The position numbers and the translations under genes are program-made. From NCBI GenBank assembly GCA_035300145.1, contig DATGVQ010000242.1:1-59443 (forward strand): a stretch of 59,443 bases of DNA. The letters run 5' to 3'. Source of the stretch: Acidiferrobacterales bacterium (GTDB lineage Bacteria > Pseudomonadota > Gammaproteobacteria > Acidiferrobacterales > DATGVQ01). Of the stretch, positions 1-59,443 are shown in pieces. How positions within the stretch are numbered: position 1 is the first letter of the stretch; the number at the start of each line of letters is the position of its first letter. The notes beneath the pieces were generated by a model. It saw nothing but the letters and a program-made list of their open reading frames with translations, was not told where the DNA came from and made no database searches.

Positions 1-1
1 C

Positions 2-448
2 TATTTCACCGACTTCCGCCAGCGCCACATCGGGCGCATCGACGCGAAGACCGGCGAACTCAAGCTCTTTGCCATTCCGACGCCGGCCTCCGCCCCGCGG
101 CGCGGCATGATGGATGCGCAGGACCGGCTCTGGTTCGGCCAGTATCGCGGCGACCGCATCGCGATGTTCGACACCCGCAGCGGGCAGTTCAAGGAGTGGA
201 AGCTCGCCACGCGCTGGGCCTCGCCCTACGACGTCATGATCGACAAGAACGAAGAGGCCTGGACCGGCTCGATGATCACCGACCAGGTAACGCGGCTCGA
301 TACCAGGACCGGCCAGTTCGTCGATTACCTGCTGCCGCGCAAGACGAACATCCGGCGCGTCTTCGTGGACAATTCGACGACGCCGGTGACCTTCTGGGTC
401 GGCAGCAACCACGGCGCCTCGATCATCAAGATGGAGCCGCTGGACTGA
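2..448 (+). CDS. Vgb (virginiamycin B lyase)-like beta-propeller protein, 5'-partial
   Basis: Frame is open from nt 2 (YFTDFRQRHIGRIDAKTGELKLFAIPTPASAPRRG...). Repeated W-x-G / I-x-x-x-D-x-x-x-G blade motifs are typical of Vgb-family propellers. Confidence 0.7.
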   Translation, partial: YFTDFRQRHIGRIDAKTGELKLFAIPTPASAPRRGMMDAQDRLWFGQYRGDRIAMFDTRSGQFKEWKLATRWASPYDVMIDKNEEAWTGSMITDQVTRLDTRTGQFVDYLLPRKTNIRRVFVDNSTTPVTFWVGSNHGASIIKMEPLD

Positions 449-454
449 TAGACG

Positions 455-495
455 ACCCCGTGGAACTCCGCGCCTGGCGCGGGTTTCCGAGGGGT
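455..495. other. GC-rich imperfect hairpin directly after the Vgb-like stop
   Basis: ACCCCGTGGAACTCCGCGC...GCGCGGGTTTCCGAGGGGT inverted repeat with no U-tract. Confidence 0.4.
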
Positions 496-643
496 TGGCA
501 GATCACATCATTAAAGGGGACACCATGCCGTCCTTCAACGACTAGTTCGAAACGTGCCGCCGTCTTCTTCAAGAACGTCCCACCCGCGCACGCCGGCTGT
601 ATCAGTACTCGGTTATCTGAAAACCCTGAAGGAGGGAGCCTTT

Positions 644-3472
644 ATGAGAGGCGGGATGGATTTTGCTCGTATCTTTCGTCTTCTTGGCGCTGGTCTTCTC
701 GTCCTTGTTTTAGCGTCGTGTGCGGCCGGCGTTGCCTTGGTCGGTCCGCGCCCGTTTGCGCACGAGACGAGCGACCTTCCGGTGAATCCGGAGATTCTCT
801 GGGGGCGCCTCGACAACGGTGTGCGCTACGCCGTCTGGCCGCTGCCGAAGCGGGACAAGGTGTCGCTGCGTCTGCTGGTCGAAGCCGGTTCGCTCAACGA
901 AACCGATCAGGAGCGCGGGCTTGCGCATTTTCTCGAGCACATGGCCTTTAACGGCTCCGAGCACCTGCCTCCGGGCACGATGGTGGCTGAATTACAGAAG
1001 CTCGGCGTAGGCAGCACGCATAACAATGCAGACACTGGCTTCGAACGCACCTTGTACAAGCTCGACTTGCCCGGCGCGAGCGAGGCGCTGATGGAAAAGG
1101 GATTGTTCATCCTGCGCGAGACCGCGGGCGGCCTCACGTTCCCGGCCCGCCAGATCGAGCAGGAGCGCCGAGCCGTTCTGGCCGAGATGCGGGGGAGGGG
1201 CAGCCCGGGTTCGCGGGTCTTCGAAGCGAGTCTTGGCATGGTATTCGGTGACTGGCTCGCTACGCGCTGGCCCATAGGCTCGCGCGAGGTGATCGAGCGC
1301 GTTCAACGCGACGACTTTGTGCGCTTCTATCGCCGCTGGTATCGGCCGCAGCGGCTCGTCGTCATCGCCGTCGGCCCGGTCGACGGCAAGGCGGTCGAGC
1401 GCCTGATCCGAACGCGGTTCGGCGATCTCCACGCGCCGGACCGCGCGATCGCGCCGGACCCGGCCTTCCCACCGCTCATGCCGCGGGGTACGGCGATCCG
1501 TCTCGTGCCCGAACAAGCGGATAACCTGACCATCGTGCTCCTTGCCGCCGAACCGCTTGACCGTTATCGCGATGACTTCGCTGAGCGCGAAAAAGCCACA
1601 ATGCTCGAGTTGGCGTTCAGGATCCTGAACCGCCGTCTTAACGATCGATCTCTCGCGGCCGGCGCGATGTTCTCGGTAACGCGTGTTGGCACCTGGGTCC
1701 AATTCAGCCGCGCTCGTATCGGTGCGATCGAGCTTGCCACCACGCGTGCCCACTGGCGTGAGGCCGTTGCGGCGGCCGAACAAGAACTGCGGCGCGCGTT
1801 GAGCTATGGCTTTACCGAGCCGGAGGTCGCCGCGGCGAAAGCAGAGGTGCGCAAGAACTGGCAGCAGCAGCTTCTCGCCAGCGAGGCCGGGATGAATTCC
1901 ACCGATGCCGTCGAATCCCTTGTGAGAAGTATTCCCTCAGACCTCGTAGTCGCCTCGCTGAAGCCGGTCATCGAACGTCTCGACAAGGCTATCGAACCGG
2001 TCGGAGGCGCCGCGCTGCAAGCGGCGTTGCATGCGCTGTGGATGGACGGCGATCGGCGTCGGCTGCTCAGCGGGCCGGTCGGCGGTGACATCTCGGAGGC
2101 GGCCGTTGCCGCGGCGGTCAGGGCAAGCGAAGCGGTCGCTCTGAAGCCGCCCGAGGCAAAGAAGGACACGCCGTTCGCTTATAAGAGCTTCGGGGCGCCG
2201 GGGGCGGTCGTCTATCGCGACAAGCCCCGTCCGGACCTGACGGTGGCCGCGTTCGCCAATGGATCTCGCGCCGTCGTGCTGAGAGCCCAAGGTCCCTACA
2301 CCCATATTCATGTGGCTGTCGATGTGATGGGCGGCGGGCGCATGGCCCAGCCCGACGGCCGGGACGGGCTCGCCTACCTGGCGAACCGATACTTTCTGGC
2401 AGGCGGCCTGGGTGCACATTCATTCAGTGAGCTCGATCGTCTTCTCAAGAGCCGCAATGTAGATCTCGGGTTTGCCGTCGCCGACTCGCAGTTCCAATTC
2501 ACCGTCAGCGCCCCGGCAGAGGAGCTGCCTTTCGTGCTGCGGGTGGTTACCGCCTATTTGGCGGCCCCGGGGTTTCGCGAGGAAGGGTTCGCGCTGGCCA
2601 GGGGTTCCCTGGACCGCTTAGTTGCAGAAATCGGCGCGGCGCCAAAGAGCGTCATTGAGCATTACCTTCCACGTCGACGCTGTGCCGGCGACCCGCGCTG
2701 CGGATTGCCGGATCTGGGGACGCTAAAGGCACGCCGCTGGGATGAGCTGAAGGCGTGGCTCGCACCGGCGCTGCGGGAAGCTCCGCTCATCGTCACAGTG
2801 GTGGGACAGACCGAAGCCGAGGCGGCACTCAAAGAGCTCGCCGCAACGATTGGAGCCTTGCCGATTCGCCGGGCGGTTCCACGCGAGCGGGCGCCCGAGA
2901 AGGAGCTCCCGACGCTCCCCCCCGGCGCGGTCGAGACTTTGACCTATACGGGCAGAGACAACGGCGCATTCGCGGTCGTGGAATTTCCGGTGCCGAGCAT
3001 GCGCGACTATCCGCACTGGATCAGGGAGGGACTCGTGGCGCGCTTGCTGGCGCAGCGGGTCAGGGACAGCTTGCGCGTCGCCGCCGGAGAGAGTTTCGGA
3101 CCGGCGGTGATGCAGCTCCCCGGCTGGCTGCGCGTCCAAGTCGACGCCGGCTCGGACCGAGTCCGAGAGGCCGCGCTTCGCGTCATGACCGTGGTGCGCG
3201 AGATCGAGACGCGGCCCTTCACCGAGGAAGAGATGTCCCGTGTCGTGCCGGTCGCCCTGAGAGTAGAGGACGAGTCGCGCGGGCAAGCGCGCACCTGGCT
3301 GCAGGCGCTGCGCGGTCAGCCGGAGCCAACGGCTGCATTCGATCGCTTGAACCAAACACGCGGCATTATCGCAAGCACGACCCTGGAGGAGATCAACGCC
3401 CTCGCCCGCGAATTACTAAAGCCCGAGACGGCGCGAACCTATCTCGTCGTGCCTGCAGCAACAAGCCGGTGA
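644..3472 (+). CDS. M16 (insulinase/PqqL-like) zinc peptidase, probable lipoprotein
   Basis: HFLEH inverted zinc motif in GSLNE...RGLAHFLEHMAFNGS; G-x-L-x-NG start of the M16 domain; lipobox LASC; RBS GGAGG before ATG 644. Confidence 0.85.
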   Translation: MRGGMDFARIFRLLGAGLLVLVLASCAAGVALVGPRPFAHETSDLPVNPEILWGRLDNGVRYAVWPLPKRDKVSLRLLVEAGSLNETDQERGLAHFLEHMAFNGSEHLPPGTMVAELQKLGVGSTHNNADTGFERTLYKLDLPGASEALMEKGLFILRETAGGLTFPARQIEQERRAVLAEMRGRGSPGSRVFEASLGMVFGDWLATRWPIGSREVIERVQRDDFVRFYRRWYRPQRLVVIAVGPVDGKAVERLIRTRFGDLHAPDRAIAPDPAFPPLMPRGTAIRLVPEQADNLTIVLLAAEPLDRYRDDFAEREKATMLELAFRILNRRLNDRSLAAGAMFSVTRVGTWVQFSRARIGAIELATTRAHWREAVAAAEQELRRALSYGFTEPEVAAAKAEVRKNWQQQLLASEAGMNSTDAVESLVRSIPSDLVVASLKPVIERLDKAIEPVGGAALQAALHALWMDGDRRRLLSGPVGGDISEAAVAAAVRASEAVALKPPEAKKDTPFAYKSFGAPGAVVYRDKPRPDLTVAAFANGSRAVVLRAQGPYTHIHVAVDVMGGGRMAQPDGRDGLAYLANRYFLAGGLGAHSFSELDRLLKSRNVDLGFAVADSQFQFTVSAPAEELPFVLRVVTAYLAAPGFREEGFALARGSLDRLVAEIGAAPKSVIEHYLPRRRCAGDPRCGLPDLGTLKARRWDELKAWLAPALREAPLIVTVVGQTEAEAALKELAATIGALPIRRAVPRERAPEKELPTLPPGAVETLTYTGRDNGAFAVVEFPVPSMRDYPHWIREGLVARLLAQRVRDSLRVAAGESFGPAVMQLPGWLRVQVDAGSDRVREAALRVMTVVREIETRPFTEEEMSRVVPVALRVEDESRGQARTWLQALRGQPEPTAAFDRLNQTRGIIASTTLEEINALARELLKPETARTYLVVPAATSR

Positions 3473-3711
3473 TCAGAAATATCACGTGGTGCCGCGACCG
3501 CCCTGCGGCTGGAAAACGCCACAATGGCTCTACGCTGGGCCCCTACCCAGCTATCGCGGGCTCTTCGCCAGCGCTCCGCTATCCCTAGCTCATCGTTAGT
3601 CACCAGCCGCCAGGGCTGCCCCCCGGCATAGAACTTGAATTCCCGCCGAGCCTGCCTTACGCTAGCGCCGAGCAAATTCACTCAACCCTGCAAACAAGAA
3701 AAGGAGACACC

Positions 3712-3816
3712 ATGAAAAATCCTCTCGATTCCATTTGGGGAACCATCATTTCCGGATTAGTGCTTACCCTGATTTTATATATATTTGCGCGCAATTTTTT
3801 GGTTGTCGTCGGCTGA
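3712..3816 (+). CDS. 34-aa single-TM small protein (not in the ORF track)
   Basis: AAGGAG RBS, then MKNPLDSIWGTIISGLVLTLILYIFARNFLVVVG*; lies 35 nt upstream of the PuuD-like gene. Confidence 0.65.
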   Translation: MKNPLDSIWGTIISGLVLTLILYIFARNFLVVVG

Positions 3817-3851
3817 CCGCTTTCCCGAACAAACAAAAACTGGAGGCACCT

Positions 3852-4343
3852 ATGGAATTAATCCTTGATCGTTGGTTGCACGTCCTAGCCGGCATTACCT
3901 GGATAGGTCTTTTATATTATTTTAATTTTGTTCAAGTCCCGGGTCTGGCCAAAGCCAGGGCCGACGGCACCGCCGCGGGCATCACTACCCACATCGCCCC
4001 GCGCGCGCTTCTGTGGTTCCGCTGGGCGGCGGTGGTGACTTGGTTAACTGGCGCCCTTTACCTGTTTCGCGCTTCTCATTTAAGCCTCGCGGACGCCTTT
4101 ATGCTGAAAGGGGCCAGCGCCACAATCGGCCTTGGCGCCTGGCTTGGTACCATTATGCTCTTTAATGTATGGGTGTTGATTTGGCCCAATCAGAAAAAGG
4201 TATTGGGCATCGTGAAAGTGGATGATGCGGCGAAGGCGAAGGCGGCGCGAGTGGCATTTCTGGCCTCACGCACGAATACTATGTTGTCTATTCCCATGGC
4301 CTTCTTCATGGTCGCCGGCGCGCATTTGCCTAGTTTGCATTAA
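3852..4343 (+). CDS. Urate hydroxylase PuuD/DUF989-like membrane protein (short form, no cytochrome c domain)
   Basis: RWLHVLAGITWIGLLYYFNFVQ, WFRWAA, MLFNVWVLIWPNQKK and SRTNT motifs; GGAGG RBS before ATG 3852. Confidence 0.8.
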   Translation: MELILDRWLHVLAGITWIGLLYYFNFVQVPGLAKARADGTAAGITTHIAPRALLWFRWAAVVTWLTGALYLFRASHLSLADAFMLKGASATIGLGAWLGTIMLFNVWVLIWPNQKKVLGIVKVDDAAKAKAARVAFLASRTNTMLSIPMAFFMVAGAHLPSLH

Positions 4344-4362
4344 TCATACAAAATAACTCTAA

Positions 4363-4397
4363 AATAAAGCCCGGTTCTTACCGGGCTTTATTATTTA
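4363..4397 (+). terminator. Intrinsic terminator, possibly bidirectional
   Basis: AATAAAGCCCGG-ttctta-CCGGGCTTTATT stem with A/T-rich flanks. Confidence 0.75.
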
Positions 4398-4508
4398 TCG
4401 TAACCTCTCAAAGTGCGCTTTTGAGGCTTGTATTATCGTAATAAGGGATTAAAATTATTTCCTCGCGGCGCCCTGCGTGCAGGGCGCTTTTATATTTTGG
4501 TGATCAGC

Positions 4509-5690
4509 ATGGCTAAAGAATATCTCATGCCCGTTTTACCCCCCTTGCCTGTTTCTTTCGTGCGCGGCGAAGGCGCGTGGTTGTGGGATAACGCCGGCAA
4601 AAAATACCTGGATGCCTTAAGCGGCGTGGCCGTGTGCGGCTTGGGCCACGCGCATCCGGCGGTAACACAGGCAATCTGCAATCAGGCAGGTAAGCTGATT
4701 CATACCTCGAACTGGTACGAAATTCCGTTAAAACAGAAACTGGCGGAGCAACTTTGCCGGCTTGCGGGCATGGATAACGTTTTCTTTTGCAACTCCGGCG
4801 CGGAGGCTAACGAGGCGGCGATCAAGCTGGCGCGATTATACGGCCATCAGCGCAATATTCGCACACCTTCTATTATTGTCATGGAAGGCAGTTTTCATGG
4901 CCGCACCTTGGCGACCCTGAGCGCAACCGGCAACCGTAAAGTGCAGGCCGGTTTTGAACCCTTAGTGCTCGGCTTTAACCGTGTACCTTACAATGACCTC
5001 GAGGCCGTAAACCAGGTCGGCGCGAACGATAGCAGCGTAGTCGCAGTATTGGTTGAACCGATCCAGGGCGAAAGCGGCGTCGTGATCCCGAATCCGGGTT
5101 ATCTGCAGGGCTTACGCAAAATTTGCGATGCGCGCGGCTGGCTGTTGATGCTGGATGAAATTCAGACCGGCATGTGCCGCACCGGAAGATGGTTCGCGTG
5201 CCAGCATGAACAGGTGGCGCCGGATGTCATGACGCTCGCCAAAGGGCTCGGCAACGGCGTGCCGATCGGCGCGTGCCTTGCGCGCGGGCCGGCGGCGGAT
5301 GTGTTTCAAGCGGGCAGCCACGGCTCTACCTTCGGCGGCAATCCGCTCGCGTGCAGCGCCGCGCTGGCGGTGATCGAAACCTTGGAGAACGGCCGGTTTG
5401 AGCAACGCGCGGCGCAATTGGGTCAACGTATCCTAAAGGGTCTGCAGCGGAATCTCACTGGAACGTCCGGCGTCAAAGAAATCCGCGGCAAAGGTTTGAT
5501 GCTCGCGGTTGAGCTGGAGCGGCCATGCAAAGAATTGCTTACTGCGGCGCTGGAACAAGGCCTGCTGATTAACGTGGCGAACGATAAAATCATCCGCTTG
5601 CTGCCGCCTTTGATCGTCAGCGAAGATGAGGCCGACCGGATTGTGCGTATTTTAACCAACGTTGTGCGGGTGTTTTTGGAGCAGCGGTGA
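4509..5690 (+). CDS. argD: Acetylornithine aminotransferase
   Basis: NSGAEANEAAIKLAR, SFHGRT, EPIQGE, DEIQTG, AKGLGNG (PLP lysine); overlaps argF. Confidence 0.93.
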   Translation: MAKEYLMPVLPPLPVSFVRGEGAWLWDNAGKKYLDALSGVAVCGLGHAHPAVTQAICNQAGKLIHTSNWYEIPLKQKLAEQLCRLAGMDNVFFCNSGAEANEAAIKLARLYGHQRNIRTPSIIVMEGSFHGRTLATLSATGNRKVQAGFEPLVLGFNRVPYNDLEAVNQVGANDSSVVAVLVEPIQGESGVVIPNPGYLQGLRKICDARGWLLMLDEIQTGMCRTGRWFACQHEQVAPDVMTLAKGLGNGVPIGACLARGPAADVFQAGSHGSTFGGNPLACSAALAVIETLENGRFEQRAAQLGQRILKGLQRNLTGTSGVKEIRGKGLMLAVELERPCKELLTAALEQGLLINVANDKIIRLLPPLIVSEDEADRIVRILTNVVRVFLEQR

Positions 5691-6595
5691 AACCGCGCCA
5701 CTTTCTTACCTTACTGGATTTGAGCGCTGCCGAGCTCAAGGACTTGCTGCGGCGCGCCATCGAGCTTAAAAAGAGCCACCTGCGCGGCGAACGCTACGAA
5801 CCCCTGCACAATAAAAACCTGGCCATGATTTTCGAGAAATCGTCGACCCGCACGCGCGTGTCGTTCGAAGCCGGCATGACTCAACTCGGCGGCCACAGCA
5901 TGTTCCTGTCACCAACCGATATGCAACTGGGTCGCGGCGAGGCAATCGAAGATACCGCGCGTGTTCTGTCAAGAATGGTCGAAGTTATCGTGATGCGCAC
6001 GCATGAACACCGCAAGATCGAGATATTCGCCGCGTATTCACGCGTGCCGGTGATTAACGCCCTTACCGATACACATCATCCCTGTCAATTACTTGCTGAT
6101 ATCCAGACTTATATCGAGCTGCGCGGTGAGATCAAGGACAGAACCGCGGCCTGGATCGGCGATGGCAATAACGTGTGTCACTCGTGGATGCATGCCGCGC
6201 GGCAATTTGACTTTAAGCTCAAGATCGCCACGCCGCCGGGTTATGAGCCGAACGCCGCGTTGACCGAGGCGTGCAAAAAAAACATCAGTCTGCTGCGGGA
6301 TCCGCAGGCGGCCGCACGCGGCGCCGATATCGTCGTTACCGATACCTGGGCCAGCATGGGCCAGGAAAACGAGAAGACGCAACGCAGCCAGGCATTCGCC
6401 GGGTTCATGGTGGATAATAAGATTATGAGCCTGGCCGGCAAAAACGCCTTATTCATGCATTGCCTGCCGGCGTATCGCGGCGCCGAGGTCGCGGCCGAGG
6501 TGATCGACGGGCCGCAAAGCGTGGTGTGGGATGAGGCGGAGAACCGCCTACATGCGCAAAAGGCGTTGCTTGAATTCTTATTGGTTACTCGATAG
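5687..6595 (+). CDS. argF: Ornithine carbamoyltransferase
   Basis: STRTR, HPCQ, WASMG and MHCLP motifs. Confidence 0.96.
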   Translation: MKPRHFLTLLDLSAAELKDLLRRAIELKKSHLRGERYEPLHNKNLAMIFEKSSTRTRVSFEAGMTQLGGHSMFLSPTDMQLGRGEAIEDTARVLSRMVEVIVMRTHEHRKIEIFAAYSRVPVINALTDTHHPCQLLADIQTYIELRGEIKDRTAAWIGDGNNVCHSWMHAARQFDFKLKIATPPGYEPNAALTEACKKNISLLRDPQAAARGADIVVTDTWASMGQENEKTQRSQAFAGFMVDNKIMSLAGKNALFMHCLPAYRGAEVAAEVIDGPQSVVWDEAENRLHAQKALLEFLLVTR

Positions 6596-6741
6596 CCAAA
6601 CGGCCGGAAGTTACCTCAAAAATGGACGTAGAAACTATGAAGAGCGCCCACCGCCGGATTAAGCTAACCCTGAGGTATTCAGCAAACACAACAGGAGGCA
6701 AGACGATGAACGCTCTTCATAGTTTCTACAAATGCTCCCGC

Positions 6742-7506
6742 CTATTTCACATATTTATTTAAGAACGTCTGGGTCTCTTTCCACAACGCCGGCATAATCT
6801 CGCTGCGATACCGGTCGGCAGCGGGATTGGAAAAATCGGAGCTCCCTGGGTAAAAATGAAGCTTTACTATTTTATTAGCTTGTTTCATGGCGGTTTCAAA
6901 CGCCTTGATCCCGTCGGGCAAAGTGTCTTTTGCGAAAACACCCAATACCGCCGCCTTTAAATTTTTGATCGCCGTGGCATCGTTCGGCAAAGCGCCGTCA
7001 TAAATTACGACGGCAGATACCACATTCGGTTCGGCAAAACCGGCTTGCAAAGACTGGCTGCCGCCGAAGCCCCAACCCATGGCAATGAGTTTCCTTCCCG
7101 GCGCCTTTAGCGCATTGAGCGCCGCGCGGTGCTTGGCGTTCGCCGCCTCTTGGTTTACCGCCAGCATGTATTCCTTAGCTTGGCTGGTTGAGTCGGCCAC
7201 TTTTCCGTTGTAAAGATCAATGGCGATCACGCGATAACCCAACTCGCCAAGATAGTCCGCCCAGCGACGCATGGAATCATTCAAACCCCACCACTCATGC
7301 AGCAATAAAATGCCGCGCTTCGCGCCGCGCGGTCCCGCCCGGTAAGCTTTAAAAGAGATTCCCTTATCGGTTTTTAGCGTAATGGTTTCGCCGGCGGAAG
7401 CGGCGGTCGCATTCGGCTCTCCAGCCTCGGTGCCGGCATTCTGGGCATAACCCGTTCCTATCGCCAAAAAAATTATCAGCAAAAATAAACTCAAATTGCG
7501 GAACAT
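6742..7506 (-). CDS. Secreted dienelactone-hydrolase-family protein with a degenerate catalytic triad
   Basis: HEWWGLN and DLY-x-G motifs plus signal peptide; nucleophile elbow reads GWGFGG instead of GWCFGG. Confidence 0.8.
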   Translation of the reverse strand: MFRNLSLFLLIIFLAIGTGYAQNAGTEAGEPNATAASAGETITLKTDKGISFKAYRAGPRGAKRGILLLHEWWGLNDSMRRWADYLGELGYRVIAIDLYNGKVADSTSQAKEYMLAVNQEAANAKHRAALNALKAPGRKLIAMGWGFGGSQSLQAGFAEPNVVSAVVIYDGALPNDATAIKNLKAAVLGVFAKDTLPDGIKAFETAMKQANKIVKLHFYPGSSDFSNPAADRYRSEIMPALWKETQTFLNKYVK

Positions 7507-7606
7507 GCATTTTTCCTTAACTAGGGAATCGGTCGGCGTATTGTAGATTTTATCTGCAAGAACACAACCGGCATCAAAAACCGAAGATTTTACTTTTGCA
7601 GGGAAT

Positions 7607-7628
7607 TAGCAGGGTGTTGAAAAAGTCC
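7607..7628. repeat. Solo end of the TAGCAGG..TGAAAAAGTCC MITE family
   Basis: TAGCAGGGTGTTGAAAAAGTCC matches the element ends at 36725 and 43035. Confidence 0.65.
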
Positions 7629-7644
7629 TTTGTATTACCAATTC

Positions 7645-7714
7645 CGTCATGCCCGCGAAAGCTGGCATCCAGTAACTCTTTGAACTCCTGGATTCCGCTT
7701 CCGCGGGAATGACG
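7645..7714. repeat. CGTC-type REP doublet (dRS3-like palindrome pair)
   Basis: CGTCATGCCCGCGAAAGCTGGCATCCAG...CTGGATTCCGCTTCCGCGGGAATGACG. Confidence 0.8.
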
Positions 7715-7784
7715 TTCAGTAGGGCTGTTGCGAGAGAAAAAACGCGGGTGGTTTTTTAGGATTCCTCCGAAGCTTGCCGGCTAG

Positions 7785-8930
7785 TCAGCTTAGAGCCGGC
7801 TCGGAAAGCGGCACGTTCCAGGCGTCGTAGCCGTACAGCCAGCTCGTGTCCGCTTCCCCGGTGCGCATCCAGGTATTGGCGCTCGAGATCGCCTGGATAC
7901 GCGAAGTGCGCGGCTTGCGGCTTTCCTCGTAGCGCCGGAACGCACCGTCGATATCCTCTCCATCGGTGTCGTCCAGGCAACGCGCGAGAATGGCGGCGTC
8001 TTCGATCGAAGTGGCTGCGCCCTGCGCCATGTACGGCGTCATGGGATGGCAGGAATCGCCGAGAAGCACGACCTGCCCCTCGCTCCAGCGCGCTAGCGGC
8101 TCGCGCTCGAGAATCGCCCATTTGTGGCAATCGGGACAGCCTTCCAGCACTGCCCGCACGTCGGCATGAAACCCTTCGTACGCCTGGCGCAGCTGTCTCA
8201 CGTCGCCCTTCGCCGACCACGATTCGCGCGTCATCCATTCGGCAGGTTCGGGCACGCTGGTCACGAAATAGACCTCGCTCCTGTTGTTTGTCGTATAATA
8301 GATCACGATGTGGCGGTCGCGGCCCCACCACTTGGTCCGCGACAGGCCGAGGTCCCGTCCGACGAGCGAAGAAGGAAACACCGCTCGATAGGCGACACGC
8401 CCCTTGTGGAGCGGCTTTTCCGGCCCGAGCAGGATTTCCCGCACCACCGAATGCACTCCGTCCGCGCCGATGACCGCGTCGGCGGTGGCGCGCGTGCCGT
8501 CCGCAAAGCCGAGCGTAACTTTGCCGGCGCGCCGCTCGAGTCCTACCAGCTCCTTGTTGAGGTGGATGATCTCCGGAGGCACGACCGAAGTAAGCGCGTC
8601 GTGCAGATCCGCGCGGTGCATGCAGAGATACGGCGCGCCATAAAGGGTATCGGGCATGGGCAGCTCGTTCGTGATCTCGCCTGTATCCCACACCCGGTTC
8701 AGGTGCGAATAGGGCGGGAAGGCCACACGGCGCAGCCGCTCCTCGACGCCGATGCCGCGCAAGACCTTCATGGAGTTCGGCATCATCTGGATGCCGGCGC
8801 CAATGCGCGCGAACCGGCTTGCCTGTTCATAGACGCGCACGTTGAAGCCGAACTTGCGTAGCGTCGCGGCGACGGCCAGGCCGCCCATGCCAGCGCCTAT
8901 TATGGCGATGGAGAGTTTGCTTCGGGTCAT
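7785..8930 (-). CDS. Group A flavoprotein monooxygenase, 6-hydroxynicotinate 3-monooxygenase (NicC)/salicylate hydroxylase-like
   Basis: GAGMGG Rossmann motif, GAGIQM, GADG and GDSCHPMTPYMAQGA fingerprints; start placed at MTRSKLSIAIIG. Confidence 0.85.
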   Translation of the reverse strand: MTRSKLSIAIIGAGMGGLAVAATLRKFGFNVRVYEQASRFARIGAGIQMMPNSMKVLRGIGVEERLRRVAFPPYSHLNRVWDTGEITNELPMPDTLYGAPYLCMHRADLHDALTSVVPPEIIHLNKELVGLERRAGKVTLGFADGTRATADAVIGADGVHSVVREILLGPEKPLHKGRVAYRAVFPSSLVGRDLGLSRTKWWGRDRHIVIYYTTNNRSEVYFVTSVPEPAEWMTRESWSAKGDVRQLRQAYEGFHADVRAVLEGCPDCHKWAILEREPLARWSEGQVVLLGDSCHPMTPYMAQGAATSIEDAAILARCLDDTDGEDIDGAFRRYEESRKPRTSRIQAISSANTWMRTGEADTSWLYGYDAWNVPLSEPALS

Positions 8931-8968
8931 ATTCCTATTCATGGATGAATTAGTCTGTAAGGAGTAAG

Positions 8969-9140
8969 CCCTTACCCCGACCCTACCCATGAACCTGCGG
9001 CCGGAGGCCGCACCGACTTTCCCTCTCCCACCGGGAGAGGGCGATCCGAAGGGCCGGGTGAGGGAGAGACCGCCCGGTTCATGGGCACAATTCGTGGCAG
9101 AAACGCGGCCAGGCGGTCTCTCCCCGGTAACCGGGAGGGG
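8969..9140. repeat. Nested palindromic intergenic repeat of the CCCTCTCCC/GGGAGAGGG type
   Basis: CCCTCTCCCACCGGGAGAGGG hairpin plus GGGTGAGGG, enclosed by inverted CCCATGAACC (8986-8995) / GGTTCATGGG (9076-9085), inside an outer CCCTTACCCCGACCCT...CTCTCCCCGGTAACCGGGAGGGG. Confidence 0.7.
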
Positions 9141-9147
9141 CAGCCCT

Positions 9148-10149
9148 TCACTGTTTTTCAATCTTGGCCGCCGCGATGATATTTCCCCATTTTGCAATTT
9201 CGCTGGCGAGAAGCTCGTCCAGTTCTTCCGGCGTGCCGCCGTGGACGTTCATGCCCAGTTCCTGGAAGCGTTTTCGAATGTCGGGCTGGGCGAGCGCGGT
9301 GTTGATTTCCTTGTTCAGCCGCTCGATGATCGCGCGCGGCGTCTTTGTCGGGACCGCGATCGCGTTCCACGCCGTCACCTGGTAAGTCGGGAAGCCACTT
9401 TCCCGTACGGTCGGCACGCTGGGGATGCCCGGAAAGCGGCGATCGGCGCTCACCGCCAGCGCCTTCAGGTCGCCGCTTTTGATGAACGGCATTACCGGCG
9501 CGATGACCTCGAAGGCGGCCTGGATGTCGTTGCTCTTGATCGCCATGATCAGGGCGGGCGTAGTCTTGAAGGGAATGATAGGCACATTCAGTCCCGTCAC
9601 GCCCTTGAAATACTCCGCGGCGAGATGCTGCGTGCTGCCGATGTTGATCGAGCCGATGTTGAATTTGTCGGGGTTCGCCTTGGCAGTCGAGATCAGGTCC
9701 TTGACGTCGTTGAGCGGCGAGTCCTTGTTGGTGAACACCACGATATCGAAAGATCCCATCCGCGAAACCGACGCAAAATCGCGAATGATGTCGAAGGGGA
9801 GCGACTTGAACAGCGAAACGCTGATGGCATTGCCGCTATTCATATGAAGCAGCGTATAGCCATCCGGCTCGGCTTTTGCCACCGTTTCGGCGGCGATGAT
9901 CCCGCCCGCGCTCGGGCGATTCTCGATGATCACCTGTTGCCCCATCGACGCGGACAGCTTCTGCGCCATCAGGCGCGCGGTGAGGTCGGCGACGCCGCCC
10001 GGCGCATAGCCGACGATCAACCGGATCGGCCGCTCCGGATACTTGCCTTGCGCCCAGCCGGACTGCGGCGCGAGGCACCATACCAGAATCGCCGCGAGGG
10101 CCCGGATGGCGAGCACCGCTCTGGATGTGCGCAAACAAAGCAGCCGCAT
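9148..10149 (-). CDS. Bug/TctC tripartite tricarboxylate transporter substrate-binding protein
   Basis: YPERPIRLIVGYAPGGVAD, ENRPSAGG, PDGYTL, and P-x-VPT-x-x-E-x-G motifs. Confidence 0.92.
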   Translation of the reverse strand: MRLLCLRTSRAVLAIRALAAILVWCLAPQSGWAQGKYPERPIRLIVGYAPGGVADLTARLMAQKLSASMGQQVIIENRPSAGGIIAAETVAKAEPDGYTLLHMNSGNAISVSLFKSLPFDIIRDFASVSRMGSFDIVVFTNKDSPLNDVKDLISTAKANPDKFNIGSINIGSTQHLAAEYFKGVTGLNVPIIPFKTTPALIMAIKSNDIQAAFEVIAPVMPFIKSGDLKALAVSADRRFPGIPSVPTVRESGFPTYQVTAWNAIAVPTKTPRAIIERLNKEINTALAQPDIRKRFQELGMNVHGGTPEELDELLASEIAKWGNIIAAAKIEKQ

Positions 10150-10580
10150 GGTCTCCTCCTTCTGGTTCGGCTTCGCTAGGTGTTTTCTCGAATCATTCTA
10201 CAGACCGTGTTTTCCCGCGGCAACCAATGTGTGAGTCCACCCCTTTGGCACTTAGGTTGGTATTGAGCCGGTATTGTAGAGGAGAACGCTGGGCCAGGTT
10301 GTAGTGCCGCCGATCCCGGTTGAACCAAAGGAGCCACGGCAAGCCCCATCCGACTGTGGACATTGGTCAGGGTGAGGCCTTAAGGCCATGCTTTTCCCGT
10401 AACAGGGAGGATTTTAAGGCGGTGTCAGGCTTTGTCGTTTGGCATTCCGCATCGTAAAGGATACCCGCCAATGCGGTAGAACCCCCGGATCCAGTATCCG
10501 ATGTGCTGTCGTTGCATGACACTCGTTCGCGAAAAGAGCGCCAAAGGTTTCTGAACTTATGCACCCAACACGCGCCGGTC

Positions 10581-12392
10581 TCATGTCATGCGATCCGGAC
10601 CCGGCGCGCCGGCCGCGGCGAGCGCTAAGACTTGCCGGATTTTAACACCGGTGATGTTACTCTTGCCCTCGTGCTCGACAATGCTTTGCTTAATAAAGCC
10701 CGCATTGATCAGGTAATGTAAGATTTGATCCGCCGCCTGTTCCGCGGAAATATCGGATGTATCGATCACCATTTCCGGACGAGCGGGGATTTCATACGGA
10801 GAGTCTATACCGGTGAACTCTTTAATCAGGCCGGCGCGCGCCTTCGCGTATAGTCCTTTGTGATCGCGTGTCTCGCATACTTGCAGGGAGGTCGCGACAT
10901 AAACCTCAATAAATCCACCGCAAGCCTCGATCATCGCCCTGACTTCAGCGCGCGTCTGCGCATAAGGCGCGATAGGCGCACAAATCGCGGCACCGTGATT
11001 TTTAGTGATCAGGCTTGCGACGTAGCCGATGCGCTGCACGTTAATGTCCCGGTGTTCGCGCGAAAATCCCAATTCAGCGGATAAACGCTTTCTTACTAGA
11101 TCACCATCGAGCAGCGTTACCTGCCGATTGCTGCATTCCAGCAGTTTGGCCTGCAATATATTGGCTATCGTGGATTTCCCGGCGCCCGACAAGCCGGTGA
11201 AAAACACGGTAAAGCCTTGTCGTGCCCGATTTGGGATAGACTTGCGCAATTCGGCAATGACTGACGGATAAGAAAACCATTCTGCAAATTCACGCTCTCT
11301 CTGACGATCTGCATCTGCTTTTAACGGTGAACCGCCGTTCGTTATAAAAAGCTCCACGCGGTCTTCTTCCGGCACGAGATCGCGGAACGGTATTAATTTA
11401 ATCCCGATCTCATCGGCATGCTGTGCCAATAAACCTTGCGCGCTATACCGGCCATAAAGCGGTGCGCCATTAGCTTGATCGCCCTGTCCGGCGTAATCAT
11501 GCTCGACGATAAAATGAGAACTGCCGTAATTTTTATTAATGATCGCGTGCCACAGCGCCTCACGCGGGCCACATAGGCGGCGCGCTAACTGTATCAAATT
11601 AAGCTGCGCCGTCTGTGGTTCATAATGCGCAAGAATAGCCTGGTAACTGCGGATGCGAGAAAAATAATTCGTATCCATCGCCTCAGCACCAGCCACTGCA
11701 TTAATCAGAAGCCCGGCTTGGTTCGCCGCGGCGGCACGCCGGGTGAACTCCACATGCGCTCGGTGCATTAATTTAGTAGTCTGAAAACCAACGATGCGCG
11801 TAAAATTCCGGACGGACAGTGAGGCGCGCACTGCCGCTGGTGTGCGACGAAGCGCGACAAAATCATAATGTGTCGGCAGCTGTATCGCTTCGATTTTCCC
11901 GGCGATATAAATACCGCGCATATTATTAAAAAGATAACGCACCTCTGGATGAGTTTCGCTGGTGGTGCCGAATATCTTGTCAGCTTCCAGCGCTTTGTCC
12001 GGCTTCCACAATTGCGTCAACGCGAGAGCGGCGATCATGGTTCCCTCTAAATCGCGCAATGCAATCCGCTCGCCCGCCTGCCAATGCTCGGCAATTGTTT
12101 CGGATACTTCCAGGGTAATGGGGATGGGCCAAAGAATACCATTGGCCAAACGCATAGTGGAACATACGCTTTCATAATCAGCTTTGTCCATAAATCCACA
12201 AAGCGGTGAAAACGCTCCTGTAATTAATAACTCAAGATCGCCTAATTGGCGCGAGGTGAGATCAATAGAAGGAAAAGTATGCGAGGCTTTTTTAAGCGCG
12301 GCCGCACGCGCGGGACTGGCCAAAAGATCAACCAGTTGCCCTCCATAAGGCGCAGCGATCATTAATCGTCGCGGAGAACCCATCGCTTGCAT
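10581..12392 (-). CDS. cysC: ATP-sulfurylase-like domain fused to adenylyl-sulfate (APS) kinase
   Basis: N-terminal Sat fold (GAFSPL, WPIPITL, GPREALWHA); C-terminal APS kinase with TGLSGAGKST, LDGD, KGLYAKAR, FTGIDSPYE. Confidence 0.9.
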   Translation of the reverse strand: MQAMGSPRRLMIAAPYGGQLVDLLASPARAAALKKASHTFPSIDLTSRQLGDLELLITGAFSPLCGFMDKADYESVCSTMRLANGILWPIPITLEVSETIAEHWQAGERIALRDLEGTMIAALALTQLWKPDKALEADKIFGTTSETHPEVRYLFNNMRGIYIAGKIEAIQLPTHYDFVALRRTPAAVRASLSVRNFTRIVGFQTTKLMHRAHVEFTRRAAAANQAGLLINAVAGAEAMDTNYFSRIRSYQAILAHYEPQTAQLNLIQLARRLCGPREALWHAIINKNYGSSHFIVEHDYAGQGDQANGAPLYGRYSAQGLLAQHADEIGIKLIPFRDLVPEEDRVELFITNGGSPLKADADRQREREFAEWFSYPSVIAELRKSIPNRARQGFTVFFTGLSGAGKSTIANILQAKLLECSNRQVTLLDGDLVRKRLSAELGFSREHRDINVQRIGYVASLITKNHGAAICAPIAPYAQTRAEVRAMIEACGGFIEVYVATSLQVCETRDHKGLYAKARAGLIKEFTGIDSPYEIPARPEMVIDTSDISAEQAADQILHYLINAGFIKQSIVEHEGKSNITGVKIRQVLALAAAGAPGPDRMT

Positions 12393-12609
12393 GACGACCC
12401 TCGGTTACGCTCGCATCATTATTATGTTGAAACCTTAGATCAAGCCTCGGGCTAATCCAATAACATTAATCGCAATCCCGGATGAGCGGTAGAACCCCGG
12501 GGATTAAAGGACTTTAATTCAATGCTTCCTAAACTTGTCTACATCATTGTACAAGGGTAATCTCACCACTCATTCACTTAAAAACCAGGTCTTTGTCTTT
12601 AAGGATTAT

Positions 12610-14286
12610 ATGTCCGGTCAATTTATCTACACCATGCATCGGGTCGGCAAGGTGGTGCCGCCGAAACGCGAGATTCTTAAAAACATTTCATTGTCTTTCT
12701 TCCCCGGCGCCAAAATCGGCGTTATAGGACTAAACGGATCGGGCAAATCCACGCTGCTGCGCATCATGGCCGGCATCGACCAGGACCACGACGGCGACGC
12801 GCGGCCGGCGCCCAACATCAAAACCGGTTATCTGTCGCAAGAACCGCAGCTCGATGCAAGCAAAGATGTGCGCGGCAACGTCGAAGAAGCGGTCGCGGCA
12901 ACAAAAGCCTTATTGGACAAATTTAATGAAATCAGCATGAAGTTCGCCGAGCCGCTAAGCGACGCGGAAATGAATGCGCTGTTGGAAACGCAAGCCAAGC
13001 TGCAAGAGCAAATTGACGCGGCGGGCGCCTGGGAACTGGAGAGAAAACTGGAAATCGCCGCCGATGCGCTGCGCTTACCGCCGTGGGAAGCGGAGGTCAC
13101 CAAACTTTCCGGCGGCGAGCGGCGGCGGGTGGCGTTGTGCAAGCTGCTACTATCGCAACCGGATATGCTGCTGCTGGACGAACCTACCAACCATTTAGAC
13201 GCCGAATCCGTCGCCTGGCTCGAACGTTATCTGCACGATTATCCCGGCACCGTTGTGGCGGTCACGCATGACCGTTATTTCCTGGACAATGCCGCCGGCT
13301 GGATCTTAGAGCTGGATCGGGGACAAGGCATTCCCTGGCAAGGCAATTATTCCTCCTGGCTGGAGCAAAAAGAAAAACGCCTGGCGATTGAGGAGAAACA
13401 AGAAGATGCGCGCCACCGCGCCATGAAAGAAGAACTCGAATGGGTGCGGACCGCGCCTAAAGGACGCCATGCCAAAAGCAAGGCGCGCCTCGCGGCCTAC
13501 GAAGAGCTGGCGTCGCAGGAAAGGCAGAAACGCAATGAGACCAAAGAGCTGTTCATCCCCGCCGGCCCGCGCCTCGGTGATTTAGTGGTAGAGGCGGTCG
13601 ATCTTAAGAAAAGTTTTGGCGACCGCGTGTTGATCGATAACCTAAGCTTCAACTTGCCGCGCGGCGGCATCGTCGGCGTCATCGGCCCGAATGGCGCGGG
13701 AAAAACCACTTTGTTCCGGATGATTACCGGGCAGGAAAAACCCGATGCGGGAACGCTGCGCATCGGCGAAACCGTGCAGCTTGCCTATGTCGATCAAAGC
13801 CGCGATAGTCTGGACGGCAACAAAACCGTGTGGCAGGAAATCTCCGACGGCAACGACAATGTTATACTCGGCAAATTAGAGGTGCCATCCCGCGCTTATG
13901 TCGGCCGATTCAATTTTAAGGGCGCCGATCAACAAAAATTCGTTAAAGACTTATCCGGCGGTGAGCGTAACCGGGTGCATCTGGCGAAGTTACTAAAGAG
14001 TGGCGGCAACCTGCTGTTATTGGACGAACCTACCAACGACTTGGATGTCGACACGCTGCGCGCGCTGGAAGAGGCGTTATTGGACTTTGCCGGTTGTGTA
14101 GTGGTAATTTCCCACGACCGTTGGTTCCTGGATCGCATCGCTACCTATATCTTGGCGTTTGAAGGCGATAGCCGGGTAGTTTGGTTCGAGGGGAATTATG
14201 CCGATTATGAGGCGGATAAACACCGCCGGCTTGGCACAGATGCGGAACAGCCGCACCGCATCAAGTATAAAAAGTTAATTCATTAA
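12610..14286 (+). CDS. ettA: Energy-dependent translational throttle ABC-F protein
   Basis: Two ABC domains; [31 protein letters not shown]; C-terminal PHRIKYKKL. Confidence 0.96.
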
Positions 14287-14401
14287 TTAACGCTTTCCTC
14301 TATACTTGGGGGATTGATTTCTGCTAGATTAACCAGGCTCTACACCGGGAATAGCTTTGTCCCATGCAGTTATTTCCTTAACAATAGCCAAGGAGAAAAA
14401 T

Positions 14402-14650
14402 ATGAAGATCCGCAACTTAGTAGTGGCTGCCGGATTAGCGTTAGCAAGCAGTGTTGCTTTTGCTATGCATTGTCCGGTCGATATGAAAAAAATCGACGCG
14501 GCGCTGGCCGCCAAACCCAACCTGAGCGCCCAACAGATGGCCGAGGTTAAGAAACTGCGCGCTGACGGCGAGGTTTTGCACAAAGCCGGAAAACATCAAG
14601 AATCCATTGATACTCTCGGAAAGGCGATGAAGATACTCAATATTCAGTAA
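14402..14650 (+). CDS. Small secreted helical hypothetical protein
   Basis: AGGAG RBS; signal peptide ending AFA; mature MHCPVDMKKIDAAL...LHKAGKH; followed by a terminator. Confidence 0.8.
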   Translation: MKIRNLVVAAGLALASSVAFAMHCPVDMKKIDAALAAKPNLSAQQMAEVKKLRADGEVLHKAGKHQESIDTLGKAMKILNIQ

Positions 14651-14690
14651 CGGCAGTAGCGTTTCAAATAAAAATATTTTATAATCAATT

Positions 14691-14732
14691 AAGTCCCTTA
14701 GGCGGCGCACCGCCGCCAAGGGACTTTTTATT
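14691..14732 (+). terminator. Intrinsic terminator
   Basis: AAGTCCCTT-AGGCGGCG-cac-CGCCGCC-AAGGGACTT followed by T-tract. Confidence 0.8.
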
Positions 14733-14951
14733 CGGTTTACGAAGCCGTACGCCGGTATCGACGCGGTACAGACAGCAATATATGTCGCCGCTTCGCTTAA
14801 GCAACGGCTGAAGGACGGGATAACCGGTAAAATCCAGCTAGTGTAGCCATGAAAATCTGATTCATTGGCAAATCGCCGACTCCCAGCGGATTAAATAGGC
14901 ACTTCGTCGGCGGCATTTCACCCTCACCCGTTTTCCAGATAAACTTCTTTT

Positions 14952-16775
14952 ATGCGTATTACTCATACCGGCAAGCCGCCGGCGAAGATCAACACCCGGC
15001 AGACCCTCTACAACCTGTTGCCTTATTTATTGGAATTCCGCGGGCGTGTAGCCTTGGCGCTGACATTATTATTAATGGCCAAGCTCGCCAATGTCAGCGT
15101 GCCGCTGGTTCTGAAACATCTTGTCGACAGTTTAAATCGACCGGCCGCTCTGCTGAGCCTGCCGATCTTCTTATTGCTGAGTTACGGCGCGCTGCGCCTT
15201 GCAAGCTCGCTGTTTTCCGAATTACGCGATGCGGTGTTTGCCAAAGTCACACAACGCGCCATTCGCCGCGTGGCATTAAGTGTATTCCGGCACTTGCATG
15301 CCCTATCGCTGCGCTTCCACTTGGAGCGCCAAACCGGCGGCATGTCGCGCGATATCGAACGCGGCACGCGCGGCATCAGTTTTTTATTGAATTTCACTCT
15401 ATTCAATATCCTGCCAACCCTGGTCGAAATCGGACTGGTAGCGGCAATCCTGTTGACACAATATGATGTTTGGTTTGCGATTATTACCTTCATCACCTTA
15501 ATTGCCTATACTGTATTTACCCTGATCGTCACTGAATGGCGCATGATCTTCCGCCGCACCATGAATGACATGGATTCCAAGGCCAACACCAAGGCGATCG
15601 ACAGCCTGCTCAACTATGAAACCGTGAAATATTTCGGCAACGAAAAGTATGAAGCCCGCCGTTATGATGAAAATTTGCAAACCTGGGAACAGGCGGCGGT
15701 GCGCAATCAAACATCGCTGTCGCTATTAAATGCCGGCCAAGGCGGCATTATCGCCGTCGGCGTAACCGCCCTGATGACGCTGGCCGCCTATAAGGTGGTG
15801 GCGGGCGCCATGACCATTGGCGACTTGGTGCTGGTCAACGCGTTCCTGATACAACTGTACATGCCGCTGCAATTCTTAGGCTTTGTTTATCGCGAGATTA
15901 GGCATTCACTTGCCGACATGGAAAAGATGTTTAGCTTGCTGGACCAAGATGCAGAAATTACAGACGGGCCGGATGCGCGCCCCTTGCTGGTGGGCACCGG
16001 CGGTGTACGTTTCGATCGCGTCGATTTCAGCTACGAGCCGAACCGGCAAATCTTGTTTGACGTAAGTTTTGATATTCCGCCGGGGCGCAAGATGGCGGTG
16101 GTCGGAGCAAGCGGCGCGGGTAAATCGACTTTATCCCGGCTGCTGTTCCGCTTCTACGAGGTCAGCGCCGGCCGCATTTTGATCAACGGCCAGGATATCC
16201 GCGACGTCACCCAGGAAAGCCTGCGCGCCGCAATCGGCATTGTGCCGCAAGACACCGTATTATTTAACGACACGTTATACTACAACATCGCTTACGGCCG
16301 GGCCGACGCCAGCCATGATGAGGTCATCCAAGCCGCTGTTCATGCCCACATCCACCATTTCATCGAATCGCTGCCCTTGGGTTACGACAGCTTGGTCGGT
16401 GAACGCGGGCTAAAGCTCTCGGGTGGCGAAAAACAGCGGGTTGCCATTGCCCGCACCATTCTTAAGAATCCGCGCATTCTCATCTTCGATGAAGCAACTT
16501 CCGCCCTGGATTCGCAATCGGAACAAGCGATCCAAGCCGCGCTGCGCGAAATTGCCGCCGACCGCACCACTCTGGTGATTGCGCATCGTCTCTCCACGAT
16601 CACTGACGCCGATCAAATCCTGGTAATGAAGCAGGGACGCATCGTCGAGCGCGGCACCCACCGGGAATTACTGAACAAAAAGGGCATTTATGCCGAAATG
16701 TGGGCACTGCAACTTCGAGAAGAACAAGAACGTCCGCGCAAAGCGGTTGCTGGCGGGTTATCAACCGCTTCTTAA
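14952..16775 (+). CDS. ATM1/ABCB7-type ABC exporter (fused permease/ATPase)
   Basis: LRFHLERQTGG, DSLLNYETVKYF, GASGAGKST, LSGGEKQR, DEATSALD. Confidence 0.92.
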   Translation: MRITHTGKPPAKINTRQTLYNLLPYLLEFRGRVALALTLLLMAKLANVSVPLVLKHLVDSLNRPAALLSLPIFLLLSYGALRLASSLFSELRDAVFAKVTQRAIRRVALSVFRHLHALSLRFHLERQTGGMSRDIERGTRGISFLLNFTLFNILPTLVEIGLVAAILLTQYDVWFAIITFITLIAYTVFTLIVTEWRMIFRRTMNDMDSKANTKAIDSLLNYETVKYFGNEKYEARRYDENLQTWEQAAVRNQTSLSLLNAGQGGIIAVGVTALMTLAAYKVVAGAMTIGDLVLVNAFLIQLYMPLQFLGFVYREIRHSLADMEKMFSLLDQDAEITDGPDARPLLVGTGGVRFDRVDFSYEPNRQILFDVSFDIPPGRKMAVVGASGAGKSTLSRLLFRFYEVSAGRILINGQDIRDVTQESLRAAIGIVPQDTVLFNDTLYYNIAYGRADASHDEVIQAAVHAHIHHFIESLPLGYDSLVGERGLKLSGGEKQRVAIARTILKNPRILIFDEATSALDSQSEQAIQAALREIAADRTTLVIAHRLSTITDADQILVMKQGRIVERGTHRELLNKKGIYAEMWALQLREEQERPRKAVAGGLSTAS

Positions 16776-17056
16776 GGAACCTCTGATTAAGTCACAGGTT
16801 CCTGCGGCATAAGGGCGAGGCGGTATGATGGGGAAGGTCCGGTGGACCTTCCTCCCGCCGAGCGCGCCGGCCACGGAAGACCGGCCCCGGCTTTCAAGCG
16901 CAGCAGGAAAGCGCAGAAAGTGTCGCCGTTTTTGCTCGGCGCCTCCCTGCGCCTCACCCCTGCGGGGCTAACGCGAAAATTCGCTCCTGGCGGATTTTTG
17001 CTTGACGCAGGGAGGCGCCGCACAAAAATGTCAGGGAGGACTTTTTCAGAGTTTCC
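16776..17056. mobile_element. 281-bp MITE with TTAA target-site duplication
   Basis: TIRs GGAACCTCTGATTAAGTC and reverse complement GGAAACTCTGAAAAAGTC (15/18 match); TTAA at 16772-16775 and 17057-17060; no transposase. Confidence 0.8.
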
Positions 17057-17240
17057 TTAAGTACCACCGCCGATGTCTTCTAACTTCCCCGCGATTTTAA
17101 GGGCCGCCGACTTTTTGCAATAGGTTTAAGTGCTGAAATTTTGCCTCGTTAGCCATTAAGCGTCACTTAAACTGGTCCCGCACGACCCTATTTAAAGAAC
17201 AAAAACAAATACATACCGCTTGATTTCCCAAACCGCAAGT

Positions 17241-17256
17241 TGGCACACAAACTGCT
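17241..17256 (+). promoter_or_regulatory. Putative sigma-54 promoter
   Basis: TGGCACACAAACTGCT fits GG-N10-GC, about 55 nt upstream of the TctC-like ORF. Confidence 0.6.
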
Positions 17257-17308
17257 TATGGAGTTCAGTCCAAGCTAATTAACTAATTTTGGCCCGGGAT
17301 GGGAACCA

Positions 17309-18259
17309 ATGAAACTAAATATGAAAACTCTTGAGCGGAATTTAACACAGTGGCTGGCGGCGGTGATATTCGCGTTCGGCCTGCAGATTCTTGCGCGTCT
17401 AATACAATGGTCGCTGGTAGCGGTATTCCTCTTCAGCATTGCGCCCGCTACTGGCACAGCCGCTTGGCAGCCGACACAACCAGTTGAAATCATTGTACCT
17501 GAGGCCCCCGGCAGCAGCGCCGACCACACCGCTCGCCTCATTCAGAAAATTGTCGCGGAAAATAAATTGATGCCTCAGCCGCTCGTAGTAACCAACAAGC
17601 CGGTAAATTTCGCTACCGAAGGTTTAAAAAGCAATATGCATCAACTTGTTGTCACATTTAATGTGCCGAATCCGGCAGCAATCGCCGAGGATTTCAACTG
17701 GAAGATTCTTGCCCCTATTCGGACGATAGCCCTTGATGATGAATTTGTGCTCTGGGTGCATACCGACAGCCCCTACCATTCACTGGATGATTACCTGCGC
17801 GCAGCGCGCACGACGCCGAGAAAATTCAAAATCGGCGAAACCGGATCCAAGGCGGAAGTCAAACTTGTGACTAAGGCTCTAGAACAAGCGGCAAAGGTAA
17901 AGTTTGATTATGTCGCCAAAAAGAGCGGCCATGACGCAGCGCACGCCCTGGCTACCAAGCAGGTAGACGCGATCGTAAACAACTCAGCGGAAACTTTTGC
18001 TTTCTGGCGCGCCGGCAAAGTGCGGCCGCTTGCAGTATATAACTATCAGAGAGCGTCATACCGCAAAAATGGCATTCTATCATGGAACGATATCTCGACG
18101 ATTAAAGAACAGGACTATGATGATGTCGAATATCGCGACACTGGTTATCAAATGTTACGCGGCATCTTCGCCGCCCCCGGTATCTCGGAAGAAGCCCGCC
18201 ACTACTATGCTGAAGTAATGAAGAAGGTGACGGAAGCGCCGGAGTGGAAGGAATTTTAA
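17309..18259 (+). pseudogene. Divergent, apparently C-terminally truncated Bug/TctC-family binding protein
   Basis: WQPTQPVEIIVP..PG..AD..AR and YQMLRGIF motifs; stops at PEWKEF without the usual terminal helices, and the GG-x-G loop is eroded. Confidence 0.55.
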
Positions 18260-18418
18260 TAAAAATATCGGCGGAAAACATTGCATTGGGAATTTCTTTA
18301 GTGTTTGCTCGGCCAATTCCGCCGCTGTTTGCACCGGGTCGGTACCATAGCCAACAACCGCGGTCGCAGCAAGACCGTGTGTTTGGCAGAAGCTGACATA
18401 TTTTTGCAATTGGCGCGC
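18258..18418 (-). pseudogene. Fragment resembling the cytoplasmic C-terminal domain of an APC-family permease
   Basis: LQKYVSFCQTHGLAATAVVGYGTDPVQTAAELAEQTLKKFP, frameshifting into NAMFSADIF; no transmembrane part present. Confidence 0.45.
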
Positions 18419-18630
18419 CGTTAAAACCCATGCCCGCATTCCGACCGGCGACGGCGCGCATAACTTCTTGCCCATGGGAGACGGCCGCCATGTGTTGATC
18501 TCGAATCGCAAGGAATTATGGGTGACGTCACGCTAGAGCAAGCGAGTAACGATAATCGATATGGCGAGCAAGAAAGTCCCCCATTCCATCCCCGTCGGAC
18601 ATTCTCCTCACGGCATTTATTTTTTCTCGC

Positions 18631-19074
18631 ATGCGTCACGCATTTAAAAATTTCCTATTCATCGTTCTTACCTACACATCTTGCCTGGCCGTTGTCTGCG
18701 CTGATGAATGTAAAGGCACGGTTTATCTCACTTTCGACACCAGCAATATGGCGCAGGCGGAAGAAATAGCGCGTACCTTAAATACCGAGTGGGTCAAGGC
18801 GACTTTTTTTATCGCGAATGAAAAAACCGTGCGCGGTGACTATGCGCTGGACGCCGGCTGGGCGGACTTCTGGCGTGCACGCGTAGCGGAGGGCCATGCC
18901 TTCGGCATTCACACCTGGGATCACCTCTACCTGCGCCGGGCGGGCGCACCACCCAGCAGACCATACGCTGGGCGGCGGATTGCGGTTACCCGCTACACGT
19001 CGGCTGGAGCAAAACCGGATTTATCGACGATGAACTTCCCAGCGATACTTATCCTAACGCCACACTGCGACTAA
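18631..19074 (+). pseudogene. Truncated polysaccharide deacetylase (CE4)
   Basis: Signal peptide, VYLTFDT, KATFF, GHAFGIHTWDH; similarity is lost after about 18940 and the later R-x-P motif is absent. Confidence 0.7.
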
Positions 19075-19195
19075 CTTCATGGCGCCGACTACGGTAAAGG
19101 GTTTATTCAGCAGCAGATATTAGGCCTAGCCAAGATTGGCGCGCAGCCTAGGCAAAACCTTTGTCGAGTATTTCCCCGGCAGGAATGCGGCTTGA

Positions 19196-19843
19196 TCAAC
19201 TCTGCGGCAAGGCACCGTTTTCGGCTTTGCTAAACGCGGTATATTGAACCTTGAATTGCATCACCTTACGCACGTAGTCCCGCGTCTCGATGTAAGGAGG
19301 AATGCCTTTGTATCTTATCACCGCATTTTCTCCGGCGTTATACGCAGCGGCCGCCAATCGGTGGTTGTGGTTAAATTTCCTTAAAAGATCTTTTAAATAA
19401 AGCACACCGCCTTGGACATTCTGGGTCGGGTCGAAAATGTCTTTGACGCCGTAACGTTTGGCAGTCTCGGGCATTAATTGCATCAAACCGGACGCGCCTT
19501 TTCTCGAAATCGCGTTCGGATTAAACCCGCTTTCCGCGTGCACGACCGCCTTCACCAGGGCCGGATCAACGCGATGAAAAGCGGCGGTCTCACGAATCAA
19601 TTCATCGTAAGCGGCAGGATCTGCCAGAACCGACTGGCTGGCAATAAATTTACCGATGCCTTTAACCGTGGAGTTTTTGCGTATCAATTGATAATGCTGG
19701 TAATTCAAAACATGATCGGTAACGATACGAGTTCCACCGGGCAATTGATAAACATAAATATCGGCATGCGCGCTGCCGCTCAATAACAGCGCCGCTAAGA
19801 TCGCAACCCCGCTGAATTTTTTAGCTAGATAGCCTAATTCCAC
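19196..19843 (-). CDS. Lytic transglycosylase (SLT domain), secreted
   Basis: AESGFNPNAIS, GASGLMQLMP, AAYNAG and ETRDYV motifs. Confidence 0.92.
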   Translation of the reverse strand: MELGYLAKKFSGVAILAALLLSGSAHADIYVYQLPGGTRIVTDHVLNYQHYQLIRKNSTVKGIGKFIASQSVLADPAAYDELIRETAAFHRVDPALVKAVVHAESGFNPNAISRKGASGLMQLMPETAKRYGVKDIFDPTQNVQGGVLYLKDLLRKFNHNHRLAAAAYNAGENAVIRYKGIPPYIETRDYVRKVMQFKVQYTAFSKAENGALPQS

Positions 19844-19882
19844 GTTAATGTCCTCGTTAAATACGTGTACTTAAGCCTTAAC

Positions 19883-19898
19883 TGCATATCCCATGCCA
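19883..19898 (-). promoter_or_regulatory. Putative sigma-54 promoter for the SLT gene
   Basis: Minus strand TGGCATGGGATATGCA fits GG-N10-GC, 40 nt upstream of the start. Confidence 0.55.
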
Positions 19899-19937
19899 GC
19901 AATTTTGCTCCTTGCCCATCAGGTAACTACTAGACTG

Positions 19938-22900
19938 CTAACCCAGCCAGTGACGCGCATTCCGAAATATTCGCAGCCACGCCCCGTCCTCATTCCAGGC
20001 TGGGGGACGCCAGGAATTGGCGGCGGCGCGGAACACCCGCTCAGGATGTGGCATAAAAACAGTGAACCGGCCATCAGGCGTAGTGAGGCCGGCTATGCCT
20101 TGCGGCGAACCATTAGGGTTATAGGGGTAAGCCACGGTCGGCGTACCGCGATTATCGACAAAACGCAACGCCATCAATTGTGCTTTAATGACTTGAGATA
20201 AGTGCTCATTATCGCGGAACTCGGCGCGGCCCTCGCCATGTGCGCAAGCGATGGGTAAACGCGAACCGGCCATGCCGGCAAGAAACAGAGACGGGTTTGG
20301 CGGAATTTCGACCAGGCAAGTACGCGCCTCAAACTGTTCGGAAAGATTGCGCACAAACCGCGGCCAGAGCTCGGCGCCGGGAATGAGTTCGTGCAAGCTC
20401 GACATCATTTGACATCCATTACATATACCAAGCGCGAACGTATCATTGCGCGTGAAGAAGCGGGCGAATTCGTCCCGCATCCGGGTATTAAACAAAATGG
20501 ATTTCGCCCACCCCTCGCCCGCGCCTAACACATCGCCAAAGGAAAAACCGCCGCAAGCGGCAAAACCGCGAAAATCTTTAAGCGAGACCCGGCCTTCGAC
20601 CAAATCGCTCATCATGACATCTTGTGCGGTAAACCCGGCGCGATCGAACGCCGCCGCCATCTCCATTTGGCCGTTTACCCCTTGCTCGCGCAGTATGGCG
20701 ATGCGCGGCTGTGCCGAGGCGGCGATATAAGGCGCGGCGACATCCTGCGCGGGATCGAAGGTTAATTGTGCATTTAAACCGGGTTCGGCGCTGTCGAGAA
20801 TACGATCATATTCTTCTTGCGCGCACTGTGGATTGTCGCGCAGGGTTTGCAGGCGCCAGGTGGTCTCCGACCAGACGCGCTGAAAATTTACCCGGGTGTC
20901 ACGCAGCAGTGCCCGGCCGCGGCGCGAGAAAGTAATATGATCGTCGTCGCTTAAGGTGCCGATCAGCCGGGTGTAGCGCATCAGGCCGCTTTTTTTCAGC
21001 GCACCAAAGATACCGCCGCGTTTAGCGCGCGGGATTTGCAGCACCGCCCCCAGTTCTTCGGAAAATAATGCGGCGACCGGGTCGCCGTTCAAGTCATTGA
21101 GATCGATGTGCACGCCGGTGTGGCCGGCGAATGCCATTTCACAAACGGCGGCGAACAAACCGCCGTCGGAACGATCATGATAGGCTAATATTAAACCAAG
21201 CTCGTTCAATACCTGGACCATGCCAAAAAACAACTTCATCACGCGCGGATCGTCCAGATCCGGTGCGGTATTACCGACCTGCTTATAGACTTGCGCCAAC
21301 GCCGAGCCCCCGAGGCGATCTTTACCCCGCCCGAAATCAATTAAGAGTAAATCGGTTTCACCACAATCGGTGCGCAACTGCGGGGTTAACGTCTTACGCA
21401 CATCCATAACCGGTGCGAATGCGGAAACAATCAGCGAGAGGGGTGCGGCCACTGCATGCGCATTATCGTCCGCATCCTTCCACACGGTTTTCATCGAAAG
21501 GGAATCTTTGCCAACCGGTATCGCGACGCCGAGCACCGGACATAAATCCTCCGCCACCGCTTTTACCGTATCGTATAACGCCGCGTCCTCACCGGCATGG
21601 CCTGCCGCGGCCATCCAGTTCGCCGATAACTTCACATCGGGCAACTTTTGGATGCGCGCGGCGGCGATATTAGTCAGCGCTTCAGCGATACTCATGCGGC
21701 CGCTCGCCGCCGGATTAATCAGCGCGATAGGAGAGCGCTCGCCTAAGGCCATGGCCTCGCCTTGAAACGTTTTATAACCGGCTGCGGTCACGCCGACATC
21801 CGCCACCGGCACTTGCCAAGGGCCCACCATCTGATCGCGGCATACCAAGCCGGTTACACTGCGGTCGCCGATCGTGACTAAAAAGGTTTTGTCGGCGACC
21901 GTGGGCAGGCGCAAAACCCGGTTGGCGGCCTCGCTAAGATTGATCTTTCTCGTACTGAAACGCGGCGCTTTGCGTTTGATGCGCTTTGCTTCGCGTACCA
22001 TCTTCGGTGGTTTACCGAATAATACCGCGAGTTCTATATCAACCGGTTTGCGTAACTGTGGATTTACCGTTTCCGCGGCGCGCATCTGGGAATAATCATC
22101 TTCCAACACCAGCCGCCGCTCGGCGGTGGTCTTGCCGATCACCGCCGCCGGACAGCGCTCACGTTTACACAACGCAAGAAAGCCATCCAGCCGTGCGCTA
22201 TCTACCGCCAAGACATAACGCTCCTGCGCCTCGTTACACCAGATCTGCATCGGTGACATACCGGGCTGATCATTCGGTATTGCGCGCAATTGAAAATCTC
22301 CACCCAGACTCGCGTTGTCGATTAACTCCGGCACGGCGTTGGACAGGCCGCCCGCGCCGACGTCGTGGATGGATAGAATCGGGTTGGCATCAGTCATCGC
22401 CCAGCACTGATCGATGACCTCCTGGCAGCGGCGTTGCATTTCCGCATTGCCGCGCTGCACCGAGGCATAATCGAGCTCTTCCACGCTGCTGCCGCTCGTC
22501 ATACTTGAGGCGGCGCCGCCGCCTAGGCCGATCAGCATCGCCGGCCCGCCTAGAACAATAATGGACGCACCCACCGGCACCGCCGCTTTGCGCGCATGCT
22601 GCAAACGGATATTGCCGAGCCCGCCTGCGAGCATGATCGGCTTAGGGTAGCCGCGCACCTGGTTATCAACGGTCCCCTCAAATGTGCGAAAATAGCCGGT
22701 GATATTGGGACGCCCGAATTCATTATTAAACGACGCCGCCCCGACCGGCGCTTCCAGCATAATCTCCAAGGCGCTCGCGATATGCGCGGGTTTGCCATAA
22801 TCTGTTTCCCATGGTTGCTCCGCGTCCGGCAGGCGCAGATTGGAAACGGAAAAGCCGGTAAGGCCGGCCTTGGGCTTGGCGCCGCGCCCGGTCGCACCTT

Positions 22901-23915
22901 CGTCGCGGATCTCGCCGCCGGAACCGGTCGCCGCGCCCGGATAAGGCGAGATAGCAGTCGGATGATTGTGCGTCTCCACCTTCATCATGATGGCGGTAGG
23001 ATCCGGATGATAAATGAAAGTCCGGGTCTGCGGATCAGGGAAAAATCGTTCCAGGGTGAACCCTTCAATAACCGAGGCATTATCCTGATAAGCCACGATG
23101 GTGCCGCGCGGGCTGCGCGCATGCGTTTCGCGAATCATCGCGAAGAGGGAATGCGGCTGGCGCTTGCCATCGATAATCCAATCGGCATTGAAAATCTTGT
23201 GACGACAGTGTTCGGAATTCGCCTGCGCGAACATCATCAATTCCACGTCGGTGGGGTTACGCCGCGCGCGGGTGAAATTTTCCAGCAGATAATCGATCTC
23301 GTCAGGCGATAACGCGAGCCCCATCTTGAGATTGGCCGCATACAGCGCTTCTCGCCCCCGCGCCAGCACGTCAATCACGGTTACCGGTGCAGGCTGCGCC
23401 TGTTGGAATAATAGACCCGCCTGGGTCAAATCCGGCAACACGCTTTCGGTCATGCGGTCATGCAGCAGCGGCAGCAGCTGTGCGCGTTGCGCGGGGATTA
23501 AACCCACATCGTCATTGCATCGGATATACCAAACGATACCGCGCTCCAAACGTTTAATTTTGGCAAGGCCGCATTGATGCGCGATGTCGGTAGCCTTGGT
23601 CGACCAAGGCGAGATCGTACCCAACCGCGGAACCACGACGATGGTTACGCCCTTGCTCGTATCCCCGGTTTGCCGTGGCCCGTACAGAGTCAAGCGTTGC
23701 AATACCATGTCCTCTTGCACTGTCAGCTCGCCCATGACTTCGGCGAAATGCCAATATTGCGCATCGATGCTATTGATTCCCGGCACGATGTTACGCAGCT
23801 TCTGCAACAGGCGCTCGCGCCGAAACGGCGCCAAGGCGTAGGCGCCGCTCAAGGATATGATCGATATGCCGGTCACCTGTGCAAGCGGCTTCAAGTCGGG
23901 TTTTTTGCTAGGCAT
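19938..23915 (-). CDS. purL: Phosphoribosylformylglycinamidine synthase (large type)
   Basis: [41 protein letters not shown]. Confidence 0.97.
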
Positions 23916-23918
23916 GGG

Positions 23919-24632
23919 TTATCCTAAATCCATTCCCAACCGCTGTGCGACTTCTTCGTAGGCTTCGACTACGCCGCCAAGACTGCGACGGAAGCGATCC
24001 TTATCAAATTTTTTGCGTGTGTCTTTATCCCACAGGCGGCAACCATCGGGGCTGAATTCGTCCCCCAATACCAATTTGTCGCGGTAATGCCCGAATTCCA
24101 GTTTAAAATCGACCAATAGCACATCGGCGTCGAGAAAGAGTTTTTTTAGCACTTCGTTGACCTGAAAGGTCAGTTCTCGCATGCGCTGCACATCTTCCGG
24201 CTGCGCCCAGCCGAAGGCGCGGATGTGGTACTCATTAATCATCGGATCATGCAGGCGGTCATTCTTCATAAAAAACTCGAATATCGGCTCCTTAAGCTCA
24301 AGGCCTTCTTCCACGCCTAAACGCTTGCTAATACTGCCGGCGGCGATATTGCGCAGCACACACTCAATCGGAATCATCTTCAGCCGCTTTACCAGCGATT
24401 CATCATCGGACAGCATCCGCTCAAAGTGGGTAGGTACGCCTGCCGCTTCCAACTTGCGCATAATGAAAGCGTTGAATTTATTATTCACCATGCCTTTACG
24501 CGCTAACTGTTCCACTTTTTCGCCGTCAAAGGCGGAGGTATCGTTGCGAAAATGCAAAATAAGTTTATCGGCATCATCGGTTAGATAAACCGATTTGGCC
24601 TTACCGGAATAAAGCAATTGCCCGCGTTTCAT
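23919..24632 (-). CDS. purC: SAICAR synthase
   Basis: [32 protein letters not shown]. Confidence 0.97.
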
Positions 24633-24642
24633 GTCACCCTCT

Positions 24643-25419
24643 CTAATGTGTAAGTTCGCGCCAACCGAGGCCCTGATCTTGATCGGCTATCTGTACCCAC
24701 GGCATCGCGCATCTCAGCGCTCCGCTTAAGGCTGCGCGCGCCAAATAGGGGGTGTTGTTTTTCTCGCTTAAATGCGCCGCGACTAAATGCTGCAAGCGCG
24801 AGTTGTCCAATTTCGCAAGAATGGCGGCGGCGGCGGCATTATCCAAATGCCCGAAGCGCCCGGCGATGCGTTCTTTTAAGGAAGGCGGATAGTGACTGGC
24901 AAACAACATATCCCGGTCATGGTTGCACTCTAATAGTAAAGCATGGCAACCGCTCAGACAGGTCTCGATATGCGCCGTGCTGCTACCGGCATCGGTCAAT
25001 ACGCCTAAGCAACGATCGCCGTCGGAAAAAACAAACTGACTCGGTTCACGCGCGTCATGCGGGACCGGGAAGGGCTTAACCTGGATAGCGCCGATCTCAA
25101 AGGTCTCGTAACTGCTGAATAAACGCACCTCAGGCAAAGCGCCGATGTCGCTATTCACCGCGATCATTTGCCACGTGCCGGGCGTCATCCAGATTGGAAG
25201 CTTAAATTTTCTCGCCACTGTCCCTATCCCATCGACGTGGTCGGCGTGTTCGTGGGTAACCACAATTGCGGCCAGGCTGTCGCCTTCCAAACCAAGCCTG
25301 GCCAAACGGTAAACCGTTTCCTTTAATGAAAAGCCGCAATCCAGCATCAGACAAGTGCCGGCGTGAGCGATAAGGGTGGCATTGCCGCGGCTGCCGCTGC
25401 CGAGCGAGGCAAACCGCAT
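24643..25419 (-). CDS. MBL-fold metallo-hydrolase (YycJ-like)
   Basis: [26 protein letters not shown]; usual position between bamC and purC. Confidence 0.88.
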
Positions 25420-25473
25420 AACGCCCTTTTTAACGGGCACTATCGGATTCTCGCGCAACTTCCACTTCTTACC

Positions 25474-26574
25474 TTATTTTAGCTGTTCATACAGCAAGCT
25501 CAGAATTTGCTCGCTGGTATTGGTTTTTCCACCCGCCGCGCCGGGTGCCGCCTCTGCCCCATCCTTAGCCAGCACGCGCACTTCGGTCATGGAGGGGACG
25601 CCGCGTAGGACAATTTGGTAGCGCGCGCTGTCTTGTTGTGCCTCGGGTTTTTTATTGTTACCGGACTTACCCGGTTCATTCTTGCCGTCATCATTCAAAT
25701 TATAACGTACATTGTAAAGGCGCTTATCATGATCCCGCTCTTCCACCGGCAAACCTACATGATCCAAAGCCAGGCCTACCCGCCGCCAAGCGCGCTCTAA
25801 ATCGTCGTAGACAATGAGAACCGGATCATTTTGGTTATCGCGATTAAGCTTGGCCCGTTCTGCCGAAGCCGGGCCATTAAGTAAACTTTTAGCCTGTTTA
25901 TTGTCCACGCCCAGATGCACCATGAGCAAATGCAGCATCTCCGCCTCTAATTCCGCATCAGGCGGGCGCGGCTGCCATAATGTCTCGATAGGGCCGTTGC
26001 CGCTCCCCTGCACAATTTCCACCATGCCGCGATGGCTTAAATAGATCTCGGTGGTACCGGCAGCTTCACCCCGCTCCAAGCGCACCCGGAATTTGTCGCG
26101 GGTACCGGTAGAAAAAAAGCTTTTATGGGCATGATTTTCCGCCCACTCGGTTTCGATAATCCCGGCTTCCGCATTCTCCTTCGCGATGGATAAACCATTG
26201 TTGATAAAAAATTCGCGTATCGCCGGCCAAACCTGTTCCGGCTCGCCTTTGACCACCAGCCAGCGTTGGGCGCCGGCGCGCGCGACCTTAATATTCTGTT
26301 GCGGCGGCAATACCGAAGTTTGATTTATACGCGGATCTTTCATTTGCGCGGAATAGCCGGAGTAGGTGGCGCTGCCGGAAGGGGTCAGCGTGGGCGCGGT
26401 CATTTGCTCATCGACCGGCGGTTTAACCAGGTCCGGTGGCACCTCCAAAGGCGGTAAAGTGACAGTGCCGTAATCGATCTTTTTATCTTGCTCTACCGAA
26501 CCAGCGCAAGCACCAAGCAATGCGGCGCTCAATAAACCCGCGGCTAAACTGGTAAATTGGCGCATGGCGCTCAT
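25474..26574 (-). CDS. bamC: Outer-membrane assembly lipoprotein BamC/NlpB
   Basis: Lipobox LGAC, LEVPPDL, ETEWAE, RDKFRVRLE; ATGA overlap with the dapA stop. Confidence 0.85.
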   Translation of the reverse strand: MSAMRQFTSLAAGLLSAALLGACAGSVEQDKKIDYGTVTLPPLEVPPDLVKPPVDEQMTAPTLTPSGSATYSGYSAQMKDPRINQTSVLPPQQNIKVARAGAQRWLVVKGEPEQVWPAIREFFINNGLSIAKENAEAGIIETEWAENHAHKSFFSTGTRDKFRVRLERGEAAGTTEIYLSHRGMVEIVQGSGNGPIETLWQPRPPDAELEAEMLHLLMVHLGVDNKQAKSLLNGPASAERAKLNRDNQNDPVLIVYDDLERAWRRVGLALDHVGLPVEERDHDKRLYNVRYNLNDDGKNEPGKSGNNKKPEAQQDSARYQIVLRGVPSMTEVRVLAKDGAEAAPGAAGGKTNTSEQILSLLYEQLK

Positions 26575-27446
26575 AGGACTCCCGCGGTCAGCATGGCTTC
26601 GCGTACCGCAGCATGGCAGGACGCCGACAGCGGGGTCAACGGCAGGCGTATACCGCCTTCGATCAAACCCATCTGCTGTAACGCCCACTTTGTAGGGATA
26701 GGATTGGATTCGATAAACAGATCTCTATGAAGCGGCATGAGACGATCGTTAATCCTGCGCGCGGTAACCTCGTCGCCCTTGGCCACCGCGTCACACATTT
26801 CTCGCATCAGCCGCGGCGCTACATTGGCGGTCACGGAAATCACTCCATGCGCCCCCAGCAGCATAAGGTCAAAGCCGGTGGCATCATCGCCGGAATAAAG
26901 CTCGAAACCACTCCTGCAGCTTTGCAGCACTTCCTTGCCACGCGGCAAATTGCCGGTCGCATCCTTAAGGCCGACGATGTTGGGGATGGAAGACAGCCGC
27001 GCCACCGTAGTGGACAAAATATCGCAGGCGGTGCGCCCGGGCACATTATAAAGGATTTGCGGAATAGCTACCGCCTCGGCAATCGCCTTATAGTGCCGGT
27101 ATAACCCCTCTTGCGTCGGCTTATTATAGTAGGGGGTAACCAACAAACAAGCATTGGCGCCGGCCTTTTGCGCGCAACCCGTCAACTCAATCGCTTCGGT
27201 GGTGGAATTAGCGCCGGTACCCGCGATAACCGGGACCCGCCCGCGCACGTGTTCCACCGTCAAACGGATCACCTCACAATGCTCTTCCAAATCCAACGTC
27301 GGCGATTCTCCGGTGGTGGCCACCGATATTATCGCGCGGGTACCGTTTTCAATATGGAAATCAATGAGCTTGCGCAGAGCCGCTATATCCAAGGCCCCGT
27401 CTTCATGCATCGGGGTCACTAACGCAACCATACTACCGTGAAACAT
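26571..27446 (-). CDS. dapA: 4-hydroxy-tetrahydrodipicolinate synthase
   Basis: TTGES, PYYNKP, YNVPGRT, GLKDATG, SGDD, ESNPIP. Confidence 0.96.
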   Translation of the reverse strand: MFHGSMVALVTPMHEDGALDIAALRKLIDFHIENGTRAIISVATTGESPTLDLEEHCEVIRLTVEHVRGRVPVIAGTGANSTTEAIELTGCAQKAGANACLLVTPYYNKPTQEGLYRHYKAIAEAVAIPQILYNVPGRTACDILSTTVARLSSIPNIVGLKDATGNLPRGKEVLQSCRSGFELYSGDDATGFDLMLLGAHGVISVTANVAPRLMREMCDAVAKGDEVTARRINDRLMPLHRDLFIESNPIPTKWALQQMGLIEGGIRLPLTPLSASCHAAVREAMLTAGVL

Positions 27447-27629
27447 ATACGCTACCAAAGGTGAGGACAAAACGGATAGTACTTTTCTCCTCCGTTGCTG
27501 ACAAGGTCGTAGCTCAAATTTTTACCTTCTCACGTCGGATGCTGATTAAGGCGCAAGCACAGGGCCCTACCTCCCCATCGCCTTCTGCATGCCGATACGG
27601 CAACAAAACCGGAGACTGACCCATCGCCG

Positions 27630-27872
27630 GGCGATGAACTGACTGCCCTGCTCTTGGAGCGGATTCCGGGGACGGTGATAATGCCTATCTCGCCGGCCCC
27701 CCGCCGATTTCTCCAACTGTTATGAACCTTCCTGGGGACGCCATAAAGTGCGCACCACGGCCAGCCATACCTGACGCCCGAGGCCGCCGGCTATTTCGCC
27801 TATTTCGGCGACCAGACGGACCGATAGGCCTGGGCTCACCGCTATGATCTTGGGGGGCTGGCGCTCAACAGC
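27630..27872 (+). pseudogene. Decayed calcineurin-like metallophosphoesterase fragment
   Basis: Across frameshifts and stops: GDELTALLLERIPGTV / GDNAYLAG..DFSNCYEPSWGRHKVRT / YLTPEAAGYFAYFG / YDLGG..ALNS. Confidence 0.65.
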
Positions 27873-28009
27873 ATGCCGGGATACATTCGGGACACGACGC
27901 CTGTCATTGAGCACGGAAACGGCAATATGTCGCAAGTGACGCACGCAGACACACTATCAATGATTTACGGCGCGGTATAATTCCTGCCGCCGCCGGGGAT
28001 AAAAAGGCG

Positions 28010-30373
28010 TTAACCGTTCATGACCTTCTGCACCACGTTTTTCAATTCTTCATTTTCATAAGGTTTGGCCACCGCCTCGCGGAAACCGTATTTGCGGTAA
28101 TCCGCCATAATCGGATCGTTTGAGTAGCCGCTGGATGCAATCACGCGCGCCTGCGGATCGATTTCCAGCAGTTTTTGGATAGTTTCACGCCCACCCATGC
28201 CACCCGGCACCACCAAATCCATAATAACCACATCGAACGGCTCCCGCTTCTCCTGGGCTTTCTTATACAAGGCAAGCGCTTCGGCGCCATCATGCGCGAA
28301 TTCGACTTGATAGCCGAAATGGGAAAACAAGCGGCCAAGCAGATCGCGAATAAAGGCCTCATCATCCATCACCAGGATCTTGCCATGCCCGCTGGAAGAA
28401 GGTTTGGGTATCGGTAAGGGCTTGGCAACAGGCTTATTGGAAGCGGGCAGGTAAATCTCAAACTTGGCGCCCACCCCAACTTCGGAATCGACCGTAATCA
28501 AACCGTCGTGTTTTTTAATAATGGAGTAAGTAGTGGCCAAACCAAGGCCGCTGCCTTTCGGCTTGGTAGTAAAATAGGGGTCGAATATGCGCGACAAATT
28601 CTCCGGCGGAATCCCGATACCGTTGTCTTCGCAGCTAATTTTCACATAGTTGCCGGCCGGCAGCGGCAGCTTGCGTTGCTCCGGGCGTACCGCGATATTC
28701 TGCGCGCTCATTTTTACTTTGCCGCCCTTGGGCATCGCTTGCTGCGCATTAATGATCAGATTATGGACCACTTGGCGCATTTGGCCCTCGTCAACCTCAA
28801 CCGTCCAAAGCTCCGCCGGCAGAGAAAATTCGCAACTTACATGCGAACCGCTGCAGGCGAATTGCGCGACATCACGGATAAGGCCGGCGACCGCGGCGGG
28901 TTTTTTCATCGGCGCGCCGCCCTTGGCAAAAGTAAGGAGCTGATGGGTCAGGTCTCTCGCCCAGAGCGTGGCTTTCTCGGCCTCGACTAAACGCTCGAAA
29001 CTCGTTTCCTGGGGTTGGGTATAAATTTTGGCGAGCGAAATATTACCCAAAATAGCGGTGAGAATATTGTTAAAATCGTGCGCGATCGCGCCGGCCAGCA
29101 AACCGATAGACTCCAACTTGCTCGCCTTTAGCCGCTCCTCTTCCAATTTTTGTTTATCGGTAACATCGCCGAAAACCAACACCACACCTAACATTTGATT
29201 ATCGGCGTTGCGAATAGGCGCACTGGTGGCTGTAATTATCCGTTCACCGCCGTCTTTGGCGATTAAGACGAAGGATTTATCCATTTCAACGGTTTCTCCG
29301 GTTTGCAGCGTGCGCTCCGCTGGATTTTCGCAGGGCTCATGCGTTCTCTCGTGCCGGATCTGGAATACGCCCGTTAACGGGTTGCCCGTCGCCTGCTTCT
29401 GGGTCCATCCGGTCATCAGCTCAGCGGCTTTATTAAGCAGCAACACCCTGCCTTCAGTATCCGTCGTAATCACCCCGTCGCTGATAGAACGCAGCGTAAC
29501 CACCAGCCTCTCTTTCTCGCTTGCCAGCGCCTGTTCGATGCGCTTTTGATCATCAATGTCGGTGGCCGTACCCAGCCAGGCGATAATATGGCTGTCATCG
29601 CCTCTCTCGGGCAGAACCTCAATAAGATGCCAGCGATAAGCCCCGTGTTTGCTTCTTAAGCGCGCTTCGATGGTTAAATTCTCCCTGGTGCGCATGGCCT
29701 CCTGCCAACGATTCAGGCTTGGCGCTACATCGTCGGCATGTAATATCCGCTCCCACGCTCCGCCGTGGCTTTGTTCGTGCGTCAACCCGGTATAATCAAA
29801 CCAGCGCTGGTTAAAATATTCGATCGGCTCAGCCGAACTTACCCTCCATACCATCTGCGGGATCGCGTCAGCGAGATTGCGATAGCGGCGCTCGCTCTTT
29901 TGTTTTAATTCAGCAAGCTTTCTTTCCCGCTCCCTTTGCTCAATCTGGCGCAGCAGTTCCGCCTGTAATTTAACCTGCCTGTTGACCTTGAATAGTTCCA
30001 CGAATACCGCGACCTTGGAAAGCAGAATCTCCGGCTCAAGCGGCTTGAATATGTAGTCAACTGCGCCGATGGAATAACCTTTATAGACATAGCGTTCGTC
30101 TTTGCTGATAGCGGTAATGAAAATGATTGGAATATGGTGCGACTTTTTTCGTTTGCGAATCAGGGCCGCAGTCTCAAACCCGTCCAGACCCGGCATTTGC
30201 ACATCAAGCAAGATCACGGCAAAATCATTTACCAACAAATGTTTTAACGCCTGCGAACCTGAATAGGCACGGACCAGATTGTAATCCGGGGCGTCAAGAA
30301 TGGCTTCCAATGCCAGTAAATTTTCCAGCCGGTCATCCACCAGTAAAATATTGACCTTGTCCTTTTCTTCCAT
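28010..30373 (-). CDS. Hybrid sensor kinase REC-PAS-PAS-HisKA-HATPase-REC
   Basis: N-terminal ILLVDD..DVQMP; two PAS/PAC domains; AHDFNN H-box; DNGIG, FTTK, GSGLGL; C-terminal receiver. Confidence 0.92.
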   Translation of the reverse strand: MEEKDKVNILLVDDRLENLLALEAILDAPDYNLVRAYSGSQALKHLLVNDFAVILLDVQMPGLDGFETAALIRKRKKSHHIPIIFITAISKDERYVYKGYSIGAVDYIFKPLEPEILLSKVAVFVELFKVNRQVKLQAELLRQIEQRERERKLAELKQKSERRYRNLADAIPQMVWRVSSAEPIEYFNQRWFDYTGLTHEQSHGGAWERILHADDVAPSLNRWQEAMRTRENLTIEARLRSKHGAYRWHLIEVLPERGDDSHIIAWLGTATDIDDQKRIEQALASEKERLVVTLRSISDGVITTDTEGRVLLLNKAAELMTGWTQKQATGNPLTGVFQIRHERTHEPCENPAERTLQTGETVEMDKSFVLIAKDGGERIITATSAPIRNADNQMLGVVLVFGDVTDKQKLEEERLKASKLESIGLLAGAIAHDFNNILTAILGNISLAKIYTQPQETSFERLVEAEKATLWARDLTHQLLTFAKGGAPMKKPAAVAGLIRDVAQFACSGSHVSCEFSLPAELWTVEVDEGQMRQVVHNLIINAQQAMPKGGKVKMSAQNIAVRPEQRKLPLPAGNYVKISCEDNGIGIPPENLSRIFDPYFTTKPKGSGLGLATTYSIIKKHDGLITVDSEVGVGAKFEIYLPASNKPVAKPLPIPKPSSSGHGKILVMDDEAFIRDLLGRLFSHFGYQVEFAHDGAEALALYKKAQEKREPFDVVIMDLVVPGGMGGRETIQKLLEIDPQARVIASSGYSNDPIMADYRKYGFREAVAKPYENEELKNVVQKVMNG

Positions 30374-30432
30374 GTGATATCCTTTAAGAGTTCCAAAATA
30401 AACATCCTTGTCCGATCTGCGATATTGATTCA

Positions 30433-33147
30433 CTAATGCACCTGCGTTTTATGCAGCCACACCTTAACTAAAGACAGTAACTTATCCGTCTCGACCGGCT
30501 TGATAATGTAGTCCGAAGCGCCGGCTTCCAGACATTTATCGCGGTCCCCCTTCATCGCCTTGGCGGTCAAGGCGATGATGGGTAATTGACTGTATTTTGG
30601 GAACGCGCGGATCGCCCTCGCCGTTTCGTATCCATCCATTTCCGGCATCATGATATCCATTAAAACTAAATCGATATCGGGGGTCTGTTTCAGGGTATCG
30701 ATGGCATCCTTACCATTCTCGGCAAACACCACACGCAGCTTTTGATTCTCGAGCATACCGGTGATGGCGAAGATATTGCGTACGTCATCATCCACCACCA
30801 GGATTTTTTCGCCGTTAAACTCTGTCTTTATGTCCGTCGCTTCTTCTATTACGGACGGATTTTGTTCCCCGGTGCCATCATGCTTCGGTTCCGCTTCCGC
30901 ACCTATGTAGGTCTCCGGCATAAAGAGCACAAAGGCGCTGCCTTTGCCGGGAGTGCTTTGCAGATGGATCTCGCCTCCCAACAGGCGGGCGATTTCGCGG
31001 CTGATGGTGAGTCCCAAACCGGTGCCGCCGTACTTGCGGCTGGTGGTTGCATCCACCTGCTGGAAGGCTTCAAAAATTAATCTTTGTTTGTTTTCCGCTA
31101 TACCAATGCCGGTATCGCTGACAACAAAGGCCAACACCTTGCCTGCCTGCTTCAACGTTTCGTTATTGAACCTTTGGTCCTGTTCCACCAACTTGACGGT
31201 GATGCCGATCTGGCCCTCTTCAGTAAACTTGAAAGCATTGGACAGGAGATTTTTCAATATCTGCTGCAACCGCTGGCCGTCGGTGTACAGGGTGGTCGGC
31301 ACCGCCGGGGTCAGATCAATGGTAAAAGCGATATTTTTCTGCTGCGCGACCGGACGGAAATCCCGTTCAACATAATCCAGTACTTGCGTCAAGGCGGTCT
31401 CCGCGGGCGCCACCGCCATTTTGCCGGCTTCGACCTTGGACAGATCGAGAATCTCGTTAATCAAGCTCAATAGGTCGCGTCCGGACCCCTGTATAGTATT
31501 GGCAAATTCAATTTGCTTAGGCGAAAGATTACCGTCTTTATTATCGGCCAGCAGCTTCGTCATGATCAGCAAGCTATTCAGCGGCGTGCGCAATTCGTGC
31601 GACATATTGGCCAAGAATTCGGATTTGTATTTGGAAATCAACGCCAACTGCTCGGCCTTCTCTTCCAACGACAAGCTGGCTAACTCCACTTCCTGATTCT
31701 TAATTTGCAACAATTTCGCTTTTTCCTCCAGCTCCTCGGCTTGTGCTTCCAATTCCGTGTTGGAATGTTGAAGCTCCTCCAGCAATTCTTCCGTGCGCAT
31801 GCTCGCGCCGATAATATTCAGCACTACACCGATGCTGACCATCAGTTGATCCAGAAAGATGCGGTGGATAGCGCTGAATTCATGAAACGAAGCTAATTCG
31901 ATTACCGCCAAAACACCGCCTTCGAACAATACCGGCAATACGATGATATTCACCGGCGCCGCCTGACCCAGACCGGAACTGATACGTATATAATTTTCCG
32001 GTACCTTAGTCAGTACGATAGGTTTCTTTTCCACCCCACACTGCCCGACCAATCCTTCGCCAAAATGGAAACGCGTCGGCATGCGCGTATGGGTATGATG
32101 ACCATAGCCGGCAATCAGCTCTAACACCTGCCGGTTGTGCTCTGCTTCGATTGTGAAAAATGCACCGTATTGAGCCGATACCAGCGGCGTCAATTCGGAC
32201 ATGATTAATTTCGACACCGCGGCTAAATTTTTCTGGCCCTGCATCATACCGGAGAAGCGCGCCAGATTAGTCTTCAGCCAATCCTGTTCCATGTTTTTAT
32301 GCGTGGTATCTTTCAGATTGGCGATCATCTGATTGATGTTATCTTTCAGCGCCAACACCTCGCCTTGCGCTTCCACGGTAATAAACCGGGTCAGGTCGCC
32401 CTTGGTTACAGCAGTGGAGACCTCAGCGATCGCACGCACCTGCGCCGTCAGATTGCCGGCTAATTGGTTCACGTTCTCGGTCAAGTCCTTCCAGGTGCCG
32501 GCCACCCCCGGCACTTGCGCCTGGCCCCCAAGCTTGCCTTCGATACCGACTTCTTTCGCCACCCGCGTGACTTCGGCCGCGAACGAGCGCAATTGATCGA
32601 CCATGGTATTTACCGTTTTGCCGATGCGCAGGAATTCGCCTTTTATTGATCTACCGGCGGTTTCCAGCGGTATCTTCTGCGACAAATCGCCGCGTGCGAC
32701 GGCGCTGATTACCCGCGCCACTTCCGTAATAGGCTGCATCAAATCACCGATGAGAGAATTATAAGATTCAATCACTTTAGTCCAAGCACCCTCGCTCGGA
32801 CCGAGTGACGCGCGCATCGTCATCTTGCCTTCCCTGCCTACAATTCTCCCCACCCTGACAAATTCTTTGGTCACGGCTTCATTGGTATGGACGAAATCAT
32901 TAAATACCTCGGCAATTTCCCGCATTACGCCATTGCCTTTCGACGGCAACCGCACGGAAAAATCGCCCTTCTTAACCGATTTAAGCGCTTCCAAAAGTTT
33001 TCTTAGATCTTCTAGGCCAGTGGGTTTTCCGGGTGACGGACCTTTAACGCCCGCGGGTCTTTTGGTCATCGAGCCATCTCTCAACGAATGATCGGTTTCT
33101 CTTGCAGCGAGTCGTTCTTTTCTGACTCTCACGGCACTAACTGACAT
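30433..33147 (-). CDS. Hybrid sensor kinase multi-HAMP-GAF-HisKA-HATPase-REC
   Basis: Tandem HAMP repeats ([19 protein letters not shown]); GAF; SHELRTPLN; GGTGLGL; DIMMP receiver. Confidence 0.92.
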
Positions 33148-33647
33148 GACGATCTCTCCCTTGGTATCAGTTTGGTTTCAGTGCATAAGAAATGGCCGGC
33201 ATCGCCTCTGTGAATTAAAAAACAGATCATTAGAAATTGTGTTAATGGTAATTACAGGGACAGCAGCAGGCACCGCCCCTCATTTCAGAGGGAACCGTCG
33301 CCGGCTGGTTTGAATTTGGTGAACGTAAACAGAGGTTAGCCAGTGCAATAAATTGTGGTGGATAAAAATAAAACATCGCGATTATAACCATAGACTTTCA
33401 GCGATCTGGCCACATTGTAGTTTTAGGTTGTGGTCCACGCTGACTTCCACCCCGCCGCTAGTCTACTGCAGATTTTTGCAGAAAGCAAAACCTGCTTTTT
33501 TCATTTACCGATCCCGCAAATCAAAAGCGGGCCCAGGAGTGAAGGCGATGGAATAGCCCCCTATTTGACGCCCTGACCGCACAGACCTATGCTGTTACAA
33601 TACGATAAAAATTCACTCAATCATTACCGCGCTACGGAGAGACTGGC

Positions 33648-34118
33648 ATGAGCAAGGTGAAACTCAATCAACCAATTCCAGACGTCGAAGTACAGGCAAC
33701 GGACGATCAAATATTCAAACTTTCCGATCTTAAAGGCAAAAATGTGGTGCTTTATTTTTATCCCAAGGACAACACTCCGGGGTGCACTACCGAGGGGCAA
33801 GATTTCCGCGATCACTATGACGAATTCGAGACCTTAGATACGGTAATATACGGTGTGTCCAAAGACAGCCTGAAATCGCACGAAGAATTCAAAAGCAAGC
33901 AATGTTTTCCATTTGAATTGATCTCCGACCCTGACGAGAAACTATGCAGGATGTTTGATGTGATCCAAGAAAAGAATATGTATGGAAAAAAAGTCATGGG
34001 CATAGAACGAAGCACCTTTATCATCGATAAAGCCGGCGTCTTGCGCAAAGAATTGCGCAAAGTAAAGGTGGATGGGCATGTAACCGCCGTACTCGGGGAG
34101 ATCAAGAAGCTCAGTTAG
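33648..34118 (+). CDS. bcp: Peroxiredoxin BCP/PrxQ
   Basis: YFYPKDNTPGCTTE and ERSTF motifs. Confidence 0.9.
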   Translation: MSKVKLNQPIPDVEVQATDDQIFKLSDLKGKNVVLYFYPKDNTPGCTTEGQDFRDHYDEFETLDTVIYGVSKDSLKSHEEFKSKQCFPFELISDPDEKLCRMFDVIQEKNMYGKKVMGIERSTFIIDKAGVLRKELRKVKVDGHVTAVLGEIKKLS

Positions 34119-34123
34119 ATCGC

Positions 34124-35515
34124 ATGAAGAAGCCGCAGAAAAAGATCTTCGTGTTGGACACTAACGTCCTCATGCACGATCCGGCTGCTATTTTCCGCTT
34201 TCATGAGCACGATATTTATTTGCCGATTGTGGTATTGGAAGAGCTCGATACCGCGAAAAAAGGCATGTCGGAGGTGGCGCGCAATGTGCGGGAGGTAAGC
34301 CGATTTCTCAATGACTTAATTGAAAAGGCCAACGGCGATCTCGTTAATGGACTAAAGCTGCCGTCTCATTCCGCCGATTTTGAAACCGGCCGCCTATATT
34401 TTTATATGGACGCGGTGCAAAGCCCACTGCCTTCTCTGACCCCGAACACACCGGACAATATTCTACTCGGCATCACCCTCGATTTGGACAAGCAGCATCC
34501 TGACCGAGAAGTCACGCTGGTCTCCAAAGATATCAATTTGCGGATTAAGGCTCATGCGCTTGGTATTCGCGCGGAAGACTACGCCAATGACCAGGTTTTA
34601 GATGACGCCGACCTGCTTTACACCGGCATGGAAAAATTCGGCGCCGATTTCTGGGAAACCCATAGCCACGGCATGGAGTCCTGGAAAAGCGAGGGGCGCA
34701 CTTTTTATCGTGTCAGAGGTCCGCGCGCGTGCGCATGGCGGCCCAACCAATTCCTGTTTGACGATGGCGAGCGTGCGTTCGCAGCGATGGTGCGGAAATT
34801 AGAGGGTGACGCCGCAATCATCGAAGTCGTTAAAGACTATACGGGCGAGCGCAACGCCGTCTGGGGCATCAGCGCCCGTAACCGGGAGCAAAATTTCGCG
34901 CTTAATCTATTGATGGATCCCGAGATCGATTTTATCACTCTGCTGGGTCACGCCGGCACCGGTAAAACATTGCTGACCTTAGCCGCGGCGCTGACGCAAA
35001 CGCTGGAAACGCGGCTCTATACGGAAATTATTATGACCCGCGTGACCGTGCCGGTCGGCGAAGATATCGGATTTCTGCCCGGCACTGAAGAGGAAAAAAT
35101 GGAGCCGTGGATGGGCGCTCTGGAAGACAACCTGGATGTATTAAATCATACCGATGGCCGGGCGCCGAGCGCTTGGGGGCGCGCCGCCACCCATGACTTG
35201 GTGCGCAGCCGCATCCGCATTAAGTCACTTAACTTCATGCGCGGCCGCACGTTCCTGAAAAAATTCATCCTCATTGACGAAGCCCAAAACTTAAGCGCCC
35301 ATCAAATGAAAACGTTGATTACGCGCGCCGGACCAGGCAGCAAAGTAGTGTGCCTCGGCAATATCGCGCAAATCGATACGCCTTATCTGACGGAGACAAC
35401 CTCGGGGCTGACCTATGTGGTGGATCGCTTTAAAGATTGGGAGCACAGCGGCCATGTCACTCTGCAGCGCGGCGAACGTTCCCGGCTGGCGGATTATGCC
35501 ACCGGAATACTTTAG
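34124..35515 (+). CDS. PIN-PhoH family protein
   Basis: VLDTNVL PIN start; GHAGTGKT; GFLPG; MRGRT; DEAQN; ERSRLA. Confidence 0.9.
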   Translation: MKKPQKKIFVLDTNVLMHDPAAIFRFHEHDIYLPIVVLEELDTAKKGMSEVARNVREVSRFLNDLIEKANGDLVNGLKLPSHSADFETGRLYFYMDAVQSPLPSLTPNTPDNILLGITLDLDKQHPDREVTLVSKDINLRIKAHALGIRAEDYANDQVLDDADLLYTGMEKFGADFWETHSHGMESWKSEGRTFYRVRGPRACAWRPNQFLFDDGERAFAAMVRKLEGDAAIIEVVKDYTGERNAVWGISARNREQNFALNLLMDPEIDFITLLGHAGTGKTLLTLAAALTQTLETRLYTEIIMTRVTVPVGEDIGFLPGTEEEKMEPWMGALEDNLDVLNHTDGRAPSAWGRAATHDLVRSRIRIKSLNFMRGRTFLKKFILIDEAQNLSAHQMKTLITRAGPGSKVVCLGNIAQIDTPYLTETTSGLTYVVDRFKDWEHSGHVTLQRGERSRLADYATGIL

Positions 35516-35551
35516 TTTTCTGATTTTCTGTCGTGCCTGCGGCGAAAATTT

Positions 35552-36685
35552 TTAGGCAAATCCTTGCAGTTTCAATTTAAGATCGGTCGGGCTGCTGGCA
35601 TAGTGCAAGGCGACTTCCGGATCGATATCGCCCTTTTTGACTAAGTTAAACAAGCAGGTGTCGAAGCTTAACATGCCCTCCGCCGCGGCGCCCTTTTTAA
35701 TGAGATCGCCCAGATCTTTGATCTTCAGGGGGTCGAGAATCAATTCGCGCGCCAGCGCCGATATCGTCATAACCTCGCACGCCACTACCCGCCCTTGCCC
35801 GCCTTTGCGCGGGATCAAGCGTTGGCCCACCACTCCTTTTAGGTTCTGCGCGAGCTTGGCGCGCATGCCCTGTTGCGCCTCAGGCGGAAATGTGGTGACT
35901 ATACGCGTGATGGTTTCCGCCGCCGCCGGCGAATGTACCGTGGAAAAAACCAGATGGCCGGTTTCCGCGGCCATCATCGCGGTTTCAATGGTTTCCGGAT
36001 CGCGCATCTCGCCGAGAAGAATCACATCGGGATCTTCGCGCAGCGCGGACTTCATCGCATCGGCAAACGAATTAGTATCGATACCCAACTCGCGTTGGGT
36101 AATAATCGAGCGTTTCTCGCTGAATAGAAACTCGATCGGATCTTCGATGGTAATGATGTGGAGGGCCTGTTTATTATTAACCTCGTTGATCAGTGAGGCC
36201 AACGTTGTAGATTTTCCCGAACCGGTGGCGCCGGTGATCAGCACCAGACCCCGCTCTAAAGTCAGAAAATGATTGATAAGGTTGGGCAACATCAATTCCG
36301 ATGGCGTCGGGACTTCCGTATTAATAACGCGCAACACCATGCCGACGCTGCCGCGCTGACGGAAAATATTGGCGCGCACCCGGCCGATGTCTTTAAACCC
36401 GATGGAAAGATCAACCTGATGGTTTTTCTCGAACAGAGCGATCAAATGGGCCGACATCATGGTGCGCGCCAGCTTTTCCATAAAATCCATTGGGAGCTGT
36501 GGAATCTCGCGCACGGCGCGCAAAACCCCGTCAATGCGCAAAACCGGGTGATTACGCGCGCGCAGGTGAATATCCGACGCCTTGTGACGCACCGCCAACG
36601 CCAGCACTTGTCCCAGCAACTTTAGCGGGTCAGCTATATTTATGCCTACCGCCGGGGCGCCGACGGTATTGGTCACTTCGCTCAT
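35552..36685 (-). CDS. PilT/PilU-family type IV pilus ATPase
   Basis: ASDIHL, GATGSGKST, TIEDPIE, LREDPDVILLGEMRD, AAETGHLVFSTVH. Confidence 0.9.
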   Translation of the reverse strand: MSEVTNTVGAPAVGINIADPLKLLGQVLALAVRHKASDIHLRARNHPVLRIDGVLRAVREIPQLPMDFMEKLARTMMSAHLIALFEKNHQVDLSIGFKDIGRVRANIFRQRGSVGMVLRVINTEVPTPSELMLPNLINHFLTLERGLVLITGATGSGKSTTLASLINEVNNKQALHIITIEDPIEFLFSEKRSIITQRELGIDTNSFADAMKSALREDPDVILLGEMRDPETIETAMMAAETGHLVFSTVHSPAAAETITRIVTTFPPEAQQGMRAKLAQNLKGVVGQRLIPRKGGQGRVVACEVMTISALARELILDPLKIKDLGDLIKKGAAAEGMLSFDTCLFNLVKKGDIDPEVALHYASSPTDLKLKLQGFA

Positions 36686-36724
36686 ACCTTTAGTTTAGCC
36701 TATATAAAAATTTGGAACTGCCCC

Positions 36725-36896
36725 TAGCAGGTTGTTGAAAAGTCCATCCTTGGCCTTTTTGACTCGGACCATCCATGGCCCTCGCCCTACGGGCGCTACC
36801 AGGTAGCGCCCAATTTCTCTCCCGGAGAAATTGTCAACGCGCAAAGCAAAAAGCGGCCGCAGGGTGATGAAAAACGAGTTTTTCATCACCCTGCTA
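36725..36896. mobile_element. MITE-like element with a terminal hairpin overlapping the tusA stop codon
   Basis: TAGCAGGTTGTTGAAAAA...TTTTTCATCACCCTGCTA ends; 16-bp perfect stem at 36859-36894 with a CGAG loop. Confidence 0.75.
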
Positions 36897-37133
36897 CCGG
36901 CGATTTCTCTTTCTAATGACAAAAATGAATTCCCCATTCGCTTCGCGGCATTCCAGTAATTCATTCCCAGTTTGCTTGGCAAAGGCCTGAAAATCCTGCA
37001 CTGCGCCGGCATCGGTGGCGACAACCCGCAGTATTTGCCTCTCGGTTAAATCATTCAAAGCTTTTGTCGCGCGCAGGAGAGGCAAGGGGCAATTCAAACC
37101 GCGCGTATCGAGTTCTCGATCATAATCTAACAT
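36894..37133 (-). CDS. tusA: TusA-family sulfur carrier
   Basis: LDTRGLNCPLP motif, 79 aa. Confidence 0.88.
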   Translation of the reverse strand: MLDYDRELDTRGLNCPLPLLRATKALNDLTERQILRVVATDAGAVQDFQAFAKQTGNELLECREANGEFIFVIRKRNRR

Positions 37134-37352
37134 TTTCTTCCTCAGTGTACTGCATGCTTAAACGCGAGGCTTTACTATTTACTTACAAGTATGCGAATGT
37201 TTTTGCTTAATGCAACCTTGCCGGCTAATACAAGTCAAAATTTAGTTACTCTTTTAGTTACTCTTATGGACAAACCATGGCGGCAAAGGCATTATGTATT
37301 CCATATAGGGGAACAGCATTGCCCCGCGACGATAGCATTACGGCCCACGAAT

Positions 37353-38819
37353 ATGTTTCATAATCATTTCCCAAGCTTGGCCCGGCGTTTCGTTCTAATT
37401 GGACTGCTGATGGGCGCAATGGCTGGGGGCACCCACGCCGACATCAGTAATTTGCCCGACCTGGGCGACGAGTCGGCGGCAGTCATTTCTCCCCAACAGG
37501 AACGTAAGCTGGGGGAAGATTCGATACGCCAGGCGCGCCAGTTCCTGGACATTGTCGATGATCCGGAGCTAAAAGAATACATCCAGTCCTTGGGCAATAA
37601 ACTCGTCGCCGCCGACGGCGCGCAGCCGCAAGATTTTCATTTCTTTATCGTCAATGACCCGACTCTCAACGCCTTTGCCGTCCCCGGCGGATTCATCGGC
37701 GTCAATACCGGGCTGATCTTGACTACCCAGAGCGAAGCCGAGCTCGCCGCGGTATTGGCGCACGAAACCGCCCACATCACACAACGGCATTACGCGCGCA
37801 TGATGGCGCAATCGCAGCGCACCTCCGGGCCGGCGATGGCGGCGATCATCGCCAGTATTTTATTGGCGGGCCGGCAAGGCCAGGCGGGAGAGGCGGCGTT
37901 TGCCGTGACCACCGCCACCCTCGCCCAAACGCAGTTGAACTTTACCTACGCCTTTGAGCAAGAGGCCGATCGCATCGGCATCGGCATTTTAGCCGATGCC
38001 GGGTTTGATCCGCGCGCCATGCCGTTATTCTTCGAACGGCTGCAGAACTGGGGGCGGCTCAACGAGAGCAACCTGCCCGCATTTCTGCGCACCCACCCCA
38101 TTACCGGCATGCGTATTTCAGAATCGCGCGACCGCGCCGAGCGCTATCCGCGCCGCTCGTTCCAAGACAGCGCTGAGTTCTACTACGCTCAGGCTAAATT
38201 GCGCGCCATGGGAAAAGGCAATGTCAACGAGATCATCGCCAGCTTTAAACAAATCCTAGAGGAAGGGAAGTCAGGCAACGCCGACGCACAACATTACGGT
38301 TACGCCCTGGCGCTTGCACGCGCTAACAAATTCGACCCGGCGCGCGCCGAAATAGGCGGGTTAATCCAGCGTTATCCGGCAAATATCACTTACCGGATGG
38401 GACAAGCGGAAATCGAACTTGCAGCCGGTAACTATGACCAGGCGCTGAAAATCTACGCCACGGCGCTTAAGACTCATTCTAACTACAAACCACTGGTGCA
38501 GCGTTATGCCGCTACCCTGCTTGAAACCGGACACGCACCACAGGCAAAGGTGTTGTTAAAAGATCTGCTGCGCAAACCTTCGGATGATCCTGCGCTTTAC
38601 AAAATGCTGGCCACCGCTGCGGGTGAAACCGGCGCACAAGTAGAAGCGCACCAAGCCCTGGCCGAGTCTTATTATCTCGATGGCAATACCGGCGCTGCCA
38701 TTGCCCAGTTGCAGATTGCCCTGCGCTTCGCCGGCGATAATTTTTACATTCGCTCCGGGCTCGAAGCCCGCGTCAAAGAAATCAAAGCAGAAGCGGCCCT
38801 ATGGCCAACTTCTCCTTGA
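37353..38819 (+). CDS. bepA: M48 metalloprotease with TPRs (BepA/YfgC)
   Basis: LPDLG, NAFAVPGG, AHETAH zinc motif, EQEAD, THP; C-terminal TPRs. Confidence 0.88.
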   Translation: MFHNHFPSLARRFVLIGLLMGAMAGGTHADISNLPDLGDESAAVISPQQERKLGEDSIRQARQFLDIVDDPELKEYIQSLGNKLVAADGAQPQDFHFFIVNDPTLNAFAVPGGFIGVNTGLILTTQSEAELAAVLAHETAHITQRHYARMMAQSQRTSGPAMAAIIASILLAGRQGQAGEAAFAVTTATLAQTQLNFTYAFEQEADRIGIGILADAGFDPRAMPLFFERLQNWGRLNESNLPAFLRTHPITGMRISESRDRAERYPRRSFQDSAEFYYAQAKLRAMGKGNVNEIIASFKQILEEGKSGNADAQHYGYALALARANKFDPARAEIGGLIQRYPANITYRMGQAEIELAAGNYDQALKIYATALKTHSNYKPLVQRYAATLLETGHAPQAKVLLKDLLRKPSDDPALYKMLATAAGETGAQVEAHQALAESYYLDGNTGAAIAQLQIALRFAGDNFYIRSGLEARVKEIKAEAALWPTSP

Positions 38820-38840
38820 AGTAAGGTTCTGCAATCAGGC

Positions 38841-38869
38841 TTGCCATCTCCACTAAAATTAGGTATTAA
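38841..38869 (+). promoter_or_regulatory. Candidate sigma-70 promoter of the sox operon
   Basis: TTGCCA-N17-TATTAA upstream of the AGGAGG RBS of soxX. Confidence 0.35.
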
Positions 38870-38889
38870 ATAGTCAAATAGGAGGACTA

Positions 38890-39330
38890 TTGCCCAACAT
38901 TGCCAAAATAACTAGCAAAAATGGCATAAGTATCTTTGCCGGCTTGCTATATTTAACCGTCCTAGTACCGGCCTGTCTTCCCCTGCTACTTACTCTGCAA
39001 CCGGCGATGGCGGCGGGCGCCGCGCCCAGCGACAATATCTGTAAAAACGGACCCAAGGATGCCGTTACGCAGGGTGGTTGCGTCGTTATTGACCGAGCGA
39101 AAGGCAATTGCATGGCCTGCCATGATATCGCCGGCACCAGTCTCGCCGGCAACCTTGGGCCGCCGCTCAATTATATGCAACAACGCTTTCCCGATAAGGC
39201 GAAACTACGCGCGCAGATATGGGATGCCACCGCGATCAACCCCCGCACCATCATGCCCCCGTTCGGCAAACATGGTATTCTAACTGAAGAGGAAATCGAC
39301 AAAGTCGTTAAATTCCTGCTGACCTTATAA
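38890..39330 (+). CDS. soxX: SoxX c-type cytochrome
   Basis: KGNCMACH, GNLGPPL, MPPFG; TTG start after AGGAGG. Confidence 0.92.
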   Translation: MPNIAKITSKNGISIFAGLLYLTVLVPACLPLLLTLQPAMAAGAAPSDNICKNGPKDAVTQGGCVVIDRAKGNCMACHDIAGTSLAGNLGPPLNYMQQRFPDKAKLRAQIWDATAINPRTIMPPFGKHGILTEEEIDKVVKFLLTL

Positions 39331-39365
39331 CAAGCAAATTAATTTCTGAGATTTAAGGAAACTCC

Positions 39366-39842
39366 GTGACCAGCCTGAAACGCAGAACCCTATTGAAGAG
39401 CGCCTTAACCATTGGCGCGCTGATGATTACTACCAGCGCCGGGCTGCTAAGATCCATGCGCGCGCTCGCGGCCGACTGGCCGAAGAATGCATTTGAAGCA
39501 AAAACCGGCGAGGATGCAATAAAAAATCTTTATGGCTCCGCGGATATCAGCAGCGAAAAAGTCATCGACCTGGAGGTGCCGTTTCAGGCGGAAAACGGCG
39601 CGGTCGTTCCCATTACCGTGTCCACCGCTTTACCGAATGTCGAGTCCATCAGCATCGTCGTGGAAAAAAATCCGGTGCCTCTCATCGCCAGCGTCAACTT
39701 AAGCAACGGCGCGCGCGGCTATTTCAAGGCACGCATGAAGATGGCGGAAAGTTCAGAGATAAAGGTCTATGTTAAAACCAGCGACAAGTTATACCTGGCC
39801 TCGCAACAGGTCAAAGTAACCGTTGGCGGTTGCGGCGGCTAA
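39366..39842 (+). CDS. soxY: SoxY sulfur carrier
   Basis: Tat motif KRRTLLK; AENGAVVP; C-terminal VKVTVGGCGG. Confidence 0.95.
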   Translation: MTSLKRRTLLKSALTIGALMITTSAGLLRSMRALAADWPKNAFEAKTGEDAIKNLYGSADISSEKVIDLEVPFQAENGAVVPITVSTALPNVESISIVVEKNPVPLIASVNLSNGARGYFKARMKMAESSEIKVYVKTSDKLYLASQQVKVTVGGCGG

Positions 39843-39856
39843 CCCTATTTATTGAT

Positions 39857-40186
39857 ATGGCAGCAGGAACAACGAAGATTAGAGCCCGGCCGAAAGACGG
39901 CGCCATCGAAATCATGGTGCTAGTGAGCCACCCGATGGAAACCGGCCTACGCGTGGATCCGAAAACCAAGGAAAAAATCCCGGCGCATTTTATCCAAAAA
40001 ATGACCTTTGCGCTTAATAATAAGGTAGTAGCGGTCGCTGATCTCGGCACCGGCATTTCCAAAGACCCGCTGATTACGGTTTTGGTGAATGCCAAACCGG
40101 GCGATAAGGTAAAGGCCGCATGGACCGACAACAAAGGCGACAGCGGCAGCGCCGCAACCATCGTCGGTCGAGAAACCAGCGGATAA
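39857..40186 (+). CDS. soxZ: SoxZ
   Basis: HPMETGLR, IPAHFI, ISKDP, WTDNKG. Confidence 0.94.
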   Translation: MAAGTTKIRARPKDGAIEIMVLVSHPMETGLRVDPKTKEKIPAHFIQKMTFALNNKVVAVADLGTGISKDPLITVLVNAKPGDKVKAAWTDNKGDSGSAATIVGRETSG

Positions 40187-40216
40187 CGCATACGGGTAAT
40201 GCCGGAGAATAGCGGG

Positions 40217-41053
40217 ATGATAAAATTTCTAACCACCCTCACGGCGATAGCACTTGCTGTAGGGCTGACAACGATAGCGCAAGCGAGTCCGGAATCGGAT
40301 TTAGCCGAATTTCAGGCCTTCTTTAAGAAAAAATTTCCCGAGGTCCGGTTTCAGGACTTCTCCAACGGCGTCTATGCCGTTAACAAGGAGCTGCGCGCCG
40401 AATGGGAAAAAATTATGGAATTCCCTCCTTATGAGCTCGGCCTGGAAAACGGTAAAAAAATATGGGAAACGCCATTCAAGAACGGTAGGACCTTCGCCAG
40501 TTGCTTCAAAAAAGGCGGCAAAAACATCGCTCAATATTATCCCTATTGGGATGAAGATACTCAGCAAGTTAAAACCCTGGAAATGGAAATCAACGAATGC
40601 TTGAAGAGAAACGGCGAACCGGAATTCAAAGATTTGGAAAAAGGCGATCTGGCCGAAGTCACCGCCTATATGAAATCCCTGTCGCGCGGAAAAAAGGTGG
40701 AAATCGATTTATCCCGGCCGGGCGCGGTGGAGGCTTATGAAAAAGGCAAACAATATTATTGGTCACGGCGCGGGCAACTGAATTTCGCCTGCGCCCATTG
40801 CCATATCGACAACTCCGGCAGCAGAATCCGCGGCAACGTATTAAGCCCGGGCCTCGGTCACGGTGTCGGCTGGCCGGCATACCGCTCCGACTGGGGACAA
40901 ATCAGCACGCTTCACCGCCGCTACGCCGGCTGCAACGCGCAAATCCGCGCGAAACCACTGCCGCCCCAGAGCGAGACCTACCGGAATCTGGAACTATACG
41001 AAACCTACCTGAACGCGGGTTTGCCGTTGGTTGCACCCAGCCAGCGCTATTAA
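40217..41053 (+). CDS. soxA: SoxA, monoheme type
   Basis: RRGQLNFACAHCH, IRGNVL, WPAYR, active-site GCNAQIRA; the first heme site reads FASCF (no CxxCH). Confidence 0.93.
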   Translation: MIKFLTTLTAIALAVGLTTIAQASPESDLAEFQAFFKKKFPEVRFQDFSNGVYAVNKELRAEWEKIMEFPPYELGLENGKKIWETPFKNGRTFASCFKKGGKNIAQYYPYWDEDTQQVKTLEMEINECLKRNGEPEFKDLEKGDLAEVTAYMKSLSRGKKVEIDLSRPGAVEAYEKGKQYYWSRRGQLNFACAHCHIDNSGSRIRGNVLSPGLGHGVGWPAYRSDWGQISTLHRRYAGCNAQIRAKPLPPQSETYRNLELYETYLNAGLPLVAPSQRY

Positions 41054-41162
41054 TTTTTGAACCAATCACACCCGTGCCTGGCCCGACCTCGGGCTTTTCA
41101 TATTGGCTTACCGCAAGCGGCAGTCTATCCTCATAGACGATGATAGTAATAAAGGATAAGCA

Positions 41163-42899
41163 ATGAATCTTTCCCGCCGCGAATTCCTGCAACTGTTAGC
41201 GGTCGCAGGCAGCAGCGGTTTTGGACTGCCTGGTTGCGACAACTTCAAGACCGGCGTGACTAACTCGGAAAGCGATCTCTATGAAATCCCCCCGTTCGGC
41301 AATGTCAGTCTGCTGCACTTTACCGACAGTCATGCGCAACTCAAGCCGGTTTATTTCCGCGAACCGAATATCAATATCGGCGTCGGCGAGGCCGCCGGCA
41401 AGCCGCCTCACTTGGTCGGTGAGGCGCTACTGAAAGAATTCAATCTCAGCTCCGCAAGCATCCAATCCTATGCCTTGACCTATTTGAATTTTACTGAAGC
41501 GGCGCATCAATACGGAAAGATAGGCGGTTTCGCGCATTTAGCCACTCTGATCAAGATTCTGCGCGAGCAACGGCCGGGCGGCACTTTGCTGCTTGATGGT
41601 GGCGACACCTGGCAGGGATCAGCAACCTCGCTCTGGACGCGCGGCCAGGATATGGTGGACGCGCAAAAACTGCTGGGCGTGGATATCATGACCGGGCATT
41701 GGGAATTCACTTACGGGGTGGGGCGGATGAAAGAAATTATCGCTACCGACTTCAACGGAAAAATCGAATTCCTCGCGCAAAACGTCAATGACGCTACCTG
41801 GGGTGATTTGATCTTTAAACCTTATGTCATAAAACCGGTCAACGGGGTTCCTGTCGCTGTTATCGGTCAGGCCTATCCCTACACGCCTATCGCCAATCCG
41901 CGTTATTTGTTTCCGGATTGGAGCTTCGGCATTAATGAAGCCCACATGCAAAAAACCGCCGACAAGGCGCGCGCGGAAGGCGCCAAAATAGTAGTGCTGC
42001 TATCGCACAACGGCGTGGACATCGACTTAAAAATGGCGCGCCGCGTCAGCGGCGTCGACGTGATCCTGGGCGGACACACGCATGACGCCATGCCCGCGCC
42101 CAGTCTGGTCGCCAACGCCGGCGGCAAAACCCTGGTCATCAATTCCGGATCGCATGGCAAATTCCTCTCAGTCCTGGATCTGGATGTTACAGGCGGGAGG
42201 TTGCGCGATTATCGCTATTACTTACTGCCGGTGTTTTCCAATCTGATCACCCCGGATGCGAAGATGGCGGCCTATATCGAGAAAATCCGTGCGCCCTATA
42301 AAACCAAGCTGGAAGAAAAATTAGCCGTCACCGACAGCCTCTTGTACCGGCGCGGCAACTTCAACGGCACCTTCGATCAATTAATCCTCGACGCTTTGCT
42401 GACAGTAAAAGGCGCCGATATCGCCTTCTCGCCCGGCTTCCGCTGGGGCGCGACTTTGTTGCCCGGCGACACCATTACCATGGAAGACTTGATGAACCAA
42501 ACCGCGATTACCTACGCCACCGCTACGCGCAGCGAGCGCACCGGCGCGCAAATTAAAAATATCCTCGAAGACATCGCCGATAACCTGTTCAACAAGGATC
42601 CTTATTATCAACAGGGCGGCGACATGGTGCGGGTCGGCGGGCTGCGCTACAGCATCGGCCCGAACGAAGATATAGGAAAACGGATTTCTGATTTGCAGCT
42701 CGCCAACGGCAAACCTTTGGAAGCGAGAAAAACCTATAAAGTGGCGGGCTGGGCCAGCATCGAGCCGCAAACGTCCGGCACACCGGTTTGGGACATCGTC
42801 GCACAATACTTACGCCGTAAAAAAACTATCCGCGTCGATGCGCCCAACACACCCAAACTCAAAGGCGTCCGCAGTAATCCAGGTTATGGCGTGGGGTAA
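41163..42899 (+). CDS. soxB: SoxB thiosulfohydrolase
   Basis: Tat SRREFL; HFTDSHAQL, DGGDTWQG, HWEFT, SHNG, GGHTH, RRGNFNG, YQQGGDMVR. Confidence 0.95.
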   Translation: MNLSRREFLQLLAVAGSSGFGLPGCDNFKTGVTNSESDLYEIPPFGNVSLLHFTDSHAQLKPVYFREPNINIGVGEAAGKPPHLVGEALLKEFNLSSASIQSYALTYLNFTEAAHQYGKIGGFAHLATLIKILREQRPGGTLLLDGGDTWQGSATSLWTRGQDMVDAQKLLGVDIMTGHWEFTYGVGRMKEIIATDFNGKIEFLAQNVNDATWGDLIFKPYVIKPVNGVPVAVIGQAYPYTPIANPRYLFPDWSFGINEAHMQKTADKARAEGAKIVVLLSHNGVDIDLKMARRVSGVDVILGGHTHDAMPAPSLVANAGGKTLVINSGSHGKFLSVLDLDVTGGRLRDYRYYLLPVFSNLITPDAKMAAYIEKIRAPYKTKLEEKLAVTDSLLYRRGNFNGTFDQLILDALLTVKGADIAFSPGFRWGATLLPGDTITMEDLMNQTAITYATATRSERTGAQIKNILEDIADNLFNKDPYYQQGGDMVRVGGLRYSIGPNEDIGKRISDLQLANGKPLEARKTYKVAGWASIEPQTSGTPVWDIVAQYLRRKKTIRVDAPNTPKLKGVRSNPGYGVG

Positions 42900-43034
42900 G
42901 GGTGTATTCCCGCAGAAGGCCGTGCCAGAAGAACGATAGGATTAACCAAGCTGGGCGCGGATTTGGCTTGGCCTACCCCTAACCCCACATAGCTTTTGAG
43001 ACCGTTCTTTTGTCCGGATAATCGAGCGCGTCCG

Positions 43035-43483
43035 GCAGGTTGTTGAAAAAGTCCATCCATGGCATTTTTTTCAACACCCAAAGCAAAAAGCGGCCGCTCC
43101 TGCGCCTCCCTGCGCTCGCGACGCACAGGGAGGTGCAAGTGTCGCGGGAGGCAGGATGCCGAGAGCGACCGACATTCGTGCATCCTGCACAGCACGGTTT
43201 TTGCTTTGCTTCATTTTTCAAACACTTCGCGTGTTTGAAAAATCCGCTGGGAGCGGATTTTCGCGTCAGCCCCGTAGGGGCTTGGGGGCTTGGCGCAGGG
43301 ATGCGTCAAGCAAAAATGGCGGTACATCCCTATACCGCGATGGGCAGGAAGCCCAAGTGCCGTGCCCTACAGGGAAGTAGTAATGCCGCGGGAGGCGGGG
43401 ACGCCGGGAGCGGCCGTAGCGCAGGGATGCGCGAGAGCGGCCACCGCAGGGTGCTGAAAAACGAGTTTTTCAGCACCCTGCTA
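43035..43483. mobile_element. Composite MITE-like element with a terminal hairpin overlapping the rnfH stop codon
   Basis: Starts GCAGGTTGTTGAAAAAGTCCATCC as at 36727; ends GCAGGGTGCTGAAAAACGAGTTTTTCAGCACCCTGCTA; internal GCAGGGA-rich modules. Confidence 0.75.
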
Positions 43484-43777
43484 AGCTTTTGCCCGCTTTA
43501 ACGCGCGCCGGCGGCGCGCCTCCTTGGGATCGACAATAAGCGGGCGGTAAATTTCGATGCGGTCGCCGTCGCTCACCCTATCGGACAGGCGCGCAGGCGT
43601 GGCGAAGATGCCCACGCGGTTGAGGGCGAGATCGATTTCCGGAAACTCTTCCAATATTCCCGAACGCCGTATTACTTGCTCAATGCTGACGCCTGGTTCT
43701 ACCGATAGCTGCCGGACGATCTGCGCATGCGCTGCAGCATAAGCCACCTCAACCAATATCGGCTCAGCGTTTGCCAT
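43481..43777 (-). CDS. rnfH: RnfH/RatB ubiquitin-like protein
   Basis: VEVAYA and GDRIEIYRPLIVDPKEARRRRA motifs; overlaps ratA. Confidence 0.9.
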   Translation of the reverse strand: MANAEPILVEVAYAAAHAQIVRQLSVEPGVSIEQVIRRSGILEEFPEIDLALNRVGIFATPARLSDRVSDGDRIEIYRPLIVDPKEARRRRALKRAKA

Positions 43778-44201
43778 AAACCTCCACCGCCCGTTGCTGA
43801 AAGCTATCCACCATACTATTGGTAATCGTGGTAAATACGGGGCCTAAAGTAAGGTCCAGCATCTTATTGGAAAATTTAAATTCCAGATCCAGCGAGATCT
43901 TACTTGCGCGCTCGTCCAAAGCGTGAAAATGCCAATAACCCTGCAAATGGCTGAAGGGCCCGCTTAACAAGCGCATCTCCATCGTTTTATCGGCATTAAG
44001 CCGGTTCTGGGTGGTGAAGGTTTTCCGGACGCCGCTGTAGGCCACGTCGATGGCGGCGACTATCAACTCCGGCTCGCGCGAAACAATGCGCGCGCCGCTG
44101 CACCAAGGCAGAAAACCGCCGTAGGACTCGATATCCGCCACCAGCTGAAACATTTCATGCGCGCTATAAGGCACGAGCGCGGATTTATGGATGGAGGTCA
44201 T
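43764..44201 (-). CDS. ratA: RatA/PasT (Coq10-like START domain)
   Basis: SALVPYSAHEMFQLVADIESY..FLPWC, FTTQN, GPFSHLQGYWHF. Confidence 0.9.
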   Translation of the reverse strand: MTSIHKSALVPYSAHEMFQLVADIESYGGFLPWCSGARIVSREPELIVAAIDVAYSGVRKTFTTQNRLNADKTMEMRLLSGPFSHLQGYWHFHALDERASKISLDLEFKFSNKMLDLTLGPVFTTITNSMVDSFQQRAVEVYGKR

Positions 44202-44213
44202 AAAACCTCCCGA

Positions 44214-45422
44214 TCACATCTTGCCTGCCGATGGCAGTACCACCGCCTTCGCCTGCCTGTCCTCAGGTAACAATAACGACGTCGCCGCAATAATCAATGC
44301 AAATAACGTAAGCAATATAAAGAACCAGTAAAAGCCGCCGGTGACATCATGGATAAACGCCACCAGCGGCACGCTCAATGCACTTACACCCAGCGCCAGT
44401 ACAAACTTCGCGCCGAATGCGGTCCCGCGCCATTTTTCCGGCGAATAGTGCGACAACAGACTGTTTTCCACCGGGATGGCAACGGTGCTGAATAATACCG
44501 CTGTGGTCATGACCACAAACAGCGGCACGCCATTAATAAATGCAGCCAGGAACATCAGCGGCGCCTGCAACAGGAAGGCGAGCAAATAGAGGCTGCGCAT
44601 CGAATACCGGTCGGCAAGATGCCCACCCAAAAGCTGCGCGCCCATGCCGCACAAATAGACCACCGATACCAGCGCGCCCGCGCCTATGGTGGTGCCGCCG
44701 GTAAGCGCCGCGGCGCGCTCGGCAAATATTTTAGGCAAGGCGGTTGCGATCGATTGATAAATTAATCCGGTGCAAAGCATGGTGATAGATAACACCATAA
44801 ACGCGCGCACCATCGCCCCGCGATGCGGGGTCGGCTGCGGTTTAATATCGCTCTTGGTATCCACCACTAAGCCGCTGCGCATACAGAACAGCAAGGTCGC
44901 GCCGGTGATGAGCGATACTGTGCCTGGAATAATAAACGCCGCGCGCCAATTGATTAAATCGGTGAGCACGCCCGCAATCAGGGCGGCGCTGGCGAACCCC
45001 AGGCTGCCGAATACGCCGTTAAACCCGAGCGCCTTGCCGCGATTTTCGGCGTTGCGCACCAACCAAGCCATGCCTACCGGATGATAGATCGATGCGAATA
45101 AGCCGATAAGACCGAGGCCCACCGCCAAGCCAAGCGGCGACGACATCATCCCGGTAAAGATTGCGGCAACTCCCATGCCGATAAAGAACACCACCATCAT
45201 GCCCAGCGTGCTCCATTTATCGCCCAGCCATCCCGCCGGCAGCGCGCCTACCCCCAACAGCACATTCCCTGCGGTCAGCAGCACCAGCAATTCCCCGTAG
45301 CTCATCTTGAACTCCGGCTCCAGCGCCAACACCACGGTCGGATAGAGCAGGGTCAAGATGTGCGAGTAGCTATGGCCGATATTGGAAAAGATTTGCGAGA
45401 TACGCGCTGAAGTCGTGTGCAT
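44214..45422 (-). CDS. MFS transporter
   Basis: About 12 hydrophobic segments; GWLGDKW and GHLADRY MFS loops; SIYHPVG. Confidence 0.88.
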   Translation of the reverse strand: MHTTSARISQIFSNIGHSYSHILTLLYPTVVLALEPEFKMSYGELLVLLTAGNVLLGVGALPAGWLGDKWSTLGMMVVFFIGMGVAAIFTGMMSSPLGLAVGLGLIGLFASIYHPVGMAWLVRNAENRGKALGFNGVFGSLGFASAALIAGVLTDLINWRAAFIIPGTVSLITGATLLFCMRSGLVVDTKSDIKPQPTPHRGAMVRAFMVLSITMLCTGLIYQSIATALPKIFAERAAALTGGTTIGAGALVSVVYLCGMGAQLLGGHLADRYSMRSLYLLAFLLQAPLMFLAAFINGVPLFVVMTTAVLFSTVAIPVENSLLSHYSPEKWRGTAFGAKFVLALGVSALSVPLVAFIHDVTGGFYWFFILLTLFALIIAATSLLLPEDRQAKAVVLPSAGKM

Positions 45423-45533
45423 GGGATTCCTACTTATTTATATGAGACGATTTATTTAAAACAACAAACCGGCATTTATGCCTTTTTTAGGATTTAGTCA
45501 AGTTTAGCAAAAACAGTAATGGGATTATAAACT

Positions 45534-45758
45534 TCATCTCGCGCTGTGCCGTGCCACCAAGATCACGTTGGCCAATTCCAGCGGGGCCTCGCTTCTGATT
45601 TGTTCCTGCGCCTCGGTAAGTTTGCCAATGGCCGCCTGGTAGTCCTTCTTCTCATACGCCGATTCGGCCTCGCTCAGTAACTTTGACAGGGGCGAGGCGA
45701 CCAGTAACGTCACGGATAGGCATAGCAGACTGGACGCGAATATTATCTTTTTAAACAT
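45534..45758 (-). pseudogene. Truncated duplicate of the 5' part of the 189-aa gene at 53414-53983
   Basis: First ~69 codons nearly identical, then unrelated RHSAR*. Confidence 0.85.
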
Positions 45759-45776
45759 ACTCTTTTCTCCTCGATG
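45553..45776. repeat. Direct repeat copy A (RBS plus 5' end of the 189-aa gene)
   Basis: Aligns to 53778-54002 with about 13 differences (hand count). Confidence 0.92.
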
Positions 45777-45907
45777 TAATGCTGATTGGTATCAGCGAAG
45801 CAACTTGTGGCCTCGACCGTCGGCGCGTTTTGTCCAGGCGGCGCCGGTACAATATTGAGCGAGGTGGCCGATCGTCCGTCCTACCCCGCACCATCGCAAT
45901 GGCGATC

Positions 45908-48900
45908 CTAGCCGCCGCCTTTCACCTCGAGCACTGCCCCCGCCGAGTACGCGGTGAACTCCGGCGCGTACATTGACTGCACCGTCGCCGGCCCGATGCG
46001 GAAGGTCCCGGCTAAGTTGGCTCGGAGCCGGTACTTGAACGTGTACTCGCCCTGGGGCAGCTGCTCGAAGAAGAAGTTCGTTCCGCTGTCGCGGATCTCC
46101 TCGTACCAGCCGATGCCGAGGTCCCACTTGAAGCCGGACACTAGCCCCTCGGGCTCAAGGCCGGCCGCTCGCGGATCGCGCAAGTGCACGTACTCACTGG
46201 GGTGCTTGGCACGGAGCGAGAGCTGCACCTCGATCTGGTCGCCGGCGCGCACCGCCCCGCCTTCGGCCAGCGGCGTGAGCATGAACTCCCGCCCGTTGGA
46301 CTCGCGGCGGAAGTAGCGGCGCGAGACCGCGAGGAGGTCGCCGCGATCCTCGCTGGGGAGCCGGTCGCTGGAGAACTGCCAGGTGGCCGACGCGAACAGG
46401 AAGCCCTTGCTCTCCTTCGACACCTCGACGGTCGCGGTCCCGGCGCTCACCCGATTGCCGGGGACGAGTACCTGGTTCGCCTTGCCGGTGTAGACGTCGG
46501 GCGCGAAGGTGAAGCGGGTGGGTTCGCCGTTGATGACGACGGTGGCGTCCTCGCGCACCCCGAGCGCGCCCTCGCGCTTGAGGTAATGGATGAGCGAGTA
46601 GATCACCTCGGCGGTGGCGCGGGTCGACTTCCAGTGGTTGAGCTTCTTGTTCATCAGGATCCACTGGACGAGCCCGTGGCGCCGCGCGTCGCCGGGGGTT
46701 ACCTCGACCAGGGTACGCAGGGCGTAGGCGTGAGTCTCAATAGTGTCGTTGTACCAGAGCCAGGCGCGGTCCTCGGGGGCCCAAAAGGTCCCTTCATCTT
46801 TGGTGGTCTTCGCCGAGTCCATGACGCTCGCCCACACCAGCTCGGCATCCCTTGCTCGTCCCATGCGCTTCAGCGTCATGGCGAGCATGCCCTTCAAGTA
46901 GGGCGAGTGCTGCTTCCAGTGGCGGAAACTGAAGGCGAGGATCTGCTTGCGCTTGTTCTCGGCGAGCCCGGTCCAGCTTGGGTCCCGGTAGCTTGATGCT
47001 ACGTAGTTCACGAACGTGAGGAACTCCCAGCAGCAGTCGTCCTTCAGCATCCGGCCCGTGTATTCCTGCTCAAGGTGCGAGCTGAGGTAGGCCCAGCCGC
47101 GGCGAATCATATCTTCGGGAACCTGGACACCGAACTCGGCCGCTTTGGCGAAACCGGCGAGCAGGTAGAGGGTCATCCACGGCGACGGTGGGCCGCCGGG
47201 GAACCAGGGGAAGCCGCCGCTGGCGGTCTGGGCTTTGCGCAGCTTGCGCAGCGAGGCGTCCCGCTCGGCGCGGGCGACCCGCGGGTCGAGCACGTTCACC
47301 ACCCCGAGCCCGGCGTCCCGGCCGCCCTGCGCCTCGACCAGCCAGGGCGTCTCCTCGAGCACCATCTTGCGGTTCGGGTCGGCCGTGTCCCAGGTCTCGA
47401 GCGGCGTCTTGCGCTTGGACATCGCTTGGGCCATCTTGGCCACCGCCGGGTAATCCTTGAACACCGACGCGACGATGCCGGTGGAGACGAAGCGGTTCAG
47501 GGTCTGCTCGGTGCACTCGTACGGGTAGTTCACGAGATAGGGCAGGGCCTGCAGCACAGTGTAGAAAAGCTGGGCGTCGAGGGTCACCACCAGCTGCTCG
47601 TTCAGCCGGGTAGGATCGTCGCCCCGCGCCAGGTCGGCGAAGGTCATGTCGCGGCGGTCCTTGTCGCGGAGCGCGACGAAGCGCGACTGGGCGAGGTGCA
47701 TGCGGCTCGGCAGCACCGGGACCGGGCGCAGCTCACCGTCGGAGAGGTCGCCGGCGCGGGCGACGGCGCGGATCGCGTAGGTGCCGACGCGCCGGGGGGC
47801 GACGACCTTGTAGCTCACGCTGGCGCTCCCGCCCTTGGCGGCCTGGAACGGCCGGGTGCCGTCCGCCAGGCCGAAGTCGGCGGCGGCGCTGTTCCCGCTC
47901 TCGACCTCGGTCACCTCGAACGAGACGCTGCCTTCGAGGTCGCGCTCGCCGGCGTTGTTGACGATCACCTTGAGCTCGGCCACATCCCCCTCGCGCAGGA
48001 AGCGCGGTAGGTAGGGCCGGACCATGAGGTTCTTGACGCTACGGGCTTCCTGCCTGAGCGAGCCGCCGCGCAGGTCGCGGGTAACGGCGTGAACCCAGAC
48101 GTTCCAGGCAGTGACCGAGTCGGGCACCTGGAACTCGAGAATGGCCGAGCCGTCCTTGCCGGTGAGGAGCTGGGGCTTCCAGAAGGCGGTCTCGGCGAAG
48201 TTCGCCCGAAGCGGGACCGCCGCCTCGGGCGCGGCCGGGCCCCTGCGGTCGGCATTGCTCAGGGACTCAGGCGCCAGCGACAGCCCCCGTGCGACCGACT
48301 GTTTTGAGAAGTACCCGCGGCCGGGACCACCGATGCCGTAGCCCGAGATCTCCTTGAGCCGCTCGCCGCTGAAGTGCGGGCTGGAGGGGATGTGGGCGAT
48401 GTCCGAGACGTACATCCATTGCGCCTGGCGCCCGCCCAGGCTCGACGTAGCTAAGGCGAACTTGCCCGTCCGGCCCCCGTAGAGGCCGGCGATGCTCGGC
48501 GGCACGTGCGGGCCGAAGAGGTCTAGGCTGCGGTCGAACATGTAGGCCAGCACCTCGGCGCTGCCGGCCTCGGCCCGGCCTGCGGGCGATTTCACCGTGA
48601 CCCGCCAAGTCTCTTTGGCGCCGGGCTGGAGGGTGTCGCGGAAGGTCGCGAACTCCAGCCGGAGTTCCTTGTTGTCCCAAGGGACCAACACCTTTTGCGT
48701 GAGCCGCATGAGCTGGTGGTCGCGCACCGCGGTCAGCATGACCGAGAACCCGCCGCGATCCCGTTCGCCGACCGGGATTTGGAGCAGCGAAGGGTCGCGG
48801 CCGGCGGTGATCCGGCGCCGCTCGACCGCCCCGTTGGGCCGGGCGATGTCGACCAGGAGCATCTCGCCCGCGATGCCGGAGTGGACCAGGAGGCGCGCGG

Positions 48901-51820
48901 TGCCTCCGACCTTGACCGAACTCTCCTGGGCAAGGAGCAGCGCGGGCAGGTTCAGGGATGGCTTGGGCCCGGCCACGACGATCTCCCGGGCGAGCTCGAA
49001 TTTTGCGCCGAAGGGGTCGAAGGTCTCATAACGGATGCGGTAGGCGCCGGCCTTGAGCGCCGGCAGCTGGATCGCCGCCTTGCCGTTGTCGTCGTGAGCG
49101 AGCTCGCCCCGGGCCACCGCGTCGCCGTCGCGCCAGGCATGGAGCGAGGCCGCCGGGACGTAGTCCCCGTAACCCTCCCCCCAGCGCCGGCGCAATCCAT
49201 CGCCGGGCGTATGGAAGCCGCCCTCGTCGGCGGCGGGCAGCGGCTCGTCGGCGGGAAGGACGACCCGGTCCGGCTGCGCCAGCCGGATGAGCCGCCAGCT
49301 CCCCTTTCCGGCCCGAGGCACGCCGTCGAGGTCGCTCCGGGACACACTCGCCTGCGCTGCGGCGCCCTCGGTAAGGAAATCGACGCCGAAGTCGAGACGG
49401 GCCTCGACCGCCACGGTGCCGAGGCGGAAGCTGCGATCGGCGGAGCGGGTCTCACCACCCTCGTCGGTGACGTCGGCGTGCAAGGTATAGCGGTAGCTCA
49501 CCTCGGCCGACTTGCCCTGGCGCTCGTCGGCGGCGGGCGTAAAGGCGATCTTGAAGGTCCCGTCGGGGCCGAGCGCGGCAGTTCCCGCGGCGACGGTCTG
49601 CGCGGTTCCCTCACCCTGGATCGGCCGCCGCCACCCCCAGTCCCGCCACCACCAGGGATAAACCGGCTCCCGCTGCACCTGCCACTTCACCGTCCCGCTC
49701 GTCACCGGCAGCCCAAAGTAGTAGCGCGCCTCGCCGGTCAGGGCCGCCGGGCGGTTGAGGCGCAGCGGCAACTTCGGATCCTGGATGGTCGCCTCGAACG
49801 TCGGCCGCTTGTACTCCTCGACGCGGATACGCGCCTCGCCCCGCGCCGAGGTGATGATGGTCCAGGATCCGAGGACGCGCCCGGATGGAATGGCAAACTC
49901 GCCGGCGGCGGTCCCGAATTCGTTCGCGGCCACCTGGGTCGAGGCGACCGTCTCGCCGTTCGGGTCGCGCAGGCTCACGGTGAGCCGCGCCCCGACCTCG
50001 ACCTTGTAGCGATCCTCCTTGCCCCGGAACACGAGCACCTTCCACAGCACCTTTTGCAGGGGCCGATAAATGCTGCGATCGGTGTAGATGAACGCCGAGC
50101 GCGCCTCGGGCGGCTTGTCCGGACGGTGGAGAGTGAAGACGCTCTCGTCGAGCGCGAGGTCGGCACCACGCCGGGCGAAGAAGCTCTGCCAGCCGCGCTC
50201 GTGGGTATAAGGGAAGTGGACCTCGCCGGCGGCGTCGCTAATGAATCGCCCCACCAGGTGGTAGCCGCTGGTCCGGTGGTAGTCGTAGAGCCGCACGTCG
50301 ACGCCGGCCTGCGGGCCACCGGTCTCGCCCGAGACCGCGGTGACCATTACCCCGCCCTGGCCGTCGTCACGCGAGAGAAGCACGAGGTCGCCGATGATGA
50401 GGTCAGTCCCGGCGATCTGGTTGTCAGAATTCTGGAAATCCTCCCGGTAGCTCGCCACTACTAGATAGCTACCGACCTTCTTTAGCGGGGGTGTCACTGG
50501 GGTGCGGTGGCTCTTGAAGTCCGGGGTGGGTGCGAGCTGGACGCTCCAGGACTCAAGCGGGGCGCGTGTCTGGATGATGGCGGTAAGCGCCTCCTCGCCG
50601 TTGGCGAAACGCTGCTCGAGGTCGACGTCGTAGGCACGGAAGTAGAGGGTGGCGACGTTCTTGTGGGTGACGTCGATGGAGCGTTTTCCCGACGCGTCGT
50701 GGGTCATCGCCTCGACGTGGAACTGCGGCGCCTCAATGGCCCGGACGATGGAGAGGCAGCGCTGCCCGCCCACTGACTCGGGGAAGGCGCGCTGGCCCTG
50801 GCCGGCGATGGCGTGGGCCCGCACCAGGTTGTCCGGCTCGTCCTCGGCCTGGACGAAGTCGGCGAGGACCGCCATGCCCTGCGACCACCAGGGCAGCCCC
50901 TTGTACCCGTCCAGCCGCCGGGCCAGCTCGGCGGCGATCCGCTTGCGATCGCCGGGATTCGTGAACGCCGCGTGCAGGCGGATGAAGAGCTGCAGGCGGG
51001 CCTCCAGGGCCGCCTCGCGCCGTCCAGCCCCCTGGTGCCAGGCCTCAAGATCGCCAAGGATGGCGGCGATGCGGACCAGGGGATGGACCGCGGGATCGTC
51101 GAGCTTCATACTCGCGCTTGCCGGATCGCCGCGCAGGAGCGATGCGAGATCGAGCTGGTAGACACCGTTCACCTGCTCGGGCCGCCAGGAGGCGGTATCG
51201 GCGAGCAGCTCGACGTAGAGGTAGCTGGCCGCGTCGCGCAGGGTATCGCGAATGCCGGGCGGGTAGTTCCCCGGCTCGAGAACCTCGCTGAGTCCACGTA
51301 CCGGAATGGCGCCAAGCGCCTGGCGCCGGCGCCAGACGTCGTTGAAGGCGCGCTGGGCCTCCGCGTAGATCTGGTCGCTGGTCCAGGACTTTAGATCTAC
51401 CGCCACCTTAGACTCAACCCGTTCGCGTTCGCGGATCTCCCACGAGTAGGCCTGGGCGTAGCTCGTGAGCGAATGGGCGTAATAGAGATCGAGCTCGGTC
51501 CGCGCCAGCGGCGCTTCCGGCCAGGGCTGCTCCTTCAGGAAGCGGACAGCAGTCTCATAGCCATGGAGCGCCCCGCGGAGCTTCATCTCTGTGATAAGCC
51601 CGCGCGCCCAGTCCTCGGCGTCGCCGCGGGCGTGGGCCGCCTCGCGCAGCTCCGCCGCCTTGACGGCGGCAGCCTCGAGCTTCTGCTCCTTCACGAGTTC
51701 GTCCACCGTCTTCCACGCCTCCGGGCGTGGCCGCTCGCTCGCACTTTGGGCCAAGGCGAGTGCGCAGGCAAACCCCAGCGCGCAGAGCGCAGCCCAATAC
51801 CTGACTTTATTCGATCTCAT
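45908..51820 (-). CDS. Bacterial alpha-2-macroglobulin family protein
   Basis: YTDRSIYRP (MG2), VEEYKRPTFE, LRANFAETAFW, LPRFLREGD, thioester YPYECTEQ, MYAPEF; N-terminal signal peptide. Confidence 0.93.
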   Translation of the reverse strand: MRSNKVRYWAALCALGFACALALAQSASERPRPEAWKTVDELVKEQKLEAAAVKAAELREAAHARGDAEDWARGLITEMKLRGALHGYETAVRFLKEQPWPEAPLARTELDLYYAHSLTSYAQAYSWEIRERERVESKVAVDLKSWTSDQIYAEAQRAFNDVWRRRQALGAIPVRGLSEVLEPGNYPPGIRDTLRDAASYLYVELLADTASWRPEQVNGVYQLDLASLLRGDPASASMKLDDPAVHPLVRIAAILGDLEAWHQGAGRREAALEARLQLFIRLHAAFTNPGDRKRIAAELARRLDGYKGLPWWSQGMAVLADFVQAEDEPDNLVRAHAIAGQGQRAFPESVGGQRCLSIVRAIEAPQFHVEAMTHDASGKRSIDVTHKNVATLYFRAYDVDLEQRFANGEEALTAIIQTRAPLESWSVQLAPTPDFKSHRTPVTPPLKKVGSYLVVASYREDFQNSDNQIAGTDLIIGDLVLLSRDDGQGGVMVTAVSGETGGPQAGVDVRLYDYHRTSGYHLVGRFISDAAGEVHFPYTHERGWQSFFARRGADLALDESVFTLHRPDKPPEARSAFIYTDRSIYRPLQKVLWKVLVFRGKEDRYKVEVGARLTVSLRDPNGETVASTQVAANEFGTAAGEFAIPSGRVLGSWTIITSARGEARIRVEEYKRPTFEATIQDPKLPLRLNRPAALTGEARYYFGLPVTSGTVKWQVQREPVYPWWWRDWGWRRPIQGEGTAQTVAAGTAALGPDGTFKIAFTPAADERQGKSAEVSYRYTLHADVTDEGGETRSADRSFRLGTVAVEARLDFGVDFLTEGAAAQASVSRSDLDGVPRAGKGSWRLIRLAQPDRVVLPADEPLPAADEGGFHTPGDGLRRRWGEGYGDYVPAASLHAWRDGDAVARGELAHDDNGKAAIQLPALKAGAYRIRYETFDPFGAKFELAREIVVAGPKPSLNLPALLLAQESSVKVGGTARLLVHSGIAGEMLLVDIARPNGAVERRRITAGRDPSLLQIPVGERDRGGFSVMLTAVRDHQLMRLTQKVLVPWDNKELRLEFATFRDTLQPGAKETWRVTVKSPAGRAEAGSAEVLAYMFDRSLDLFGPHVPPSIAGLYGGRTGKFALATSSLGGRQAQWMYVSDIAHIPSSPHFSGERLKEISGYGIGGPGRGYFSKQSVARGLSLAPESLSNADRRGPAAPEAAVPLRANFAETAFWKPQLLTGKDGSAILEFQVPDSVTAWNVWVHAVTRDLRGGSLRQEARSVKNLMVRPYLPRFLREGDVAELKVIVNNAGERDLEGSVSFEVTEVESGNSAAADFGLADGTRPFQAAKGGSASVSYKVVAPRRVGTYAIRAVARAGDLSDGELRPVPVLPSRMHLAQSRFVALRDKDRRDMTFADLARGDDPTRLNEQLVVTLDAQLFYTVLQALPYLVNYPYECTEQTLNRFVSTGIVASVFKDYPAVAKMAQAMSKRKTPLETWDTADPNRKMVLEETPWLVEAQGGRDAGLGVVNVLDPRVARAERDASLRKLRKAQTASGGFPWFPGGPPSPWMTLYLLAGFAKAAEFGVQVPEDMIRRGWAYLSSHLEQEYTGRMLKDDCCWEFLTFVNYVASSYRDPSWTGLAENKRKQILAFSFRHWKQHSPYLKGMLAMTLKRMGRARDAELVWASVMDSAKTTKDEGTFWAPEDRAWLWYNDTIETHAYALRTLVEVTPGDARRHGLVQWILMNKKLNHWKSTRATAEVIYSLIHYLKREGALGVREDATVVINGEPTRFTFAPDVYTGKANQVLVPGNRVSAGTATVEVSKESKGFLFASATWQFSSDRLPSEDRGDLLAVSRRYFRRESNGREFMLTPLAEGGAVRAGDQIEVQLSLRAKHPSEYVHLRDPRAAGLEPEGLVSGFKWDLGIGWYEEIRDSGTNFFFEQLPQGEYTFKYRLRANLAGTFRIGPATVQSMYAPEFTAYSAGAVLEVKGGG

Positions 51821-51844
51821 ATTCTCTCCTTAGGATGATCTCGG

Positions 51845-51924
51845 CCCGCGCGCTTTCCGTCAAGGTGTTGCGTCATTTGCGTCTGGCCGCGGCGTGGATC
51901 GTGGCTAGTCATTTTTATGGTCCC
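51845..51924 (-). pseudogene. Remnant of a DUF3617 gene 3' end
   Basis: 65/80 nt ungapped identity to 56665-56744; translates GTIKMTSHDPRRGQTQMTQHLDGKRAG versus GIIKMTSVDPRRGEMKMTQHIKGRRVG. Confidence 0.85.
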
Positions 51925-51934
51925 ATATCAGTCT

Positions 51935-53410
51935 TCATTTCGCGCCGGAAGCCTCGATCGGCTCGAAGTACAGATAGTCGGGCTTCTCTAAATCGTGCGG
52001 TTCCGGCGCATTGCGACCGTAAAAGCGATACTGTGGCGCAAGCGTTGCCGGCAATTCTTGCTGACACCGTTTCACTTCAAACGGAATGGTGTCTGGCCGA
52101 TGGCCGGAGGGAGGCTTTTCCCAGCGGATGACGCGGAAGGTAAAGGTGGCCGGATTGCGCACCACATCCTCGATCGTGCCCACCGCCACCCAGCTCGCCA
52201 GTTGCTGGCACTGCTCGGCGTTGAGCCTCGGCCCTCCACGCGGTAACCCACTGTAGTCTAGGCAGGGATTGGGTGGACAGGGTAACGGGTCGGCGATCAC
52301 CGCCTTGGCCCGCACGTCCCAATCGACTTGGAGGGTCCCCGGCCATGGTTGTAAACCGTCCTTCCACTTTATGAGGTCATAGGCAGGCACGGGCATGACC
52401 GCCGAGTAGGCGTCCCTCTCCGCCAAAACCTCTACGATCACCCAAGGTCCTTTAGTCGGAGTGGTGTAATTGCCCGCGAACGCGATTTCATCCCCTTCCT
52501 TGCGCGCCGGCGACGTCAGGAAATAATGTCCGGCGTTCGACTTTGGATCCCTGGGGTAAATGATAAAACGCATCAGCCTCCCAGGCAGGGATGTCTCTTT
52601 GCCGTCTGTAATGTTGGTACCGCTCGTGTGGGTATAGACCTCGCACGAAAACTCGACCAGGTTTTCCCGGGGATACAGCTCGGCGGTACAGGTGCTGCTG
52701 CCGCTTGGATTACCCGGTTTACCCAAAGGGGTGGTCGGATCCGTGGCCTCGGTAATCAAAGTATGCTCATGTTTTTCCACGCCGTTCTTTGAATACTTCA
52801 CCACGATCTCCGTCGACTTCTCTTTAAAGACCGTATTGACGGTTCCCTGCGCATAGATCTTGCCATACTCCATGACCGTACCCAGGCTGCCTGTCAGATT
52901 GATCATGATCGTCAAGCCGGCGTCGTAATGCCATGTTGTTTCTTTATTGATTTCTCGCTTTGAGTGTGAACCCTGTGCGTTCCATTTCATGACAATCGTC
53001 CCATGCAGCGAGGACAGGGGCACCCATCTGGTTTGTGAACGACGCTCGTCTCTTTGTTCGGCCCTACCGGAAGATGAGGCGTTTTGGCCATCCGGGCCGG
53101 ATATAGATGGCGCGCGCCCAGCGGGGGTCTTCAATTGTTGCGAGAAGCTCTTGCCCCACGCCTGCAAGGCGCGGCGGTCCTCGTTGGTGAGAGGCTGGCC
53201 GCTCTGTGCCTTCTTCATGATTGCGCTAATATCCGCAGCAGGCGACGCCCCGCCGTCTTCGGCCAAGACCGGCGGCAGGATACCCACGCTGACCATGGTC
53301 AGCGCGACCCATAAGGCAAAGCGGCTCAGGCGCCGCGCCGCATTGGTCATAAGAAAGATCGCTGAATACTCGTTCCGTTCGCCAGCTCTCGGTGAGGTGA
53401 TATCTTTCAT
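51935..53410 (-). CDS. Secreted hypothetical protein, apparently multi-module
   Basis: 491-aa ORF with a hydrophobic signal segment ending VLA; Cys-rich C-terminal module starting ADPLPCPPNPC. The true start may be the later MTNAARR. Confidence 0.75.
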   Translation of the reverse strand: MKDITSPRAGERNEYSAIFLMTNAARRLSRFALWVALTMVSVGILPPVLAEDGGASPAADISAIMKKAQSGQPLTNEDRRALQAWGKSFSQQLKTPAGRAPSISGPDGQNASSSGRAEQRDERRSQTRWVPLSSLHGTIVMKWNAQGSHSKREINKETTWHYDAGLTIMINLTGSLGTVMEYGKIYAQGTVNTVFKEKSTEIVVKYSKNGVEKHEHTLITEATDPTTPLGKPGNPSGSSTCTAELYPRENLVEFSCEVYTHTSGTNITDGKETSLPGRLMRFIIYPRDPKSNAGHYFLTSPARKEGDEIAFAGNYTTPTKGPWVIVEVLAERDAYSAVMPVPAYDLIKWKDGLQPWPGTLQVDWDVRAKAVIADPLPCPPNPCLDYSGLPRGGPRLNAEQCQQLASWVAVGTIEDVVRNPATFTFRVIRWEKPPSGHRPDTIPFEVKRCQQELPATLAPQYRFYGRNAPEPHDLEKPDYLYFEPIEASGAK

Positions 53411-53413
53411 TTC

Positions 53414-53983
53414 TTAAATAATCTCAACCGGAATCGTTACGTTTGCGCTCTTATCGCCCACAACGTCGTGAGCGACAACCTCCAGCAAATACTTCCCGGC
53501 CGGCGCGCCGGTCAACGTGACGGTCACATTTAAATACAGGTCGCGAACCAGACGCGCTGTATCCACCGGGAAGCGTCCGAATGCCTTTTGTTCAAAGAGC
53601 TGCTTGCCTGCCGGCTCTTTTACAAGCAGATCCAACACCAGTTGGGCGTGGTAGCCTCCACTCTGACTCCGGATGCCGTAATTTTGCGGCTCCAGGTAAA
53701 CCAGAATTTCTTGACCCGCGCGGTAGCGATTATTGGGTCGCGGCTTGATCCCCTGCCCCATCCCCTGCGCCTTTTGCGCCACTAAGATCACATTGGCCAA
53801 TTCCAGCGGGGCCTCGTTTCTGATTTGTTCCTGCGCCTCGGTAAGTTTGCCAATGGCCGCCTGGTAGTCCTTCTTCTCATACGCCGACTCGGCCTCCGTC
53901 AGTAACTTTGACAGGGGCGAGGCGGCCAGCAACGTCATGGATAGGCATAACAGACTGGAAGCGAATATTGTCTTTTTAAACAT
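53414..53983 (-). CDS. Secreted hypothetical protein (helical hairpin plus Ig-like beta domain), called 'gene Y' below
   Basis: GAGGAG RBS; signal peptide; AESAYEKKDYQAAIGKL helix pair; C-terminal GAPAGKYLLEVVAHD beta-sandwich pattern. Confidence 0.85.
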   Translation of the reverse strand: MFKKTIFASSLLCLSMTLLAASPLSKLLTEAESAYEKKDYQAAIGKLTEAQEQIRNEAPLELANVILVAQKAQGMGQGIKPRPNNRYRAGQEILVYLEPQNYGIRSQSGGYHAQLVLDLLVKEPAGKQLFEQKAFGRFPVDTARLVRDLYLNVTVTLTGAPAGKYLLEVVAHDVVGDKSANVTIPVEII

Positions 53984-54002
53984 ACTCTTTTTCTCCTCGA
54001 TG
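53778..54002. repeat. Direct repeat copy B
   Basis: Partner of 45553-45776. Confidence 0.92.
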
Positions 54003-54059
54003 GTTGGAGCGGCGGGCTGATATCCCGTCGGACAAGGCGATCACAATCCAGGTCGGGTC

Positions 54060-56483
54060 TCAATCGCAGCCGCAGCAGGGGTTGCCGCCAGCGGTGAGGC
54101 GGCGGATGCGCGGGAGGCCGTCAATGGACGCCTCGCCTTGGACGCCGTATTCGATCCCGGCGTACAACGGCACGCGGATCCACAGTTCGGCTGCCTCTTG
54201 CGGCCCGAGCGGAGGCACCTTCAGCTCGATGAGCTGGGACGGCTCGCCGAGAGTCGGGGTGAGCGGATCGCACTCGACATTCACGGTGTAGACGAAGAAG
54301 CGCGCTCCCGGCAGCGAGCTCGTCACCTGGCGGTTGCGCAGGCGCAGGCGAAGGAGCGGGCGCGGCGGATAGAGCCGATCGAGCTCCGCGCGGCGGGTCT
54401 TGAAGGCGGACGCGGCCTTCGCGTACTCGCGCTCCTTCTCAGCGAACTCCGCACGCTGCTCCTCAGCGGGCTCATAGCCGTCATAGAATCCGCTACACGG
54501 CTCGCAGGGCGCGAACGGCTCGACGTTCACCGCGCACGCATCGGCCGGGGCGCGGCCGGCTTTCAAGTCGGCCGGCGAGGGGGCCACGAGCACCGCCTTG
54601 GCGAGGTCGCCGCGGCAGCCGTAGATGAGATCGCTCGACTCCACCTCGAGCCAGGGCGCGATCGGCCGGCCCGTGCCCGCGAGCATGTTCCCCGCGAGCG
54701 CCGCCGCGGTCCAACGCTTGGCGGCGAGCGCCGCCTCGACGAGGGCGGGCAGGGTGCCGCGGTCGTCCAGACCTAGCGCCACCGCCCGCTCGAGCAGCGT
54801 CGCGGCCTCGTCGCTCTTTCCCGCTTGGGCGAGCCTGGCCGCCTCGGCCTTGAGAGCCGCAGCGTCGAGCGGCGCCGGCTCGAGGAACCCCGCCGCGAGC
54901 CATCCCTCGGTCGGCCCCTGGCGACCGTCCGCGCGCAGCGGCTTAGGCTTGGAATCCTTGTCCACGAAGGGATCGAGCAATACGACCTGGGTGGCGCGCG
55001 GCGAGCCGGCCCAGCGGACGCGCGCCCACTCGCCACGGACCTCGAACACATCGACCGGCGTATTGATGACGAGCCGCACCAGCGCCGGCGCGGCCGCGCT
55101 CGCCGACTTGCGGAGGTTGAGCGACGACGCGCCCACGTAGGCGGCCTTCCCCGCGGCGAGCCACACCGGCGCGGCCGGCTGGGGCGACGCCTGCGGTGGA
55201 AATTTCTTCCTGAGCTCGGCCGCGTCGCGGTACTTGCCGGCGGCCTCGTCGAGCGCGGCGAGGAGCTGGGCGGCGTCGGCGTCCTCCGGCGCGTGGGCGT
55301 GCCACCGCGCCGCGGCATCGATCGCCTTGGAGAAACTGCCAGCGAGGAGCGCGGCCTTGACCTGCGCGAGCGGCTCGGGCGTGACTGTCGCCGGGGTCAT
55401 GGGGCTGAGCGCCCCGGTCGCGCCGATCGTGTATTGCGAGACGGTGGCGTCGCCGCTATTGGCGACATAGGCGTAGCGCCCGCTCGGGTCGACGGCGACG
55501 GCGTAGGGACTCCCCGCCGCAACCGCGACCGTCGCCGGGGTCATGGGGCTGAGCGCGCCGGCCGCGCCGATCGTGTATTGCGTGGCCTTGAACGTGCGAT
55601 TGGCGACATAGGCGTAGCGCCCGCTCGGGTGGACCGCGACGGAAGCCGTCCCAGCCGCGACCGTCGCCGGGGTCATGGGGCTAAGCGCCCCGGTTGCGCC
55701 GACCGTGTACTGCAAGACGGCGCCGCCGGCATTGAGGCCTCCGCTTTGACTGACGACATAGGCATAGCGCCCGCTCGGGTCGACGGTGACGGAGAGGGGA
55801 TTCCCCCCGGCCACGACTTTCGCTGGGGTCATCGGGCTGAGCGCCCCGGTGGCGCCGATCGTGTACTGCGAGACGGTGTTGCCGCTGAAATCGGCGACAT
55901 ACGCATAGCGGCCGCTCGGGTGGACAGCGACGGAGAAGGGTTCCCCCCCGGCCGCGACCATCGCCGGGGTCATCGCGGTAAGCGCCCCGGTCGCGCCTAT
56001 CGTGTACTGCGAGACGGTGGCATCCTTGTCATTGGCGACATAAGCATAGCGCCCGCTCGGGTGGACAGCGACGGAGACGGGGAACGCCCCGGTCGCGACT
56101 GTCGCCGGGGTCATTGGGCTGAGCGCCCCGGTGGCGCCAATCGTGTAATGCGAGACGGTGGCGTCCTTGTCATTGGCGACGTAGACATAGTGCCCGCTCG
56201 GGTGGACAGCGACGGAGCTGTCACCCTTCCCAGCCGTGACGGTCTCCGGGGTCATGGGGCTAAGTGCCCCGGTGGGGCCGATCGTGTATTGCGAGATCGT
56301 CCCGTTGGGGCTGTCTTGATTGGCGACATACGCGTGCTGTGGAGCGTTTGTAATAGGGGCTATCTCTTTAGTCACTCCACTACCATCTCCCCAGGCGCTG
56401 CGGAAGAATAACAGCAGCAATGCCGCAAGCAGCGTCGTAGTGCGTGTACCATTTATAATTATAATGATCGGTCTGGATCTCAT
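54060..56483 (-). CDS. Secreted fusion: lactonase-like 7-blade beta-propeller + TPR + SH3b + TPR + Cys-rich tail
   Basis: Seven VHPSGRYAYVAN..VSQYTIGATGALSPMTPATV repeats; ASSLNLRKSAS...RGEWARV SH3b pattern; ends CCGCD. Confidence 0.8.
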   Translation of the reverse strand: MRSRPIIIIINGTRTTTLLAALLLLFFRSAWGDGSGVTKEIAPITNAPQHAYVANQDSPNGTISQYTIGPTGALSPMTPETVTAGKGDSSVAVHPSGHYVYVANDKDATVSHYTIGATGALSPMTPATVATGAFPVSVAVHPSGRYAYVANDKDATVSQYTIGATGALTAMTPAMVAAGGEPFSVAVHPSGRYAYVADFSGNTVSQYTIGATGALSPMTPAKVVAGGNPLSVTVDPSGRYAYVVSQSGGLNAGGAVLQYTVGATGALSPMTPATVAAGTASVAVHPSGRYAYVANRTFKATQYTIGAAGALSPMTPATVAVAAGSPYAVAVDPSGRYAYVANSGDATVSQYTIGATGALSPMTPATVTPEPLAQVKAALLAGSFSKAIDAAARWHAHAPEDADAAQLLAALDEAAGKYRDAAELRKKFPPQASPQPAAPVWLAAGKAAYVGASSLNLRKSASAAAPALVRLVINTPVDVFEVRGEWARVRWAGSPRATQVVLLDPFVDKDSKPKPLRADGRQGPTEGWLAAGFLEPAPLDAAALKAEAARLAQAGKSDEAATLLERAVALGLDDRGTLPALVEAALAAKRWTAAALAGNMLAGTGRPIAPWLEVESSDLIYGCRGDLAKAVLVAPSPADLKAGRAPADACAVNVEPFAPCEPCSGFYDGYEPAEEQRAEFAEKEREYAKAASAFKTRRAELDRLYPPRPLLRLRLRNRQVTSSLPGARFFVYTVNVECDPLTPTLGEPSQLIELKVPPLGPQEAAELWIRVPLYAGIEYGVQGEASIDGLPRIRRLTAGGNPCCGCD
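55384..56336 (-). repeat. Intragenic tandem repeat, about 141-bp unit, 7 copies
   Basis: CCGCTCGGGT landmarks near 55910, 56051 and 56192 are 141 nt apart. Confidence 0.9.
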
Positions 56484-56651
56484 GGTTCCTGCTCCGATTA
56501 CGTTAAGGGTTGCTGCCGACGCGCCGCCGCCGATCGTCCCAACGCTTATTAAACATACTCTCTCTCCTGGTGGTTGCTGCATTTACTGCGCTGGTCATAG
56601 TTTTCGAGACCGGGTTTGTGGAGTTAATCCTGTATCGCTGATCGCCTGGCG

Positions 56652-57104
56652 CTATTTGCAATCCCCCACACGCCTTCCTTTAATGTGTTGCGTCATTTTC
56701 ATCTCGCCGCGGCGCGGATCGACGCTGGTCATTTTTATGATTCCTTCATAGCTGTCGCCCTTGAGCACCATCTCGCCGGTGCCGCTGCCCGCGCGCTTGC
56801 CCTGGCATTGCACGCTCCAGGTCACCTTGTTGCCCGTTACCCTGTGATCCTTCAGCTCGCAATTCTCGTCCTTGCGGGGGGCGCTCGGCGCGACCTTTTT
56901 GGCGTCTTCAGTGTCGTTTTTTGTGTAGCACCGGGTGTGCGTCATCGGCGGCATGGTCATCGGCATGCCCGGCATGTCCATGGTGGTGGTGATCTCCCAC
57001 AAGCCGGGTTTCATATTGGACCCGGCTGCATATACCTCCGAGGCAAATGCGCCTGGTAGCAAGATGAGGCTTAGTATTAAAGTGGTCTTCTTCAGCGTTT
57101 TCAT
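56652..57104 (-). CDS. DUF3617 family secreted protein
   Basis: MKPGLWEITTTM, paired Cys, VTWSVQC, C-terminal GRRVGDCK. Confidence 0.85.
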   Translation of the reverse strand: MKTLKKTTLILSLILLPGAFASEVYAAGSNMKPGLWEITTTMDMPGMPMTMPPMTHTRCYTKNDTEDAKKVAPSAPRKDENCELKDHRVTGNKVTWSVQCQGKRAGSGTGEMVLKGDSYEGIIKMTSVDPRRGEMKMTQHIKGRRVGDCK

Positions 57105-57130
57105 TTTTTCCTCCGTTGTTGTCTGTTTCA
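57021..57130. repeat. Leader repeat L1 copy 1 (RBS plus signal peptide of DUF3617)
   Basis: Aligns with 58356-58467. Confidence 0.9.
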
Positions 57131-57299
57131 GTTAATTCCGCATCGGGTGGCTCCGGTGGCGGACGGCTCGCGTCACTTTCCCAACTCAAAGAGTTTGTTC
57201 GATCGGCTTTTACTATCGCCGAACTCTTTCCTCTAACCACTGTAAAAGGTCCGGCGATGAATAATTTTTGGAATGGTACTGACATTATGGGCTCAGGTC

Positions 57300-58433
57300 C
57301 TAATCGCAGGTGTCATCGGCGAACTGAATGTTGGCCTCGTCCTTCATCAGCGGAACCCAGCCTGTCATTGCAGGCGTTATTGAGTCGCTTTGATCGCCGC
57401 CCTCGCAAAGATTCTCTTTGTAGGCATCGATCAGAACCCACGTGCGTCCATTCGCGACTTGGAGTTCCCGCACCTTGACATGAACCTCTTTCTTCGAATC
57501 TTGGGCTTCCTTGAATTTTCGAAGCTCCGGGGAATTTTCGATGGCAGCGGTTTTTTCGCTTGGCGAGAGAAACGGCTTTACCTCGCCGATCCGGGGAGAG
57601 CGCGCGATCCAAGCCCAGCGGAAATTGTAAGGAGGGAACTCTCGCATGCGCACTTTGATCCAATTATTTTTTCGGTCAAAGACAAAAAGGCGAGTCCAAT
57701 ATCCATCTTTGGTTTCGTCGAAGATTCGCATGCTTAGAAAAACATGAAGGACGTTGGACGTCACGGTTGTAAACCCGCTATCTTGCCCGGTCCGGTCGGG
57801 GAACCTGATTTGCCTGCCGGCGGGACTTTCGTAAACGGGAAACTTGAATCCGGGTTCACAGGATTTTTTCGTCCATTCGTTGCCCGCCCGATCCTTCACG
57901 GTTCCCTCCGACTTGCATGGCGGCGGTGGGATCAAAACATACGAATCCAGTTGCAGATCAGGCGGGGAATCGTCGAAAAGCTTAAAGTTTTGTGAGCCCG
58001 GGGACGCGAAAATCTTTGCGTCCCAGACCGTCTTATCGAGAAGCATGTGATCGGATTGGGCCAAACGGTCTTTGATGTCCGATATCTCAACCCCGTTGGG
58101 ACGCTTGATCCATGCGAGGCCCGCATTTCTATCTCTGATTTGCAGCCACGTCTGTTTCTGAAGGTCCTCTTTGCCCCAGACCAGATACTCCCGGGTGAAT
58201 TCTTCCTCGGCACCCCCCGAATAAGGAAGTTGTGAAAAACCATCGGCACTTGCCGTTGCGAAGGGCGTCCTGTCGGCCGGAAATTTATAGAGTTCGAGCA
58301 TCTCATTCGCTGCCGTCGAGCTTTTCCAACTCATCACTGCTCTCGGATCTGAAGGCCCGGCTGCATATACCTGCGAGGCAAACGCGCCCAGTAGCAAGAC
58401 AAGGCTTAGTATTAAAGCGGTCTTCTTCAACAT
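57300..58433 (-). CDS. Secreted hypothetical protein carrying the DUF3617-type signal peptide, called 'gene X' below
   Basis: 377-aa ORF starting MLKKTALILSLVLLLGAFASQVYAAG; mature part not recognised; ends DDTCD. Confidence 0.78.
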   Translation of the reverse strand: MLKKTALILSLVLLLGAFASQVYAAGPSDPRAVMSWKSSTAANEMLELYKFPADRTPFATASADGFSQLPYSGGAEEEFTREYLVWGKEDLQKQTWLQIRDRNAGLAWIKRPNGVEISDIKDRLAQSDHMLLDKTVWDAKIFASPGSQNFKLFDDSPPDLQLDSYVLIPPPPCKSEGTVKDRAGNEWTKKSCEPGFKFPVYESPAGRQIRFPDRTGQDSGFTTVTSNVLHVFLSMRIFDETKDGYWTRLFVFDRKNNWIKVRMREFPPYNFRWAWIARSPRIGEVKPFLSPSEKTAAIENSPELRKFKEAQDSKKEVHVKVRELQVANGRTWVLIDAYKENLCEGGDQSDSITPAMTGWVPLMKDEANIQFADDTCD

Positions 58434-58467
58434 TTTCGTTTTTTCTCCGTTGCTGTTGTCTGCTTCA
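58356..58467. repeat. Leader repeat L1 copy 2
   Basis: CCCGGCTGCATATACCT...AGGCTTAGTATTAAAG...TGTTGTCTG shared with 57021-57130. Confidence 0.9.
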
Positions 58468-58571
58468 CCCCATATGGGGCTTTGCTCAAATATATCCGCG
58501 TAGAGACTTGCGACCGTGCAGCAATTATCGATCCATGTATAAGTAACGTCCGTTCTTTAATAATAATTAAT

Positions 58572-58652
58572 GTAGGTTGGGTTAAGCCGCGCAAGCGGCG
58601 AACCCAACAAAATCATAGATTTGATGGGTCCGCTACGCTTGACCTATCCTAC
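58572..58652. repeat. GTAG-type REP doublet (REPIN)
   Basis: GTAGGTTGGGTTAAGC...AACCCAAC, a spacer, then GATGGGT...GCTTGACCTATCCTAC in inverted orientation. Confidence 0.8.
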
Positions 58653-58656
58653 ATGA

Positions 58657-58968
58657 CTAGCGCGGACGGGGGCTCCCCGGTTTCCCGCCACCCGGCTCGT
58701 CGGTGTCGCCGCCTTTCCCGATGGGGGGTTTCTTCCCGGCGGGGGGTTTGTTCCCGGAACGCAGACCCTGTACATCTATTCCGTCATGTTTCCCACCTGA
58801 ACAGTAACTCCCTCCTCGTTGGTTCCCAGGGATGATCACGATCCCGCCTCCGTCATTACACTCTTTCGTGGTCACCGTTTTGGCCGCCATCGCATCTGAG
58901 GAACTCAGCACCGTACCGATGGCTACCAGACCTGCTACTAAGAACGACCACTTTTTTGATTTATTCAT
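58657..58968 (-). CDS. Small secreted protein with two Cys and a Gly/Pro/Lys-rich tail
   Basis: GAGGAGG RBS; signal peptide ending AMA; ECNDGGG...YCSGGKHDG. Confidence 0.7.
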   Translation of the reverse strand: MNKSKKWSFLVAGLVAIGTVLSSSDAMAAKTVTTKECNDGGGIVIIPGNQRGGSYCSGGKHDGIDVQGLRSGNKPPAGKKPPIGKGGDTDEPGGGKPGSPRPR

Positions 58969-59242
58969 TGTCAATTGCCTCCTCTCATCAGGGTTTTTGT
59001 AAAGCGACATATTCATTTTAATTAAACGCATTGTTGTTCTCCTCTATTGAAGGTCTTAAAAAAGACCGTTGGTGAAAAAAGTTGAAGTGTAGGTAATCCT
59101 TGCAACTTACTCCCAGGGATTCCACTCTTCACACCATGGACCATCGTCATGACATATCTCAATTTTTCATATGACCTCCTTTGAGTAGTTTTAGATTTAA
59201 ACGTATCTTCATTTTTTCTCCGCTTAGTGATCGCTAAACGCA

Positions 59243-59443
59243 TTATTGCTTGACGAACTCCACGCGCCGGTTGTTGGCGCGGCCGGTTGGCGTGTCGTTG
59301 CTGTCCAGCGGCTTGGTGGAACCCAGCCCCTCCGTGGTCAGGCGGGCGGTATCGATCTTGAAATCCGAAATCAAGGCATTCTTCACGGACTCGGCGCGGC
59401 GCTTGGATAGCTCCGTATTGTGCTGGGCGTCACCGGTATTATC
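59243..59443 (-). CDS. OmpA-like peptidoglycan-binding C-terminal domain, 5'-partial
   Basis: DNTGDAQHNTELSKRRAESVK...GLGSTKPLDSNDTPTGRANNRRVEF*. Confidence 0.9.
   Translation of the reverse strand, partial: DNTGDAQHNTELSKRRAESVKNALISDFKIDTARLTTEGLGSTKPLDSNDTPTGRANNRRVEFVKQ

What the first reader, a model, noticed from the sequence alone, without database searches (positions are those of the whole stretch)
45534..58467. Scaffold-and-cargo array of secreted proteins: a possible homology-arm cassette system without an integrase
Seen, in transcription order on the minus strand: L1 leader + gene X; L1 leader + full DUF3617; short L2 leader remnant; propeller fusion; L2 leader + full gene Y; gene Z (51935-53410); DUF3617 3' remnant; alpha-2-macroglobulin; L2 leader + truncated gene Y. 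Twice, a large and visibly GC-richer gene sits between a DUF3617 3' end and a gene-Y 5' end, and gene X sits between two L1 copies. All complete genes encode signal peptides. No integrase, transposase or attC site is visible in the window. Inference: a DUF3617-geneY unit was iterated, and its pieces act as recombination arms that capture, express and swap envelope-protein cargo, analogous to orphan-module arrays but for non-toxin secreted proteins.
Basis: partly seen in the sequence, partly recalled or inferred. Interest (0 to 1): 0.78.

Follow-up and report, generated by a model that had tools for sequence, protein, structure and literature searches.

The report
Secreted-protein operon invaded twice by foreign genes
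A small operon of exported proteins in a soil sulfur-oxidising bacterium was duplicated and each copy took up one foreign gene at the same short gap, leaving repeated gene starts and stumps that look like recombination scars, not a dedicated cassette system.

Summary
All three repeat families, the short L2 remnant, the gene order and the GC-rich cargo are at the stated coordinates and far above chance. Logan contigs from four runs of four soil-metagenome studies bridge most junctions, so it is no assembly chimera.

A related metagenome contig (L029, 85-91% nt identity) carries Z-like end | full DUF3617 | 40-nt spacer | full gene Y. That is the empty site, so DUF3617-Y is the ancestral unit. 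The thioester alpha-2-macroglobulin (GC3 0.89; best relatives in Acidobacteriota and Myxococcota MAGs) and the YVTN-propeller/SH3 protein (GC3 0.83) are clean single-gene insertions into that spacer, one in each of two paralogous units. Deletions and leader swaps at signal-peptide cleavage sites followed.

I found no integrase, transposase, attC-like fold or inverted repeat. Same-species assemblies keep the same order. The one exception is L028: identical over 6.1 kb, then carrying a 31%-identical Z' from about codon 25 of gene Z.

Best reading (0.58): an element-free gene-transfer hotspot shaped by duplication, illegitimate insertion and general recombination. The repeats are scars that can serve as RecA substrates. 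A true arm-anchored capture slot remains possible (about 0.25).

The parts
58356..58467 (-). L1 leader copy a: ribosome-binding region plus signal peptide of gene X
   Evidence: 86.7% over 113 nt to 57021-57130; peptides 84% identical over 25 aa
57300..58433 (-). Gene X, 377 aa, exported orphan protein of native composition (GC3 0.60)
   Evidence: ORF; no Pfam or NCBIfam family; the word-based search of 5.8 billion protein clusters found only itself
57021..57130 (-). L1 leader copy b, fused to the mature part of DUF3617 at the signal-peptide cleavage site
   Evidence: Homology of L029's DUF3617, which has a different leader, begins at 57030, where L1 ends
56652..57104 (-). Full DUF3617 gene, 150 aa; the only copy in the genome that scores
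   Evidence: Pfam PF12276, 73.9 bits; 1 match in G000
56631..56651 (-). Retained 5' part of the ancestral DUF3617-Y spacer, ending ...CGATACA
   Evidence: Aligns with the first 21 nt after the DUF3617 stop in the empty site of L029
54004..56630 (-). Insert 1, about 2.63 kb and composite: low-GC head (L2-like remnant plus L3 leader) and GC-rich body
   Evidence: Clean insertion relative to L029; GC3 0.53 in the first 100 codons and 0.82-0.94 after
56545..56570 (-). L2-like remnant (RBS plus ATGTTTAATAAG), out of frame with the propeller
   Evidence: 3 matches in the window against 0.01 expected
56415..56516 (-). L3 leader: RBS plus signal peptide shared with other genes
   Evidence: 78-80% nt identity to contig C121 895-1236 and to the start of the NHL/Lcl_C gene in L028
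54060..56483 (-). YVTN/lactonase-type beta-propeller with SH3_3 and a C-terminal region; likely start at 56483
   Evidence: Pfam Lactonase 1.5e-25, SH3_3 weak and below cut-off; 141-nt tandem blade repeats; paralogue on C162 at 41-57% aa
53778..54002 (-). L2 copy a: 3' part of the spacer, RBS and first 69 codons of gene Y
   Evidence: 94.2% over 225 nt to 45553-45776
53414..53983 (-). Gene Y, 189 aa: signal peptide, helical hairpin and Ig-like beta-sandwich
   Evidence: 709 cluster representatives at E<=0.001; AlphaFold model pLDDT 93.4; generic beta-sandwich matches, e.g. the Wzt carbohydrate-binding domain
51935..53410 (-). Gene Z, 491 aa, exported and fast-evolving; the strain variant breaks at about 53338
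   Evidence: Two hits in the word-based search: a 99%-identical copy (486 aa) and one distant relative at 31%; L028 is identical down to about 53339, then carries Z'
51830..51930 (-). DUF3617 3' remnant (last 30 or so codons, decayed tail, TAA at 51830-51832)
   Evidence: 69/94 identical to the full copy and 73/99 to L029
45788..51829 (-). Insert 2, about 6.04 kb: own RBS, thioester alpha-2-macroglobulin CDS (45908-51820) and a 120-nt GC-rich tail
   Evidence: Pfam; CTEQ at aa 1436; GC 0.686 against about 0.55 in the flanks; best relatives in Acidobacteriota and Myxococcota MAGs
45534..45776 (-). L2 copy b with truncated gene Y (74-aa ORF; homology ends at 45553, after codon 69)
45440..45533 (-). 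AT-rich tail with a terminator-like hairpin that closes the array before the MFS gene
   Evidence: Fold z-score -2.79; sequence

Best explanation
The 13-kb stretch is a real chromosomal mosaic: a gene-transfer hotspot with no mobile element, built on a lineage-specific operon of small exported proteins.

Ancestral unit, shown by the related contig L029: Z-like gene | DUF3617 | 40-nt spacer | gene Y.

In the window's lineage this backbone is present about 1.7 times (inferred: a tandem or segmental duplication). Each copy of the DUF3617-Y spacer then received one foreign GC-rich gene with its own ribosome-binding site.
- The alpha-2-macroglobulin entered within about 8 nt after the DUF3617 stop codon.
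- The propeller gene entered 21 nt after the stop codon.

Both are shown as clean insertions against the empty site. Their mechanism is inferred: illegitimate or one-sided homology-facilitated recombination of DNA taken up from high-GC soil neighbours.

Later events:
- A deletion removed roughly the first 110-120 codons of the second DUF3617, and another removed gene Y after codon 69 (shown).
- An X-type leader (L1) replaced the ancestral DUF3617 leader at the cleavage-site motif GC(A/G)GCCGGG (shown; a microhomology mechanism is inferred).
- The foreign propeller body came to sit behind a native leader (L3).

Selection for expression from the operon promoter and for export would keep only in-frame, intergenic outcomes. 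That would make the pattern look designed.

No dedicated recombinase is involved. The repeated pieces are scars, but they remain substrates for general recombination, as the replacement of gene Z in a sister strain suggests.
For: - Empty site: L029 has Z-like 3' end, a full DUF3617 with its own leader, a 40-nt spacer and full gene Y.
- Junction reading: both spacer halves are kept on either side of insert 1. The DUF3617 stop and the distal spacer are kept on either side of insert 2.
- Foreign composition: GC3 0.889 and 0.832 against 0.643 +/- 0.084. In 6 other genomes the A2M gene's GC equals its flanks' GC.
- A2M relatives at 53-66% aa in Acidobacteriota and Myxococcota MAGs, with no homologue of X, Y, Z, DUF3617 or the propeller within 8 kb in 0 of 23 loci.
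- Not a chimera: error-free independent contigs bridge 50405-53356, 45737-50107, 55771-57985, 53818-55110, 55766-58598, 45633-47216 and 51467-52592. Depth is similar over cargo and backbone.
- No mobility genes on the contig or in 4.5 kb beyond it. The 4 tyrosine recombinase matches in G000 are all on other contigs.
- 0 inverted repeats. Cargo tails and the empty spacer are not unusually structured, z -1.07, +0.73 and +0.96.
- The repeats differ in age. The two Y 5' copies are 212/224 identical to each other and 203/223 to L029. The DUF3617 remnant is 69/94 to the full copy, which is 85/94 to L029.
- Gene Y homologues stand in unrelated contexts. No DUF3617, A2M, X, Z or propeller homologue was found by blastp in the called ORFs of the 10 loci (the Y homologue itself was among the called ORFs in only 6). 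Pfam scans of 35 neighbouring ORFs in those 6 loci found none either.
Against: - Two independent foreign insertions into paralogous copies of one 40-nt spacer, 13-21 nt apart, is a coincidence that plain chance does not explain well. I invoke selection and a permissive site without testing them.
- Insert 1 carries its own L2-like remnant. That fits earlier residence behind another gene-Y start, or Campbell-type integration through L2, better than a simple illegitimate insertion.
- L028 is 100% identical over 6.1 kb and then switches abruptly inside gene Z. This behaves like exchange anchored on a conserved 5' end.
- A 115-aa ORF equal to gene Y residues 75-189 occurs on 9 metagenome contigs. 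It starts five codons after the point where the window's truncated Y breaks, which hints at a recurrent breakpoint.
- The order of events is inferred, not shown.
- The Y-to-Z join of the window is not bridged by any of the contig pieces listed.
Confidence: 0.58

Rival explanations
1. A passive but genuine capture slot. Conserved pieces (DUF3617 3' end, L1/L2/L3 leaders, gene Y 5' end) act as one-sided homology anchors for incoming DNA, by homology-facilitated illegitimate recombination or Campbell-type integration. New exported-protein genes are added and older pieces are pushed downstream as stumps. This matches the sequential-displacement model for T6SS effector-immunity arrays and Rhs loci, but with non-toxin cargo, and the leader doubles as an expression and export adaptor.
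For: - The same 40-nt slot was used twice.
- L1 flanks X on both sides and an L2-like remnant plus L2 flank the propeller, as a single crossover through the leader would give.
- A native L3 leader precedes the foreign propeller body.
- L028 swaps the gene Z body behind a shared 5' end in an otherwise identical strain.
- The stumps (DUF3617 3' end, Y 5' end) resemble displaced orphans. The model is described in PMC5361080 (passages read).
Against: - Only empty and filled states were seen; no alternative cargo in the slot.
- Order is fixed in the same-species assemblies.
- No L2 copy lies upstream of the A2M.
- Z' is a homologue of Z at 31% aa over 461 aligned positions, not new cargo.
- The donors' A2M loci carry no arm homologues, so at least the first capture needed illegitimate joining at both ends.
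- True leader sharing was not found elsewhere in the genome. Of 64 candidate pairs, the roughly 25 ORFs inspected were all dispersed intergenic repeats read into ORFs; only the L1 pair was a true case.
Confidence: 0.25
2. One composite GC-rich island (propeller ... A2M) entered a single DUF3617-Y spacer once. A copy of Y-Z-DUF3617(3') was later duplicated into the island, splitting it.
For: - It needs only one foreign insertion into the spacer.
- Both cargo genes are GC3 outliers.
- The two Y 5' copies are closer to each other (94.6%) than to L029 (91.0%), so L2 was copied recently.
Against: - Insert 1's left junction (21 nt after the stop) and insert 2's left junction (at the stop of a separate, older DUF3617 copy that is only 73% identical) are two different junctions with two different DUF3617 copies.
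- Both cargo genes abut L2 at nearly the same spacer position on their right sides. A secondary duplication would not be expected to reproduce that.
- The propeller and the A2M show no common donor: 0 of 5 A2M-donor-like genomes hold the propeller's C-terminal half.
Confidence: 0.08
3. Site-specific capture by a recombinase encoded elsewhere (integron-like, or an HUH or tyrosine enzyme acting in trans) that recognises the DUF3617-Y spacer.
For: - Clean single-gene inserts, each with its own RBS, in one short spacer.
- In L029 the spacer holds a 5-bp stem with loop CGATACA, at whose edge insert 1 sits.
- G000 has 4 tyrosine recombinase matches on other contigs.
Against: - The insertion points differ by 13-21 nt.
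- No shared motif or fold at the cargo ends, z -1.07 and +0.73, and the spacer hairpin is no better than shuffles, z +0.96.
- The stem is not conserved in the window's own spacer.
- No target duplication, no inverted repeats, and no room for a left-end structure before the A2M start.
- By my own reading of their size and score, not tested, at least two of the four recombinases look like XerC/XerD.
Confidence: 0.05
4. Assembly artefact: the GC-rich genes belong to other organisms and were joined to this contig through short shared words.
For: - The genome is a fragmented MAG of 254 contigs.
- L030 joins window position 43312 to contig C206 through a dispersed repeat, so some joins in these assemblies are ambiguous.
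- The Y-to-Z join is not bridged by the contig pieces listed.
Against: - Error-free contigs from runs of four different studies bridge every cargo-backbone junction, with similar depth on both sides.
- L028, L030 and L031 show the same junctions at 98-99.8% identity.
Confidence: 0.02

Closest known systems
Orphan arrays made by sequential displacement: T6SS effector-immunity arrays of Vibrio cholerae, and Rhs C-terminal displacement (PMC5361080, passages read; the Rhs work is known to me only from that paper's text and reference list)
   Same: A chromosomal array without an integrase. Horizontally acquired modules enter next to a conserved piece. Older pieces persist downstream as stumps. Homology-facilitated illegitimate recombination is the proposed route. 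Close strains differ behind a shared 5' part (gene Z against Z').
   Different: There are no toxin or immunity genes and no long conserved 5' gene body. The conserved pieces are 75-225 nt leaders and gene ends. Cargo sits between two small backbone genes rather than replacing a 3' domain. Only two fillings and one empty state are known.
Gene-transfer hotspots without recognisable mobile elements (Oliveira et al. 2017, PMC5635113; abstract and outline read)
   Same: Foreign genes are concentrated at one chromosomal spot between native genes. No mobile-element genes are present. There are signs of homologous recombination at the flanks (L028).
   Different: It is defined here from one genome plus a few metagenome contigs, not from a pan-genome. 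The spot is a 40-nt intra-operon spacer that was itself duplicated. Leader swaps at signal-peptide cleavage sites are not part of that concept.
Integron cassette arrays
   Same: Single promoter-less genes are inserted one after another in one orientation and expressed from upstream.
   Different: No IntI, attI or attC was found. Insertion points are not identical, and the cargo is 2.6 and 6 kb long.
Bacterial alpha-2-macroglobulins (YfhM/ECAM type with thioester); their spread by horizontal transfer is recalled from Budd et al. 2004, which I did not read here
   Same: The cargo gene has MG2, A2M, TED and bMG10 domains and a CTEQ thioester motif. It is patchily distributed across phyla.
   Different: At 1970 aa it is longer than the 1653 aa I recall for E. 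coli YfhM. No homologue of its window neighbours accompanies its relatives. Whether a PBP1c partner is present was not examined.

Membership tests
Integron | IntI-type tyrosine recombinase next to the array | tested here: not met
   No Phage_integrase match among the window ORFs scanned or in 4.5 kb upstream in L028. The 4 matches in G000 all lie on other contigs.
Integron | attC-like imperfect hairpin at the 3' end of each cassette | tested here: not met
   Folds of the two cargo tails give z -1.07 and +0.73. No inverted repeats of 30 nt or more with a 12-nt seed. No attC covariance model was run.
Orphan-module / sequential-displacement arrays (Rhs, CDI, T6SS effector-immunity) | Stumps that keep a piece of the conserved region downstream of an intact gene | tested here: met
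   DUF3617 3' remnant at 51830-51930 and truncated gene Y at 45534-45758.
Orphan-module / sequential-displacement arrays (Rhs, CDI, T6SS effector-immunity) | Toxin-immunity content | tested here: not met
   Pfam and NCBIfam name only the A2M, the propeller and DUF3617. The VasX_N hit (E 0.0087, 16.6 bits, cut-off 27) is noise. PADLOC was not run.
Orphan-module / sequential-displacement arrays (Rhs, CDI, T6SS effector-immunity) | Different modules at the same place in close strains | tested here: inconclusive
   Gene Z against Z' in L028 and the empty slot in L029. No alternative cargo was seen in the slot.
Element-free gene-transfer hotspot | Foreign genes between conserved native genes, with an empty state in a relative | tested here: met
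   L029 empty site; GC3 outliers; A2M relatives in other phyla.
Element-free gene-transfer hotspot | No mobile-element genes in the spot | tested here: met
Element-free gene-transfer hotspot | High gene turnover across many strains | not testable with these tools
   The genome is the only member of its family in the genome set. Only 4 related metagenome loci were found.
Transposon, insertion sequence or MITE-borne cargo | Transposase, terminal inverted repeats and target-site duplication | tested here: not met
   No transposase family; 0 inverted repeats; junctions show no duplicated target.
Bacterial alpha-2-macroglobulin (cargo 2) | MG domains, A2M domain, thioester domain with CxEQ, and bMG10 | tested here: met
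   Pfam bMG10 3e-29, A2M 3e-19, MG2 1e-17, TED 1e-5; CTEQ at aa 1436.
DUF3617 (PF12276) | Score above the Pfam gathering cut-off over the whole model | tested here: met
   73.9 bits against 24.5, model positions 1-106.

The most novel reading that the evidence does not exclude
The DUF3617-Y spacer and the short leaders (RBS plus signal peptide) form a recombinase-free capture slot. Incoming DNA is anchored on a 75-225-nt leader or gene end by general recombination, and the other end joins illegitimately. The captured gene is at once transcribed from the operon and, where fused, exported through the native signal peptide. Older pieces are displaced downstream. This would extend the sequential-displacement principle of Rhs, CDI and T6SS arrays to ordinary envelope proteins. 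It would also show signal-peptide leaders serving as both recombination anchors and export adaptors for foreign genes.
Probability: 0.22. Interest if true: 0.75.

Novelty: new member of a known kind. Interest (0 to 1): 0.45.

Why it matters
The locus is a well-resolved natural example of how a free-living soil bacterium takes in single foreign genes for envelope proteins without any mobile element. It has an empty site, two clean fillings of the same 40-nt gap, leader swaps exactly at signal-peptide cleavage sites, and a strain-level replacement of a neighbouring gene.

If the arms do more than record history, it would show that displacement arrays are not confined to toxin systems. It would also suggest that short leaders can domesticate foreign exported proteins. 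If they do not, the locus is still a useful calibration case: an array that looks designed can arise from duplication, illegitimate insertion and selection alone.

Tried and rejected
- Chance repeats: rejected (E 1e-13 to 1e-93; motif count 3 against 0.01).
- Assembly chimera: rejected for the cargo junctions.
- Conserved A2M operon partners: rejected. 0 of 23 A2M loci hold a homologue of X, Y, Z, DUF3617 or the propeller.
- Conserved DUF3617-Y pairing in distant genomes: not found. Gene Y homologues occur in 1 of 40 order relatives, 1 of 400 other class genomes and 10 of 400 other phylum genomes, all in unrelated contexts. My ORF picker lost the Y homologue itself in 4 of the 10 loci, so neighbours there were checked by blastp only.
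- Genome-wide leader sharing: the screen gave 70 pairs, 64 of them with similarity confined to the 5' end. The roughly 25 ORFs I inspected were all dispersed intergenic repeats read into over-long ORFs; only the L1 pair was genuine. ORFs under 90 aa were not screened.
- Structured recombination sites: none. Rfam: 0 matches at gathering score.
- Promoter scan: 2 sites against 2.8 expected, uninformative.
- Profile-based locus search with gene Y alignments failed twice because the alignments were too diverse. It was replaced by whole-genome profile searches.
- The propeller's C-terminal half was not found in 5 genomes that hold the nearest A2M relatives. That answer had no positive control.
- Gene Y fold: only generic beta-sandwich matches, no function. 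Atlas look-ups gave no usable lead for Z.
- A minor contig in run X2 joins 51832 to 56658 (depth 3.8, 51 letters on the shorter side). It reads as a DUF3617-type end, then TAA, then the A2M start. It could be a relative with a less decayed DUF3617 before the A2M, or a deletion recombinant. It is too thin to use either way.
- Parts of the stretch without listed cover in runs X4, X6 and X8, and the small shares of X8-X10, were not interpreted.
- Earlier findings of this scan: nothing on record.
- The term 'DUF3617' occurs in 0 papers of the library searched. No supplements were consulted.

Full report
SETTING. The window is the whole of contig C242 of a fragmented metagenome-assembled genome (254 contigs, 3.49 Mb, GC 55.3%). 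The rest of the contig carries housekeeping and sulfur-oxidation genes, among them PurL, EttA, SAICAR synthetase, DapA, PilT, a BepA-like protease, SoxY, SoxA and SoxB. The array therefore sits in ordinary chromosome. The genome is the only member of its family in the genome set searched. Runs that hold the stretch are soil metagenomes.

OBSERVATION. On the minus strand the ORFs are as follows.
- X, 57300-58433
- DUF3617, 56652-57104
- propeller protein, ORF 54060-56582, likely start at 56483
- Y, 53414-53983
- Z, 51935-53410
- alpha-2-macroglobulin (A2M), 45908-51820
- a 74-aa truncated Y, 45534-45758

Self-comparison gives three repeat families.
- L2: 225 nt at 94.2%.
- L1: 113 nt at 86.7%.
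- A DUF3617 3' remnant: 75 nt at 82.7%.

The short L2 remnant before the propeller is real. The 15-mer around the gene Y start occurs three times in 59 kb against 0.01 expected. It lies out of frame with the propeller, about 60 nt inside the inserted DNA.

GC3 is 0.889 for the A2M and 0.832 for the propeller. The genome mean is 0.643 (sd 0.084), and they rank 6th and about 34th of 2529 ORFs. X, Y, Z and DUF3617 have GC3 of 0.60-0.76. The first 100 codons of the propeller ORF have GC3 0.53.

NOT AN ARTEFACT. Logan contigs from four runs of four studies were laid on 45000-59443. Error-free pieces bridge these junctions.
- A2M start, remnant and Z: X2 50405-53356; X6 51467-52592.
- A2M end and L2: X2 45737-50107; X6 45633-47216.
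- Propeller start, DUF3617 and X: X2 55771-57985; X4 55766-58598.
- Y start, L2 and propeller end: X4 53818-55110.

Contig depths are alike over cargo and backbone: 10.6-16.8 in X2 and 4.2-8.1 in X4. Three metagenome contigs repeat the order at 98.4-99.8% identity (L028, L030, L031).

One join is not covered by the listed pieces, Y into Z at about 53356-53600. There L028 offers a different continuation (see below).

THE EMPTY SITE. L029 is a 1437-nt contig of a relative, 85% identical in DUF3617 and 91% in Y. It reads: Z-like 3' end, then a full DUF3617 with a different signal peptide, then a 40-nt spacer, then full gene Y. DUF3617-Y is therefore the ancestral neighbourhood.

Read against this spacer, the two inserts look as follows.
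- Unit 1 keeps the first 21 nt after the DUF3617 stop (...CGATACA). Then come 2.63 kb of insert (56630-54004), and the spacer resumes at CCATCGAGGAG with the gene Y start.
- Unit 2 keeps a decayed DUF3617 end with its stop (TAA, 51830-51832). Then come 6.04 kb of insert, beginning with the A2M's own ribosome-binding site. The spacer resumes at AATCAGCATTACATCGAGGAG.

Both are clean single-gene insertions into the same spacer, 13-21 nt apart, with no target duplication.

ORIGIN OF THE CARGO. The A2M has MG2, A2M, TED and bMG10 domains and a CTEQ thioester. Its best full-length relatives are 66% identical (an Acidobacteriota MAG) and 53-57% identical (Myxococcales, Thermoanaerobaculia, other Acidobacteriota, Panacagrimonas). 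In six of those genomes the gene's GC equals its flanks'. In the window it exceeds them by about 13 points. None of the 23 loci holds a homologue of X, Y, Z, DUF3617 or the propeller within 8 kb. The gene therefore came alone.

The propeller protein has about seven YVTN/lactonase blades coded by 141-nt tandem repeats, then an SH3_3-like stretch and a C-terminal region. A paralogue at 41-57% aa lies on contig C162. Its donor was not found (which had no positive control).

THE BACKBONE GENES.
- Gene Y belongs to a real family of proteins of about 190 aa, with 709 cluster representatives at E<=0.001. The model (pLDDT 93.4) shows a helical hairpin on an Ig-like sandwich, and the fold matches are generic. 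Homologues are rare in the class: 1 of 400 other genomes. Ten of 400 other genomes in the phylum hold one, in unrelated contexts without DUF3617 or A2M.
- X is an orphan.
- Z has one distant relative at 31%.
- DUF3617 occurs once in the genome, and the term appears in no paper of the library searched.

LEADERS. L1 ends at 57021, and homology between the window's DUF3617 and L029's begins at 57030. An X-type leader has therefore replaced the ancestral DUF3617 leader exactly at the cleavage-site motif GC(A/G)GCCGGG, which both leaders share.

The propeller's signal peptide and RBS (L3) are 78-80% identical in DNA to two other starts. One belongs to an NHL/Lcl_C gene lying 4.5 kb beyond the window's end in L028. 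The other belongs to a short ORF on contig C121. A foreign body thus sits behind a native leader.

A genome-wide screen for such sharing gave 64 pairs with similarity confined to the 5' end. The roughly 25 ORFs I inspected were all dispersed intergenic repeats read into over-long ORFs, and only the L1 pair was genuine. The phenomenon is local to this locus.

AGES. The two Y 5' copies are 94.6% identical to each other and 91.0% to L029. The DUF3617 remnant is 73% identical to the full copy, which is 90% identical to L029. The pieces were therefore not copied in one event, or they were homogenised or decayed unequally.

VARIATION AMONG STRAINS. L028 is identical to the window from 59443 down to about 53339, apart from 3 substitutions and a 45-nt repeat indel. 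It then falls to 75% identity and becomes unalignable. Its gene Z' (at least 640 aa) shares the first 28 residues with Z and 31% identity overall. Z' is not found elsewhere in G000.

This is a sharp recombination boundary at the 5' end of a fast-evolving gene. The alternative is two paralogues joined differently by two assemblers. The depth of gene Y is not doubled, which argues against a second identical Y copy.

A minor X2 contig joins 51832 to 56658. I leave it uninterpreted.

MECHANISM. No integrase or transposase family matches on the contig or in the 4.5 kb upstream. There are no inverted repeats. Folds of the cargo tails and of the empty spacer are ordinary.

The best-supported account is an element-free gene-transfer hotspot. 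Such hotspots, which lack mobile elements and show flank recombination, are described in PMC5635113 (abstract read). The steps are:
1. duplication of the backbone;
2. two illegitimate or one-sided homology-facilitated insertions;
3. deletions;
4. microhomology-mediated leader swaps;
5. filtering by selection for expression and export.

The closest described process is sequential displacement in T6SS effector-immunity and Rhs arrays (PMC5361080, passages read). This array shares the stumps and the lack of an integrase. It does not share the toxin content or a long conserved 5' gene.

WHAT STAYS OPEN.
- Why the same 40-nt spacer was hit twice.
- Why insert 1 carries an L2-like remnant.
- Whether codon 70 or so of gene Y is a recurrent breakpoint. 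A 115-aa ORF equal to Y residues 75-189 occurs on 9 metagenome contigs that I could not fetch.
- Whether Z and Z' are alleles.

These points keep a true arm-anchored capture slot alive at about one chance in four.

VERDICT. This is a new member of a known kind, an element-free hotspot with displacement-like scars. Interest is 0.45.

Noticed in passing
window 58525-58665; also about 43040-43500, 7785-9197 and 8989-10179 (5' parts): Dispersed intergenic repeats of about 50-170 nt with internal hairpins (REP/MITE-like). The one at 58525-58665 matches more than 20 other contigs at 82-100% and shows 5-15 times higher depth in the laid runs. These repeats inflate ORF calls at many gene starts.
   Followed up: partly
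window about 43170-43490 and L030 7000-14942: L030 is 99.3% identical to window 50484-43312. At a cluster of dispersed repeats it leaves the window and continues at 99.96% identity into contig C206 (29604-21815). This is either a real rearrangement next to the sox genes or an ambiguous assembly join.
   Followed up: partly
window 56415-56516; contig C121 895-1236; L028 840-1180: A third shared leader (L3): RBS plus a lipoprotein-type signal peptide on three different genes. In C121 and L028 the likeness extends about 250 nt upstream. In the window's propeller the lipobox cysteine is replaced.
   Followed up: partly
protein P0006 (9 metagenome contigs, not fetched): A 115-aa ORF equal to gene Y residues 75-189 (88% identical) starts five codons after the point where the window's truncated Y breaks. 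This may be the other half of a Y gene split at the same place.
   Followed up: no
window 51835-51863 (-): A promoter-like TTGACG-17-GATCAT lies inside the DUF3617 remnant, 15 nt before the A2M start. The number of such sites in the region is not above the shuffled expectation.
   Followed up: no
window 55356-56335 (-): Seven 141-nt tandem repeats code the propeller blades. L028 differs by a 45-nt indel here, and the laid runs show many repeat-length joints, so blade number may vary among strains.
   Followed up: no
G000 contigs C159 57-64 kb, C103 1-4 kb, C48 9-23 kb: Other GC3-rich islands: 50 of 2529 ORFs of 150 aa or more have GC3 of at least 0.82, often in clusters. This suggests a wider influx of high-GC genes into the genome.
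   Followed up: no
L028 1-4700 (beyond the window's end): Upstream of the array lie more envelope genes: a Kelch fragment, an NHL/Lcl_C protein, a CsgG-like lipoprotein and an OmpA-family protein. This stretch is missing from the G000 assembly.
   Followed up: partly
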